DNA from: Macrostomum lignano
Lineage: Eukaryota
Assembly (NCBI GenBank): GCA_002269645.1
Contig: NIVC01002420.1
Coordinates: 62,001-126,000, forward strand
Length of the DNA stretch: 64,000 nt
Direction of reading: 5' to 3'
Positions 1-64,000 of this stretch are shown here, one piece after another. The translations under genes were made by a program, and so were the position numbers. Below the pieces are notes generated by a model that did not search any database, had not been told where the DNA came from, and saw nothing but the letters and a program-made list of their open reading frames with translations. How positions within the stretch are numbered: position 1 is the first letter of the stretch; the number at the start of each line of letters is the position of its first letter.

Positions 1-818
1 GGAAAGTACTTAAAGAAATACATGTTCAAGCAACAGATTACAATGCTTTAGAATAGCGAACAGTTGTTATGTTAAACAGTTTCTTTGGCTTGATCAGCTC
101 AATCAAAGTAGACAATCACGCGAAATTTGGTCTAGCCCGCACAGCTCCACATTGGAACCCCAAATCACGGAACTCATCAGAGTTCTCTTCTCTTCGCACG
201 TCGGCTCTCATTGAATTCCACGTCCTTCCAGAGGCTCCATGGCTTTCCGCATTGGTTGAACAAGTAGCGTTGCAGCATGCTGTAAATAATCCTTCAGCGT
301 AGAAGCGCCATAGCGATCACCACTTTTATTTCGGATCTCTAAGATAAACTACTTAAGGTATCGCGCTTGCTCAACTGGGATAGTCGGTTGCGGGTGCCAA
401 TGGCAAGTCACTCAAGACAGCTTCGACTTCAGCAAGACTAAGTGGTTCAAAGCCGACGCAGTCAACATCACTCATGTTGAAAATATTGTAACTCGAAAAT
501 GTCACAAAAATTAAAGAGATTTAGTAGAGACAACCACTCACTCTTAAATACCTACATGTAACGCAGTTATTTTCGTCAACTGCATCAAACCAACATTTCT
601 CTATGTTTAAAACTTACATTCTCTGACAGTAAAAACAGTTCTGGGCCACTGTACACCCTTTGTGATTGCACGCCCGTGTACATATCCGTGTGCGTATGCG
701 TACTAAGAGGCCAGGGGCCCGTACTACGAGCGGTCTACTGTATTGTACTGACTGTGGGATCTTCACTTTCAAAAGAAGGTTTCTAATTAGTACACTACGT
801 ACGCGTCAATACTTGCAG

Positions 819-2498
819 AACGTTATGCGAGACCTTGTCAAGCGCTACCTCATGGCCAGAACGAGAGCCGACGAGAAGCAGGGCGTCACGGAGGACGACT
901 TGAACGAGATCAAAGGCGACATTTCCTCGTTTCGCTTTGAACTGTTGGAGATTCTGCGCACCAATGGCATGAAGACGCCGGCTTATACTCAGCAGAGATC
1001 GAGTGAGTGGCGGGGTCTGGGGTGGCTGGGAGACTGCGGATTTCGCTTGAACTTGGAAGAAGAGAGCTGGGCTGGTTATGGGAGAATGTGGATTCTTAGA
1101 ATTCGAGAAAAGAGAGGACGGATTCTTAGAAAGAGATGAGGGATTCTTAGAAAGAGAGGACGGATTCTTAGAAAGAGAGGGTGGATTCTTAGAAAGAGAG
1201 AATGGATTCATAGAAAGAGAGGGCGGATTCTTAGAAAGAGAGGGCGGATTATTAGAAAGAGGGGGCGGATTCTTAGAAAGAGAAGGCGGATTCTTAGAAA
1301 GAGAGGGTGGATTCTTAAAAAGAGAGAATGGATTCATAGAAAGAGAGGGTGGATTCTTAGAAAGAGAGGGCGGATTCTTAGAAAGAGAGGGCGGATTCTT
1401 AGAAAGAGAGGACGGATTCTTAGAAAGAGAGGACAGATTCTTAGAAAGAGAAGGCGGATTCTTAGAAAGAGAGGGTGAATTCTTAAAAAGAGAGGGCGGA
1501 TTCTTAGAAAGAGAGGGTGGATTCTTAGAAAGAGAGGGTGGATTCTTAGAAAGAGAGGACAGATTTTTAGAAAGAGAAGAAAGAAGAATTCTAGGAAAGA
1601 GAGGACAAATTCTTAGAGTACCGGGTAGATTCCTGGTAGATATAGGGTAGATTCTTAGAATTCAAAGTAAGAGAAGGAGGATTCTTAGAATTCAAGAGAT
1701 TTCAAGGAAAGAGAGCGGGTTCTTATAGAATTCGCGGAAAGAGAGGGCAGAATCGGAGAGGGAAAGTGGTTTCTTAGAATCCAGGGAAGGAGGGGCGATT
1801 TCTTTTTAATTCTGGGTTGGAAACAGACGGATTCTACAAAGAAGTTGAAGATGATGAGAGTAAAATATACCCTTACCTTCACAATGTAACACATAAATGA
1901 GTGTAGGTGTCATGCTTCTGTGATGGAGAAACAGACAGAAGCAATTTGAATCATAAAATTCGATCGGAAAATAATATAATTAACAGCCGGTTACCGTTGC
2001 AATTAGTAGATAGCAGCTGTATCATAAGGCTGAGTGTTTACCCTCTCTATATTCCACACTCGTTTTATAACAAATCCACTGCAGTTCTCATGAATAAAAG
2101 AGGATTCAGTGATGGTGCGATAAGCGGATGCTGCTCAGTGGGAGTTCGGAGTAATTATAGATGTAGCCAGTAACTGCTCTGATCAGGATAGGAATTGGCA
2201 GCGTTGAAGACTCAGATGATTTACATGAACTGCGGGCGGTGTTATCACGATTATTGATTCCTCCTTTAGTATCAAATCCTCTCACTAAAAAGTGAATCAC
2301 GCAGCGTTCTTTTAAATTGTAGTTACTTTCTTAGTCAGTCAGTCAGTCAGTCAGTCAGTCAGTCAGTCAGTCAGTCAGTCAGTCAGTCAGTCAGTCAGTC
2401 AATCAGTCAGTCAGTCAGTCAATCAGTCAGTCAGTTAGTTAGTTAGTTAGTTAGTTAATTAGTTAGTTAATTAGTTAGTTAGTTAGTTAGTTAGTTAA

Positions 2499-2541
<43 letters not shown>

Positions 2542-3176
2542 AATTAGTTAGTTAGTTAGTTAATTAGTTAGTTAGTTAGTTAGATAGTTAGTTAATTAGT
2601 TAGTTAGATAGTTAGTTAATTAGTTAATTAGTTAGTTAGTTAGTTAGATAGTTAATTAGTTAGTTAGTTAGTTAGTTAGTTAGTTCGTTAGTGACTCAAA
2701 CCAAAATTCATTATTCAACTTCAGCCAAGCTCAGGCGCCGCGGCAGCAAGCGTACGATGCAGAGCCGGAGGCTGGGTACTCGCGGCGCCGGTTCCGCAGG
2801 CGACGAGTCGACAGCCGGGTTGGGTCAAACTGGTTTCGGCGTCAGCAACAACAACAGCTTGGATAATAACAACAGTAATAGCCACCACACCGGCAGCAAT
2901 GGCAGTCTAACTGTGCCATCGCATTATCCAGACTTTGCAAACGAATCTAGAATGCATCAACAGCAGCCGGCGCCTCCGCAGCAGCTTCCAGCTTCGTCAG
3001 CATCATCAATGGAGCTAACACTGAGCGCAGTTGATCTAGCTAGACAGCAGCACCTTCAGCAACATACACCTTCAGAATCGAGACGTTTCGCATCGGAGCT
3101 GTTGTCTACCGAATCCGCCGACGGGCCACCTGAAATCAGTCTGGAAGCCAAAGAGCGACGCAGCGATCTGGTGTGA
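819..3176 (+). CDS. TRPC/TRP-gamma-like cation channel, last two coding exons 819-1002 and 2725-3176; the gene begins upstream of the window
   Basis: Exon 819-1002 (ttgcag| ... |gtgagt) encodes NVMRDLVKRYLMARTRADEKQGVTEDDLNEIKGDISSFRFELLEIL, the conserved C-terminal coiled coil of TRPC/TRPgamma channels. Its phase-1 donor fits the phase-1 acceptor ttcag| at 2725, which continues ORF 2691-3176 as a low-complexity S/N/Q tail ending ERRSDLV*. Confidence 0.85.
1108..1625. repeat. 21-bp minisatellite (gagagggcggattcttagaaa)n in the TRPC intron
   Basis: Directly visible tandem units; explains spurious ORFs 795-1337 and 1078-1650. Confidence 0.95.
2332..2686. repeat. Compound microsatellite (AGTC)n grading into (AGTT)n
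   Basis: Directly visible; ends about 40 bp before the acceptor at 2724. Confidence 0.95.
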
Positions 3177-3249
3177 TGGTGTTGCAACATTTGAAAAAAC
3201 AATATTTTTACAGCTTAGGATACTAAAACTCGACTGACGTACATGTATA

Positions 3250-3846
3250 CTCAGCAACAGTCAAAAGTTCCACCCTCCAAATTGCAAAAACTTCACACTC
3301 ACAATTCAACCCTCAAGTTACGCAACTAAGCCGCCGCGAGGAAGGGAAAGTTGATTGACTATTTTTTATGCAATATTCAGTTAGAATCGCGATGCGTGTG
3401 GGATCCCCTCGCACGCAGAAGTGCGACGACTCTGCGGGTCATCCCAATGATGAGGCGGCGCAGAAAGTCCTGGGGAAGCCGCTCCGAAGCGTTTTCAATG
3501 GCATGACGCAGAGCTCTCCGCAACATTCTGTGTTGGATTCTCTTTTCGAATGCTACGTTTTAGGAAGTCCCAGACATGCTCGATGGGATTCATGTCTGGG
3601 GACCGGGAAGGCCAGCGCAGAGTGCGCAGCCGTAGCTGTTCCTTCAGTTGACTACCAGCATCGGCATGGTGTGGCGGGGCGTTGTTCCTGGGCTTGGGTC
3701 TGCTTAATGTCCAGGCCTGGACCATTAAGCAGACCCAAGCCACCCCCAAGCGGCAATAAGCTTTGCGCGTGCCGTAGGTTGCGTCACTCGCAATAGGTGA
3801 AAAAATCATCTCGCTTAGTGGGGTGGAGCTTTTGACTGTTGCTGAG
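3250..3846 (-). mobile_element. Tc1/mariner (DD34E-type) internally deleted element, copy 1
   Basis: ~26-bp TIRs: ctcagcaacagtcaaaagttccaccc and gggtggagcttttgactgttgctgag, with TA on the left flank. Minus ORF 3495-3809 contains NNAPPH...WPSRSPDMNPIEHVWDFLKR, the Tc1 catalytic C-terminal motif, with 34 residues between the (D) and E positions. Confidence 0.9.
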
Positions 3847-4989
3847 TCTAATATATCTAAAGTATATATACTATAGGTCGTGGAATATTATCTGATTTGA
3901 TTTTTAATGGCTTTGTATCAGACTAAGTTAATAAATGTCCGTGCGGTATTTCATCAAGGACTACTAGACTTGATAGGAAGTGTTCCTAGTGGTCCTTGTA
4001 TTTCATCTGTGAAAGTATACTAATTAATCGGTGATTCATAATAGTGCAAGCTTTTACTGTATCGACATGAGCACCTACAGGTACATGAACATGTATCAGA
4101 TATTTTTATTATACAATTGTTTTTCACAATGCATTGTACATGCATATATACTTTCACCCAGTCACAATGGCAATTAATATATACTCAACAAAATTGAAAA
4201 CCACCAACCCCAGACTCAGTGCACCTAGATAAGCAAGAAGTTTCATTGCCTCTTGCACAGTACTGTAGTGACCTGAAGTCAAACTCCGCCAATGATCTAG
4301 GGTCGCGGTTTCCAATGTTGCTGACTGCTGAGTATACACAGTTTCGGCCATTATTCTGGCAGTTGTTAATTGTGTAAAAATTTCATCACCAGGACTGCTT
4401 TCCTACTTTTATTATCGATCTATTAACCTTTCCTCGTGTAAAATTTCTTTCCCATTAGCGTGTGAAATAAGTTTGAAATAATGCCATCTGTGCTGGGTAA
4501 AGTACATTTGCACGGGTTTAGTATGTTGCTTGGTTAATTAATAATTGTGTCAAATTTTATTGTGTTACAAAACTTACATTCTTCATAATCATAATTTGCT
4601 GTTGTTGAGTCGCAGTGAGCAGGTTGCTCGGAACTATACTGTTAAGACGAAAAATTGAGTATTTTCCTATACATTCCAATGCAATCCAGAATCTCCATTC
4701 CAAATAACTTCAATTGCCTATCTAAATGATACTTGGAGTAAATGGATTGGCAAGTAGGATCGTTGAATGTGCAGATAGAAAATCGATAATCTCTCAGCCA
4801 CCACCTCATGCGCGCAGAGAGGCCTATATTTTGCCTAAAACAATTTTGTCGATGTTTAAAAAACAACAACAAAATGAAGCGTCCATGTCCGAGTTCGACT
4901 ACTAAATCAACTCTAGGTTCTAAGTAGCACAACCAGAGTGAAGTCTTATTTTTTGTTCAACAAAACCGCTTTATTACATCAAAAAGTAT

Positions 4990-6755
4990 CCCCAAACACC
5001 TGTGAATCAGTAAATATCCTCAAGCACACCAATAAATCACCAAATATCCTCAAACACACCTGTGAATCACCAAATATCCTCAAACACACCTGTGAATCAC
5101 CAAATATCCTCAAACACACCTGTGAATCACCACAGATCCTCAAACACACCTGTGAATTATAAAATATCCTCAAACACACCTGTGACTCACCAAATATCCT
5201 CAAACACACCTGTGAATCACCAAAGATCCTCAAACACACCTGTGAATTATAAAATATCCTCAAACACACCTGTGACTCACCAAATATCCTCAAACACACC
5301 TGTGAATCTCCAAATATCCTCAAACACACCTGAAAATCACCAAATATCCTCAAACACACCTGTGAATCACCAAATATCCTCAAACACACCTGTGAATCAC
5401 CAAATATCCTCAAACACACCTGTGACTCACCAAATATCCTCAAACACACCTGTGAATCTCCAAATATCCTCAAACACACCTGAAAATCACCAAATATCCT
5501 CAAACACACCTGTGAATCACCAAATATCCTCAAACACACCTGTGAATCTCCAAATATCCTCAAACACACCTGAAAATCACCAAATATCCTCAAACACACC
5601 TGTGAATCACCAAATATCCTCAAACACACCTGTGAATCAGTAAATATCCTCAAACACACCTGAAAATCACCAAATATCCTCAAACACACCTGTGAATCAC
5701 CAAATATCCTCAAACACACCTGTGAATCACCAAATATCCTCAAACACACCTGTGAATCACCAAATATCCTCAAACACACCTGTGAATCAGTAAATATCCT
5801 CAAACACACCTGTGAATCAGTAAATATCCTCAAACACACCTGTGAATTACCAAATATCCTCAAACACACCTGTGAATCAGTAAATATCCTCAAACACACC
5901 TGTGAATTACCAAATATCCTCAAACACACCTGTGAATTGCCAAATATCCTCAAACACACCTGTGAATCACCAAATATCCTCAAACACACCTGTGAATCAC
6001 CAAAGATCCTCAAACACACCTGTGAATCTCCAAATATCCTCAAACACACCTGTGACTCACCAAATATCCTCAAACACACCTGTGAATTACCAAATATCCT
6101 CAAACACACCTGAAAATCACCAAATATCCTCAAACACACCTGTGAATCACCAAATATCCTCAAACACACCTGTGAATCAGTAAATATCCTCAAACACACC
6201 TGTGAATCACCAAATATCCTCAAACACACCTGTGAATCACCAAATATCCTCAAACACACCTGTGAATCACCAAATATCCTCAAACACACCTGTGTGAATT
6301 ACCAAATATCCTCAAACACACCTGTGAATCAGTAAATATCCTTAAACACACTTGTGCATCATAAAATATCCTCAAACACACCTGTGAATTACCAAATATC
6401 CTCAAACACACCTGTGAATTACCAAATATCCTCAAACACACCTGTGAATCACCAAATATCCTCAAACACCCCTGTGAATCACCAAATATCCTCAAACACA
6501 CCTGTGAATCACCAAATATCCTCAAACACACCTGTGAATCAGTAAAATATCCTCGAAAACTCCTGTGAATCAGTAAAATATCCCCGAAAACACCTGTGAA
6601 TCAGTAAAATATCCTCTAACACACTTGTGAATCAGTAAAATATCCTCGAAAACACCTGTGAATCAGTAAAATATCCTCTAACACACTTGTGAATCAGTAA
6701 AATATCCTCGAAAACAGCTGTGAATCAGTAAAATATCCTCTAACACACTTGTGAA
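4990..6755. repeat. 30-bp minisatellite (caaatatcctcaaacacacctgtgaatcac)n, ~1.75 kb
   Basis: Directly visible; units diverge at both ends. Produces the spurious 436-aa VCLRIFGDSQ ORF. Confidence 0.97.
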
Positions 6756-6758
6756 CTG

Positions 6759-6955
6759 ACACTCAACTGTCTGCTGAGACCTGATCATAACTGGCACTCA
6801 ACTGTCTGCTGAGACCTGATCATAACTGGCACTCAACTGTCTGCTGAGACCTGATCATAACTGGCACTCAACTGTCTGCTGAGACCTGATCATAACTGGC
6901 ACTCAACTGTCTGCTGAGACCTGATCATAACTGGCACTCAACTGTCTGCTGAGAC
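6759..6955. repeat. 35-bp tandem repeat (actgtctgctgagacctgatcataactggcactca), ~5.5 copies
   Basis: Directly visible and immediately adjacent to the 30-bp array. Confidence 0.93.
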
Positions 6956-7488
6956 TAACAGCAACTTGAAACAGCCAGACAGTTTAAACAATTATAAAAA
7001 TAACTTTGAAGACAAAAGACTCAATCAGGATTTTTTTGTATAATTTTGTTGTCAAAGACTTCTAGTTAATGATTTCATTGTTAAAACTCAACAAAACACA
7101 CAAAATAGATTTAATGCTTAATCGTCCATTTGAAAAGTGAAAACTAGTTCAGCAAATTAACAAACCTAGAAGAAAACGCCAATAAAAATTGAAACAATAA
7201 CTATAGTAATTATAACACACAAATTTTACCACTTTAACATAGTTACTACTGGTGAAAAAATCGGAATAGACAAAATATTAAATTAAGAGTAACACTACAG
7301 TAGTGCCTAATATATAGTTAAAAGACTAAGAAAAATTTCACCTGGATAAAAAACTGCACCTAGCCAACTTTGACGTTAAATAAATTTGAATTTCCTACTT
7401 TGCAAAAATGTACTTCAATTCCAATTTAGAAAGCCTTCTCAATCGATCATCCATCAGAGTTGTCAAATTCAGTGTCAAATTCAAATTT

Positions 7489-10400
7489 TCAATGCTCGCT
7501 TAAATCGTCCAACAGTTGACCAACGTCTTCCCTGACGCCGTCCTTGATGTCCTTGGCGGCGTCGAGACCCCGACGAACTGCAGTCGTGGCCGACTCTCTG
7601 AGATCGTCGCCGCTGTCATCTTCTCCGCCGGATGAGGAGCCGAAAAATCGAATCAGAAGGCGGTTCACCTGATCTGGGGCGTCCTGCTGCACCCAGTGGC
7701 TGGCCTGCGGCACCAGCTGGAACTCCATCTGGCTGCAGTACTTGCCTGGATGTTATGGAGTGGCGATTGATCGAAGCTATTTAAAAAGATACCAACTTGG
7801 AAACCGCACCAGTTCGATTTAGAAACCTACTATTAAGAAACCCTTAAATTCAGGAACTCTACCATTTGGGAACCTTACAATTTAGGAACTCTACCATTCA
7901 GGAACTCTACCATTTAGGAACTCTACCATTCAGGAACCCTACCATTCAGAACTCTACCATTTAGGAACTCTACCATTCAGAACTCTACCATTAAGGAACT
8001 CTACCATTCAGGAACCTTACCATTCAGGAACCTTACCATTCAGGAACCTTACCATTCAGGAACCTTACCATTCAGGAACCTTACCATTCAGGAACTCTAC
8101 CATTTAGGAACTCTACCATTCAGGAACTCTACCATTCAGGAACCCTACCATTCAGGAACCTTACCATTCAGGAACCCTACCATTCAGGAACCCTACCATT
8201 CAGGAACCCTACCATTCAGGAACCATACAAGATTGGAAACTTGAAAAACCGTAACAGAGTTAAAGGACATACGGGCACTGTAATAAGCAACTGTCTGTAT
8301 TCGAAACTCACCAGACAATTTAGCCGCTTCCTGCGTGATGTACTTATCATTGGCGCCAAACACCAGCATGGTTGGCACTGTAAGCTGCTTCCTGCTGCCG
8401 CCTTCGGCGCCCCTTCTAGGATAGCGGAACGCGGCCCGGTAAAAGTTAATGGGCCCAGTTAAAGCGGTAGCCGACGAGAAGGTGTACTTGAAAGCGTCCA
8501 ATTCCTGCTGGTTAACAACGCCTTTCAAAGCGATGTCCATCGAGACGAGATCTTGACGAGTAATGAGCCATTCCGGAAAGCAAGGCAGCTGGAAGAAGAA
8601 CATGTACCAAGACTTGAGGAACTGGGTCAGATTCGAGCGAATGTAGGTCTGGAATGCCACGGGATGTGGGCAGTTGAGTACGGCCAGTTTGGTGACCATG
8701 CCCGGGTGAGCCATGGCGAACGACCAGACAACGACGCCGCCCCAGTCGTGACCAGCCAAGTAGCACTTGTCGTAGCCTGGTGTTGGTGAAATATTCTTTG
8801 TTCTTATCTAGTTTACGATTACTCAATCATAACTCTTTATTACTGCATTACTGCCCATTCCGCCGACTCCCCTGAGCAGGCATACAAGCGCGCGGATACG
8901 TACGCAGTCACACGCACAGGAGTGTACAGCGGCCCCGACTTTATTTATCGGTAGGCATGTACACTTCACTGTGCTTTGGGGGTTGGCCCTCAAGGATGTC
9001 AACTGCACGAGCAGAGCCAAGTCGAGATTCCAATTTAGCCCCAAAATTAATGCAACTACACTTGGAATCGAGCCTGGCCCGCTGGTTCATAAGTGCGCCA
9101 GGATAAACCACTAGTCCTCTCCCAAATCATCACAACTATGATTGTAAAACTCAACAGCCTACCAGTAAATCACAGCCTTTGTTCAAAGTGAAATATTAAG
9201 CTACAGGAAACGCAAATCTTACCCAAAGCGTTGATAGCCTGTCGGATATCTTCAACCAGTTTTTCAATTCGATAATTTTCAACGCCGCGCGGCTTATCGC
9301 TGTCGCCGTAGCCGCGCATGTCTATGGCCACAATCCTGTGGGCGAGGCGAGAATTAACAAGATCAAGATCTGGGCACTACCATTTCGCTAACCCCTGAGC
9401 AAACACACGCTCACACAGGGTGTGCGCTACTTAGTACTCTTAGTAAACTACTGTTAGTAGCTCGTAATGTGCTGCAGGGCAGTTTTATTTTGATTTAAAT
9501 TTTGCTAACCTGTAGTTCTTAGCCAGATCGCTGTCAAGCTGATGGCGCCAGCTGAACCAGAACTCTGGGAAGCCGTGCACCAGCAGCAGGAGGGGTTTCC
9601 GGGGATCGCCATTCTCAATGCAGTGCAGAGTGATGTCCTGTTAAGTAAAGTTAAACAAATACATGCAAGTGGAGCAGGTTAAGACATTAAAACATTACAA
9701 CAAAGCAGTTTCATTAGTCATTATGGGGACACCATTTTCATTTTGAGAGGGTTCCAGCAAACCAGTGTCAAGTACTCGTAGCGTCAAGGGCCAAGGCTAT
9801 ACTGTAAGGTGGCGCCAAGGCTATGATGTAGGATGGCGCCAAGGCTATACTGTAAGGTGGCGCCAAGGCTATGCTGTAAGGTGGCGCCAAGGCTATGTTG
9901 AAAGGTGGCGCCAGAGCTATACTGCAAGGTGGCGCCAAGGCTATGATGTAAGGTGGCGCCAAATACTTTCGCTAGCCAATTTTGCGGGTGAAGATTCAAA
10001 GTCGCCTTTTTTCAAAAAGCTCGATTTTCACGCGCAGAATGCATGACGGCACTTGGTGGGGGACTTGTGTTGTGTTGCGTGATAGAATTGCATCCACGAG
10101 TGTCCACTTTTGATTTCTATCATATTATCTTAACTAACTAATCGACTGAAACAGTCTAGTCAAAGTCCGATTGTAATAAAACTTCACTTAGTAAACAAAC
10201 TTTGAACGCGACGCTCAAGTGACGCCCATGTCTCAGTGTGCAGTGTTTAGTTAATCAAAAATACAAGTCCCAACTGATAAGGCAGGTCAGCTTTTAATCA
10301 GTCAACAGTGGCACTTGTTTTGCAAGTGAATCAAGTCAAACCCAGTCACCTCAGGCACGCAGCAAAGCAGTGCTAAACTACAAAGTTCAAACAATCCAAT

Positions 10401-13341
10401 TCCAGACAGATAACAGATAAGGCGCCTGGCCGCTAGTCTGGACACGAAGACAAGACAAACAAGTCACTATAATGTCACACACGCTTGGGTCTCCTAGTGG
10501 GGTCAAAGCTTCAAGGTCTAGTTTTGGAATGGACTTATTGAAAACACAGGAGCTCAATGGACTTGGTTGGTAAAAATTTCCTACAATGTATCAAAGCATT
10601 CAAACTGCTGAAATAAACAAGATCTCAACTTTGATCTTAGCTATATGCATGATTTATCAATTCCATTATTAGTCTGAGAAACTTGGACTTTGATAGCCTA
10701 GTTAAATGTCATATGAGCATACCAGAGATATACTTAGATAAGAAATTGTACAAATACAAATAGATTTATCTATTTTTCTCAAAAAAGTACATTTACATTG
10801 GATCATAATATTATTCAAGAGGCTTTACTTATTTAATTTAAATGCTATAAAAATGAGTTGTCTGTATGTATGTACATATGTATGTATGTAGCTATGTGAT
10901 CAATTAGAGAAAAAATGGCTCAACCAGTTTTCTTCAAACTTGCACAATTCAATCAGAAATTTTCCTGTGATGGTAAATGCATTTAAATGCTAAAAACATA
11001 ACATTTTTGGTACCCTAATTGCTTTTTGGTGCCCAAGTTGAAAATTAAAACTAGATACAAGTACATAAATAAAAATTGATCTATTACTTTAATAATAAAT
11101 GCTCTATAATACCTTAAAATTACCTAACTAAACCTCCAGTCTAGAAGATGGCCTTAATTATATTAAAAAAATCTAGCATAATTTTGTTCCTTACTAAGAA
11201 TCTTTCTATATACAGTTGGCATAAAAATGGCCAAGATTAGGTTTAATATAAATTGTATAGCTGATTCTTTGTCTAAAAAGTTTTTTTTAAATAAATAGAA
11301 ACTCAAATGAAGCTATAACTAGTATATTCCATGCAACTTAGCTTGTATAAAAAATCAAATTTAAACAAATGATAAAAATCTCTAGAAAAATAGAAACTGT
11401 ACAACTTGGTCACTATTGTTTCTAAAATATACTATGAAGAAAGCATACAAGCAACATCATTATTAGAATAAATAATAATTATATAATACTTAATAATAGA
11501 ATTGAAAAAATAAAACCTTTATTCTAGCATATGATTCCCATGATCTAATCTATAAACAAAAACATTTATTTTGTTGAGCTAATATGCTTATACTAAATTT
11601 TGATAAGTCTTCAATTTGATTAAAATAATATATTAGCTATAATGCCTATATACAGTATATAAACCCTACACTCTCAAATCTAGTTAGTAATCTACCTAGG
11701 CTAGTTCTAATTCCTGGATAGAATTCTTGCAGAAAAATCACAACGCCTTATGCGATTGCGCGAAAAAAATGCGATTTTGCGTCAAAAAATCTAGAAAAAA
11801 TGCATCGCAGAATTTCAGACAAAATTGTTAATTCTTAAAATATGCAAAAGTGTGCTTGAGATATTAGATTTTGCAAAAGATAATCCTACTAGCTATAATC
11901 ATGAAGATAAAAAGAATAAAATTAAAAACTAAATAAGGCACAAAAGTAAAAATTCGAAAAAATTCTATAAAAAGTAGAAACTTGTAACATTCTCTAACAT
12001 ACATATTTGGATGAAAATTCAAATCACTAAATTTTCTAAGAATGCATTTTTCATTATTGCAACGTGCTAAGTACCAAAATAAAAAATGCGACAAATAAAA
12101 AATATTTTGCGCGCCATACAAAAATTGCATAATTCCATTTGACTTAAGAAATACAAGAATTCCATCCTGGTAATCTAATTTAGGCATTGTTAACCCAAAA
12201 TCAAACTGGGTTAGGCCTGCCAAAATGCTAGGTATCAAAAAGCATGAAAACCTAATAAATACTTTGCTATTAATTCATAAAATTGCTAGAAAATTATAAA
12301 ACCAGTACATAAAACATAAAAAATAGTAATGTAACAATGATAATAAAGAACCGGCAATCCTACACTTCCGTTCGGTAAATTATTTTCACATTTGAATTCG
12401 TACCACCGAGTCAAATGACGTCAATTGGCAATGTGTCTATGGCCAAAAGTTTGAGCGAACAGAGTTTAAAGGGGTGTCAGTTTAAGGGAGCTGTTGCTTG
12501 TGAGCTGCTTGTTTTATTGAGCTTCAATTTCTCATATCTTCCAGTCTTCATTGCCATGGAGACATGTCCACACCAACACTGTGGAGGGTAGGGCCTACAT
12601 GGGCCCACGCGAAGCGCAAGATCCGCAACATGCATGGCACGAGCGATGCTCTCTTCGACGCACACATTGAGGAATTTCTCTGGCGTCGTCTGTATCCCCA
12701 ATGTCCATTTGGGGCTATCCTGTACTGGATTGGACATTACTATCCATTGTAGACACCTTAATGACCTGCAGACACACTCTAAGTGACTATGCGCTCTAAC
12801 AGACTGCTACCATGTTCCACTGTTTTAGTTTTGTTTGGTTACATTGTTATTTACCACGCCTGTTCAAAATTCAATGTCAAAATAATTTACCGAACGGAAG
12901 TGTAGGATTGCCAAAGAACCTTATAATCAATCCCAAAAATGACAAGCTATGTTATTATGAGGTTTGAAGCAGTATTAATAAGCAAAAATAGCGTATGATT
13001 AACCTTGAAAATTATTATAAAATTAGAAGCAGTACGCAAGAGCAATGGCCTACCATTATTATTTTATTTCAGAGCAAACTCAAAGTCAAACCAGGCGTCA
13101 GTATAAGTCACATTGATTATAGAAAATGTAGAAAGAAAAATGTTTTACTTACTTTTAAATGAAGGTAAGAAGACTTTCCGAACCTAGGGTCAGTGAGGAT
13201 TCTCGGCCGGCTTCGATAGTTAACACCTTTGATCGTTTTTAACCCTTGAGTAAAAACGGAAACAACAATCTTAAACGCTACTGGGATTGAGAAAATCAAT
13301 CCAATGCAGCAGACAATAATATACTCAATGGTTTGCTTCAT
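7489..13341 (-). CDS. Epoxide hydrolase 3/4-like alpha/beta hydrolase (~383 aa); exons 13153-13341, 9510-9637, 9223-9335, 8312-8776, 7489-7745
   Basis: All introns are GT-AG with compatible phases (0, 2, 1, 1); total 1152 nt. The protein has an N-terminal TM anchor, RPRILTDPRFG, HGFPEFWFSWRHQL, DMRGYGDSDKP, nucleophile GHDWGG, lid tyrosines (SWYMFFFQ, INFYRA), acid GANDKY and catalytic ASHWVQQD. Confidence 0.92.
7851..8225. repeat. ~16-bp minisatellite (caggaaccttaccatt / taggaactctaccatt) in the last intron of the epoxide hydrolase
   Basis: Directly visible tandem units. Confidence 0.92.
8843..9118 (-). mobile_element. tRNA-derived SINE-like repeat
   Basis: Shares blocks with 24690-24960, 25343-25540, 29950-30175 and 15640-15785. 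The minus-strand head has a B-box-like ggctcgattcc. Confidence 0.7.
9790..9961. repeat. 24-bp minisatellite (aaggtggcgccaaggctatactgt), ~7 copies
   Basis: Directly visible tandem units. Confidence 0.93.
10845..11055 (+). mobile_element. Possible non-autonomous Helitron-like fragment
   Basis: The pattern tataaaaatgagttgtctgtatgtatg ... aaaaaatggctcaaccagttttcttcaaactt resembles, from memory, the microsatellite-plus-core layout of invertebrate non-autonomous Helitrons. No clean 3' hairpin seen. Confidence 0.25.
12353..12912 (+). mobile_element. Merlin (IS1016-like) non-autonomous derivative, 560 bp
   Basis: 34-bp perfect TIRs (ggcaatcctacacttccgttcggtaaattatttt) and an exact 8-bp TSD aaagaacc (12345-52 and 12913-20). 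Internal frameshifted remnant VHTNTVEG/TWAHAKRKIRNMHGTSDALFDAHIEEFLWRR is typical of the ISXO2/Merlin transposase C-terminus. Confidence 0.9.
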
Positions 13342-14029
13342 TACAAAGCTGTAAAAGTAGTTTTGAAACTTAGACAAGATTTTTAATGCTGTATTGTCAC
13401 CACAAAGTCAAAGACAATATTCTTATATTCATGCAAAACTAAGGATGCAACGTTCTAAAATTTACCTTACGACTCGAAGTTAAATCAGCGCTATGTATAA
13501 TATTGTTGTAAAGCAGTCTAACAAAGTAACATTATCTAACATGACTAAGGCAACATTAAAATCCTGTTTTAATAGCAATAATTAAAGTCTTAGCTTTAAA
13601 ATATTCTTTATTTATTGCCAGGGTGTTCTCATTAGTAACATGTTTTACAAAGTTAAGGACGATTTTTAATTCCTCTTCCTCGATCACTCTAGACCCGAAC
13701 TCATGAGAAACAAAGCAAAAGGAAAATATACGCTTTTGCTACTGGACAGAGGGTAGCAAGTTAATAGATAGTGTTAAGTGAACCATTGAGGGTATATAGT
13801 ATTCTTGTGGGCTTCTAAGCTGCATGTATGTAAGTCTACATATACATGTATACATGTACATAAGGGGTCGGAAAACTCCAGCCCAGGCCGCGAAGCCTCT
13901 CTATTCGATGCCTGGTCCTTTGAAACTTCCCAATAGCGATCCGGTCTTCGCAAGGGCTTTTTATATTCTAAGCTCTCTTATCTTTTAATCTCGTCTTCTT
14001 CTCTTTGATCTCTCATCTCTCCTTTCTCC

Positions 14030-14200
14030 CTTCTCTCTATTCTCTCCTCTCCTCTCCTCTCCTCTCCTCTCCTCTCCTCTCCTCTCCTCTCCTCTCCTCT
14101 CCTCTCCTCTCCTCTCCTCTCCTCTCTCTCCTCTCTACTCCTCTCCTTTCCTCTCTCTCCTCTCTACTCCTCTCCTTTCCTATTTCATCTTTTAATACTC
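14030..14200. repeat. (CTCCT)n microsatellite
   Basis: Directly visible. Confidence 0.93.
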
Positions 14201-14699
14201 TCTATTCTCTATTCCAGCGATCTCCTCTCTCCGCTTCCTCATGGCCCTCAATCATGCGCTAGATTCTCTATCTGGCCCTTGAGATAAAAAAGTTTGCCGA
14301 CGCGAAATCTATATGTAGGCAATGATTGACTATTAAAACTAAAAAACAATGGAATGTAATTAAGTCATCTGTTTCTGCAAGATTAGGGCACCCTAATTTT
14401 CTACCAATCTTCGTACACCTGCAGGCCTATACCATGAAGCTTTTTCTCAAAATTAACAAATCAATTAATTACACGCAGAATAAAAACACCCGTTTAAATA
14501 TTTTTTTAGATATCAACATTTTGCATAACCACAGCCTTGCGAACTTCAACTGCATGAGCAGTTCCTATATTACAGTTTTGCCATTTACACGTAGTACACA
14601 TACGTAGTACTCTTTAGTAAAAAACAGCAGTGTTTCTGCATGCCGATCGAAAAGCTCAGCACGCGTGAAAAGCAAGCAAACAAGCAATTAAGGGCAATT

Positions 14700-15125
14700 C
14701 CCAATCAGGACACTGAAATAGGGCCAAATAAAGATCGAATACTAGCTCTCAGCTAATTATAAAGCAGGTGTAGTTCCTCACCCCTAATCAAATGCTTAGA
14801 CTGCAGCCTGGTGGGCCAATGAATCCTGCAGATCGAGAGACCGCGCAAGCACCAGACTCGTACTAGCTGATCACGAGTTAGCCGACTCTCGATGAAGTTC
14901 TAGCAGGGCAAATCAGGGAAACGGGATCTTCCATCGAAGCGCGAGGTGAAAAAAAACAGGTTGAGTTCCTAGCAGGCAAAAAACCAGCGGTTTAAATTGG
15001 AACCAACTGAGGCCTTCGATTTGTTATTGTGGAATACGTCGATCCTGATTGGCTGAGGTTGTTGCTACCCAGCCCCGAAATGCAGAGAGACCCTATCGTG
15101 CCCCGGGAAAGCCTCAAAAAGTAAC
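14700..15125. promoter_or_regulatory. Candidate bidirectional promoter between the divergent epoxide hydrolase (-) and ankyrin-TRPM (+) genes
   Basis: GC/CpG-enriched island with CCAAT boxes at 14701 and 14816 and a reverse box at 15048. Minus-strand donor-like gtgagg at 14781; plus-strand donor-like sites at 14946, 14960 and 15121. Both genes have an AG acceptor just before the ATG (13349-50; 17309-10). Confidence 0.35.
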
Positions 15126-15639
15126 AGCTAGGTGCGGCCATTATAATTATCCGATTTTGACACGGAATAATTTATGAGTTTAAGCAATGCCAAGTCCAAA
15201 TTGAATATGAAAATATGCATTAAGATCGCGGATGAAGAGGCCGGAGAGTGCAATGGAATAATCCCCAAGAAGATTGATTCCTCGAGAAGAAGCGGGCAAA
15301 GTTGTCAAAATATCACCATGGTTGTATAAATACGAACGATAAACTGTAGTGTTAGTCAAAAGCGAGAAAAAAGAGCCAGCCATTCTCCCAGACCATCTGG
15401 CCCTTGTAGACCCGCAGGTCCGCATGTCAGGTAGCATCTGCAGGTGATTTATGACCAGAAAAAGTATGATGGTATAGCTATAGATAGCAGAAGAAAAACG
15501 GAAGAAGAAAATGTCATTCCTACTGTTAGTAGTAAATGCACTATGCGGGAAAGAGCTCATGTACCAGAGCATCGCAAAATAATGAAAGCAAAACAGAGCA
15601 GCCGATTAGGGTTTTAGGCGTACGTATTGGTGCACGAAT

Positions 15640-15785
15640 TGACCTTGGGGTCGGGGGTCTAATGCCTCATGATGATTAGAAAGCCAGGGCCGCTGTTCAC
15701 CCTGTGTGAGCGTGTGCATGAGTGCTGTGCCTGCGTACAGTATCTGTGCTCCTGTCAGGTGTCACCGGAATAGGCAGAAATACAC
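15640..15785 (+). mobile_element. SINE-like repeat, 5'-truncated copy
   Basis: Contains gccagggccgctgttcaccctgtgtgagcgtgtg ... ggaataggcag, matching the core and tail of the other copies. Confidence 0.6.
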
Positions 15786-16324
15786 ATTTGTAAATTAAAA
15801 TTTCTTTCCGGACTGATTGTTCGAGAGCACGATTAAATTTATGATACAGATTTAAAATTCGTTTTCATCCAGCAGTCAATTATTGTCACATGCCGCAGAT
15901 ACTAAATACACTAGATGGTTCACTCAGTAATGTCCAGTGGCGTATGCGTATATTTGCTTTATTTTTCTTTATAACATAAAATATTTCGAGAAAATGACAG
16001 TTAGCTGCTCGTGTCACACGCAACTTTGCTGCTTTCAATTCTTTTATCTATGGCCAAACTTGGCAGTAGTGGATCAGGTGCTAGTTGAATAAATCTCTCT
16101 CTCTAGTTGCCATACCAACGGAGGACGTTAGCGACCACCGTCTTCCACAAAGCACGGTCCATTGAGGCTCGAAGTATTCCTAAGCTGTTCCTGTTCATCC
16201 ACTGAGACAGGTTTTTCAGAAAGATTCACTTCTCCTTCAATACGAGCGTGTTCCCAATCACTGACAGCTCTGCTCAATTCCTCACCTCCTCATAATACGG
16301 CCAAAGAACTCCAGCTGCCGTCCT

Positions 16325-16560
16325 TACTTCCATCCGAAGTAATCAAACTTCCTAAATACGAAATAGTTGAATTTGAAAACTTGCTTCACATGTTCGCCAT
16401 TTATATGATGATGTTGCACACGGGGGCTTCCTTCTGTTGTGGTAACAACTATATTCATTCTGTTTTCTTGCAGTTATACTTCGCTTAAATAGAATATATT
16501 TCTTAAATTCGACTCTGCCCTGAAGAGGACCAGAGTCTTATCCACGGATAGCCGGGGCAT
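16325..16560 (-). mobile_element. Degenerate LINE (RTE-like) reverse-transcriptase fragment
   Basis: Minus-strand translation across frameshifts gives NCKKTE..VV...HINGEHVKQVFKFNY.LGSLITSDG, matching the N.KKT...YLG..IT.DG region of non-LTR RTs. Confidence 0.5.
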
Positions 16561-17340
16561 ATAGCATATAGCATAGCAGCTGCACTTGCTCCAGGAAGGG
16601 ACACATCTTCGCTGCAACGGCTCATCACAGCTGTACGTCGGGAACGGATGTGGCGGTATAGACGGGCAGTCAGGAAAAGGGTTAGACTGTCCTAATCCAT
16701 CGGTCTGAGCCAATCGGCCGGGGCGGTTTTGCTGATTTGGCACAAAATCGTGCCATGCAGTCTTGTCATGGTTAAACCTCTCTTGGCTAAAACCTTAAAA
16801 CTTTCCAATACCAGTTCTGGGAGGTCTCCAATCTCTCGCGGAATCTTCTCAATGTACACGCTGAACTTTGCTTCCAATAGATACATGTATTACTGAGAGC
16901 TCGAATTAGTTCGGTAAATAATTGTTGCTCAACACTACTGGACAGAGAGTAGTTTTGCTAAATATAGTTGAGTGAACCAAAGAATCAAACTTCTCGTACA
17001 CAGCAACCGGAAACGTATTGTAATCGATTTTTTGTGCAGAGAAAAAGCTCACATCTGGGACATTAGGAAGCCAGACAGTCTAGACTAGAAACAGGATGCT
17101 CATTTCTAGAAAAGCTTGCTATCTAGGTTCGGATTCAAACGAAATAAAAAGTTAAACTGTTGTGAACCTAGATACATTTTTAGCTCTTTTTCCCTAATAG
17201 TTCTTAGTTCCAGAAGTGCGCTTCACTGAGCAGACGAACAAAATTGTTTTTAAACTTAGTTTTTAAACGTCTTCATATTTAACTACTGCAGTGATTTTCT
17301 TACTTCTTAGAGCAAATGTACAAAACATAGAGAATTATTC

Positions 17341-20300
17341 ATGGATTACTTAGAGGCGCTTCTGTCAAAAAAGTTAAAAAACTTATCTAATCTGATAAAG
17401 ACCGACGGTATTAGCCAGGTGAATCAGGCGCGGTACCAAGGCAACGGCCTTGTTCACGTGGCTGCCGCCAGCTCCGACCCGGAACTGACGCGGCTTGCCA
17501 TCCAGGCCGGGCTGGACCTGGAAGTGCGAAACGACGAGGACATGACGGCTGTTCACGTCGCGGTTGCTAGCGGCAATGCCGAAGTGCTGAAGCTGCTGCT
17601 GCAGGCCGCAGCGGACCCGAACGCTGTCTACGGCAGAACCGGCTGGGGTCCCCTGCACCTAGCAGTTCGTTCCGCCTCGACTGCCGCCTCCGTACAACTG
17701 GAGATGCTGCGCCTGCTGATGAAGAGCGGCGCCGATGCCAGTCTGACAGATGCGGACGGCAACACGCCGCTGCACCTGGCGGTGGAGGCCAACGCCGACA
17801 AGCGAGTCGTTGCTCAACTAGCTGACGCAATGGAGAATCGAGTCTCAATGAGAAACCTTCGCAGCCTGACGCCACTGGAATATGCAGCCATGAACGGCAA
17901 TCGAAAAGCGATTCAGCAGCTGGTGAAGCGAGGCGCAGTGCCGCAGATTCGACTGCTGAACCGGTTTGGCTATATTGCCTACGTTGAGGTGTTTCTGGAG
18001 ATCACCATCAACAAGTTGAGCACTGACTCTGTGGCCACTCTGCTCAGGCACCCGGATTTTCAGGCGCTGATTAACTACATTGTCTCCTACAAGATCAATG
18101 AACCCAATCGGCGCGATGCTCAGAGTGGTCAGTCGACAATTCTGAGCGATTTGGTTAATTCTCGGTACAGCGGTTTGGGCACCTTTAAGAGCCTGCTATT
18201 GAACAATATCAATACAAGATTCGCAAATTACCTATCTGACAATGCCAAGGCTAGAGCAGCCTGGGCTGACCTGGTTATAACCTACATCCTATTCAGAGAA
18301 TCCGTGTCCCTGATAAGGATGCTAATTGAGGACAAGCTTCTGTTCTTTCTAACTGACGCTGCAATCCAAGGCCAGCTGCACAATCTGTACAAAGGCAAGT
18401 TCAATCGCTGCCTACCAAGCTCTTTGTCTCAGAGCTTCGTAGCGGACGATGGAGCTAGTAAGCGGCAGATTGAGCAGATGTTGCGTCGTTGGCTGAAAAG
18501 CAAATCCGGTATCTGTTTGATGAAATTCGGATTCCCTAGCGAGGAAGCAGTCTCTATTGGTACTAGGCAGGTGTTTCGAGCGCCAGCCTTTAGCTTGATG
18601 ACCTGGGCGACTGCGTCCGGTCGCTATCACCTGTTGCCCTATCTTTTCATAGCCGAAGACACGGACAATATACCTCTCGGACTGTTCAGCATGGCGCTGC
18701 TCAATCGTCTTATGCAGGCGCGCAGCTCTGTCGGCACTCTATTCAGCCAGGATGCGGAGTACTATCGATTAGAGCTCGAAGTTCTCATACACTATCTCAT
18801 ATCCCGGATGTGGCACTTAGACAAGTCGCACGAGAAGTCCGACTCGGCGCTGTTCCAGCTGCAACAGCTGCCCGTGTATGGCGGGGCCAGCATGCTAGAC
18901 ATGACTATGCAAGTTCGATCATTGAAACTGCTCCAGTTTTCTAGCACTATCAGCGCTATGAGCCTACTGTGGTATCGCGGCCTGTCTTGGATGTCAAGCT
19001 CTCACCGGTTCCTGTTTATAGCTTCGTCATTAGGCCTCTGGTTTGTGCTGCTGATTCCGGTACTTGTGCCGACGTTGGAACGGCTGATTCCAGCGCGGTC
19101 GCCCGGCTTACAGTTCCTTAGAATCGGCCTCCTGCTGTGTCTGGCGTTCATCAATCTGCTGATCGGGCTGGGCCTAGCTGGGCGCTACACCCTTCGAAGA
19201 ATTGAGAAATTTCGACGAAAAGCATCAGCAGCCGAGAAGGAGCAACGACAAAAATTTGGCAGCCTCCTGCTCACTGGAGCGCCCGGCCAACGATGGCAGT
19301 TCGACGTCATGGCCGGGGACGCGCCGACGTCGAGCGCCGACTCCGTGCTGGAGTTTCTACGCACCCCAGCGGTGAAATACCTGGCCTTCTTGCTCACGTA
19401 CTTAGCCTATGTGCTATTAGGTTTATGGATTGGCATGCGAAACTTCCGGTACATCATTTCCGATGCAGAAATCGTCTATTGGATCTTCTTCTTCGGTTTT
19501 CTATTGGAGAACGGGCAGCAGTTTGTCCGCGCAAAATTATTTGGCAGTTGTTTCTATCGGCAGTCAATCTTCTGGGCCATAGTGTCGGTGCTTACCTACC
19601 TGTTGGGCTTGACAGCGTTTATCTGGCGAATGGTTTACCACACTGCTCACCAATTCGAAAACAGGACTGCGACTTCGTTTGAAGCGCGCGAAGTTGCCGA
19701 CTTAACTTTCCTGGGCGTTCGCTATCTATTCGTGCTGTCCCATTCGCTAATGTTTATGCAACTCTGGCGATTCTTGTCCTCGAGGCCGTGCATCGGGCTG
19801 TTAATCCGCATGATTGAAAAACTGATTAGATACTACTTGTGCCAGTTTGTGCTGCTCATGCTGCTGGTCATGATTCGAGGAGCGTTTATCTTTGGCAGTA
19901 TTTTGTATCCGCAGGTTAGTACTCTCGCAGCTAGTGAGACGATGCATCGAACAGAATTAATTAGTTTCCTTGTGCACTTAAATGGATTCTTCAGTATACG
20001 GTGATGCACTCATTTGCTAGCATGAATTTAAACTTGAAGTTTGAAAATTTAAATTGCGTATCAAGCACGATAAAACTCCTAATTCTTGTGTTCAAATAAA
20101 TGAAAGCAAAATTTGAAAAAAAAATCCTTTTCAGGGCTACGCAATGCACGCCAATAATGGCACGGTCACCCAGATGTCCCCTCCGATCTACTTTCTAAGA
20201 GTGTTCGTGCACTCGTACTACTCAATAATGGGTGAATTTCTGTCCGACTATCTGAGTGGATTCGAATGCCAAGGCGACTCCATCTGTCCGGCAACTTACC

Positions 20301-20749
20301 TGGGCAGCTTTTTGGTTACAGTATTTCACATGTCCGGGTACGCCTTCTACACCACTCTGCTGCTGCTTGGACTTCTCATCTCCTTGGTTACCATCATTGT
20401 TGACGAGCTCAACCGGAATCACATCGCTCACTGGCAGATTGCTCGGTACAACTTTGTGCAAGAGTTGAACTACTACTCTCTGCTTTATCCGCCATTCAAT
20501 GTGCTGCACATCTTAGTTGAATGGATCGGCATGGCGAACGACTGGAAAGCCGTTGCTCAACTGTACGACCTCGGCCAGGGTTTCTACAGCCAGTCCAGCC
20601 TGATCAACAACCTGCTCAGTCAGGCGTATGTTTTGGAGCGAGATCGAGATCGAATGCTAGCCGAGATCGAGCAACGGCGAGAGCACCGCAACAAAACCAA
20701 GATTGATACGGGAAACAGTGGACTGCATCGTTGGCGTTGCTGCTTCTAG
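17341..20749 (+). CDS. Ankyrin-repeat-containing TRPM-like cation channel (~1062 aa); exons 17341-19914 and 20135-20749
   Basis: Phase-0 intron 19915-20134 (CAG|gttagt ... tttcag|GGC) joins ORFs 17341 and 20144. About 5 ankyrin repeats (e.g. GNTPLHLAV) are followed by TRPM MHR3/4-like motifs (LIRMLIE...FLT..LHNLY; SLMTWATASGR), pre-S1 EFLRTPAVKY, six TM segments, a pore IMGE with two pore-loop cysteines, a TRP helix HWQIARYNFVQE, LLYPPFNVL and a short coiled coil. Confidence 0.88.
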
Positions 20750-20803
20750 GGGAACGCACTGTTGTCTAAAACCTAACACACAGGGAATTAATTTCCACCT
20801 ATA

Positions 20804-21865
20804 CTCAGCAACAGTCAAAAGTTCGACAACTTTTCACTCACAATTCAACCCTCAAGTTACGCAACTAAGCGGCCGGCGAGGAAGGGAAAGTTAATTGAAT
20901 CAATAATAAACGTCAGTCGCACAAAAAAAGTAGAAAGTGCGGCGACTCTGCGTGGCATTCCCAGGTTGACCCGGCGCAGAAAGTCCTGGGGAAGCTGCTG
21001 CCAAGCGTTTTCAATGGCAGGACGCAGCTACGCAACATTCTATGGTGGACTTTATGGTGGATCTCAAATTCTGCGTTTTACGAAGTCCCCGACATCCTGG
21101 ATGGGATTGGTGTCTGGGGACCCGGAAGTGCAGAGTGCACAGCTGTATAGCCTTTTTCAGTTGACTAACACCATCGGCTCGGTGAGGCGGCGCGTTGGCA
21201 TCCTAGACAAACTCCAAGTGACAATAAGCTTAGTATTGCTTTTGACAGCCAAGTTGATAATTAAGCCAACCAAGTTAAGAATCCGCCTTGCGCAGTCAGC
21301 GAGTATTCCCAACCCTTCCGTCGATTTAGCATCGACACTCTTAGCCATAGACATAAAAAAGGCCAACCAAGTTGAAAAAAAGCCAACCAAGTTTAGAATT
21401 CAGTGCTTTTTCCACGCCTATTTCTGGCTGCCACGTCTCGCAGCGAGTTACCGTTAGCGACTGCAGCGATCAGGCGCTGGCGATCTGAGAGAGACGTTGC
21501 TGCAGACATTCTCTGCTATGGTCGAAAAACACTGCTTATAGAATCTATGGTATATAGGAATAGACGTGGAAAAGCACTGAATTCTAAACTTGGTTGGCTT
21601 TTTATCAACTTGGGTTGGCTTTTTATCAACTTATTGGTTGGCCTTTTTATGTCTATGGCCAAGAGTGTCGATGCTAAATCAACGGAAGGGTTGTGAACAC
21701 TCTCTGACTGTGCAAGGCGGATTCTCAACTTGGTTGGCTTAATTATCAACTTGGCTGCCAAAAGCAATACTAAGCTCCAAGTGCCGTAAGTTGCGTCACT
21801 CGCAAACCCAATAAGTGAGAAAAATTAATCTCGCTTGGAGGGTGGAACTTTTGACTGTTGCTGAG
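20804..21865 (-). mobile_element. Tc1/mariner remnant, copy 2 (same family as 3250-3846), carrying a nested MITE
   Basis: Same TIRs (ctcagcaacagtcaaaagtt ... aacttttgactgttgctgag) and colinear internal sequence. Decayed catalytic motif SPDTNPIQDVGDFVKRRI on the minus strand. Confidence 0.88.
21231..21772. mobile_element. Foldback/MITE-like element, 542 bp, with ~190-bp inverted arms and a 4-bp AGCT target duplication
   Basis: Left arm tagtattgcttttgacagccaagttgataattaagccaacc... mirrors the right arm ...ggttggcttaattatcaacttggctgccaaaagcaatacta. AGCT flanks both sides (21227-30, 21773-76); copy 1 of the Tc1 has a single AGCT at this position. Confidence 0.85.
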
Positions 21866-23310
21866 CATTTATTATTTTTATCAACTGAAAGTCTGTTACT
21901 TGCTAAGTTACTTAGTTAATTCTTAGAATTCTCATAGACAAACTTTTGTTTTAACGAAGCCACGTTTATCACACCGGATGTCGTGCACCAACGAAAAACG
22001 AACGTACATGCATACAGCAATACCGTTCAGTAAAACAAAGTTGAATGTTCAAATTCTAATTTAAATCGGTATCAAATTTTTTTGAGTTGAAGTATACGCA
22101 ATGATAATAAAAAATTAAAGACTACGAATACATACGACCTGTACGCATATAGATTTTTCAAAAAGGCATTCAAAATCTAAGTTGGTCATGAAAATACATG
22201 TTGATCATATGCGAAGTATTTTAAAAGTAAAAATGACTCGGAAAAGAGCGACCACTGCATGGTAGGTTGGTGGGCCTAACATTAATATACCAGATTCATG
22301 AGAATTTTTAAATACATTCATAAGTTTTTTCATATGCGATTCTAATGATCTTCACAAGTTTGTTCAACTTTAACCAAATAAAAAAATAATAACAGATCAA
22401 CGTCCTTTCTCGGGAAGGTTGGGGAAAAAGTTTTTTTTTACCACATACCTTGAAAGTAGCCCATCAAAAGCATTTAAGAAAACTTGTTTTTTATACATGT
22501 ATTAATCAACTTAGCTGTGTTTGCCTTCAACTTATGGATCGCCAAAAACCCAAGATTCAGTTTGAGGAGCATGGCTATACTATATGGAATTGGCACGACT
22601 CCGGGTGTCTCCGTGGTCGAATGATGACAAATTAATTAATATATCGAAATTATCAACAAAAAAGCATCAGATGAAGAGAAAGAAAGTAATACAATGAATT
22701 TCTATACTTATCTAGTAGGATAATTAGATTTTCTTTTCAACAAAAAACTCAACATCATGCGATCCGACTAGAAAAGTTAATTTACTCGTGTAGTTTGCAG
22801 GAAGTGAAGCAAGTCACGCGTGTCAGCTAGCTACAATACGATTTCTAGCACACTGTAGTAAACCAAAATTAATACAATAAATATACTACTAGTATTACCA
22901 TCGAAGCACTTATCAAATATTAAAATATCACCGCTCATTTCTAGGAAAGTACTTTTTGTTCTTATAATTAAAACACATATATTCGTTGAACATATCTATA
23001 AAAAATCTATTCTAATCTTGGCTATAAAATGTGAATCTTGGCTAAAGTCAACATTATGGAACTAGTCCCACAAAGCTTGTAGCCAGGGCACGGAGACAAC
23101 ATGGCGCCTCCTTGCAGTAGCTAAAACTTTGTTTTAGTTGCTGCTAAAATTTAAATTCTTTTATAGCTCTTACATTAAATTTATACAACCAAAAACATCG
23201 AAGCCTATTAGCTTCTCTGAAAGCAACCCATTGCTGAAGTTTAGTAGCAACTGCAGTTAGTGACAAAAAGGGCAATTATTTGATAACAGAACTCATGGTT
23301 ATGGTCATAC

Positions 23311-26300
23311 TCAGACAGAGCCCTCAGGATAGATAATCCGAGGTGCCAGGCAGCTCCTGTCAGTTGGCTGTGGCGACGCGGGCATGGCCAAACTGCTGCC
23401 GCCTCCGCTGCTGCCAATCCCGCCGAGCTCGATGGATTCTGGCAGCGCGGACATCGGGCTGGGGAGCCCAATGCCTTGGCTGAGAAATGATGATTGCTGC
23501 TGCTGTTGATGCTGTTGCAGCTGTTGCTGGTGCAGATGATGATGCTGATGGTGCAGCAGCGGATGCAAGGCTTGCAGGTTGGACTGTCGAGACATGGAAG
23601 CGGCTGCAGCCGCCGCGGCGGAGGGGCAGAGAGCGCACGAGAGGTCCTCGTCTGAGCAGCCGCGTCCGCTGTCCGATCGATTGCCGTCGGCGCCGGGTCC
23701 GGCGGTGGCCGCGGCGGCACCGGATGAGGCCGAGGATCCGGTGGCGGTGCCCGAGGAGGCTGGGATCGCCTGGCGGTGCCTGTACAGACTGGCCATGTCT
23801 TGGACGATGAACGGCCTGCCGCCGCACTGGAAGGTTCAACGGATGATGACGATGCTTGGAATGAATTGAATTTGGAATTGTGGCGTCACTCATTTACAAC
23901 AAACGTGGTCTCTTTTCAAAGCTGAATATCAAATTACTTTGCACAAACTGATAAACATGCTACTGATAGCGACTGAAAGACCATGGGTTGTACTTTTTTA
24001 GTCATATAAAATCCCGTGTCGATTAACCTAGCTAGCAATAAAAAGTTAGGAGTAGTCTTGGCAGTTTGGAAATGAAGACAATATTTCATTTTTTGGATTC
24101 CTGTTGTGCAGAATTCTAAACTTCAAATCGTCCTCGTGCATCGTATTTGCGATGAATACTCACCCCCATAGTACTGCACAGGTGAGAATGATGCGAGCCA
24201 ACATCGCAACTGGCCTCTGTCAGCGGCGTCTCCTGCTCGTAATATCGTTGGTCCTCATCATCCGCGCCTTTTTTTCGGCCTCCAATGCTTGCGACGCCAC
24301 CGACACCCCTGCCGCCGTCCCGGCCACCTCTGCCGGCCCGGTAGGCGAGATCAAACAGGCCGCCAGTGCACGACCGATTTATGCAAGCGACGGCTAAGAT
24401 CAAAGCGACCGCCAATAGGGCCGATACTGAGGCCAGCGTGATTATAATGACGACGTTGCGTCGAGTGTGTCGCTCTGTCAGACTTGCCGCAGTCTCGTCC
24501 GACGCGATTGGCAAAGAGTTGTCAACGTCGATGTAGATCACCTGTTGAGAAATTAATTATAGACAAGAATTATAGACAAGCTATCTTCGCACATTTTGTT
24601 AGCAGACCATGCACAATCGTCAGAAGTTCGGTATTAAGCAACTTTATTTGCGTTGATGAAGTTATAGTGACCTATTTAGAGTTAGAGTCAGGGGGCTGTG
24701 TGCACATTGGCGCACTTAAATCGACATTGTCGCACGACTCCACTGGGCACACACTCAAACAGGAGTGCACAGCGGCCCTGACATTAGTTATCGTTAGGCA
24801 TGTGCACTTCACTGTGCCATGGGGGTTGGCCCTCAAGGATGTTCGCTGCACAAGAAGACCCAAGCCGAGCTTCAAATTTAGCGCCAAATCAATGTGACTG
24901 CACTTGGAATCGAGCCTGGGTCGCTGGCACACCAGAGCCTGCGCTAGACCGCTGGGCTACGGCCCCTCTCCCTGGGTGACTGCTCCCCAAGGGCGATGGG
25001 AAAAAATGTCTATGGTCAAATCCTTCCATATAGATACGGGTACAGGAAATCCAATAAAATATGTAAATTTCTAGTATAGCTTTGTTTCGGTTCTTTACAT
25101 TAAGCACGTAATCCAGTGACAAGCTTATGAATCCAAGGTGTAAAATAGGTGCTCTCTCTTATCATTGGCTGCTGCCAGCAACAACGGCCGCACTTCCCTA
25201 ACCCCTAGGAAGCAGCACCTAAGATATAGAAAATCTGAAACTCTCAGGACACTATTTTTTCTAAACCTTACTCACGATCTCGGGACACTCTGGTGCAATG
25301 CCTTCGGCGACATCGTACCACAACCAGCGCTGAGGGAATTCTGCCCATTCCGCTGACTCCTGAGCACATGCAACCGCGCCAGTACTGTTTGCAGGCACGA
25401 TTCTCAGGCATAGTGTACAGGCATGTACACTCTCTGTGCCTTGGGCGACTGGTCGTCACGGGTGCGAATCGCACGACAAACCCCACGGCCAATTCAATGC
25501 AAAAAATCGAACCAGCGGTCGAGAGTCAGACGTTTTAACCTCCATGTTGTCTGTCGTCTCTCCTATTCCCGCTGATTTTAATGCTCAATAGCTCACCCTG
25601 ATATCGCTCCAGGTGTGTCGTCCACCGCCAACCACTTTGGCTATGACGGTATGCCTTCTCAGGTCCACAATGCCCAGTTCCCCGGCTACCCGAATGTCTC
25701 CGCTGCTCGAATCGATGCTGAACCTGGGCGGAAACGTCTCCGGCGCGATCAACTTGTACACCATGCGAGCATTCGCACCGACATCCGGGTCAAAGGCGCG
25801 CACTCGAATTACTAGCGCATTCTTCGGATGCGTGTAGATGCTGATGCGCACCGAGGTGCCATTTTCGGCTGGCAAAGAAATCCTTGGCGGCTCGTCGTCC
25901 TCGTCAATGATCGTCACGACGACTTCCGCGTCAGTGTGTCGGGCCAGGCCGCCGGGTCCTTGGTCGGTGGCGCGGACGCGAAGCCGATGCTTGGGGCACT
26001 CCTCGCGATCGAAGCTCACTAGCGTGTAGAGAGATCCGTCCTGGTCCAAGCGAAAGCTGGACGCTGTCGGACTCGACAGTAAAGTGAAGGTCACTTGAGC
26101 GTTTTCACCTGTGTTTTTGGCAGGTTGAGAATAAGGAGTCTGATATATTAGTCTGTACTCTTTGACATCTGATACGCTTGCTTTATTGCATGCGCTAATT
26201 CGAGCAATGTACTCCTACAGTACAGGACAGTACTTGAAGTCTACTTAACATTCTTACGTGCAGAAATCAAATTTTAGAGTTTCTTGAGACATAAATCTAT

Positions 26301-29300
26301 AAACTCACATGAATATCATTTGATTGTTTCTATTTGTCCCATTTGAGACAAACTAATCGAAGGATGAAGAAAAAATAAAGATTTGTTGATGGTTTATTGT
26401 CATAACAGCTTTTTTGCCTGACACGCAAAAATTTCAGAAAAATTTCTGATTTGTCCACCAAGAGACAGGGACACCCACCAAGAGACAGGGACACCCACCA
26501 AGAGACAGGGACACCCACCAAGAGACAGGGACACCCACCAAGAGACAGGGACACCCACCAAGAGACAGGGACGCCCACCAAGAGACAGGAGAACCCACTA
26601 CTAAGAGACAGAAGGGCCCACCAAGAGATAGGGACACCCACCAAAAAGACAGGGACACCCACCAAGAGACAAGATACTAAATGTTGGCGTTCCTTAGGTT
26701 TGCAACCCCTCCAATTTAAATTCCTTAGGTAGGCGGTCTTCAGTCTTGAAGTTAAACCCTGATAAAACACAAAGGTTCATGATTGTCTTTGCGATTTTTT
26801 CTATTTTTGCTCCCTAAAAAGCCTTTAAAAATCAGTATGCTCATGCAAGCTACTAAATTACTCGTAAAAGTAGCGTGAAGGAGCTTTGCTATCCGAACAT
26901 GAATGAACAACAATGAACAGCATTAGAATATTTTGTGCCCAACTCATCGTCCCCAGCTCTCAGCCGTCTGTTCCCACCATAGAAAGTTTAGAATAGCGCA
27001 GCTGAAACTCACCCAAATCAGCGTCTCTCGCCGTCAATTGGCCCAGCTGTATCAACGCTTCGCTATTCTCTACAATAGAAAAGTGTCGAGCTCCGTAAAA
27101 CTCCGGCGCATGATCGTTAGTGTCCAGTATCGACACCTTCACTGTGGCGGTCGTCGACATTGCCGGATTTCCGGCGTCAGCCGCCTCAACCAGCAGCTCG
27201 TATTTGTCGACGGACTCTCTATCCAGCAGGCTGGTGGTGGTCAAGCGGCCTGACGTCGGGTCCACCGCGAATGGCACCTCCGAGGAGCTGCTAATTAGGC
27301 GATAGGTAATCCGGGCATTCTCTCCTTTGTCTGCGTCCGTCGCCTTTACATTGACGACTTCAACGCCTGGTCGACGATTTTCTTCCACTTGAGCAGCGAT
27401 GCAACCGTAGTGATCCGCGTCTTTGAATACGGGAGCATTGTCGTTGATATCTGTCACCTGAACGAGCGCCGTGTAGGTGCTTGTCAGGCTCGGATCTCCG
27501 GCGTCCCAGCAGGTCAGAGTACCGGTGACGCTCGGCTCGACCTCTCGGTCTATGGCTCTTTGAATCGCTATTTTGTAAACACCTGAAAATTCTACACTAG
27601 TAAATTGCAGAGCTGCTTGCTCTGAGTTGGCCGCACCGCGACAGGTCCACTGACCTCCGGGGCCAGTGTCTGGGTCCGACACGGAGACGAATCTCGGCGA
27701 AGCATCGCCGGGCAGTTCGTTCTCAGTTACGTAAAACGGCTTCGTGTCCGACTCTCGGTACCTGGGCGGGTTGTCGTTGCGGTCCAGCACTCTCAGGTGC
27801 ACGGGCGCAGTGTCGTCAAAGTTACCATCGAATACGCGAACGGAGAACCGAAGTTCGTTTATTTTCTCATAGTCAAGAGGCTCCTCAGTCGTCAGCAGGC
27901 CGCCGTCGTCAGTTACGCGCAGGTGGCGACGTACATCCTCGGATGCTTCGGTCGGATCGAGACTGTAGCTGAGATTGTAGTGCAGGTCAAGATCGTCGGC
28001 TGTGAGCTGTGGATATTCATAAGCAAAGTTTTCTATTGGATTTTCTCGTGTGTTTAGAAAAGAAAAAAGGCATTGTTGCGGCACACTCACTCTCGGCCTA
28101 ATCTATTCGCAGAAACGGCAGCATTTAAGACTGCAATAATTTCATTCATTAATTTCGTCCGGTGCGCTATAGATCATACTGGCTAGCGGGGTAGCTGATA
28201 GCCATAAGCCTCTGCTAATTTAACCACCTCCCAATGATTGATCGATGATAACTGAGGATTTAGCTACCTGGCTCTCATTGTTTGCGATATATCCCATTCC
28301 TATCTCTCCAAATTGCCAATTATCGCTCCGCCAGATCTTCCGTTCTGTTCCCCAATGCAAGTCTTCATCTCTTTTCGTCTCTCCTCATCTCAAAAACTGC
28401 TGAGTGTAGAATCGATTTTTTAGTGGCGGTGAGACAGAGAGCTATTGGACTAGCTCTTCGCAATTATGTTTTCCGTGCCTGATTGGCTGACTCGCGAAAT
28501 TATATTATTATATTAGACTAGAGGAAGGACGTGGCAGAAGAGGCTAGTTGATAAAAAAACTTAACTACTATATAAGGCGACTTATGGTGGCCGGTCTTAC
28601 TGATGATGTTTTGACTTCCACATATGAGACCAGCTTGGGCTAGCCGACACGCGAGCAAGCCTCAGAGCCCAGAGCCCAAATGGCACGACGAAGGATGGAA
28701 AGGGCCGGACTGAGAGAGATTTTAGAAGTTTGCGAGACGTGAATTCCGACTGGTATAACCCACCCCGGCTCCACTGCCGCCGGCTAGCTGAGGGCAAGCA
28801 CTGGACTGAGTTGGACCAACTGACTGGCTGATGATGTAGAACGCGTCGGGGGAGACTGGGATTGCTCCATCTTGCCTGTCTAACGGTAGAAAAATATAAC
28901 TTTAACCGGCCTGCCTTCCACCGGGGCCTACCAAACTGTAGTTCAACTGACCCCCTTACTCCCCAACCCACCTACGCCTCGCTCCCAGCAGTGGAGCGCC
29001 ATTGTGGAAACTGTCTCGGTAGCTTCTGTCAAAACCGCCCCGGCCCTCACCGTCCTGCCCACCTCACCTGCATTTCCAACTGGCTGCAGAGAGGGGTGCA
29101 GCGGGGAGTAAAGGACTTCTAGGCGGCTACTGGTGGGAAACAACGCTGAAAAAATAATTATTTTGCCAAGCCGGGGATGAGAAGCGCGCCCAACCAAGGC
29201 CTCTCCGGCTGCAAGTTGTGCGTGTTTGGCGACTGCAGCTTTTTTGGAGGAGGCCAGCCTTGTTTATAGCTACCTACCTTTAGCGGTGTGGCATAACGCC

Positions 29301-32066
29301 GCCCTGAGCTGCTGCTCTATTTGGTATTCAGGACGGGAGAAAATGGAGAGATGAAAGAGGTAAGGCAGAAAAGGTACGCGACTATTCAGCAAGGAATCAT
29401 CTCTCACATGCGGGGGTGACACTATGGAATGGAGATGTAGGAAGAATCGGTGCTGAGGAATCTGTGCTAGTCAAACTACTGGCATGGTAAACCGCGCCAT
29501 ACACCGCCGGGGTTCGCTTCTCGCTCGTTTTCATTCACGTCAAAACAGCCTCAAGGGCGAACGGATGATTGATGAGCTGTCTGCATCAGCTCTCATTCTA
29601 GTTGGGACTGAATTGTGTGTCGGAATGAAGTTAAGCCTTTCTTTGGCTCTCAGACGTTTCTGTTAACCATTCAGTGCGTCAATATTGAATTTCCCGTAAA
29701 TTACTTAGCCAAATGTGCCTTCCTCAGTTAAATCTACGGGGGCATGTCAAATCTTTGGCAGCTGTTTGCAGAAACTTACGAAGTACTTTACCTATGACCT
29801 AAAAATCTACTATTACACCTGTACCTCCCTATGTGTAGGAGCGAACAAAGACTTAAATTACTAAACAGAGGAGGCAGAGTAGTCCCACGGTAACCACCGC
29901 TTTGATATCCAAAGCCCCTCCCCTAAGAATGTAAATGAATATTTAATAGTCGCTACTGGCTCCGCTGACTCCTCTGGCGCGCGCAGATATTGTATTCAGG
30001 CACGCACGCGTACACACGATCACACAGGGTGTACACTGGCCCTGGTTTTCTAATCGGTAGGCATGCACACTCTCTGATGATGTCTAAGCGCTGCTGGCTT
30101 TTGTGGGTGTGAATTAAATAGTTGTGGTCGCACAAGGAATCGAACTGGGGCTCGTGGCATGATGGAGTCAGAGCAGCCCTCTGCCCTCTCCCTAAAGCCC
30201 CTATAAAATATTCAACTGTATGAGAATCATGATCTTTTATCTTTCTAGATCAGGAAGTCTTATAGCGTTGTGACAACATATCTTTCTTTTGGTCTTCCTA
30301 CATACGGAAAATGCAGCTATCTCAAGTTTAAATAGTTTTGACACAATAACTATTGCTTAGAAGCTCATCATTCTTACCTAGCCTCACGCAGCTTCACTCA
30401 GGGCTGTCCAAAACTGACCCAGTGAGTTTTAAACCGGAATCCCCAGCATCAGTTTGGTAAATCCTTGATGCATCACTGCCAAATGCATGCGCAGCAATAT
30501 TTCTGGCTAGGATTATTGAAGGGATTTAGCGATTCTGGAGTTCTCGTATTTTTATTATTCGCAGAATAATCTCTTGGGCTTGAGCACGGGGGTATTGATT
30601 TAAATGAGAAAAAACTCAAACACTTTATTACAACTCGCTTTCGTACGCCTGTACTCATCCTTGGGATGGCAATTTCATTCTGCTTTAAACAGCAGCTTTT
30701 AGTCGAGAGCTCAGAACAATCAAAACATTACCTGCTCTGCTTCTGGCGTGATGGATAAAGTGAAGTGGACTCGTTTCTCCTCTTTGGGAATAGATGACAG
30801 TCTTGTGCAGGCTGTAGACTAAGCACCTGGTTATTGCTAGCGCACTTTCCATTGACTCAAGGGATTTTTTTCTGGGAAACAATTTGGCTTTTCTTTTGTT
30901 TGGGAAAATCCTTTGCTATCGGAGGCTTCCTACCTGCGCGGGAAGAATTTCTTAGATCTGAGCTGGTAGCTCAAAGCATAAAAGAATTGCATGTAGAACA
31001 AATAAAAATGTTTTATTAAGGAATCTTTTAATTATTAAATAGAAATGTTTTTTGACAGGAAGGAAGGTTGGAGATCAAAAGAAGATTAAGAATCGATCAT
31101 CAAAGCCGCTTTGAATACAAATTTGATTTGCAGTCTTACCTGCAAGATCAGTGTGCCATTGGGTTGATTCTCCGGTACGGAGACATTGTAGAATTTATTC
31201 CTGAACCTTGGACTGTTATCGTTGACGTCTTTGATGGTAAGCCGGACGCGCGCCCGACCTTCCCGGCCGGGTCCGTCCCGAGCCAGCAGGTCGAACTGGT
31301 AGTATTGACGAGTTTCAGCGTCCAAGCCTTTCTGAATGAACAGATAAGGTTTGTCGATGTTGTCGGTTTTCAGAGTGAAGGTCGCCGCTGTCTCCTTGCT
31401 CAAACTGGCCGGATCGAAGCTGTAGCTGATGCTGCGAAACTCCTCAGAGAAGTCCCCGTCCGTGGCTACTGGCAGAGAAATTTTTCTAGACGAGCACGGC
31501 ATCGGTACTACAAAACAGATCGACTCGTCGCACCCGATATCGAAGTACTCCCCGTCAATGCTGGGAAACTCTGGCGCGTGGTCGTTCCAATCGGTGACGT
31601 TTAAAGTGAACTGTAGCCGAGCAATTATTGGTTGGCGAATTTTCCGACGGTCGGCGACGTGTGGACGAACTAGAACAGCGAATTTGTGTCGGCCGACGCC
31701 GTGCAGGCAGTTGAACGCCCTGACGCACAGCTGTTCAAGATCGATCTTTGTGTGCAACCGAAGCCGACCTGTGCTTGCATCGACGTCCACATACGGATCC
31801 TGCTCGGCCATGGAATACTCGGCTCTTGCCGTCGTGGATGGCTCGACGCTTTCGGAGGAATCAACGGCTAGAAGTCTGGACAGGCGGCCCGTCAGTCCAG
31901 TGAGATCCTGGGCAACGCCTAAGTCTAGCGGAGCGGTCTCTTCTTGAACTGTCAGACTGGCTGATAGAACTGTCAGGCTGGCGTGAACGTTGGTAGGGAT
32001 TTTACAGGTGATAAAAGCCGCTAGGAGAAGCAGCGACGAAAGTTTCAAGTAGCTCAGGTGCGGCAT
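23311..32066 (-). CDS. Non-clustered delta-type protocadherin (~1108 aa, 7 cadherin repeats); exons 31140-32066, 27013-28006, 25597-26108, 24164-24541, 23311-23826
   Basis: GT-AG introns with consistent phases (0, 1, 0, 0); total 3327 nt. Signal peptide MPHLSYLKLSSLLLLAAF; DxNDNxP-type linkers (DWNDHAP, DVNDNSP, DRNDNPP, DINDNAP, DTNDHAP, DEDDEPP); TM VVIIITLASVSALLAVALILAVAC; cytoplasmic SDSGRGCSDED resembling the delta-protocadherin CM1 motif. Confidence 0.9.
24690..24960 (-). mobile_element. tRNA-derived SINE-like repeat, best-preserved head
   Basis: Minus strand starts gtagcccagcggtctagcgcaggctctgg...ccaggctcgattcc (A-box- and B-box-like), followed by the family core catgcctaacgat...cagggccgctgtgcac. 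Confidence 0.72.
25343..25540 (-). mobile_element. SINE-like repeat, variant body
   Basis: B-box-like ggttcgatt, core gtgtacatgcct and 3' tail ggagtcagcggaatgggcag shared with the 8843 copy. Confidence 0.6.
26456..26670. repeat. 20-bp minisatellite (agagacagggacacccacca)n
   Basis: Directly visible tandem units. Confidence 0.93.
29950..30175 (-). mobile_element. SINE-like repeat
   Basis: B-box-like agttcgattcc, core catgcctaccgattagaaaaccagggccagtgtacaccctgtgtg, and tail ggagtcagcggag. Confidence 0.62.
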
Positions 32067-32141
32067 TTGGCTTCTTTCTTCTTTGAGCTGCAATTTGACG
32101 TTGTCGAGGGGATGGGGTTGCGTCAGAATGATGTAACAATT

Positions 32142-32335
32142 AGACCTGCAGGATGTGTCTGATGAGCCTAAATGATGATACACTTAGACCTGCATGATGT
32201 GTCTGATGCGCCTAAATGATGATACACTTAGACCTGCATGATGTGTCTGATGCGCCTAAATGATGATACACTTAGACCTGCAGGATGTGTCTGATGTGCC
32301 TAAATGATGTTACATTTAGACCTGCATGATGTGTG
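32142..32335. repeat. 44-bp tandem repeat (ttagacctgcatgatgtgtctgatgcgcctaaatgatgatacac), ~4.5 copies
   Basis: Directly visible, just upstream of the protocadherin acceptor at 32088-89. Confidence 0.9.
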
Positions 32336-33939
32336 ATGACTCAGCTGTGTCTGAAATTTTCACTACCGCCTTTATCTAATAGACTAATTTTCAGAACAAA
32401 CAGAAAAGTCTCAATTCAGTAAAATAATCTGGCATAGTTTCCAAGAAATCCAGCTTCCCATAATAATACACAGACAGGTAAAGAGCAGGCTGTACTCAGA
32501 GTAGGTCCGAATCGATTTTACCTCGACCAGCCTCAAGCAAAATCCCGTTGGAAGGAGCTTAAAAACTAGAGAAGAAAAAAAATTAGTCAACAAAAATATG
32601 CATGTTCCAATACGCCTAGACTGAGGGAAGGATAAGTTTCACCAAATCCCCGAGTTGTCCCGTCTCCATTTCCTGATTGGTTTGTCGAGCAGCGAACGAT
32701 TTCTAGGAAACTGTAGACTTGAACCGAAGAAGCCCGTAGTACTGGAGAGCGGACAGACTCAAAGCTATATTTCCCCTAATAGTGATATCCATCTGCCGCA
32801 CTAGGGTGGCACAACAAAGAATGCAAAATTAGGGAGTGAAGCTGGTTGGGGCGTTGTGTTGGTGACATATTGCTATCCAAATATTGCTCATTATTCGAAG
32901 CGCGTAAATTTGCTCAGAACCGGCTCATTCATCATCTACACGCCAGCAGTGAGCATATGTTCCCTGGGGAGTTGGGACTGGTGGTTTTTTGTGGCTGTAG
33001 GAATCCTACTGACTGACTACCATTGCCCATCGAAACAGCATCTAGGCTCCTCTCCAAAGCTTCATCAAGCTGCAGGCATCGAGGCAGCGCTGTATCGAAA
33101 TAGAAATTTATGCCCGCCAAGCAAATATTCGGCGTTCCATCGCCGCTACAATTGCTTCATCATGCCCGCTAGGGAGCTCGGGGAGTTTTTTTCAATTTCG
33201 CCAGCAAGACGCCATTTCTGGACGACACTTTCAAGTGGCGGTGCCTCATGCTGCCACTTTTGTTAGCAGAAGTTGATGCTAGCAGCGGAGGTTGTGGGTG
33301 AAGCCCCTATAGTTTTGGTCTTACTTTGATCTGAAAATCTAAAACATTTGTGTCGTTTTTTTCCAGTATCGTTTCTTTTCGATGGACAATTGAGGCTGCA
33401 AAATGTTTCTTTGATGTCGAAACTTGTGCAGGCGCAATTCCCAATGAAGTTACACGAAAATATTTCATGTGAAGACTCATAGAAGAATCACTTCAAAAAA
33501 GTAGTGCTTCGAACGCTATTAAAGTTACTGAACTCGAAAAAAGGGGAAAATGTAGCAATCCACTGATTGCGTCTTGAGTGGCATTATGCACCCGTCTACA
33601 AGTGCCAACTCGAGCTTCGAACGAATACTGTTTTTTCAATGCTTTCTCAATGCTTCAAACGGGTGCTTGAGGGGGGGGGGTATTTAAACTAGCCAACTAA
33701 TCTGCATAGTGTATTTATTAGAATATTACTCACTCTAGTATAATACCTGTCTACTGCACTCTCTTGACCTTCACGATTGCCCTATGCAATCAAGAAAACT
33801 GACTTCTTGGAGTGACTATTTGCGGAGCTCCGTTTGTAGAATGATGTGGTTTGCGTACTTTGGGATGGATATCCCTACTATAGATTAGACTTAGAGTAAT
33901 TGAGACAATTAGTTGACACAGTAAAGGTAAGATGGAGAG

Positions 33940-34240
33940 CATGAGGCATGGAGATTAGAGAAGGGATGAGAGGGATACCATTAGAGGGAGAGGGACAAGG
34001 GACAAGAAGGATATCATGAAAGAGGGAGATTAAAGAAGGGACGAGAGGTTAGAACATGAGACTGGGAGATTAGAGAAGGGACGAGAGAGAGAAAATGAGA
34101 CAGGAGATTGATGGGCCGAGAGAGAGAGAAAATGAGACAGGATATTAGAGAAGGGACGAGAGGGAGAGCATGAGACTGGGAGATTAGAGAAGGGACGAGA
34201 GGGAGAGCATGAGACAGGAGATTAGAGAAGGGACGAGAGG
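33940..34240. repeat. Degenerate GA-rich ~38-bp minisatellite
   Basis: Recurrent ggagattagagaagggacgagagggagagcatgagac units. Confidence 0.8.
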
Positions 34241-34387
34241 GATTTTAAAACTGCCCTGGTTAGAGACAAAAATAGAAACACGATAAACTAATCTCCCTTC
34301 TCAACTCCCTCACCAAATGCAAAGTATTGGTAATCTTACTCTTAGAGTACAAGTGGCTGTTTATCAGTCAGTTCCCAATTCGCTTAC

Positions 34388-34725
34388 CGGTCAGATTATT
34401 CGTATAGAATTAAATCGAACTGAGTCGAGCTTTAGAGAAGAGCAAGCGTCGATCTCTCCAGATGTCAGATGTAAGAACTGTCGCCCGGAGCCACGTGCTC
34501 AAACTCTTGTTCGACTCTCTTGGCGGCTCTTAGTCAGGTTAGGATAGAAGAGGGAGAGAAGCTGAGGGGAGAGGGGAGCAATGGAGAGATAAAAGAGTGA
34601 ATGGATAGAAATCAGCTCCAGAAGCCATTGACTCAGGCCGTCTGAGAGCAAAGGAGAAGCTGCGTCCAGCTTTGACCGTTTGATTGCTCATTCCTATTGG
34701 CTGGTACCTGTTTGACCAATCAGAT
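34388..34725 (-). promoter_or_regulatory. Candidate promoter and non-coding first exon of the protocadherin
   Basis: Opposed CCAAT boxes around 34696-34713, followed on the minus strand by a stop-containing stretch that ends in a consensus donor CCG|gtaagc at 34387. An unpaired acceptor lies at 32088-89, before the ATG. Confidence 0.35.
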
Positions 34726-34956
34726 GCATTCTTTAGCCTGGATAGCGGCTGGATACGGTTTTTTGCGATTGAGATTCAATGCGTTCTGTTCTTGTCTGTT
34801 TTATTGTTTATTAATTAGTCCATTGATATGTTGTCTGTCTTTGTGTCTCCGTGTCTTCGTGTGTTTGTGTCTTAGTATAAGTGTCTTGTGTGTCTTAGTG
34901 CCTTAGAGTCTCCGTCTGTGCTTGTGTCTTAGTGCCACTGAGACAGACAGTGGCTG

Positions 34957-35825
<869 letters not shown>

Positions 35826-36289
35826 CGCGTCCTGATGCACTCAGTTGATATCCCCAGAAGCCAGAAGTCCCAAATATTTACCGCATTTAATGCCGGGCAG
35901 CCGCCATTTCCATCATCAAAGTGGCATCAAATTTCCGCAGCAGCGTTGGCTATGCTGGTTTTTCTTCCACGGTTTCTGTTGAGCCCACACTGTAGTGGCC
36001 ATAAAACAGCCAGCGGATGCTCATATTTCACACGGCGTTTGAAATTGAAATTACACAAAATTATTATAGACCTGCGATGCTCAAATTTTAGAGAGTACGA
36101 GCTAGAAAGCGAGTAAAAAGTAGAGAAAATCGCAATGAGATTTTTTTATCCATCATAAGGCAAAAAGTTAATGAATCTTAGTGATGCAGTTAGAAATTTG
36201 GTTCATAAGATAAGAGATAGTAGAGAGAAAATGAAGTAGAGAGGAGAGAACACAGGGGGAATAGTGTAGATGTGAGAGGGGGAAAATAT

Positions 36290-36935
36290 AGGGAAGAGAG
36301 GAGAGGAGAGAGGAGAGAGGACAGAGGAGAGTGGAGAGGAGAGAGGAGAGGAGAGAGGAGAGAGGACAGAGGAGAGTGGAGAGGAGAGAGGAGAGGAGAG
36401 AGTAGAGGAGAGAGGAGTGGAGGGAGGAGAGGAGAAAGGAGAGAGGAGAGAGGAGAGTGGAGAGAGGAGAGAGGAGAGTGGATAGAGGAGAGAGGAGAGT
36501 GGAGAGGAGAGAGGAGAGAGGAGAATGGATAGAGGAGAGAGGAGAGAGGACAGTGGAGAGAGAAGAGAGGAGAGTGGAGAGGAGAGAGGAAAGTGGAGAG
36601 TGGATAGAGGAGAGAGGAGAGAGGAGAGTGGAGAGAGAAGAGAGGAGAGTGGAGAGGAGAGAGGAGAGAGGAGAGAGGAGAGTGGATAGAGGAGAGAGGA
36701 GAGAGGAGAGTGGAGAGAGGTGAGAGGAGAGTGGAGAGAGGAGAGAGGAGAGTGGAGAGGAGAGAGGAGAGAGGAGAGTGGAGAGAGGAGAGAGGAGAGT
36801 GGATAGAGGAGAGAGGAGAGAGGAGAGTGGAGAGAGGAGAGAGGAGAGTGGAGAGAGGAGAGTGGAGAGGAGAGAGGAGAGAGAGAGAGAGAGAGAGAGG
36901 AGAGTGGAGAGGAGAGAGGAGAGAGGAGAGAGAAG
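36290..36935. repeat. (GGAGA)n-type purine-rich microsatellite
   Basis: Directly visible. Confidence 0.95.
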
Positions 36936-37132
36936 AGCAGAAATAGTTAAGGCCTCGACGTGACAGGCGTGCTGGCAGCATCAAATCCATAATTGATAAT
37001 CGACATGCAGAGGTCTCACATCGTCCTTCCCAATGCACAGCAGCATCAGCAGCAGCAGCTGTAACAATCGCCTTGCCCGCCAATCTCCGCACTCAGTGAC
37101 TGACCAACCCAAAATTATTTTATTTTCTAATA

Positions 37133-37172
37133 GCTAAACCCACAGATACTATATAGTATCTGTGGCTAAACC
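37133..37172. mobile_element. 24-bp perfect palindrome flanked by 8-bp direct repeats (mini-MITE or transposon footprint)
   Basis: gctaaacc-cacagatactatatagtatctgtg-gctaaacc. Confidence 0.6.
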
Positions 37173-37413
37173 ATGCTGACAATCTAATCTGCTAAAAGTA
37201 TGTACCTCCTTGTCGTCTGGCTGTCTGCCTCTCTGTCTACATGCGCTGGCATCCGTGCGTGTGTCAGACTGCTAGAGGTTGTTGAATGACCTACTTATAG
37301 GTAGGTATGCACAGGTATATTAGATTTGCACTAACTGGTTAACCTAATTATCTGAATATGTTTGACACGTGTTAATTTCAATGCCAATTAAAATATCTGG
37401 GGCCACTTTCAAA

Positions 37414-38195
<782 letters not shown>

Positions 38196-38202
38196 GTGTT
38201 CT

Positions 38203-41200
38203 ACTGTCTGTGTGTTTACGTGGACTTTTTGGAAGTTCAGTAGCCTCGTTAGCTGGACCACCCGGTGTAGGTAGACCACTTAGGTGGACCACCAAATAAT
38301 TTTGTCTCTGGTGGGGTTAAGACGTTGATGAGGATCTCACATTAATATCAGGCGGGTCAAGAAAGGCTTAAGCAATTTTGGGATGTCTAGCATGGTTTTT
38401 TCCAAAGTTATTTGCATTTCAGTTTAGCTGGACCTCCAGCCTGGTCTACCTAAACCGAGCGAGTCTGGTCCACGTAAACCGAAAAATTTTAGAAAATTTT
38501 TTGAAAATCGTCTGTTTGTGTCTGTTTGTGTCTGTTTGTGTATAGCAGTTATTAAGCATAGATTCAATGCAAAACTGAATTTTTTACAGATCATTACCTT
38601 ACGAACAAAGGGCTATGTTAGCATCATATTATGACCGCTACTGGCTTTAAAACAATATGCGTTCAGTTCTTTGACATTCAAGTAGGTACGCAGGTTAATT
38701 TAAAATTCTGAAACCTCGTATGCGAAATGAATTTAATTAGCTCAGTTCCAGCAATTTCGGTATCGTACTCTGAGCACAGACTCACAGAGTAAGACACCAA
38801 CGTAAAGAAATCCAATTCGCGAACCAGATCAAACGATAAAGACTCCGAGACAAGAAAGATATTTAAGTGAAGCTTAAACAGTATTCTTCAATGACTTCTC
38901 AAGAACTCCCAGTGGTCCTTGATAGCCACACTGTGTAAATGCGAATTTCTGAGGCTCTACCATTACACAAGAAGAAAATAGCAACTTCATGAATTAAGTG
39001 CTTGCCAATTCTATACTAAACACTATGGGATATCCTGTTCTATCCTCCTCCAATGTTGGAAGAAGAAGATCCTAAGCTGCAGCCTTTCAAGTGCAAAGTT
39101 GAAGATGCAATTTACCTAAGTGAAAAGGACAATTCATACACGTACATGCAAAAGATTTGATCAACAGGGCGCAATTAAGAAGGGCCTTTTAGCTAGCGAT
39201 CGGGTCTCTGACTCTCTAGCAAAAGGTCGACTTGATTGCGGTCCCAGTAAAACTAAGAACGCATTAACAGTCAGCCTAACACTCACTGTCTGTTTGGTCC
39301 TCGTAAACACATGTGCAGGAGTAGAGGGTTGGAACAGACAGACAGACAGACCTCCCTTTCTATAATTGGCTGGTTAACACTTAGGAGGATAGATCCACCC
39401 CAACAATGGGACCGACCGCAGCCAATAGGAAACCCGCAAGCGTTCTGAAGGTAAGACAGTGGAGAGAGGGATATATAATGTCTAAGCGGGTGGTCCACGT
39501 AAACCATGGCGTAGTGAGACCAGACACAGACAGTTTAAAAGAAAGTACTTATAATCCATACTATACATCTCTAAAGGATTGCAATTGTATAAATTAGAAC
39601 GGTTTTTTATACTTATTAGGTCTAATGTTAATCCTTACTCCAAGTTTCATCCATATATAAATTTATTGTGCCAAAAACTGTAATCTACAACCAAGATATG
39701 ATGACCCGCAAAAAAGGACGCCAAGCCTAAAATAAAAACTTAAAAACACCGTCGCAAAAAGCCACTGCGAAATCGAAGAAGCCGCATCGCCTGGTAAAAA
39801 TCATCAGTCTGCTCGCAAATCCGTCGACACCGAGACCAGAAAAGTGAGTTTCGTTTGATGATCTCAAAGTAGCTAGCTGCAAGGCCTGCAACTCAATTGC
39901 TGTAGAGAAGCTGGTCCACCTAACCTACAGACACAACTGAAGCAGCTCTCTCAGTCTGTTTGAGGCTTTGGCTCTCAGAAGGTGGTCCACCTAACCTACA
40001 GACACAACTCGAACAGATTTCTCTGTCTGTTTAGGGCTCTGGCTCTCAGAGCCGCCGAGAAAGTTTAGTGCCGAGAATGCTTCAGTTTGTTAGAATGCAA
40101 TCAGAACAGATTCCTAGAAAGTGAGCTAGTCCAGCATCAAGGCAGAACATCTGGATGTGTAACGAGAGGCTTTTGGAGATTCCTGGCTCAGATTATCGCC
40201 TAGAAGTGCTGTGGAGTAGCTGGTCCACCTAACCTACAGACACAACTCGAACAGATTTCTCTGTCTGTTTAGGGCTCTGGCTCTCAGAAGGTGGTCCACA
40301 TAACCTACAGACACAACTCGAACAGATTTCTCTGTCTGTTTGAAGCTCTGGCTCTCAGAAGGTGGTCCACATAACCTACAGACACAACTCGAACAGATTT
40401 CTCTGTCTGTTTAGGGCTCTGGCTCTCAGAGCCGCCGAGAAAGTTTAGTGCCGAGAATGCTTCAGTTTGTTAGAATGCAATCAGAACAGATTCCTAGAAA
40501 GTGAGCTAGTCCAGCATCAAGGCAGAACATCTGGATGTGTAACGAGAGGCTCTCGGAGATTCCTGGCTCAGATTATCGCCTAGAAGTGCTGTGGAGTAGC
40601 TGGTCCACCTAACCTACAGACACAACTCGAACAGATTTCTCTGTCTGTTTGAGGCTCTGGCTCTTAGGTGGTCCACATAACCTACAGACACAACTGAAGC
40701 AGCTCTCTCAGTCTGTTTGAGGCTTTGGCTCTCAGAAGGTGGTCCACCTAACCTACAGACACAACTCGAACAGATTTCTCTGTCTGTTTAGGCTCTGGCT
40801 CTCAGAGCCGCCGAGAAAGTTTAGTGCCGAGAATGCTTCAGTTTGTTAGAATGCAATCAGAACAGATTCTTAGAAAGTGAGCTAGTCCAGCATCAAGGCA
40901 GAACATCTGGATGTGTAACGAGAGGCTCTCGGAGATTCCTGGCTCAGATTATCGCCTAGAAGTGCTGTGGAGTAGCTGGTCCACCTAACCTACAGACACA
41001 ACTCGAACAGATTTCTCTGTCTGTTTGAGGCTCTGGCTCTTAGGTGGTCCACATAACCTACAGACACAACTGAAGCAGCTCTCTCAGTCTGTTTGAGGCT
41101 TTGGCTCTCAGAAGGTGGTCCACATAACCTACAGACACAACTCGAACAGATTTCTCTGTCTGTTTAGGGCTCTGGCTCTCAGAGCCGCCGAGAAAGTTTA

Positions 41201-44200
41201 GTGCGAGAATGCTTCAGTTTGTTAGAATGCAATCAGAACAGATTCCTAGAAAGTGAGCTAGTCCAGCATCAAGGCAGAACATCTGGATGTGTAACGAGAG
41301 GCTCTCGGAGATTCCTGGCTCAGATTATCGCCTAGAAGTGCTGTGGAGTAGCTGGTCCACCTAACCTACAGACACAACTCGAACAGATTTCTCTGTCTGT
41401 TTGAGGCTCTGGCTCTTAGGTGGTCCACATAACCTACAGACACAACTGAAGCAGCTCTCTCAGTCTGTTTGAGGCTTTGGCTCTCAGAAGGTGGTCCACC
41501 TAACCTACAGACACAACTCGAACAGATTTCTCTGTCTGTTTAGGCTCTGGCTCTCAGAGCCGCCGAGAAAGTTTAGTGCCGAGAATGCTTCAGTTTGTTA
41601 GAATGCAATCAGAACAGATTCTTAGAAAGTGAGCTAGTCCAGCATCAAGGCAGAACATCTGGATGTGTAACGAGAGGCTCTCGGAGATTCCTGGCTCAGA
41701 TTATCGCCTAGAAGTGCTGTGGAGTAGCTGGTCCACCTAACCTACAGACACAACTCGAACAGATTTCTCTGTCTGTTTGAGGCTCTGGCTCTTAGGTGGT
41801 CCACATAACCTACAGACACAACTGAAGCAGCTCTCTCAGTCTGTTTGAGGCTTTGGCTCTCAGAAGGTGGTCCACATAACCTACAGACACAACTCGAACA
41901 GATTTCTCTGTCTGTTTAGGCTCTGGCTCTCAGAGCCGCCGAGAAAGTTTAGTGCAGAAAATGCTTCAGTTTGTTAGAATGCAATCAGAACAGATTCCTA
42001 GAAAGTGAGCTAGTCCAGCATCAAGGCAGAACATCTGGATGTGTAACGAAAGTCTCTTGGAGACTCCTGGCTCAGATTATCGCCTAGAAGTGCTGTGGAG
42101 TAGCTGGTCCACCTAACCTACAGACACAACTCGAACAGATTTCTCTGTCTGTTTAGGGCTCTGGCTCTCAGAGCCGCCGAGAAAGTTTAGTGCGAGAATG
42201 CTTCAGTTTGTTAGAATGCAATCAGAACAGATTCCTAGAAAGTGAGCTAGTCCAGCATCAAGGCAGAACATCTGGATGTGTAACGAGAGGCTTTTGGAGA
42301 TTCCTGGCTCAGATTATCGCCTAGAAGTGCTGTGGAGTAGCTGGTCCACCTAACCTACAGACACAACTCGAACAGATTTCTCTGTCTGTTTAGGGCTCTG
42401 GCTCTCAGAAGGTGGTCCACATAACCTACAGACACAACTCGAACAGATTTCTCTGTCTGTTTGAAGCTCTGGCTCTCAGAAGGTGGTCCACATAACCTAC
42501 AGACACAACTCGAACAGATTTCTCTGTCTGTTTAGGGCTCTGGCTCTCAGAGCCGCCGAGAAAGTTTAGTGCCGAGAATGCTTCAGTTTGTTAGAATGCA
42601 ATCAGAACAGATTCCTAGAAAGTGAGCTAGTCCAGCATCAAGGCAGAACATCTGGATGTGTAACGAGAGGCTCTCGGAGATTCCTGGCTCAGATTATCGC
42701 CTAGAAGTGCTGTGGAGTAGCTGGTCCACCTAACCTACAGACACAACTCGAACAGATTTCTCTGTCTGTTTGAGGCTCTGGCTCTTAGGTGGTCCACATA
42801 ACCTACAGACACAACTGAAGCAGCTCTCTCAGTCTGTTTGAGGCTTTGGCTCTCAGAAGGTGGTCCACCTAACCTACAGACACAACTCGAACAGATTTCT
42901 CTGTCTGTTTAGGCTCTGGCTCTCAGAGCCGCCGAGAAAGTTTAGTGCCGAGAATGCTTCAGTTTGTTAGAATGCAATCAGAACAGATTCTTAGAAAGTG
43001 AGCTAGTCCAGCATCAAGGCAGAACATCTGGATGTGTAACGAGAGGCTCTCGGAGATTCCTGGCTCAGATTATCGCCTAGAAGTGCTGTGGAGTAGCTGG
43101 TCCACCTAACCTACAGACACAACTCGAACAGATTTCTCTGTCTGTTTGAGGCTCTGGCTCTTAGGTGGTCCACATAACCTACAGACACAACTGAAGCAGC
43201 TCTCTCAGTCTGTTTGAGGCTTTGGCTCTCAGAAGGTGGTCCACATAACCTACAGACACAACTCGAACAGATTTCTCTGTCTGTTTAGGGCTCTGGCTCT
43301 CAGAGCCGCCGAGAAAGTTTAGTGCCGAGAATGCTTCAGTTTGTTAGAATGCAATCAGAACAGATTCCTAGAAAGTGAGCTAGTCCAGCATCAAGGCAGA
43401 ACATCTGGATGTGTAACGAGAGGCTCTCGGAGATTCCTGGCTCAGATTATCGCCTAGAAGTGCTGTGGAGTAGCTGGTCCACCTAACCTACAGACACAAC
43501 TCGAACAGATTTCTCTGTCTGTTTGAGGCTCTGGCTCTTAGGTGGTCCACATAACCTACAGACACAACTGAAGCAGCTCTCTCAGTCTGTTTGAGGCTTT
43601 GGCTCTCAGAAGGTGGTCCACCTAACCTACAGACACAACTCGAACAGATTTCTCTGTCTGTTTAGGCTCTGGCTCTCAGAGCCGCCGAGAAAGTTTAGTG
43701 CCGAGAATGCTTCAGTTTGTTAGAATGCAATCAGAACAGATTCTTAGAAAGTGAGCTAGTCCAGCATCAAGGCAGAACATCTGGATGTGTAACGAGAGGC
43801 TCTCGGAGATTCCTGGCTCAGATTATCGCCTAGAAGTGCTGTGGAGTAGCTGGTCCACCTAACCTACAGACACAACTCGAACAGATTTCTCTGTCTGTTT
43901 TGAGGCTCTGGCTCTTAGGTGGTCCACATAACCTACAGACACAACTGAAGCAGCTCTCTCAGTCTGTTTGAGGCTTTGGCTCTCAGAAGGTGGTCCACAT
44001 AACCTACAGACACAACTCGAACAGATTTCTCTGTCTGTTTAGGCTCTGGCTCTCAGAGCCGCCGAGAAAGTTTAGTGCAGAAAATGCTTCAGTTTGTTAG
44101 AATGCAATCAGAACAGATTCCTAGAAAGTGAGCTAGTCCAGCATCAAGGCAGAACATCTGGATGTGTAACGAAAGTCTCTTGGAGACTCCTGGCTCAGAT

Positions 44201-47200
44201 TATCGCCTAGAAGTGCTGTGGAGTAGCTGGTCCACCTAACCTACAGACACAACTCGAACAGATTTCTCTGTCTGTTTAGGGCTCTGGCTCTCAGAGCCGC
44301 CGAGAAAGTTTAGTGCCGAGAATGCTTCAGTTTGTTAGAATGCAATCAGAACAGATTCCTAGAAAGTGAGCTAGTCCAGCATCAAGGCAGAACATCTGGA
44401 TGTGTAACGAAAGTCTCTTGGAGACTCCTGGCTCAGATTATCGCCTAGAAGTGCTGTGGAGTAGCTGGTCCACCTAACCTACAGACACAACTCGAACAGA
44501 TTTCTCTGTCTGTTTAGGGCTCTGGCTCTCAGAGCCGCCGAGAAAGTTTAGTGCCGAGAATGCTTCAGTTTGTTAGAATGCAATCAGAACAGATTCCTAG
44601 AAAGTGAGCTAGTCCAGCATCAAGGCAGAACATCTGGATGTGTAACGAGAGGCTCTCGAAGATTCCTGGCTCAGATTATCGCCTAGAAGTGCTGTGGAGT
44701 AGCTGGTCCACCTAACCTACAGACACAACTCGAACAGATTTCTCTGTCTGTTTAGGGCTCTGGCTCTCAGAGCCGCCGAGAAAGTTTAGTGCCGAGAATG
44801 CTTCAGTTTGTTAGAATGCAATCAGAACAGATTCCTAGAAAGTGAGCTAGTCCAGCATCAAGGCAGAACATCTGGATGTGTAACGAGAGGCTTTTGGAGA
44901 TTCCTGGCTCAGATTATCGCCTAGAAGTGCTGTGGAGTAGCTGGTCCACCTAACCTACAGACACAACTCGAACAGATTTCTCTGTCTGTTTGAGGCTCTG
45001 GCTCTTAGGTGGTCCACATAACCTACAGACACAACTGAAGCAGCTCTCTCAGTCTGTTTGAGGCTTTGGCTCTCAGAAGGTGGTCCACATAACCTACAGA
45101 CACAACTCGAACAGATTTCTCTGTCTGTTTAGGCTCTGGCTCTCAGAGCCGCCGAGAAAGTTTAGTGCAGAAAATGCTTCAGTTTGTTAGAATGCAATCA
45201 GAACAGATTCCTAGAAAGTGAGCTAGTCCAGCATCAAGGCAGAACATCTGGATGTGTAACGAAAGTCTCTTGGAGACTCCTGGCTCAGATTATCGCCTAG
45301 AAGTGCTGTGGAGTAGCTGGTCCACCTAACCTACAGACACAACTCGAACAGATTTCTCTGTCTGTTTGAGGCTCTGGCTCTTAGGTGGTCCACATAACCT
45401 ACAGACACAACTGAAGCAGCTCTCTCAGTCTGTTTGAGGCTTTGGCTCTCAGAAGGTGGTCCACATAACCTACAGACACAACTCGAACAGATTTCTCTGT
45501 CTGTTTAGGCTCTGGCTCTCAGAGCCGCCGAGAAAGTTTAGTGCAGAAAATGCTTCAGTTTGTTAGAATGCAATCAGAACAGATTCCTAGAAAGTGAGCT
45601 AGTCCAGCATCAAGGCAGAACATCTGGATGTGTAACGAAAGTCTCTTGGAGACTCCTGGCTCAGATTATCGCCTAGAAGTGCTGTGGAGTAGCTGGTCCA
45701 CCTAACCTACAGACACAACTCGAACAGATTTCTCTGTCTGTTTAGGGCTCTGGCTCTCAGAGCCGCCGAGAAAGTTTAGTGCCGAGAATGCTTCAGTTTG
45801 TTAGAATGCAATCAGAACAGATTCCTAGAAAGTGAGCTAGTCCAGCATCAAGGCAGAACATCTGGATGTGTAACGAGAGGCTCTCGAAGATTCCTGGCTC
45901 AGATTATCGCCTAGAAGTGCTGTGGAGTAGCTGGTCCACCTAACCTACAGACACAACTCGAACAGATTTCTCTGTCTGTTTGAGGCTCTGGCTCTTAGGT
46001 GGTCCACATAACCTACAGACACAACTGAAGCAGCTCTCTCAGTCTGTTTGAGGCTTTGGCTCTCAGAAGGTGGTCCACCTAACCTACAGACACAACTCGA
46101 ACAGATTTCTCTGTCTGTTTAGGCTCTGGCTCTCAGAGCCGCCGAGAAAGTTTAGTGCCGAGAATGCTTCAGTTTGTTAGAATGCAATCAGAACAGATTC
46201 TTAGAAAGTGAGCTAGTCCAGCATCAAGGCAGAACATCTGGATGTGTAACGAGAGGCTCTCGAAGATTCCTGGCTCAGATTATCGCCTAGAAGTGCTGTG
46301 GAGTAGCTGGTCCACCTAACCTACAGACACAACTCGAACAGATTTCTCTGTCTGTTTGAGGCTCTGGCTCTTAGGTGGTCCACATAACCTACAGACACAA
46401 CTGAAGCAGCTCTCTCAGTCTGTTTGAGGCTTTGGCTCTCAGAAGGTGGTCCACATAACCTACAGACACAACTCGAACAGATTTCTCTGTCTGTTTAGGC
46501 TCTGGCTCTCAGAGCCGCCGAGAAAGTTTAGTGCAGAAAATGCTTCAGTTTGTTAGAATGCAATCAGAACAGATTCCTAGAAAGTGAGCTAGTCCAGCAT
46601 CAAGGCAGAACATCTGGATGTGTAACGAAAGTCTCTTGGAGACTCCTGGCTCAGATTATCGCCTAGAAGTGCTGTGGAGTAGCTGGTCCACCTAACCTAC
46701 AGACACAACTCGAACAGATTTCTCTGTCTGTTTAGGGCTCTGGCTCTCAGAGCCGCCGAGAAAGTTTAGTGCCGAGAATGCTTCAGTTTGTTAAAATGCA
46801 ATCAGAACAGATTCCTAGAAAGTGAGCTAGTCCAGCATCAAGGCAGAACATCTGGATGTGTAACGAAAGTCTCTTGGAGACTCCTGGCTCAGATTATCGC
46901 CTAGAAGTGCTGTGGAGTAGCTGGTCCACCTAACCTACAGACACAACTCGAACAGATTTCTCTGTCTGTTTGAGGCTCTGGCTCTCAGAGCCGCCGAGAA
47001 AGTTTAGTGCCGAGAATGCTTCAGTTTGTTAGAATACAATCAGAACAGATTCCTAGAAAGTGAGCTAGTCCAGCATCAAGGCAGAACATCTGGATGTGTA
47101 ACGAGAGGCTCTCGAAGATTCCTGGCTCAGATTATCGCCTAGAAGTGCTGTGGAGTAGCTGGTCCACCTAACCTACAGACACAACTCGAACAGATTTCTC

Positions 47201-50200
47201 TGTCTGTTTAGGCTCTGGCTCTCAGAGCCGCCGAGAAAGTTTAGTGCAGAAAATGCTTCAGTTTGTTAGAATGCAATCAGAACAGATTCCTAGAAAGTGA
47301 GCTAGTCCAGCATCAAGGCAGAACATCTGGATGTGTAACGAGAGGCTCTCGAAGATTCCTGGCTCAGATTATCGCCTAGAAGTGCTGTGGAGTAGCTGGT
47401 CCACCTAACCTACAGACACAACTCGAACAGATTTCTCTGTCTGTTTAGGGCTCTGGCTCTCAGAGCCGCCGAGAAAGTTTAGTGCCGAGAATGCTTCAGT
47501 TTGTTAGAATGCAATCAGAACAGATTCCTAGAAAGTGAGCTAGTCCAGCATCAAGGCAGAACATCTGGATGTGTAACGAGAGGCTCTCGAAGATTCCTGG
47601 CTCAGATTATCGCCTAGAAGTGCTGTGGAGTAGCTGGTCCACCTAACCTACAGACACAACTCGAACAGATTTCTCTGTCTGTTTGAGGCTCTGGCTCTTA
47701 GGTGGTCCACATAACCTACAGACACAACTGAAGCAGCTCTCTCAGTCTGTTTGAGGCTTTGGCTCTCAGAAGGTGGTCCACATAACCTACAGACACAACT
47801 CGAACAGATTTCTCTGTCTGTTTAGGCTCTGGCTCTCAGAGCCGCCGAGAAAGTTTAGTGCCGAGAATGCTTCAGTTTGTTAGAATGCAATCAGAACAGA
47901 TTCTTAGAAAGTGAGCTAGTCCAGCATCAAGGCAGAACATCTGGATGTGTAACGAGAGGCTCTCGAGATTCCTGGCTCAGATTATCGCCTAGAAGTGCTG
48001 TGGAGTAGCTGGTCCACCTAACCTACAGACACAACTCGAACAGATTTCTCTGTCTGTTTGAGGCTCTGGCTCTCAGAGCCGCCGAGAAAGTTTAGTGCCG
48101 AGAATGCTTCAGTTTGTTAGAATACAATCAGAACAGATTCCTAGAAAGTGAGCTAGTCCAGCATCAAGGCAGAACATCTGGATGTGTAACGAGAGGCTCT
48201 CGAAGATTCCTGGCTCAGATTATCGCCTAGAAGTGCTGTGGAGTAGCTGGTCCACCTAACCTACAGACACAACTCGAACAGATTTCTCTGTCTGTTTAGG
48301 GCTCTGGCTCTCAGAAGGTGGTCCACATAACCTACAGACACAACTCGAACAGATTTCTCTGTCTGTTTGAAGCTCTGGCTCTCAGAAGGTGGTCCACATA
48401 ACCTACAGACACAACTCGAACAGATTTCTCTGTCTGTTTGAGGCTCTGGCTCTCAGAGCCGCCGAGAAAGTTTAGTGCCGAGAATGCTTCAGTTTGTTAG
48501 AATGCAATCAGAACAGATTCCTAGAAAGTGAGCTAGTCCAGCATCAAGGCAGAACATCTGGATGTGTAACGAGAGGCTTTTGGAGATTCCTGGCTCAGAT
48601 TATCGCCTAGAAGTGCTGTGGAGTAGCTGGTCCACCTAACCTACAGACACAACTCGAACAGATTTCTCTGTCTGTTTGAGGCTCTGGCTCTTAGGTGGTC
48701 CACATAACCTACAGACACAACTGAAGCAGCTCTCTCAGTCTGTTTGAGGCTTTGGCTCTCAGAAGGTGGTCCACCTAACCTACAGACACAACTCGAACAG
48801 ATTTCTCTGTCTGTTTAGGCTCTGGCTCTCAGAGCCGCCGAGAAAGTTTAGTGCCGAGAATGCTTCAGTTTGTTAGAATGCAATCAGAACAGATTCTTAG
48901 AAAGTGAGCTAGTCCAGCATCAAGGCAGAACATCTGGATGTGTAACGAGAGGCTCTCGGAGATTCCTGGCTCAGATTATCGCCTAGAAGTGCTGTGGAGT
49001 AGCTGGTCCACCTAACCTACAGACACAACTCGAACAGATTTCTCTGTCTGTTTGAGGCTCTGGCTCTTAGGTGGTCCACATAACCTACAGACACAACTGA
49101 AGCAGCTCTCTCAGTCTGTTTGAGGCTTTGGCTCTCAGAAGGTGGTCCACATAACCTACAGACACAACTCGAACAGATTTCTCTGTCTGTTTAGGCTCTG
49201 GCTCTCAGAGCCGCCGAGAAAGTTTAGTGCAGAAAATGCTTCAGTTTGTTAGAATGCAATCAGAACAGATTCCTAGAAAGTGAGCTAGTCCAGCATCAAG
49301 GCAGAACATCTGGATGTGTAACGAAAGTCTCTTGGAGACTCCTGGCTCAGATTATCGCCTAGAAGTGCTGTGGAGTAGCTGGTCCACCTAACCTACAGAC
49401 ACAACTCGAACAGATTTCTCTGTCTGTTTAGGGCTCTGGCTCTCAGAGCCGCCGAGAAAGTTTAGTGCCGAGAATGCTTCAGTTTGTTAAAATGCAATCA
49501 GAACAGATTCCTAGAAAGTGAGCTAGTCCAGCATCAAGGCAGAACATCTGGATGTGTAACGAAAGTCTCTTGGAGACTCCTGGCTCAGATTATCGCCTAG
49601 AAGTGCTGTGGAGTAGCTGGTCCACCTAACCTACAGACACAACTCGAACAGATTTCTCTGTCTGTTTGAGGCTCTGGCTCTCAGAGCCGCCGAGAAAGTT
49701 TAGTGCCGAGAATGCTTCAGTTTGTTAGAATACAATCAGAACAGATTCCTAGAAAGTGAGCTAGTCCAGCATCAAGGCAGAACATCTGGATGTGTAACGA
49801 GAGGCTCTCGAAGATTCCTGGCTCAGATTATCGCCTAGAAGTGCTGTGGAGTAGCTGGTCCACCTAACCTACAGACACAACTCGAACAGATTTCTCTGTC
49901 TGTTTAGGCTCTGGCTCTCAGAGCCGCCGAGAAAGTTTAGTGCAGAAAATGCTTCAGTTTGTTAGAATGCAATCAGAACAGATTCCTAGAAAGTGAGCTA
50001 GTCCAGCATCAAGGCAGAACATCTGGATGTGTAACGAGAGGCTCTCGAAGATTCCTGGCTCAGATTATCGCCTAGAAGTGCTGTGGAGTAGCTGGTCCAC
50101 CTAACCTACAGACACAACTCGAACAGATTTCTCTGTCTGTTTAGGGCTCTGGCTCTCAGAGCCGCCGAGAAAGTTTAGTGCCGAGAATGCTTCAGTTTGT

Positions 50201-53200
50201 TAGAATGCAATCAGAACAGATTCCTAGAAAGTGAGCTAGTCCAGCATCAAGGCAGAACATCTGGATGTGTAACGAGAGGCTCTCGAAGATTCCTGGCTCA
50301 GATTATCGCCTAGAAGTGCTGTGGAGTAGCTGGTCCACCTAACCTACAGACACAACTCGAACAGATTTCTCTGTCTGTTTGAGGCTCTGGCTCTTAGGTG
50401 GTCCACATAACCTACAGACACAACTGAAGCAGCTCTCTCAGTCTGTTTGAGGCTTTGGCTCTCAGAAGGTGGTCCACCTAACCTACAGACACAACTCGAA
50501 CAGATTTCTCTGTCTGTTTAGGCTCTGGCTCTCAGAGCCGCCGAGAAAGTTTAGTGCCGAGAATGCTTCAGTTTGTTAGAATGCAATCAGAACAGATTCT
50601 TAGAAAGTGAGCTAGTCCAGCATCAAGGCAGAACATCTGGATGTGTAACGAGAGGCTCTCGGAGATTCCTGGCTCAGATTATCGCCTAGAAGTGCTGTGG
50701 AGTAGCTGGTCCACCTAACCTACAGACACAACTCGAACAGATTTCTCTGTCTGTTTGAGGCTCTGGCTCTCAGAGCCGCCGAGAAAGTTTAGTGCCGAGA
50801 ATGCTTCAGTTTGTTAGAATACAATCAGAACAGATTCCTAGAAAGTGAGCTAGTCCAGCATCAAGGCAGAACATCTGGATGTGTAACGAGAGGCTCTCGA
50901 AGATTCCTGGCTCAGATTATCGCCTAGAAGTGCTGTGGAGTAGCTGGTCCACCTAACCTACAGACACAACTCGAACAGATTTCTCTGTCTGTTTAGGCTC
51001 TGGCTCTCAGAGCCGCCGAGAAAGTTTAGTGCAGAAAATGCTTCAGTTTGTTAGAATGCAATCAGAACAGATTCCTAGAAAGTGAGCTAGTCCAGCATCA
51101 AGGCAGAACATCTGGATGTGTAACGAAAGTCTCTTGGAGACTCCTGGCTCAGATTATCGCCTAGAAGTGCTGTGGAGTAGCTGGTCCACCTAACCTACAG
51201 ACACAACTCGAACAGATTTCTCTGTCTGTTTAGGGCTCTGGCTCTCAGAGCCGCCGAGAAAGTTTAGTGCCGAGAATGCTTCAGTTTGTTAGAATGCAAT
51301 CAGAACAGATTCCTAGAAAGTGAGCTAGTCCAGCATCAAGGCAGAACATCTGGATGTGTAACGAGAGGCTCTCGGAGATTCCTGGCTCAGATTATCGCCT
51401 AGAAGTGCTGTGGAGTAGCTGGTCCACCTAACCTACAGACACAACTCGAACAGATTTCTCTGTCTGTTTGAGGCTCTGGCTCTCAGAGCCGCCGAGAAAG
51501 TTTAGTGCCGAGAATGCTTCAGTTTGTTAGAATGCAATCAGAACAGATTCCTAGAAAGTGAGCTAGTCCAGCATCAAGGCAGAACATCTGGATGTGTAAC
51601 GAGAGGCTCTCGAAGATTCCTGGCTCAGATTATCGCCTAGAAGTGCTGTGGAGTAGCTGGTCCACCTAACCTACAGACACAACTCGAACAGATTTCTCTG
51701 TCTGTTTAGGCTCTGGCTCTCAGAGCCGCCGAGAAAGTTTAGTGCAGAAAATGCTTCAGTTTGTTAGAATGCAATCAGAACAGATTCCTAGAAAGTGAGC
51801 TAGTCCAGCATCAAGGCAGAACATCTGGATGTGTAACGAAAGTCTCTTGGAGACTCCTGGCTCAGATTATCGCCTAGAAGTGCTGTGGAGTAGCTGGTCC
51901 ACCTAACCTACAGACACAACTCGAACAGATTTCTCTGTCTGTTTAGGGCTCTGGCTCTCAGAGCCGCCGAGAAAGTTTAGTGCCGAGAATGCTTCAGTTT
52001 GTTAGAATGCAATCAGAACAGTTTCCTAGAAAGTGAGCTAGTCCAGCATCAAGGTAGAACATCTGGATGTGTAACGAGAGGCTCTCGGAGATTCCTGGCT
52101 CAGATTATCGCCTAGAAGTGCTGTGGAGTAGCTGGTCCACCTAACCTACAGACACAACTCGAACAGATTTCTCTGTCTGTTTAGGGCTCTGGCTCTCAGA
52201 GCCGCCGAGAAAGTTTAGTGCCGAGAATGCTTCAGTTTGTTAGAATGCAATCAGAACAGATTCCTAGAAAGTGAGCTAGTCCAGCATCAAGGCAGAACAT
52301 CTGGATGTGTAACGAGAGGCTTTTGGAGATTCCTGGCTCAGATTATCGCCTAGAAGTGCTGTGGAGTAGCTGGTCCACCTAACCTACAGACACAACTCGA
52401 ACAGATTTCTCTGTCTGTTTAGGGCTCTGGCTCTCAGAAGGTGGTCCACATAACCTACAGACACAACTCGAACAGATTTCTCTGTCTGTTTGAAGCTCTG
52501 GCTCTCAGAAGGTGGTCCACATAACCTACAGACACAACTCGAACAGATTTCTCTGTCTGTTTAGGGCTCTGGCTCTCAGAGCCGCCGAGAAAGTTTAGTG
52601 CCGAGAATGCTTCAGTTTGTTAGAATGCAATCAGAACAGATTCCTAGAAAGTGAGCTAGTCCAGCATCAAGGCAGAACATCTGGATGTGTAACGAGAGGC
52701 TCTCGGAGATTCCTGGCTCAGATTATCGCCTAGAAGTGCTGTGGAGTAGCTGGTCCACCTAACCTACAGACACAACTCGAACAGATTTCTCTGTCTGTTT
52801 AGGGCTCTGGCTCTCAGAGCCGCCGAGAAAGTTTAGTGCCGAGAATGCTTCAGTTTGTTAGAATACAATCAGAACAGATTCCTAGAAAGTGAGCTAGTCC
52901 AGCATCAAGGCAGAACATCTGGATGTGTAACGAGAGGCTCTCGAAGATTCCTGGCTCAGATTATCGCCTAGAAGTGCTGTGGAGTAGCTGGTCCACCTAA
53001 CCTACAGACACAACTCGAACAGATTTCTCTGTCTGTTTAGGCTCTGGCTCTCAGAGCCGCCGAGAAAGTTTAGTGCAGAAAATGCTTCAGTTTGTTAGAA
53101 TGCAATCAGAACAGATTCCTAGAAAGTGAGCTAGTCCAGCATCAAGGCAGAACATCTGGATGTGTAACGAAAGTCTCTTGGAGACTCCTGGCTCAGATTA

Positions 53201-56200
53201 TCGCCTAGAAGTGCTGTGGAGTAGCTGGTCCACCTAACCTACAGACACAACTCGAACAGATTTCTCTGTCTGTTTAGGGCTCTGGCTCTCAGAGCCGCCG
53301 AGAAAGTTTAGTGCCGAGAATGCTTCAGTTTGTTAGAATGCAATCAGAACAGATTCCTAGAAAGTGAGCTAGTCCAGCATCAAGGCAGAACATCTGGATG
53401 TGTAACGAGAGGCTCTCGGAGATTCCTGGCTCAGATTATCGCCTAGAAGTGCTGTGGAGTAGCTGGTCCACCTAACCTACAGACACAACTCGAACAGATT
53501 TCTCTGTCTGTTTAGGGCTCTGGCTCTCAGAAGGTGGTCCACATAACCTACAGACACAACTCGAACAGATTTCTCTGTCTGTTTGAAGCTCTGGCTCTCA
53601 GAAGGTGGTCCACATAACCTACAGACACAACTCGAACAGATTTCTCTGTCTGTTTAGGGCTCTGGCTCTCAGAGCCGCCGAGAAAGTTTAGTGCCGAGAA
53701 TGCTTCAGTTTGTTAGAATGCAATCAGAACAGATTCCTAGAAAGTGAGCTAGTCCAGCATCAAGGCAGAACATCTGGATGTGTAACGAGAGGCTCTCGGA
53801 GATTCCTGGCTCAGATTATCGCCTAGAAGTGCTGTGGAGTAGCTGGTCCACCTAACCTACAGACACAACTCGAACAGATTTCTCTGTCTGTTTGAGGCTC
53901 TGGCTCTTAGGTGGTCCACATAACCTACAGACACAACTGAAGCAGCTCTCTCAGTCTGTTTGAGGCTTTGGCTCTCAGAAGGTGGTCCACCTAACCTACA
54001 GACACAACTCGAACAGATTTCTCTGTCTGTTTAGGCTCTGGCTCTCAGAGCCGCCGAGAAAGTTTAGTGCCGAGAATGCTTCAGTTTGTTAGAATGCAAT
54101 CAGAACAGATTCTTAGAAAGTGAGCTAGTCCAGCATCAAGGCAGAACATCTGGATGTGTAACGAGAGGCTCTCGGAGATTCCTGGCTCAGATTATCGCCT
54201 AGAAGTGCTGTGGAGTAGCTGGTCCACCTAACCTACAGACACAACTCGAACAGATTTCTCTGTCTGTTTGAGGCTCTGGCTCTTAGGTGGTCCACATAAC
54301 CTACAGACACAACTGAAGCAGCTCTCTCAGTCTGTTTGAGGCTTTGGCTCTCAGAAGGTGGTCCACATAACCTACAGACACAACTCGAACAGATTTCTCT
54401 GTCTGTTTAGGCTCTGGCTCTCAGAGCCGCCGAGAAAGTTTAGTGCAGAAAATGCTTCAGTTTGTTAGAATGCAATCAGAACAGATTCCTAGAAAGTGAG
54501 CTAGTCCAGCATCAAGGCAGAACATCTGGATGTGTAACGAAAGTCTCTTGGAGACTCCTGGCTCAGATTATCGCCTAGAAGTGCTGTGGAGTAGCTGGTC
54601 CACCTAACCTACAGACACAACTCGAACAGATTTCTCTGTCTGTTTAGGGCTCTGGCTCTCAGAGCCGCCGAGAAAGTTTAGTGCCGAGAATGCTTCAGTT
54701 TGTTAAAATGCAATCAGAACAGATTCCTAGAAAGTGAGCTAGTCCAGCATCAAGGCAGAACATCTGGATGTGTAACGAAAGTCTCTTGGAGACTCCTGGC
54801 TCAGATTATCGCCTAGAAGTGCTGTGGAGTAGCTGGTCCACCTAACCTACAGACACAACTCGAACAGATTTCTCTGTCTGTTTGAGGCTCTGGCTCTCAG
54901 AGCCGCCGAGAAAGTTTAGTGCAGAAAATGCTTCAGTTTGTTAGAATGCAATCAGAACAGATTCCTAGAAAGTGAGCTAGTCCAGCATCAAGGCAGAACA
55001 TCTGGATGTGTAACGAGAGGCTCTCGGAGATTCCTGGCTCAGATTATCGCCTAGAAGTGCTGTGGAGTAGCTGGTCCACCTAACCTACAGACACAACTCG
55101 AACAGATTTCTCTGTCTGTTTGAGGCTCTGGCTCTCAGAGCCGCCGAGAAAGTTTAGTGCCGAGAATGCTTCAGTTTGTTAGAATACAATCAGAACAGAT
55201 TCCTAGAAAGTGAGCTAGTCCAGCATCAAGGCAGAACATCTGGATGTGTAACGAGAGGCTCTCGAAGATTCCTGGCTCAGATTATCGCCTAGAAGTGCTG
55301 TGGAGTAGCTGGTCCACCTAACCTACAGACACAACTCGAACAGATTTCTCTGTCTGTTTAGGCTCTGGCTCTCAGAGCCGCCGAGAAAGTTTAGTGCAGA
55401 AAATGCTTCAGTTTGTTAGAATGCAATCAGAACAGATTCCTAGAAAGTGAGCTAGTCCAGCATCAAGGCAGAACATCTGGATGTGTAACGAAAGTCTCTT
55501 GGAGACTCCTGGCTCAGATTATCGCCTAGAAGTGCTGTGGAGTAGCTGGTCCACCTAACCTACAGACACAACTCGAACAGATTTCTCTGTCTGTTTGAGG
55601 CTCTGGCTCTCAGAGCCGCCGAGAAAGTTTAGTGCCGAGAATGCTTCAGTTTGTTAGAATACAATCAGAACAGATTCCTAGAAAGTGAGCTAGTCCAGCA
55701 TCAAGGCAGAACATCTGGATGTGTAACGAGAGGCTCTCGGAGATTCCTGGCTCAGATTATCGCCTAGAAGTGCTGTGGAGTAGCTGGTCCACCTAACCTA
55801 CAGACACAACTCGAACAGATTTCTCTGTCTGTTTGAGGCTCTGGCTCTTAGGTGGTCCACATAACCTACAGACACAACTGAAGCAGCTCTCTCAGTCTGT
55901 TTGAGGCTTTTGCTCTTGGAAGGTGGTCCACCTAACCTACAGACACTACTGGAATAGATTTCTGTGTCTGTTTGATTGTGAGTTAATTTTATTTTCTACC
56001 TTTGTAGGAGCCTGTGGTTGATTTTGTTCGCCTGAGCTCGACGAGACTGACTGCGTTTCACCGAGATGAAGGTTAAAACGAACTGTAAAAGAAGATTCAA
56101 ACCACTAATTGACGAGAAATATAGAAAGGTTCATCATAGAGCTGAGATGACGAAAGCGGATTCGATGGCTGAGTAAGCTGAAATTCGTGAGAGAGGCAAT

Positions 56201-57043
56201 GACAGATCAATAATAGAAGCGGTCCCGGACCACGGAGGCAGGGAAGGTCCAGGAGAATATTTCGTAGAAAAAATAAGAAGATTAAGCCATCATCTGCGTG
56301 AACGAAAAGATGAAAGTCGGTAAAATGATTGGCTTATCATATGATTGCTCACCAACTCATTCAGTATAATAGGACTGGTGTAGTCAAATCAATTTAATTT
56401 CAGTTTCAGTAACTTTTGTCGTTATTAAAAATGCCCTTCAACTTCTTGTAGGCTCGTACTCGGATGACCTTTTTTAACTAATGGAATCTTACGTTTGTTA
56501 ACATGTATTTGAAGCATACATTTTGACCTAAATTAGTTTTAATGAGTTTACAGTTAGTATTTGATATGATTCGGTATTTATTTTCAAAATGCTTTATTTT
56601 CATTCACCTTCTTGTATTCACGCGACGCAACTAACTAATGCGATCGTACATTTGTTTAACCCGATTAACCTGATTAGTAATGCTAAATAAATTGGTTTGA
56701 ATTTGGGATATTTTCATTAAATGACGTCGTAACGCTTTTATCTGTTCTTTTTGAGAATTTCTGTTTTAATTAGTTCAAAAGAACAGTTTAAAGCAATAAA
56801 TTTTCTACAACGAAAGAGGTCTAACTAAACCAACTGTTTTTTTGCGGTCCACCTAACCCGGTCCCCAAAACGTAGTTAGTGAACCACCACAGTTTCCCCG
56901 AACTGGCTATTCCGTCAAGTTAACAAAAAGATAACCCTAGCTAGCCTTTCGCGTTGTCAAAACAGACTCTATTTTTTAACCGGAATTGCGTGGTCCACAT
57001 AACGCATTAACATAACTCAGGTCCCGCTAAACACACAGACAGT
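38203..57043. mobile_element. Putative ~18.8-kb TIR-bounded element containing a satellite array
   Basis: The left end actgtctgtgtgtttacgtggac (38203) matches the reverse complement of gtcccgctaaacacacagacagt (ending 57043) at 20/23, with the outer 16 bp identical. Subterminal ggtccac(c/g/a)taa motifs occur near both ends. No clear TSD or transposase. Confidence 0.5.
39910..55973. repeat. Composite satellite array, ~16 kb, with ~53 copies of a ~170-bp B unit, each accompanied by 1-3 ~67-71-bp A units (monomers ~238 and ~376 bp)
   Basis: A = ggtccacctaacctacagacacaactcgaacagatttctctgtctgttt...ggctctggctctcaga. B = gccgccgagaaagtttagtg...gtgctgtggagtagct. Period 238 bp at 44229/44467/44705; 376 bp at 40602/40978. 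Terminal units are more diverged. Confidence 0.98.
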
Positions 57044-57051
57044 CGTAAGAG

Positions 57052-57096
<45 letters not shown>

Positions 57097-57107
57097 GAAT
57101 GCCTGCC

Positions 57108-57170
<63 letters not shown>
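57052..57170. repeat. (TCTG)n microsatellite
   Basis: Directly visible, immediately outside the right TIR. Confidence 0.95.
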
Positions 57171-57176
<6 letters not shown>

Positions 57177-57654
57177 TTCCACAAGATTTTCCACAAGATG
57201 GATCCGTGACCCTAAACTGAAACGTAACCTCCGTAATCCAATTTCGTCAGTGAGCTTTTTCAGCATAAACATTGGCGTACGCAGAAACTGGGAGCTTTTG
57301 CGTAGCTTAAAAATGAACCAAGCTTGAAGGTTTGCAACACACAGCGAGAGCTGCTGCTTCACAGCGAGAGCTGCTTGTCCCCTAAAGCAACTGATGTTTT
57401 ATTCATTGATCAAGCGAGTTTTGAGTCCATCAATACCTGCTCAGAGCAACTTGAGCTCTCATCGCTCGTACAAGCTACGGAAAATGATTTAGGAATATTT
57501 TTTGAAAGTTGGACAACGAGGTGCACAGAGTGCGCATCGACACCCAGCAGCTGGTCGCCTCCTTCCCGACTCAGCGTTCCGGCTACCAACAGCTGGGCAG
57601 TGATGACACATGACTTGGGAGACACTGCTGAGAGAGTGCCAGGTCAAAGCCACG

Positions 57655-57890
57655 TCATAGCTAGGTCATAGCCGGGTCATAGCCAGGTCATAGCGACGTC
57701 ATATCCAGGACATAGCCGGGTCATAGTTAGGTCATAGCCGGGTCATAGTTAGGTCATAGCCGGGTCATAGCCAGATCAAAGCGAAAGTCATAGCCAGGTC
57801 ATAGCTAGGTCATAGCCAGGTCATAGCTAGGTCAAAGCCAAAGTCATAGCCAGTTCATAGCTAGGTCATAGCCAGGTCATAGTCAGGTCA
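57655..57890. repeat. 11-bp minisatellite (ggtcatagcca)n
   Basis: Directly visible. Confidence 0.92.
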
Positions 57891-58354
57891 ATTGTAAAAA
57901 CTTGTCAGTTCACGGCTGACAGGCTGACAGTTTTTATTAAGTCCACAAGTCTTCTACTTTTAGTTCCTTAAGTTGATTAAGAAATTTATTTCTTAAGATG
58001 ATAGTGCATATTTTATATAATGCTTATGATTAATATTATCACTAATATCCTACTAACAGCGATATATATAAATATTTGATTTCCTTTTTGTTTAGCATAG
58101 AATCGTAGTTAAAATGGTAATTTCTATTATATTCATAAAACAATTCGCATGCTAATGGTAAGCGCAATAATAACAATAATTTCTTTAAGTACATTGTAAA
58201 GGCGCTGTAAGATTTGGATTAATGATGAAATCATGACTAATATTTTCTGTTTCATACTAGCTAAAATAAGTTAATATTACTAATTAGCTGGTAGTATAAA
58301 TTATAATCTTGGTCTATCCCTCAGAAACTACATGAAACTGTTGTACCCCCCTCA

Positions 58355-59152
58355 GACAGAAACTGTTATATCCCCCAGACACTAACTGTTATATCCCCAG
58401 ACACTAACTCTTATACCCCTAAGACACTAACTGTTATATCCCCCAGACACTAACTGTTATATCCCCAGACACTAACTCTTATACCCCTAAGACACTAATT
58501 GTTATATCCCCCAGACACTAACTGTTATATCCCACAGACCCTAACTGTTATATCCCCAGACACTAACTGTTATATCCCACAGACCCTAACTGTTATATCC
58601 GTCAGACACTAACTGTTATATCCCCAGACACTAACTCTTATACCCCTAAGACACTAATTGTTATATCCCCCAGACACTAACTGTTATATCCCCAGACACT
58701 AACTCTTATACCCCTAAGACACTAATTGTTATATCCCCCAGACACTAACTGTTATATCCCACAGACCCTAACTGTTATATCCCCAGACACTAACTGTTAT
58801 ATCCCACAGACCCTAACTGTTATATCCCCAGACACTAACTCTTATACCCCTAAGACACTAACTGTTATATCCGTCAGACACTAACTGTTATATCCCCCAG
58901 ACACTAATTGTTATATCCCCCAGACACTAACTGTTATATCCCACAGACCCTAACTGTTATATCCCCAGACACTAACTGTTATATCCCACAGACCCTAACT
59001 GTTATATCCCCCAGACACTAACTGTTATATCCCCCGACACTAACTGTTATATCCCCCAGACACTAATTGTTATATCCGTCAGACACTAACTGTTATATCC
59101 GTCAGACACTAACTGTTATATCCGTCAGACACTAACTGTTATATCCTTCAGA
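58355..59152. repeat. 22-24-bp minisatellite (atatccccagacactaactgtt)n
   Basis: Directly visible. Confidence 0.95.
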
Positions 59153-61556
59153 CGCTCTGGTCCTGGCACAGCTCAGCATGAGGTGCCAGCTCCGCAGCAG
59201 GAGCCGGAAGCAGACTCAGTCTAATTCTGTGTCTACTCTTGACTGCCAAGGCCAGCTGGTGCAAAGTCATGTTGGCCACGGGTTCGCCTTCGAGTTCCAG
59301 CAGCTGGTCGCCTGGCTGGATGCCCTGCGGATTTTGTGAGGAGTCGAACAGACGGATTAGGATGAGGGAATGGGAATTATTGGGATCCGGGAATGAGGAT
59401 TGTTGGGATCAGGGAATGAGGATTATTGGGATCAGGGAATGAAGATTATTGAGATCAGGGAATGAGGATTATTGGGATCAGGGAATGAGGATTATTGAGA
59501 TTAGAGAATGAGGACTATTGGGATCAGGGAATGAAAATTATTGGGAGCAGGGAATCAGGATTATTGAGATTAGAGAATGAGGATTATTGAGAGCAGGGAA
59601 TCAGGATTATTGGGATCAGGGAATGAGGATTATTGGGAGCAGGGAATGAGGTTTATTGGGAGCAGGGAATGAGGATTATTGGGAGCAGGGAATGAGGATT
59701 ATTGGGAGCAGGGAATGAGGATTATTGGGATCAGGGAATGATAATTATTGGGATCAGGGAATGAGGATTATTGAGATCAGAGAATGAGGATTATTGGGAT
59801 CAGTGAATGAGGATTTTTGGAGCAGGAAATGAGGATTATTGGGAGCAGGGAATGAGGATTATTGGGAGCAGGGAATGAGGATTTTTGGAGCAGGGAATGA
59901 GGATTATTGGAGCAGGGAATGAGGATTTTTGGAGCAGGGAATAAGGATTATTGGGAGCAGGGAATGAGGATTATTGAGATTAGAGAATGATGATTATTGG
60001 AATCAAAGAATGAGGATTATTGGGATCAGGGAATGAGGATTATTGAGACTAGAGAATGAGGATTATTGGAATCAAGGAATCAGGATTATTGGGATCAGGG
60101 AAAGAGGATTATTGGAATCAAGGAATGAGGATTATTGGGATCAAGGAATGAGGATTATTGGGATCAGGGGATGAGGCTTGTTGGGATCAGGGAATTGATT
60201 TTTGGGATCAGGGGATGAAGACTATTTGGAGCAGGGAATGAGAATTATTGAGATTAGAGAATGAGGATTATTAGAATCAAGGAATGAGGATTATTGGGAT
60301 CAGGGAATGAGGATTATTGAGATTAGAGATTGAGGATTATTGGGGGCAGTGAATGAGTATTATTGAGATTAGAGAATGAGGATTATTGGAATCAAGGAAT
60401 GAGGATTATTGAGATCAGGGAATGAAGATTATTGGGATCAGGGAATGAGGATTATTGGGAGCAGGGAATGAGGATTATTGGGAGCAGGGAATGAGGATTA
60501 TTGGGAGCAGGGAATGAGGATTATTGGGAGCAGGGAATGAGGATTATTGGGAGCAGGGAATGAGGATTATTGGGAGCAGGGAATGAGGATTATTGGGAGC
60601 AGGGAATGAGGATTATTGGGATCAGGGAATGATAATTATTGGAATCAAGGAATGAGGATTATTGAGATCAGGGAGTGAGGATTATTGGGATCAGGGAAAG
60701 AGGATTATTGGGAGCAGGGAATGAGGATTATTGGGAGCAGGGAATGAGGATTATTGGGAGCAGGGAATGAGGATTATTGGGAGCAGGGAATGAGGATTAT
60801 TGGGAGCAGGGAATGAGGATTATTGGGATCAGGGAATGATAATTATTGGGATCAGGGAATGAGGATTATTGAGATCAGAGAATGAGGATTATTGGGATCA
60901 GGGAATGAGGATTTTGGGAGCAGGGAATGAGGATTATTGGGATCAGGGAATGGGGAATATTAAGGTCAGGCAAGTCAATTGTAAATGAATATTGTAGCAT
61001 TATCGAATGAAGTGACCAGGGATTATCTAAGGTTTATTAAAAACACTAAACTAGATAGTAATGCTGCCATCTGTATCGGAACAAACCTCATCACTAGCCG
61101 CACTGCCCGTCACCACAGAAGCCACCACAAACGGCGACCTCTGCAGCGGCTGCCGCAGCTCCCGCCCGGTGGCCAGGCGCACAGAAAATCCAAACGAACT
61201 CGCCGAAGCATCCTTGAGCAGCGTCACTCGACGGATCCGATCTTCGCTGCTCGATGATTGCGACGCCTGCGGCTGTCTTGCCGGACGTCCGAGTCGAAAG
61301 GAGCTCGATTGCTGCTGCTGCTGCTGTTGTTGTTGAAGCAGATTCTGGGACCAGAACTGGCTCCAGGGAAAATAGCCGCCGCCAGGTATTGCGGACATGG
61401 GAGACGCGGCCGCTACGGAGTGATGAAGCGCGTAAGAACCAGGATAAGGAGTCGACATTGGTACAAAGTAGAACCCGGAAGGTGGCGGATTTTGGCCGAA
61501 TGAGTTCGCTTGGTGATGAGGCTTTGGCGGCAGCTGGCTTGAGAGTGGGAAGTCGG
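59148..61556 (-). CDS. Partial PDZ-domain protein; exons 61087-61556 and 59148-59324, the second with a +1 frameshift near 59240 (assembly error or pseudogene)
   Basis: IRRVTLLKDASASSFGFSVRL...FVVASVVTGSAASDE|gtttgt joins in phase 0 to ccgcag|GIQPGDQLLELEGEPVANMTLHQLALAV, a canonical split PDZ. The expected final strand KSRHRIRLSLLP continues in a shifted frame. Confidence 0.72.
59380..60955. repeat. 23-bp minisatellite (gggaatgaggattattgggagca)n filling the PDZ-gene intron
   Basis: Directly visible. Confidence 0.96.
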
Positions 61557-61734
61557 CTGGATGTCGAGGAATGGAAATGATTTTTTGTAAGAAACTGCAA
61601 ATTAATATATGATCTATCAACAAAGTCAATCAATCAAGCAATCAAGCAATCATCAAGAAATCAATAATTCAATCAACTAATCAATTAATCAAATAAGTCA
61701 GGGTCGCTGATACACATTACTGGCATTTGAAGCA

Positions 61735-62980
61735 CTATACTACTGACAGGTGACACACTATATTACTGACAGGTGACACACAATATACTACTGACAGGTG
61801 ACACACAATATATTACTGACAGGTGACACACAATATACTACTGACAGGTGACACACAATATACTACTGACAGGTGACACACAATATATTACTGACAGGTG
61901 ACACACAATATATTACTGACAGGTGACACACAATATATTACTGACAGGTGACACACAATATATTACTGACAGGTGACACACAATATACTACTGACAGGTG
62001 ACACACACTATATTACTGACAGGTGACACACAATATATTACTGACAGGTGACACACAATATATTACTGACAGGTGACACACAATATATTACTGACAGGTG
62101 ATACACACTATATTACTGACAGGTGACACACAATATATTACTGACAGGTGACACACAATATATTACTGACAGGTGACACACAATATATTACTGACAGGTG
62201 ACACACAATATACTACTGACAGGTGACACACAATATACTACTGACGGGTGACACACAATATATTACTGACAGGTGACACACAATATACTACTGACAGGTG
62301 ACACACAATATACTACTGACAGGTGACACACAATATATTACTGACAGGTGATACACAATATACTACTGACAGGTGACACACAATATATTACTGACAGGTG
62401 ATACACAATATACTACTGACAGGTGACACACAATATATTACTGACAGGTGACACACAATATATTACTGACAGGTGACACACAATATATTACTAACAGGTG
62501 ACACACACTATATTACTGACAGGTGACACACAATATATTACTGACAGGTGATACACACTATATTACTGACAGGTGACACACAATATATTACTGACAGGTG
62601 ACACACAATATACTACTGACGGGTGACACACAATATATTACTGACAGGTGACACACAATATACTACTGACAGGTGACACACAATATACTACTGACAGGTG
62701 ACACACAATATACTACTGACAGGTGACACACAATATACTACTGACAGGTGACACACAATATATTACTGACAGGTGACACACAATATATTACTGACAGGTG
62801 ACACACTATATTACTGACAGGTGACACACAATATACTACTGACAGGTGACACACAATATATTACTGACAGGTGACACACAATATACTACTGACAGGTGAC
62901 ACACAATATACTACTGACAGGTGACACACAATATATTACTGACAGGTGACACACAATATACTACTGACAGGTGACACATA
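61735..62980. repeat. 25-bp minisatellite (ctgacaggtgacacacaatatatta)n
   Basis: Directly visible; highly homogeneous. Confidence 0.97.
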
Positions 62981-63454
62981 CTACTTTTGATGCATCATCA
63001 AAATTCACTTTTTGTTAAACTAAGATTTCTGTTCAATTCAATCAGCCAGAGAAGAGGGCCATTTGCTTCGAGGCAAAATGTCACCCAAGGATAAATTTTC
63101 TACCCCGTGGTTCATGCTGCATGTCTAAAAACCAAAAAAAAAATTGGAAGCGAAAATCCCCAATATCTCTTCGACTGCATGGGATCTTCCCAAGGGATGC
63201 AGGTTTGTTGTCAGTCAACCATTGAACTGCACAAGTCTTTTTTTTGCCATCGTACGACCGTATCAGCAAAGTGCACAGTTGCAGCGTGTGTGCGATGCGA
63301 TGGATGACAAGGGAAAGTTGATTTAGATAGGAATAGGAATTAATGATGATTAGAGAGAAGTGATCTGGTATAGCTAGTTTGCATCAACTGGTAATGAGCG
63401 CGAGGAAATAATTGGTTGGAAAGAGAGGGATGGAGAGGGAAATATTTCAGAGAG

Positions 63455-63895
63455 GGAGACAGAGAGAAGAGCGGGAGACAGAGAGAAGAGAGGGAGACAG
63501 AGAGAAGAGAGGGAGACAGAGAGAAGAGAGGGAGACAGAGAGAAGAGAGGAAGACAGAGAGAAGAGAGGGAAACAGAGAGAAGAGAGGGAGACAGAGAGA
63601 AGAGAGGGAGACAGAAAGAAGAGAGGGAGACAGAGAGAAGAGAGGGAGACAGAGAGAGAAGAGAGGGAGACAGAGAGAAGAGAGGGAAACAGAGAGAAGA
63701 GAGGGAAACAGAGAGAAGAGAGGGAGACAGAGAGAAGAGAGGGAAACAGAGAGAAGAGAGGGAGACAGAGAGAAGAGAGGGAGACAGAGAGAAGAGAGGG
63801 AGACAGAAAGAAGAGAGGGAGACAGAGAAGAGAGAGGGAGACAGAGAGATGAGAGGGAGACAGAGAGAAGAGAGGGAGACAGAGAGAGAGAGGAG
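63455..63895. repeat. 21-bp GA-rich minisatellite (gagagaagagagggagacaga)n
   Basis: Directly visible; explains the ORFs at 63340-63991. Confidence 0.95.
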
Positions 63896-64000
63896 ACAAC
63901 GAACACAAACAAAACACACATCTGCAATCGCTCGAAGAATCTGCACAAAAGTACACAGACTACCGGTTTTCCCAGATACGTTTAGCTCCATCTGCTGACA

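What the first reader, a model, noticed from the sequence alone, without database searches (positions are those of the whole stretch)
17341..20749. Chimeric TRP channel: ankyrin repeats in place of the TRPM MHR1/2 (SLOG) head
Seen in sequence: about 5 ankyrin repeats (aa ~35-200) run, within one large exon, into a body that reads as TRPM. That body has MHR3-like LIRMLIE..FLT..LHNLY, MHR4-like SLMTWATASGR, pre-S1 EFLRTPAVKY, a pore IMGE with a C...C loop, a TRP helix HWQIARY and LYPPF. Established knowledge: canonical animal TRPM channels have an MHR1/2 (SLOG) N-terminus without ankyrins, while ankyrins characterise TRPA, TRPC, TRPV and TRPN. Inference: this is a divergent, possibly undescribed ankyrin-TRPM architecture, produced by domain swap or retained from an ancestral state. 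It lacks a Nudix or kinase tail, ends in RCCF (possible lipidation) and has only one coding intron, which may indicate retro-origin. Flatworm TRPM paralogues are of pharmacological interest because the praziquantel target is one.
Basis: partly seen in the sequence, partly recalled or inferred. Interest (0 to 1): 0.8.

Follow-up and report, generated by a model that had tools for sequence, protein, structure and literature searches.

The report
Divergent ankyrin-headed flatworm-type TRPM channel
This is a real two-exon gene for a TRPM-type ion channel with five ankyrin repeats where the usual SLOG head would be, but that design is already known from the flatworm meclonazepam target TRPM_MCLZ, and this copy is an unusually divergent relative of it.

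Summary
Window 17341-20749 (+) encodes a 1062-aa protein from two exons. One uninterrupted 858-codon exon runs from five ankyrin repeats through an MHR4 domain to helix S5. The second exon adds the pore, S6, TRP helix and a short tail.

The body is TRPM. A family profile matches solved TRPM structures at E=4e-83, and canonical SLOG-bearing TRPMs at E=1.4e-72, from MHR4 to beyond the TRP helix. No SLOG, Nudix or kinase domain is present. MHR3 similarity is only at motif level and not significant.

The architecture is not undescribed. Every N-terminally informative top relative among 1.84 billion representatives is a flatworm protein with ankyrin repeats and no SLOG domain, and most also match the Pfam TRPM2-like domain and Ion_trans. 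These come from Macrostomum, Schistocephalus and Opisthorchis. Published work describes schistosome TRPM_MCLZ with exactly this head, with 63 orthologues predicted.

The window gene is not a TRPM_MCLZ orthologue. It keeps 0 of 6 drug-contact residues, has a different intron position and falls outside that clade. It is at most 28% identical to anything, and it departs at 22 of 49 near-invariant columns, including the VSLD Ca2+ site, the S4 arginine and the S6 asparagine.

Verdict: a new, very divergent member of a known kind. Interest is modest.

The parts
17341..19914 (+). Coding exon 1 (aa 1-858): start codon, ankyrin repeats, linker, MHR4, pre-S1 elbow and S1-S5
   Evidence: Uninterrupted ORF. 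An in-frame TAG lies at 17308-17310, read. tblastn with family proteins finds no further exons elsewhere in the window.
17440..17955 (+). Five ankyrin repeats (aa 34-205)
   Evidence: Pfam Ank_2 E=4.9e-23, Ank_4 E=4.2e-22, Ank E=3.6e-19. PDB ankyrin-1 E=3.7e-50. Five helix pairs in the AF2 model, with 10-residue block means of pLDDT mostly 79-89.
17956..18540 (+). Helical linker (aa 206-400) with the MHR3-like motifs LIRMLIE and LHNLY
   Evidence: Predicted helical hairpins. Alignable to the same region of the Macrostomum relatives (28.6 bits to P0072). Similarity to canonical MHR3 is not significant (hhalign E about 0.5-0.95).
18541..18984 (+). MHR4-type domain (aa 401-548), including SLMTWATASGR...W544
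   Evidence: hhalign of the family profile against canonical TRPMs starts here (probability 100, E=1.4e-72). The PDB profile hits start at MHR4. This segment alone hits Macrostomum proteins at E down to 1.6e-14 at library scale. In the relatives the Pfam TRPM2-like domain PF25508 maps onto WIN aa 356-531.
18997..19194 (+). Two hydrophobic helices (aa 553-618) at the position of the TRPM pre-S1 elbow
   Evidence: Hydropathy peaks of 2.5. Zebrafish TRPM2 aligns here through its pre-S1 segment.
19330..19914 (+). Pre-S1 helix, S1-S4 voltage-sensor-like domain, S4-S5 linker and S5 (aa 664-858)
   Evidence: Alignment to nvTRPM2 and TRPM3 and helices in the AF2 model. Residues that depart from the consensus: N724, A746, S749, Q807.
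19915..20134 (+). Single coding intron (220 nt), GTTAGT...TTTTCAG
   Evidence: Read-through would end the frame at 20004, before the pore. The junction YPQ|GY matches the family consensus YPNG.
20135..20749 (+). Coding exon 2 (aa 859-1062 plus stop): pore helix, MGE filter, C902...C909 loop, S6, TRP helix, LYPPF and a C-terminal helix
20225..20287 (+). Selectivity-filter region IMGEF (aa 889-893) and the pore-loop cysteine pair (C903, C909)
   Evidence: G and E align with the VGEY / YGE filter of the relatives and of nvTRPM2 and TRPM3. Both cysteines sit in columns conserved at 85% or more.
20420..20497 (+). TRP helix HIAHWQIARYNFVQEL (aa 954-969) and the LYPPF motif
   Evidence: W958, R962, E968, P977 and P978 sit in conserved columns. 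Aligned to the TRPM TRP helices.
20905..20910 (+). AATAAA, a candidate polyadenylation signal 156 nt after the stop codon
   Evidence: Consensus match only.

Best explanation
The gene encodes a subunit of a tetrameric six-transmembrane TRP cation channel. It belongs to the ankyrin-headed branch of flatworm TRPM channels, whose characterised member is TRPM_MCLZ, the schistosome meclonazepam target.

Shown: five ankyrin repeats replace the MHR1/2 (SLOG) nucleotide-binding head and continue into a helical linker and a true MHR4 domain. These are followed by a pre-S1 elbow, S1-S4, S5, a pore helix with a Gly-Glu filter and a two-cysteine loop, S6, a TRP helix and a short helical tail with no Nudix or kinase domain.

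Inferred: it conducts cations. By analogy with other TRPMs it would be gated through the S1-S4/TRP-helix cavity and the cytosolic solenoid. Its pocket differs from TRPM_MCLZ at all six drug-contact positions. The canonical TRPM Ca2+ site in S2/S3 is degenerate (E to N, N to A, D to S). I therefore predict it is insensitive to meclonazepam and is not Ca2+-activated through that site.

It is a long-branch paralogue, not the TRPM_MCLZ orthologue, from a lineage with no close relative in the databases.
For: - Gene model and single-exon fusion.
- Ankyrin repeats.
- TRPM identity of the body: all 25 single-sequence PDB hits are TRPM. The family profile scores E=4e-83 to 7.5e-52 against TRPM2/3/1/4/5/7/8, contiguous from MHR4 to the TRP helix. 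hhalign against canonical SLOG-TRPMs gives probability 100, E=1.4e-72. In Foldseek with the MSA-based AF2 model (pLDDT 72, pTM 0.65), ranks 2-50 are all TRPM.
- Shared architecture in relatives found with an ankyrin-free query: P0001-7, 9, 10, 11, 15 and 23 all carry ankyrin repeats and no SLOG domain. Most also match the TRPM2-like domain and Ion_trans. They come from Macrostomum lignano, Schistocephalus solidus and Opisthorchis.
- NJ tree of S1 to TRP helix: canonical TRPMs split off from the ankyrin-type sequences plus the window protein in 93% of bootstraps.
- Literature: TRPM_MCLZ lacks SLOG, has ankyrin-like repeats, and is a functional cation channel.
- Retained core residues: G and E of the filter, C903/C909, W958, R962, E968, P977-978.
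Against: - The protein deviates at 22 of 49 columns conserved at 85% or more, the most of 32 sequences compared; the next highest is 16. The deviations include the S4 Arg (Q807), the S6 Asn (G937), the S4-S5 linker Pro (L820) and the VSLD Ca2+-site residues. It may therefore not conduct, or may be decaying.
- Pfam does not detect Ion_trans or the TRPM2-like domain in the single sequence.
- Grouping with the Macrostomum clade has only 47% bootstrap support on a very long branch.
- There is no orthologue, no transcript evidence and no test of selection.
- The organism is unidentified.
Confidence: 0.72

Rival explanations
1. It is a decaying or non-conducting copy. That could be a young pseudogene whose frame is still open, or a regulatory subunit that no longer forms a pore on its own.
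For: It deviates at 22 of 49 near-invariant columns, the highest of 32 sequences. It has lost the S4 Arg, the S6 Asn, the S4-S5 Pro and the VSLD Ca2+ ligands. It has no detectable orthologue among 15 billion proteins. Pfam Ion_trans is below threshold.
Against: The 3.2-kb reading frame is intact, with canonical splice sites and a junction that restores the family motif. The amphipathic and hydrophobic helix pattern, filter Gly-Glu, pore cysteines, and TRP-helix W/R/E are retained. The AF2 model folds as a TRPM-like channel. About 75% divergence with a preserved fold implies long-term purifying selection rather than recent release from constraint.
Confidence: 0.2
2. It is the species' true TRPM_MCLZ orthologue, simply fast-evolving.
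For: It has the same head architecture and no enzyme tail. TRPM_MCLZ-like proteins of Schistocephalus and Opisthorchis are among its hits (E=6e-17 and 8e-16).
Against: None of the six meclonazepam-contact residues is kept, although H831 and R943 are reported as completely conserved in 63 orthologues (F683, Y687, F720, N724, Q807, L969). The intron lies between S5 and the pore helix, whereas TRPM_MCLZ encodes the whole channel domain in its last exon. The neodermatan clade, with 77% bootstrap, excludes the window protein, and Macrostomum paralogues score better.
Confidence: 0.06
3. It arose by an independent, lineage-specific domain swap of ankyrin repeats onto a canonical TRPM, convergent with TRPM_MCLZ.
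For: The branch is very long and support for grouping with the Macrostomum clade is weak (47%). Macrostomum P0026 shows that ankyrin repeats can also sit in front of a SLOG-bearing TRPM.
Against: The best hits from an ankyrin-free query are the ankyrin-type proteins, not canonical TRPMs. The linker between the ankyrin repeats and MHR4 is alignable to the same linker in Macrostomum proteins. The split of canonical TRPMs from ankyrin-type sequences plus the window protein has 93% support.
Confidence: 0.05

Closest known systems
TRPM_MCLZ (Schistosoma mansoni Smp_333650 and its orthologues in trematodes, cestodes and monogeneans), the meclonazepam-activated TRPM channel
   Same: N-terminal ankyrin(-like) repeats instead of MHR1/2-SLOG, a TRPM-type S1-S6 and TRP helix, a short C-terminus with no Nudix or kinase domain, and very few exons. 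Proteins matching the TRPM_MCLZ description, from Schistocephalus, Opisthorchis, Fasciolopsis and Protopolystoma, are detectable homologues.
   Different: About 20-23% identity in the channel domain. None of the 6 drug-contact residues is kept. The intron interrupts the channel domain rather than preceding it. The window protein falls outside the neodermatan clade.
Macrostomum lignano ankyrin-TRPM paralogues (for example PAA51132.1, PAA66045.1, PAA57148.1; annotated as hypothetical or ANK_REP_REGION proteins)
   Same: These are the best hits (E=7e-35 to 7e-20). They share the collinear order ankyrin repeats, linker, MHR4, pre-S1 elbow, channel, and have no SLOG domain.
   Different: Only 24-28% identical in the channel domain. 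The Macrostomum proteins keep the S1 histidines, EE in S2, WNxxD in S3, the S4 Arg and the S6 Asn, all of which the window protein has lost.
Canonical TRPM channels (nvTRPM2 6co7, TRPM3, TRPM7, TRPM4/5/8)
   Same: MHR4, pre-S1 elbow, S1-S6, a Gly-Glu/Gln filter position, a pore-loop cysteine pair and the TRP helix WxxxRY.
   Different: No MHR1/2-SLOG domain, no significant MHR3 match, no Nudix or kinase domain and no Pfam TRPM_tetra hit. The VSLD Ca2+ site is degenerate.
TRPN/NOMPC and the other ankyrin-bearing TRPs (TRPA, TRPC, TRPV)
   Same: An N-terminal ankyrin solenoid in front of a six-TM TRP channel. NOMPC is the top Foldseek hit for the whole chain.
   Different: The channel sequence gives no hit to any of them at E<=10. 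The region between the ankyrin repeats and the membrane is an MHR4 domain, which those families lack.

Membership tests
TRPM (melastatin) family | S1-S6/TRP-helix sequence closest to TRPM rather than to other TRP families | tested here: met
   With the single sequence, all 25 PDB hits at E<=10 are TRPM. With the profile, the top 60 are all TRPM, E=4e-83 to 7.5e-52. hhalign E=1.4e-72.
TRPM (melastatin) family | MHR4 domain directly before the pre-S1 region | tested here: met
   The alignments start at WIN aa ~401. The segment alone reaches E=1.6e-14 against relatives. PF25508 in the relatives maps onto it.
TRPM (melastatin) family | MHR3 domain | tested here: inconclusive
   A collinear motif register exists (ILFRE...LY against the canonical FLEN...LY). 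hhalign of aa 206-400 against canonical TRPMs gives E=0.5-0.95.
TRPM (melastatin) family | MHR1/2 (SLOG, LSDAT_euk) N-terminal domain | tested here: not met
   No LSDAT hit at E<=1; ankyrin repeats occupy the N-terminus. Canonical hits P0019, P0020 and P0026 do carry LSDAT_euk.
TRPM (melastatin) family | C-terminal coiled-coil tetramerisation helix | tested here: inconclusive
   No Pfam TRPM_tetra hit. AF2 predicts a long helix at 1011-1057 at moderate confidence.
Flatworm ankyrin-headed TRPM clade (includes TRPM_MCLZ) | Ankyrin repeats, then MHR4, then a TRPM channel, with no SLOG and no enzyme tail | tested here: met
   for the window protein; for the relatives; for the published description.
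Flatworm ankyrin-headed TRPM clade (includes TRPM_MCLZ) | Channel domain groups with ankyrin-type sequences rather than with SLOG-bearing TRPMs | tested here: met
   The NJ split has 93% bootstrap support. The tree is unrooted, uses a distance method and has a long branch, so confirmation by ML is needed.
TRPM_MCLZ orthologue group | Conservation of the six meclonazepam-contact residues (H827, H831, Y864, E868, R943, Y1117) | tested here: not met
   The equivalents are F683, Y687, F720, N724, Q807 and L969. The paper reports H831 and R943 as invariant in 63 orthologues.
TRPM_MCLZ orthologue group | Three-exon gene with the entire channel domain in the last exon | tested here: not met
   The window gene has two coding exons, with the intron between S5 and the pore helix.
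TRPM_MCLZ orthologue group | Placement inside the neodermatan TRPM_MCLZ clade | tested here: not met
   The clade of Schistocephalus, Opisthorchis, Fasciolopsis and Protopolystoma sequences (77% support) excludes the window protein.
TRPM_MCLZ orthologue group | Activation by (S)-meclonazepam | not testable with these tools
   Requires heterologous expression and Ca2+ imaging or electrophysiology.
TRPS (soromelastatin) | SLOG N-terminus and Nudix C-terminus; a sister clade to TRPM | tested here: not met
   No SLOG or Nudix domain. Placement of the channel domain against TRPS sequences was not tested, because no TRPS reference was on hand.
TRPN / TRPA / TRPC / TRPV | Channel domain of that family behind the ankyrin repeats | tested here: not met
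   No hit to any of them at E<=10 with the ankyrin-free body. NOMPC ranks first only in the whole-chain fold comparison.

The most novel reading that the evidence does not exclude
The window gene may represent a separate, so far unrecognised subfamily of ankyrin-headed TRPM channels, paralogous to TRPM_MCLZ and to the Macrostomum expansion. Its ligand and Ca2+ cavity is rebuilt (F683, Y687, N724, A746, S749, Q807 with the Arg shifted to 810) and its S6 gate is altered (G937). This would imply a gating stimulus different from any characterised TRPM. It would also show that the ankyrin-for-SLOG head predates the parasitic flatworms and diversified widely.
Probability: 0.3. Interest if true: 0.5.

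Novelty: new member of a known kind. Interest (0 to 1): 0.3.

Why it matters
Ankyrin-headed flatworm TRPMs are validated anthelmintic targets, with TRPM_MCLZ as the example. Three points follow from this gene.

- It shows how far the S1-S4/TRP-helix drug pocket and the S6 gate can drift while the fold is kept.
- Together with the many Macrostomum paralogues found here, it indicates that the ankyrin-for-SLOG head is older than parasitism and is not confined to the single TRPM_MCLZ orthologue group.
- For annotation, the practical lesson is that this gene should be named an ankyrin-repeat TRPM-like channel. It should not be called TRPM7-like or a generic ankyrin-repeat protein.

It does not overturn the current picture of TRP evolution.

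Tried and rejected
- The search for homologous proteins with the ankyrin-free body and with the family alignment returned nothing, not even the alignment's own members. The 8000-candidate word filter was probably saturated by hydrophobic words.
- The single-sequence AF2 model was unusable, with pLDDT 40.
- I tried to identify the organism through the neighbouring alpha/beta-hydrolase exon. It gave only 35-39% identity over most of the query, plus two partial matches of 62-63% from unnamed contigs.
- A metagenome scan for close relatives found none.
- hhalign of the linker (aa 206-400) against canonical MHR3 was not significant in local, greedy or global modes.
- Rejected: an annotation or assembly fusion of two genes, because one ORF spans both parts and the relatives share the order.
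- Rejected: CaaX prenylation of RCCF, because the cysteine is in the wrong position.
- Rejected: membership of TRPN, TRPA or TRPC, because there is no sequence hit to them.
- Rejected: tandem paralogues in the window, because tblastn finds only the gene itself.
Full report
**1. Gene model**

On the + strand there are two long ORFs, 17341..20004 (887 aa) and 20144..20749 (201 aa). A donor CAG|GTTAGT follows position 19914 and an acceptor TTTTCAG| precedes 20135. The intron is 220 nt. Splicing joins the ORFs in frame into a 3189-nt CDS of 1062 aa.

The junction reads ILYPQ|GYAM, which reproduces the family consensus LLYPNG(Y/F). That is good independent support for the splice. Without splicing the frame ends at 20004, before the pore.

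An in-frame TAG lies ten codons upstream of the ATG (sequence). That TAG is also the end of a possible acceptor (cttcttag). An upstream coding exon therefore cannot be excluded. However, tblastn with thirteen family proteins finds nothing outside 17.3-20.8 kb, and there is no paralogous copy in the window. An AATAAA lies 156 nt after the stop codon.

The key point is that the ankyrin repeats and the channel up to S5 lie in one uninterrupted 858-codon exon. The chimeric architecture therefore does not depend on any annotation decision.

**2. What the protein contains**

- **Ankyrin repeats.** Pfam detects only ankyrin families, at aa 35-202 (Ank_2 E=4.9e-23). At E<=1 it finds no Ion_trans, LSDAT/SLOG, TRPM2-like, Nudix or kinase domain. 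Five repeats are visible, at aa 34-205.
- **Transmembrane layout.** Hydropathy shows two strongly hydrophobic helices at 553-618, then S1, S2, S3, S5 and S6.
- **Similarity of the body.** The ankyrin-free body (aa 206-1062), searched against all PDB sequences, gives 25 hits at E<=10. Every one is a TRPM. The best is Nematostella TRPM2 at E=1.8e-6, from S1 to beyond the TRP helix. Zebrafish TRPM2 also aligns the pre-S1 elbow.

**3. Relatives**

A full HMMER search of the ankyrin-free body against 1.84 billion representative proteins found only 44 hits at E<=1e-3. None exceeds 33% identity, and the full-length hits reach at most 28%. No orthologue exists in that collection.

The query contained no ankyrin repeat. 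Even so, the best hits that have an N-terminus (P0001-7, 9, 10, 11, 15, 23) all carry ankyrin repeats and no SLOG domain. Most also match Pfam PF25508 (TRPM2-like domain, the MHR3/4 region) and Ion_trans, although P0009, P0010 and P0015 lack the PF25508 match and P0003 and P0023 lack the Ion_trans match. Lower hits (P0019, P0020, P0026) are canonical TRPMs with LSDAT_euk.

The ankyrin-type proteins come from these species:
- the cestode Schistocephalus solidus;
- the trematodes Opisthorchis and Fasciolopsis;
- the monogenean Protopolystoma.

Nearly all 44 hits are flatworm proteins. This makes a flatworm origin of the window plausible. I could not identify the species.

**4. How far the TRPM homology extends**

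A profile of the body of the window protein plus eight relatives (A1) hits solved TRPM2/3/1/4/5/7/8 structures at E=4e-83 to 7.5e-52. The alignments are single and contiguous, from the start of MHR4 to past the TRP helix. The 60 best hits are all TRPM.

Profile-profile comparison with six canonical flatworm TRPMs (A2) gives probability 100 and E=1.4e-72, starting at window residue ~401. MHR4 alone (aa 401-560) hits Macrostomum proteins at E down to 1.6e-14, even when scaled to the whole library. MHR4 is therefore established.

The segment 206-400 is different. It is alignable to the same linker in the ankyrin-type relatives (28.6 bits to P0072). Its comparison with canonical MHR3 is not significant (E=0.5-0.95). 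I rate MHR3 as inconclusive.

**5. Structure**

The single-sequence AF2 model was useless (pLDDT 40). With a 32-sequence alignment the model reaches pLDDT 72.3 and pTM 0.65. It shows:
- five ankyrin helix pairs, with 10-residue block means of pLDDT mostly 79-89;
- further helical hairpins through the linker;
- MHR4;
- a TRP-channel transmembrane domain;
- a long C-terminal helix at 1011-1057.

In Foldseek against the PDB, NOMPC ranks first, since it too has ankyrin repeats plus a TRP channel. Ranks 2-50 are all TRPM, with TM-scores of 0.37-0.48. The modest TM-scores reflect the orientation of domains in a monomer model.

**6. Comparison with the literature**

Himmel et al. 2020 state that TRPM and TRPS are the ankyrin-free TRP families (PMC7306681). 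The 2026 survey of TRPM evolution did not sample flatworms (PMC13143021).

The flatworm pharmacology literature already describes this architecture. Sm.TRPM_MCLZ (Smp_333650) "lacks the NH2-terminal MHR1/2 or SLOG domain" and instead has ankyrin-like modules, with a short C-terminus lacking any enzyme domain (PMC11731825). It is a three-exon gene encoding a functional channel activated by (S)-meclonazepam (PMC10788528). Sixty-three orthologues have been predicted in trematodes, cestodes and monogeneans (PMC12861061).

Two observations link my hits to that family:
- The Opisthorchis protein P0010 has two tandem channel domains. This matches the duplicated exon 3a/3b reported for Opisthorchis and Clonorchis.
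- The Schistocephalus protein P0009 carries the reported cestode signature (F826, H827, H831, Y864, E868, E893, R943, F946, Y1117, K1120, S1121), read from the alignment.

**7. The window gene is not the TRPM_MCLZ orthologue**

- **Pocket residues.** At the six drug-contact positions it has F683, Y687, F720, N724, Q807 and L969. That is 0 of 6, although H831 and R943 are reported as invariant.
- **Intron position.** Its intron lies between S5 and the pore helix, whereas TRPM_MCLZ encodes the entire channel domain in one exon.
- **Tree.** I built an NJ tree of 300 trimmed S1-TRP columns with 300 bootstraps.
  - Canonical TRPMs, including the nvTRPM2 and TRPM3 references, split from the ankyrin-type sequences plus the window protein with 93% support.
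  - The neodermatan TRPM_MCLZ-like clade has 77% support and excludes the window protein.
  - The window protein attaches to the Macrostomum clade with only 47% support, on by far the longest branch.
  - The tree is unrooted and distance-based. No TRPC, TRPN or TRPS outgroups were available.

**8. Degree of divergence**

There are 49 alignment columns conserved at 85% or more among 31 ankyrin-type and canonical TRPMs. The window protein differs at 22 of them. The next most deviant sequences differ at 16, and most differ at 0-8.

The changes include:
- E724N, N746A and D749S. By established knowledge of TRPM2/4/5/8 structures these are the S2/S3 Ca2+ ligands; Q727 and the TRP-helix E968 are kept.
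- R807Q in S4, with an Arg appearing one turn later at 810.
- P820L in the S4-S5 linker.
- D832Y and P835Q in S5.
- N937G, A941S, F943V, S944T and T946I in S6.

Retained residues include the filter Gly-Glu (MGE), the pore-loop cysteines C903 and C909, W958, R962, E968, P977-978, and the MHR4 residues G427, R428 and W544.

**9. Interpretation**

The most likely reading (confidence about 0.72) is a cation-channel subunit of the ankyrin-headed flatworm TRPM branch. It would be a long-branch paralogue with a remodelled S1-S4 cavity and S6.

- **Shown:** the architecture and the homology.
- **Inferred:** conduction, tetramer formation, insensitivity to meclonazepam, and loss of Ca2+ activation through the canonical site.

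The main rival (about 0.2) is a decaying or non-conducting copy. Against it stand the intact 3.2-kb frame, the conserved splice-junction motif and the preserved helix pattern despite about 75% divergence.

- The low intron number is a family trait and is not evidence of a retro-origin of this particular gene.
- RCCF is not a CaaX box. Palmitoylation is possible but untestable here.

**10. Verdict**

The gene is a new and unusually divergent member of a known kind, and the interest is modest.

Noticed in passing
window ~700-1000 (+), within ORF 666..1139: A C-terminal exon of a TRPC-type channel. The peptide YLQNVMRDLVKRYLMARTRADEKQGVTEDDLNEIKGDISSFRFELLEILRTNGM matches Drosophila TRPgamma (E=7e-15) and TRPC4/5. 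A second TRP-channel gene therefore ends about 16 kb upstream of the ankyrin-TRPM gene. The coding sequence runs into a 21-bp tandem repeat at 1109-1577.
   Followed up: partly
window 39906-55975: A satellite array of about 16 kb, with higher-order periods of 238, 376 and 475 bp built from 68-71-bp subrepeats (TGGTCCACATAACCTACAGACACAACTCGAACAG...). Neighbouring higher-order units are 97-98% identical in places.
   Followed up: no
window 25585-32183 (-): Several long ORFs read as cadherin repeats, with the motifs LDRNDNPP, VTDINDNAP, ILDTNDHAP and IKDVNDNSP. They are probably exons of a large protocadherin- or FAT-like gene. Not analysed further.
   Followed up: no
window 8193-8759 (-): An exon of an alpha/beta-hydrolase of the epoxide hydrolase 4 type (GHDWGG...). 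The matches covering most of the query are only 35-39% identical, and two partial matches of 62-63% identity come from unnamed contigs. The source organism therefore has no named close relative in that protein collection.
   Followed up: partly
window 2320-2692, 4996-6755, 34959-35825, 36301-36937, 37414-38193, 58336-62978, 63449-63898: Unusually dense micro- and minisatellites: (TAGT)n, a 30-bp unit repeated 58 times, (TGTC)n of about 0.8 kb twice, and 23-25-bp units repeated 36-70 times. They produce long spurious ORFs and the strong GC-skew blocks in the composition profile.
   Followed up: no
P0026 (Macrostomum lignano PAA85706.1, 1781 aa): A canonical TRPM (LSDAT_euk, TRPM2-like domain and Ion_trans) that also has an Ank_2 hit (E=1e-7) in front of the SLOG domain. 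It could be an intermediate or parallel state for how ankyrin heads were acquired. A gene-model fusion was not excluded.
   Followed up: no
P0001-P0007, P0011, P0012, P0022, P0023 (Macrostomum lignano): A free-living flatworm carries at least ten distinct clusters of ankyrin-headed TRPM_MCLZ-like channels that keep the S1 histidines, the S4 Arg and the TRP-helix Arg. I found no paper in the held library that links TRPM_MCLZ to Macrostomum.
   Followed up: partly
window 61051-61629 (-): An ORF with a PDZ-like stretch (RRVTLLKDASASSFGFSVRLATG...VVASVVTGSAA) next to a poly-Q run. Not tested.
   Followed up: no

What the first reader, a model, noticed from the sequence alone, without database searches (positions are those of the whole stretch)
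38203..57043. 16-kb satellite nested in a TIR-bounded element and apparently built from that element's own TIR motif
Seen in sequence: 23-bp inverted termini (38203 and 57043) enclose the whole array. The satellite A unit begins ggtccacctaacctacagaca, which aligns with the reverse complement of the left TIR (gtccacgtaaacacacagaca) and with subterminal motifs at 38467, 39492, 56847 and 56992. The array therefore holds roughly 100 same-orientation TIR-like sites, each followed by a short stem-loop (aacaga...tctgtt). The element is flanked on both sides by (TCTG)n, and the TIR itself starts with ctgtctgt. Established knowledge: foldback transposons and Helitron/Helentron derivatives can seed satellites. 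Inference: a transposon-born satellite caught in situ, perhaps from a microsatellite-targeting element, and a possible sink for transposase or a DNA-binding protein.
Basis: partly seen in the sequence, partly recalled or inferred. Interest (0 to 1): 0.72.

Follow-up and report, generated by a model that had tools for sequence, protein, structure and literature searches.

The report
Transposon-borne 16-kb satellite array
A non-coding mobile-element copy of about 18.9 kb in an unidentified animal genome has amplified one internal piece, which begins with a copy of the element's own end sequence, into a 16-kb tandem array; it is a clean example of a satellite born inside a transposon, but this has been seen before.

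Summary
A 23-nt inverted repeat (20/23) at 38203-38225 and 57021-57043 is the only such pair in the window. An 11-13-nt motif, GGTCCACNTAA(MC), occurs 111 times, all between 38214 and 57004 (0.4 expected). It forms mirror-image clusters inside both termini and heads every one of 103 tandem units (39893-55973, 16,081 bp). The longer end-type signature (GTCC-N3-TAA-N2-5-ACAGACA) is found only at the two termini and the 103 unit heads, all oriented like the right end. Both flanks are (GTCT)n on the same strand. Removing 38200-57054 and keeping one AGTGT restores an in-phase microsatellite variant seen seven other times.

The best reading is a non-autonomous cut-and-paste DNA transposon, superfamily unresolved. 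One end-like internal segment (71/68 bp) plus an unrelated 167 bp expanded by multi-unit unequal exchange.

Genome-wide copies, an autonomous partner, microsatellite targeting and a "transposase sink" could not be tested. The species is absent from every searchable collection.

Precedents exist: Tetris TIR-220, Galileo, Xstir, miDNA4 and Helentron central repeats. I rate it a new member of a known kind, of moderate interest.

The parts
37414..38193 (+). Left flanking (GTCT)n microsatellite, 195 units, with occasional TAGT variant units
   Evidence: TRF; phased print-out (171 GTCT and 8 TAGT of 195 units)
38195..38199 (+). AGTGT, left copy of the candidate 5-bp target-site duplication
   Evidence: The same pentamer sits at 57050-57054. 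Keeping one copy and removing 38200-57054 restores an in-phase GTCT..TAGT GTCT.. microsatellite.
38200..38225 (+). Left terminus: TCT followed by the 23-nt TIR ACTGTCTGTGTGTTTACGTGGAC (38203-38225)
   Evidence: only two matches in the window, inverted, 0 expected
38216..38479 (.). Left subterminal cluster of the GGTCCACNTAA motif. Copies at 38216, 38249, 38267, 38280 and 38424 are on the minus strand; copies at 38443 and 38467 are on the plus strand.
   Evidence: local inverted repeats I1 and I2
38480..39239 (.). Unique non-coding internal sequence of the left arm
   Evidence: No ORF over 81 aa; dense stops in all six frames; no Rfam match
39240..39351 (+). Internal diverged copy of the right end: a motif-like site, then AACGCATTAACA (12/12 with 57001-57012), then the TIR-like GGTCCTCGTAAACACATGTGCAGG, then (ACAG)4.5
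   Evidence: (75% over 56 nt, inverted against the left end plus flank)
39492..39534 (+). Second internal right-end-like module: GGTCCACGTAAAC, a 19-nt insert, then ACACAGACAGT (identical to the terminal 11 nt)
39893..55973 (+). Satellite array of 16,081 bp with 103 units. Unit types are a (71 bp), s (68 bp) and B (237/238 bp, an A-like head plus a 167-bp tail). Higher-order repeats are s-a-B (376 bp), a-a-B (380 bp) and B alone.
   Evidence: TRF; unit parsing; head conservation
55974..56817 (.). Unique non-coding internal sequence of the right arm
   Evidence: One 41-aa ORF only; one sub-threshold Rfam hit only
56818..57049 (+). Right subterminal motif cluster (56818, 56846, 56992 and 57020, all plus strand), the 23-nt TIR at 57021-57043, and CGTAAG at 57044-57049
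57050..57054 (+). AGTGT, right copy of the candidate 5-bp target-site duplication
57052..57176 (+). Right flanking (TGTC)n microsatellite, same strand and register as the left flank
   Evidence: TRF

Best explanation
The region 38200-57049 is one copy of a non-autonomous class II (cut-and-paste type) DNA transposon. Its superfamily is unresolved. It sits in a (GTCT)n microsatellite.

Its ends are defined by a 23-nt terminal inverted repeat and by mirror-image clusters of an 11-nt subterminal motif, GGTCCACNTAA. By analogy with hAT, P, CACTA and Mutator elements, I infer this motif to be the transposase-binding site.

An internal segment of 68-71 bp begins with a copy of the terminal sequence (motif plus ACAGACA) in right-end orientation. 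This segment, together with an adjacent unrelated 167 bp, was duplicated in tandem. It then grew by repeated multi-unit unequal exchange or replication slippage to 103 units (16 kb), with 376/380-bp and 238-bp higher-order periods.

The array encodes nothing. It is a satellite born in place from a transposon's own end module.

Shown: the anatomy, the statistics and the restored empty site. Inferred: mobility, motif function and the amplification mechanism.
For: 1. The TIR pair is unique in the window (2 hits at up to 3 mismatches, 0 expected). The imperfect inverted repeat extends to 59 nt.
2. The motif is confined to the element: 111 hits against 0.4 expected, none in the other 45 kb. The outermost copies are on the minus strand at the left end and the plus strand at the right end.
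3. The terminal-type signature occurs only at the two termini and the 103 unit heads (105 hits, 0 expected).
4. The first 26 nt of the head are invariant over the 103 units except position 8 (C 64, A 39), apart from a single T at position 23 in the last, truncated unit. Position 8 is the same position that is degenerate among the subterminal copies.
5. Both flanks are (GTCT)n on one strand. Deleting 38200-57054 while keeping one AGTGT gives an in-phase ...GTCT TAGT GTCT... 21-mer that occurs 7 other times in the window's (GTCT)n arrays. TAGT units make up only 4-5% of units.
6. There is no ORF over 81 aa and no RNA family.
7. Identical units recur up to 18 times, and multi-unit blocks such as 's1 a4 B5 B10 B11 B12 B8 s1 a4' recur. 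B units differ at only 16 of 238 columns.
8. Precedent: the Tetris TIR-220 repeats share a 37-bp stretch with the Tetris terminal domain and expand inside the element (PMC4079207).
Against: - Only one locus could be examined, so mobility and family copy number are unproven.
- No transposase gene lies in the window.
- The candidate duplication AGTGT is only 5 bp. It lies 3 nt (TCT) and 6 nt (CGTAAG) outside the inverted repeat, and it would arise by chance about 1 time in 20 given the TAGT variant frequency.
- The outer half of the TIR (CTGTCTGTGTG) is microsatellite-like, so the left boundary is ambiguous.
- Two extra right-end-like modules at 39240-39351 and 39492-39534 suggest a more complex history than a single clean insertion.
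- The origin of the 167-bp B tail is unexplained. It has no similarity to the flanks (72 of 500 shuffles do as well).
Confidence: 0.62

Rival explanations
1. The locus is a composite of two or more copies of the same family rather than one element. One version has a 1.1-1.3-kb element (38203 to 39319 or 39534) lying next to, or nested in the left part of, a second left-truncated copy that carries the array and ends at 57043. The enclosing 'TIR pair' would then belong to two different copies.
For: The block 39240-39351 is colinear with the true right end: motif, the identical 12-mer AACGCATTAACA, then a TIR-like 23-mer. It also pairs as an inverted repeat with the left terminus plus flank, 75% over 56 nt. 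The block 39492-39534 ends with the terminal 11-mer ACACAGACAGT.
Against: The internal copies are much more diverged than the outer pair (20/23). The flank of the 39297 copy is (ACAG)n, inverted relative to (GTCT)n, which does not fit a simple second insertion in the same microsatellite. The inverted repeat does not extend beyond the microsatellites (228 of 500 shuffles do as well). The restored empty site uses the outer pair.
Confidence: 0.18
2. It is a non-autonomous rolling-circle element (Helentron/HINE/DINE-1 type). The central tandem repeats would have been amplified during rolling-circle replication, and each unit would mimic a 3' end (subterminal inverted repeat plus stem-loop).
For: Central tandem repeats and associated microsatellites are typical of HINE/DINE-1 elements (PMC4067079; PMC12628747). 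The inverted repeat is short. A small hairpin follows each TIR-like head, and one also follows the right TIR by pairing with the flank. The inverted repeats lie 3-6 nt inside the putative ends.
Against: There is no 5'-TC...CTRR-3' with an A|T site, no T-runs and no TT site at the boundaries. The right inverted repeat is 6 nt, not 38-60 nt, from the putative 3' end, and no independent 3' palindrome follows it. Four or five mirrored copies of a subterminal motif at each end are not a Helentron feature. A possible 5-bp duplication exists, whereas Helitrons make none.
Confidence: 0.08
3. It is not a mobile element. It would be a host tandem array carrying a binding motif for a cellular DNA-binding protein, in a genome that makes tandem arrays everywhere. 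The inverted ends would be a by-product of motif copies next to microsatellite-like sequence.
For: About 25% of the rest of the window is unrelated micro- or minisatellite, so tandem amplification is rampant here. Only one locus was seen. Half of the TIR is low-complexity.
Against: The mirrored orientation of the motif clusters, the 59-nt imperfect inverted repeat, the uniqueness of the TIR pair and the in-phase restored microsatellite are all unexpected for a host array. They are all expected for an insertion.
Confidence: 0.08
4. It is an assembly artefact: collapsed or mis-joined repeats give a false array length or false junctions.
For: Near-identical units recur up to 18 times, which is hard to assemble. 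No reads are available to check.
Against: The array has an irregular, non-periodic order of 29 distinct unit variants with recurring multi-unit blocks. It also has diverged edge units and clean unique junctions on both sides. This is what long-read assemblies of real arrays look like.
Confidence: 0.04

Closest known systems
Tetris foldback transposon and its TIR-220 satellite (Drosophila virilis; PMC4079207)
   Same: The tandem repeat unit shares a stretch with the element's own terminal domain. Repeats expand inside the element to kb-size arrays still flanked by the terminal domains. The element is non-autonomous with no known partner. The authors propose that the repeats carry extra transposase-binding sites and that over-expansion ends mobility.
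   Different: In Tetris the repeats sit in both long inverted arms (a foldback structure). Here there is a single unidirectional block between unique arms. Here the unit is compound (a TIR-like 71 bp plus an unrelated 167 bp) with higher-order periods, and the insertion is flanked by (GTCT)n. There is no sequence similarity.
Galileo (P-superfamily foldback, D. buzzatii) internal TIR repeats with secondary THAP-binding sites (Marzo et al. 2013, as cited in PMC4079207)
   Same: Tandem repeats inside the element multiply the transposase-recognition sequence.
   Different: In Galileo, binding was shown experimentally and the repeats lie within long TIRs. Here binding is only inferred and the array is 16 kb.
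MITE-borne satellites: Xstir and miDNA4 in Xenopus, pearl/DTC84-type elements in bivalves (review PMC12628747)
   Same: A short TIR element carries an internal tandem repeat whose copy number varies and which can grow into satellite arrays.
   Different: In those cases the repeat is usually unrelated to the TIR or was captured. Many copies with 1 to n units are documented there, whereas here only one copy is visible.
Helentron/HINE/DINE-1 elements with central repeats; oyster Cg170-type satellites (PMC4067079, PMC8268682)
   Same: Short subterminal inverted repeats, an associated microsatellite, a central tandem array and small hairpins.
   Different: The defining end structure and target site are not met here (see the membership test). 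Multiple mirrored subterminal motifs point to cut-and-paste chemistry instead.
Microsatellite-associated DNA transposons: Micron (rice), MuTAnT (Medicago), TAFTA (maize), SaTar MULEs (guayule, rice) (PMC5907723, PMC4486113)
   Same: A TIR element is flanked on both sides by the same microsatellite. The flanks are often not clean target-site duplications, and the microsatellite may expand after insertion.
   Different: Those are plant elements, mostly at (TA)n, with 8-11-bp duplications when outside microsatellites. Here the host is an animal, the repeat is (GTCT)n, there is one insertion only, and the TIR tip itself resembles the flank motif.
CENP-B box in alpha satellite and Tigger/pogo transposon ends (own knowledge: Kipling and Warburton 1997)
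   Same: A satellite whose monomers carry a motif resembling a transposon end, recognised by a transposase-derived protein.
   Different: This is a functional analogy only. No protein, chromatin or centromere evidence exists here.

Membership tests
Class II cut-and-paste (TIR) DNA transposon, non-autonomous copy | Terminal inverted repeats at both ends | tested here: met
   23 nt, 20/23 matching, with the outer 16 perfect. It is the only such pair in 64 kb. It extends imperfectly to 59 nt.
Class II cut-and-paste (TIR) DNA transposon, non-autonomous copy | Target-site duplication of a superfamily-specific length | tested here: inconclusive
   A perfect 5-bp AGTGT lies at 38195-38199 and 57050-57054, offset 3 and 6 nt from the TIR. 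It restores an in-phase microsatellite variant. Chance is about 0.05. A longer reading gives 7/10. No superfamily can be assigned.
Class II cut-and-paste (TIR) DNA transposon, non-autonomous copy | Subterminal repeated motifs in mirrored orientation (as in hAT, P, CACTA and Mutator; own knowledge) | tested here: met
   four or five copies within about 250 nt of each end, on the minus strand at the left and the plus strand at the right.
Class II cut-and-paste (TIR) DNA transposon, non-autonomous copy | Multiple dispersed copies in the genome and an autonomous partner encoding a transposase | not testable with these tools
   The source genome is in no searchable collection. There is no other copy in the window. 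One possible distant relative lies in gutless-worm metagenome contigs.
Canonical Helitron | 5'-TC and CTRR-3' ends, insertion between A and T, a 16-20-nt hairpin about 11 nt from the 3' end, and no target-site duplication (PMC4067079) | tested here: not met
   The ends read TCTACTG... and ...CAGTCGTAAG, and the flanks are ...AGTGT and AGTGTC.... There is no CTRR and no A|T site.
Helentron / HINE / DINE-1 | 12-15-bp subterminal inverted repeats, 2-4 nt from the 5' end and 38-60 nt from the 3' end, with a 5-10-bp palindrome 8-35 nt from the 3' end (PMC4067079) | tested here: not met
   The left inverted repeat is 3 nt from the putative end, which fits. The right inverted repeat is 6 nt from the putative end, and the only hairpin there pairs the TIR with the flanking microsatellite.
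Helentron / HINE / DINE-1 | Insertion at TT with T-runs at the boundaries | tested here: not met
   no T-runs, and the right flank starts with A or C.
Helentron / HINE / DINE-1 | Central tandem repeats and/or a microsatellite | tested here: met
   This feature is not specific to the family.
Foldback elements (FB, Tetris, Galileo type) | Long inverted arms built from tandem sub-repeats on both sides | tested here: not met
   All 103 units lie on one strand in one block. The arms are unique sequence with only about 59 nt of inverted similarity.
Satellite DNA | Head-to-tail monomers in a kb-scale homogeneous array, often with higher-order periodicity | tested here: met
   16,081 bp with periods of 71/68, 238 and 376 bp. 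B units differ at 16 of 238 columns.
Satellite DNA | Presence at several loci, genomic abundance, heterochromatin or centromere association | not testable with these tools
   No genome, reads or cytology are available. The A-unit pattern is absent from the metagenome and viral collections.
Microsatellite-targeting transposon (Micron / MuTAnT / SaTar type) | Many independent insertions in the same kind of microsatellite | not testable with these tools
   There is one insertion in (GTCT)n. A second (TGTC)n array at 34959-35825 carries no element. The possible worm relative has its flanking repeats in inverted orientation.

The most novel reading that the evidence does not exclude
The array could be a functional platform of about 100 equally oriented transposon-end boxes, not just a by-product. 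The boxes would be bound by the family's transposase or a domesticated derivative. That would make it a newborn analogue of the CENP-B-box/alpha-satellite relation, still sitting inside its donor element, and it could act as a transposase sink or a chromatin nucleation site. A related possibility is that the element's tip (CTGTCTGT) mimics its (GTCT)n target, so that insertion is homology-guided.
Probability: 0.1. Interest if true: 0.65.

Novelty: new member of a known kind. Interest (0 to 1): 0.4.

Why it matters
Most transposon-to-satellite links are inferred after the donor element has decayed. Here the donor's two ends, its subterminal motif clusters, a plausible empty site and the whole 16-kb array are all intact in one gene-neighbouring, euchromatin-like locus. 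The order of events can therefore be read directly.

If the family proves active, the locus offers about 100 identical candidate transposase-binding sites for testing titration or chromatin effects. It adds an example rather than a new principle.

Tried and rejected
1. Other copies. The A-unit pattern was absent from the metagenome and viral collections. The TIR pattern was absent from bacterial and archaeal genomes. In metagenomes it gave one chance hit in a coding contig (L003) and five contigs that are a single gutless-worm locus. That locus shares only the terminal 23-mer and a weak opposing inverted repeat, so it is a lead, not proof.

2. Species identification. Three protein searches gave at most 40% identity for the cadherin and ankyrin ORFs. 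The best hit was 73% to an unnamed Logan transcript. Window ORFs are not on record. The run accessions are not in the literature.

3. Literature search by sequence strings found only unrelated primers.

4. B tail derived from the left arm: rejected, as 72 of 500 shuffles score as well.

5. A long foldback extending beyond the microsatellites: rejected, 228 of 500.

6. Homology of the A unit to the right TIR plus outside flank over 47 nt: the score beats mononucleotide shuffles, but the flank part is low-complexity TGTCTGT. I do not rely on it.

7. Structured RNA or tRNA-derived origin: no Rfam or tRNA hit.

8. Stem-loops as a strong signal: z is only -0.5 to -2.1.

9. Coding remnant: no ORF over 81 aa and stops throughout all six frames. 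No Pfam scan of these frames was run.
Full report
CONTEXT. The window is animal DNA. A protocadherin-like gene lies at 25.5-32.2 kb on the minus strand. An ankyrin-repeat ORF (Pfam Ank families only) with an adjacent ORF lacking any family match lies at 17.3-20.7 kb. An epoxide-hydrolase-like exon lies at 8.2-8.8 kb. No close relative is in the protein collection. The cadherin and ankyrin ORFs reach at most 40% identity. The best hit overall is 73%, to an unnamed Logan transcript contig. Neither window ORF looked up (the 887-aa ankyrin ORF and a 38-aa array ORF) is on record. The species therefore stays unknown, and no genome-wide test was possible. Outside the finding, about 11 kb of 45 kb is unrelated micro- or minisatellite, so this genome makes tandem arrays readily.

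- The left terminus ACTGTCTGTGTGTTTACGTGGAC (38203-38225) and the right terminus GTCCCGCTAAACACACAGACAGT (57021-57043) are inverted copies, matching at 20 of 23 positions.
- At up to 3 mismatches they are the only two matches in the window, against 0 expected. Imperfect pairing continues inward to 59 nt at 69%.
- The motif GGTCCACNTAAMC has 111 matches, all between 38214 and 57004, against 0.4 expected.
- A relaxed scan of the non-array arms shows mirrored clusters. The left end has 38216, 38249, 38267, 38280 and 38424 on the minus strand, then 38443 and 38467 on the plus strand. The right end has 56818, 56846, 56992 and 57020 on the plus strand.
- This layout is what cut-and-paste transposons with subterminal transposase-binding sites show. 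That comparison (Ac/hAT, P, En/Spm, Mutator) rests on my own knowledge.

THE ARRAY.
- It runs from 39893 to 55973 (16,081 bp) and holds 103 motif-headed units.
- Unit types are a (71 bp), s (68 bp) and B (237/238 bp). B is an A-like head plus a 167-bp tail.
- The units are arranged as s-a-B (376 bp), a-a-B (380 bp) and B alone.
- Homogeneity is high. The commonest a and s variants occur 18 times each, and 53 B units differ at 16 of 238 columns.
- The unit order is irregular, but multi-unit blocks recur, for example 'a2 a3 B2 s1 a4 B3 s1 a4' and 's1 a4 B5 B10 B11 B12 B8 s1 a4'. This is the signature of growth by unequal exchange of several units at a time.
- The edge units are the most diverged.

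IS THE UNIT BUILT FROM THE TIR? Yes, for its first 25 nt or so.
- The pattern GTCC-N3-TAA-N2-5-ACAGACA combines the motif with the terminal ACAGACA. It matches exactly 105 places, against 0 expected: the two termini in inverted orientation and the 103 heads, all oriented like the right end.
- The ordinary subterminal copies lack the ACAGACA part. The head therefore copies the terminal module specifically.
- Across the 103 units the first 26 nt are invariant except position 8 (C 64, A 39), apart from a single T at position 23 in the last, truncated unit. Position 8 is the same position that varies (G, C or A) among the subterminal copies.
- The a and s subtypes differ mainly downstream, at positions 27-41.
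- This fits a bipartite recognition site GGTCCAC-N-TAA. With only three or four founder lineages, however, it is weak evidence of constraint.
- The rest of the unit is not TIR-derived. The B tail matches nothing in the arms (72 of 500 shuffles do as well).
Their stability is ordinary, with z from -0.5 to -2.1.

INSERTION SITE.
- Both flanks are (GTCT)n on the same strand.
- The right TIR tip (ACACAGACAGT) is inverted relative to the adjoining (TGTC)n, so it belongs to the element and not to the microsatellite. On the left the tip is co-oriented with the flank, so that boundary is less sharp.
- AGTGT occurs at 38195-38199 and at 57050-57054. Removing 38200-57054 leaves ...GTCT GTCT TAGT GTCT GTCT..., which is in phase. 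The junction 21-mer occurs seven other times in the window's two (GTCT)n arrays.
- TAGT units make up only 4-5% of units. A matching variant at both junctions is therefore about a 1-in-20 coincidence.
- I take this as moderate support for a 5-bp duplication and for ends at 38200 and 57049, with the inverted repeats 3 and 6 nt inside. A longer reading, GTCTTAGTGT against GTAAGAGTGT, matches at 7 of 10.
- No superfamily can be named from this.
- A second (TGTC)n array at 34959-35825 has no element next to it. Preference for this microsatellite is unproven.

- The left arm contains two more right-end-like modules.
- The block 39240-39351 is colinear with 56992-57043. It has a motif-like site, the identical 12-mer AACGCATTAACA and a TIR-like 23-mer, and it is followed by (ACAG)4.5.
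- The block 39492-39534 is GGTCCACGTAAAC, a 19-nt insert, then the terminal 11-mer.
- The element has therefore duplicated its right-end module more than once. Alternatively, the locus is a composite of family copies. I keep that as the main rival, at 0.18.
- I tested whether the inverted similarity continues beyond the microsatellites, which would make a large foldback. It does not.

NON-CODING.
- No ORF exceeds 81 aa in the arms or 44 aa in the array, and stops are dense in all six frames.
- There is no tRNA and no Rfam family.

RELATIVES ELSEWHERE.
- The A-head pattern is absent from JGI metagenome contigs and IMG/VR.
- The TIR pattern gave six metagenome contigs. One is a chance match inside GC-rich coding-like sequence.
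- The other five are one intronic locus of gutless-worm metagenomes. There, GGTCCAACTAAACACACAGACAG is followed by (ACAG)n. About 110 nt upstream lies an opposing ...TGTGTAGTGGGAC preceded by a TGTC-like repeat.
- This could be a MITE-sized distant relative. However, 19 of the 23 matching bases were fixed by my query and the rest is low-complexity, so I give it little weight.

COMPARISON WITH KNOWN SYSTEMS.
- The closest precedent is Tetris in Drosophila virilis. Its TIR-220 repeats share a 37-bp stretch with the terminal domain, expand within the element, and were proposed to carry extra transposase-binding sites, as shown for Galileo (PMC4079207).
- MITE-borne satellites (Xstir, miDNA4) and Helentron central repeats are reviewed in PMC12628747.
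- Against the Helentron/HINE definition in PMC4067079, the end spacing, the 3' palindrome and the TT/T-run target are not met. Canonical Helitron ends are also not met.
- Foldback architecture is not met, because the array is one unidirectional block.
- Microsatellite-flanked MULEs (SaTar, TAFTA; PMC5907723) show that same-strand microsatellite flanks with imperfect duplications are a known outcome of insertion at or near simple repeats.

VERDICT.
- The core interpretation, a satellite born in place from a transposon's own end module, is well supported anatomically. It remains unproven as to mobility, because only one copy can be seen.
- The microsatellite-targeting and sink ideas remain speculation.
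- The phenomenon is established in other taxa, so this is a new member of a known kind. Its value is as an unusually intact example.
- Interest is 0.4.

Noticed in passing
window 1-38193 and 57177-64000: Nineteen other micro- and minisatellite arrays with unrelated units of 4-44 bp cover about 11 kb of the 45 kb outside the element (about 25%). This is an unusually tandem-repeat-rich genome. Many listed ORFs (for example the RQTD and CLSV repeats) are just translations of these arrays.
   Followed up: partly
window 37140-37165: A perfect 26-bp palindrome, CCACAGATACTATATAGTATCTGTGG, is flanked on both sides by CTAAAC. It is unique in the window. It may be a minimal inverted-repeat insertion or an excision footprint.
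   Followed up: partly
window 39893-55973, B-unit alignment columns 183-197: Five linked substitutions, present in 15 of 53 B units, switch the tail between two different small hairpins of equal predicted energy (-3.7 kcal/mol): CGAGA..TCTCG and AGTCTC..GAGACT.
   Followed up: partly
L006 540-790 (same locus in L001, L002, L004 and L005): Gutless-worm metagenome contigs carry, in an intron, an inverted-repeat-bounded unit of about 135 bp. It ends in GGTCCAACTAAACACACAGACAG, with TGTC-like and (ACAG)n repeats on its two sides in inverted orientation. The motif GTGTAGTGGGACTGT recurs at L006 2577.
   Followed up: partly
window 39400-39480: CCAAT (gcagCCAATagg) and TATA-like (gggaTATATAAtg) elements lie about 50 nt apart, just upstream of the internal end-like module at 39492. 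This is a eukaryotic promoter-like arrangement. Transcription was not assessed.
   Followed up: no
window 25585-32183 (minus strand), 17341-20749 (plus strand), 8193-8759 (minus strand): These hold a protocadherin-like gene with a 20-bp minisatellite in an apparent intron (26455-26671), an ankyrin-repeat ORF with a neighbouring ORF of unknown family, and an epoxide-hydrolase-like exon. The hydrolase exon's closest relative is a 73%-identical Logan transcript from run SRR28338163.
   Followed up: partly
window 34959-35825: A second long (TGTC)n array has the same TAGT variant units as the array that flanks the element, but no transposon-like sequence beside it.
   Followed up: yes
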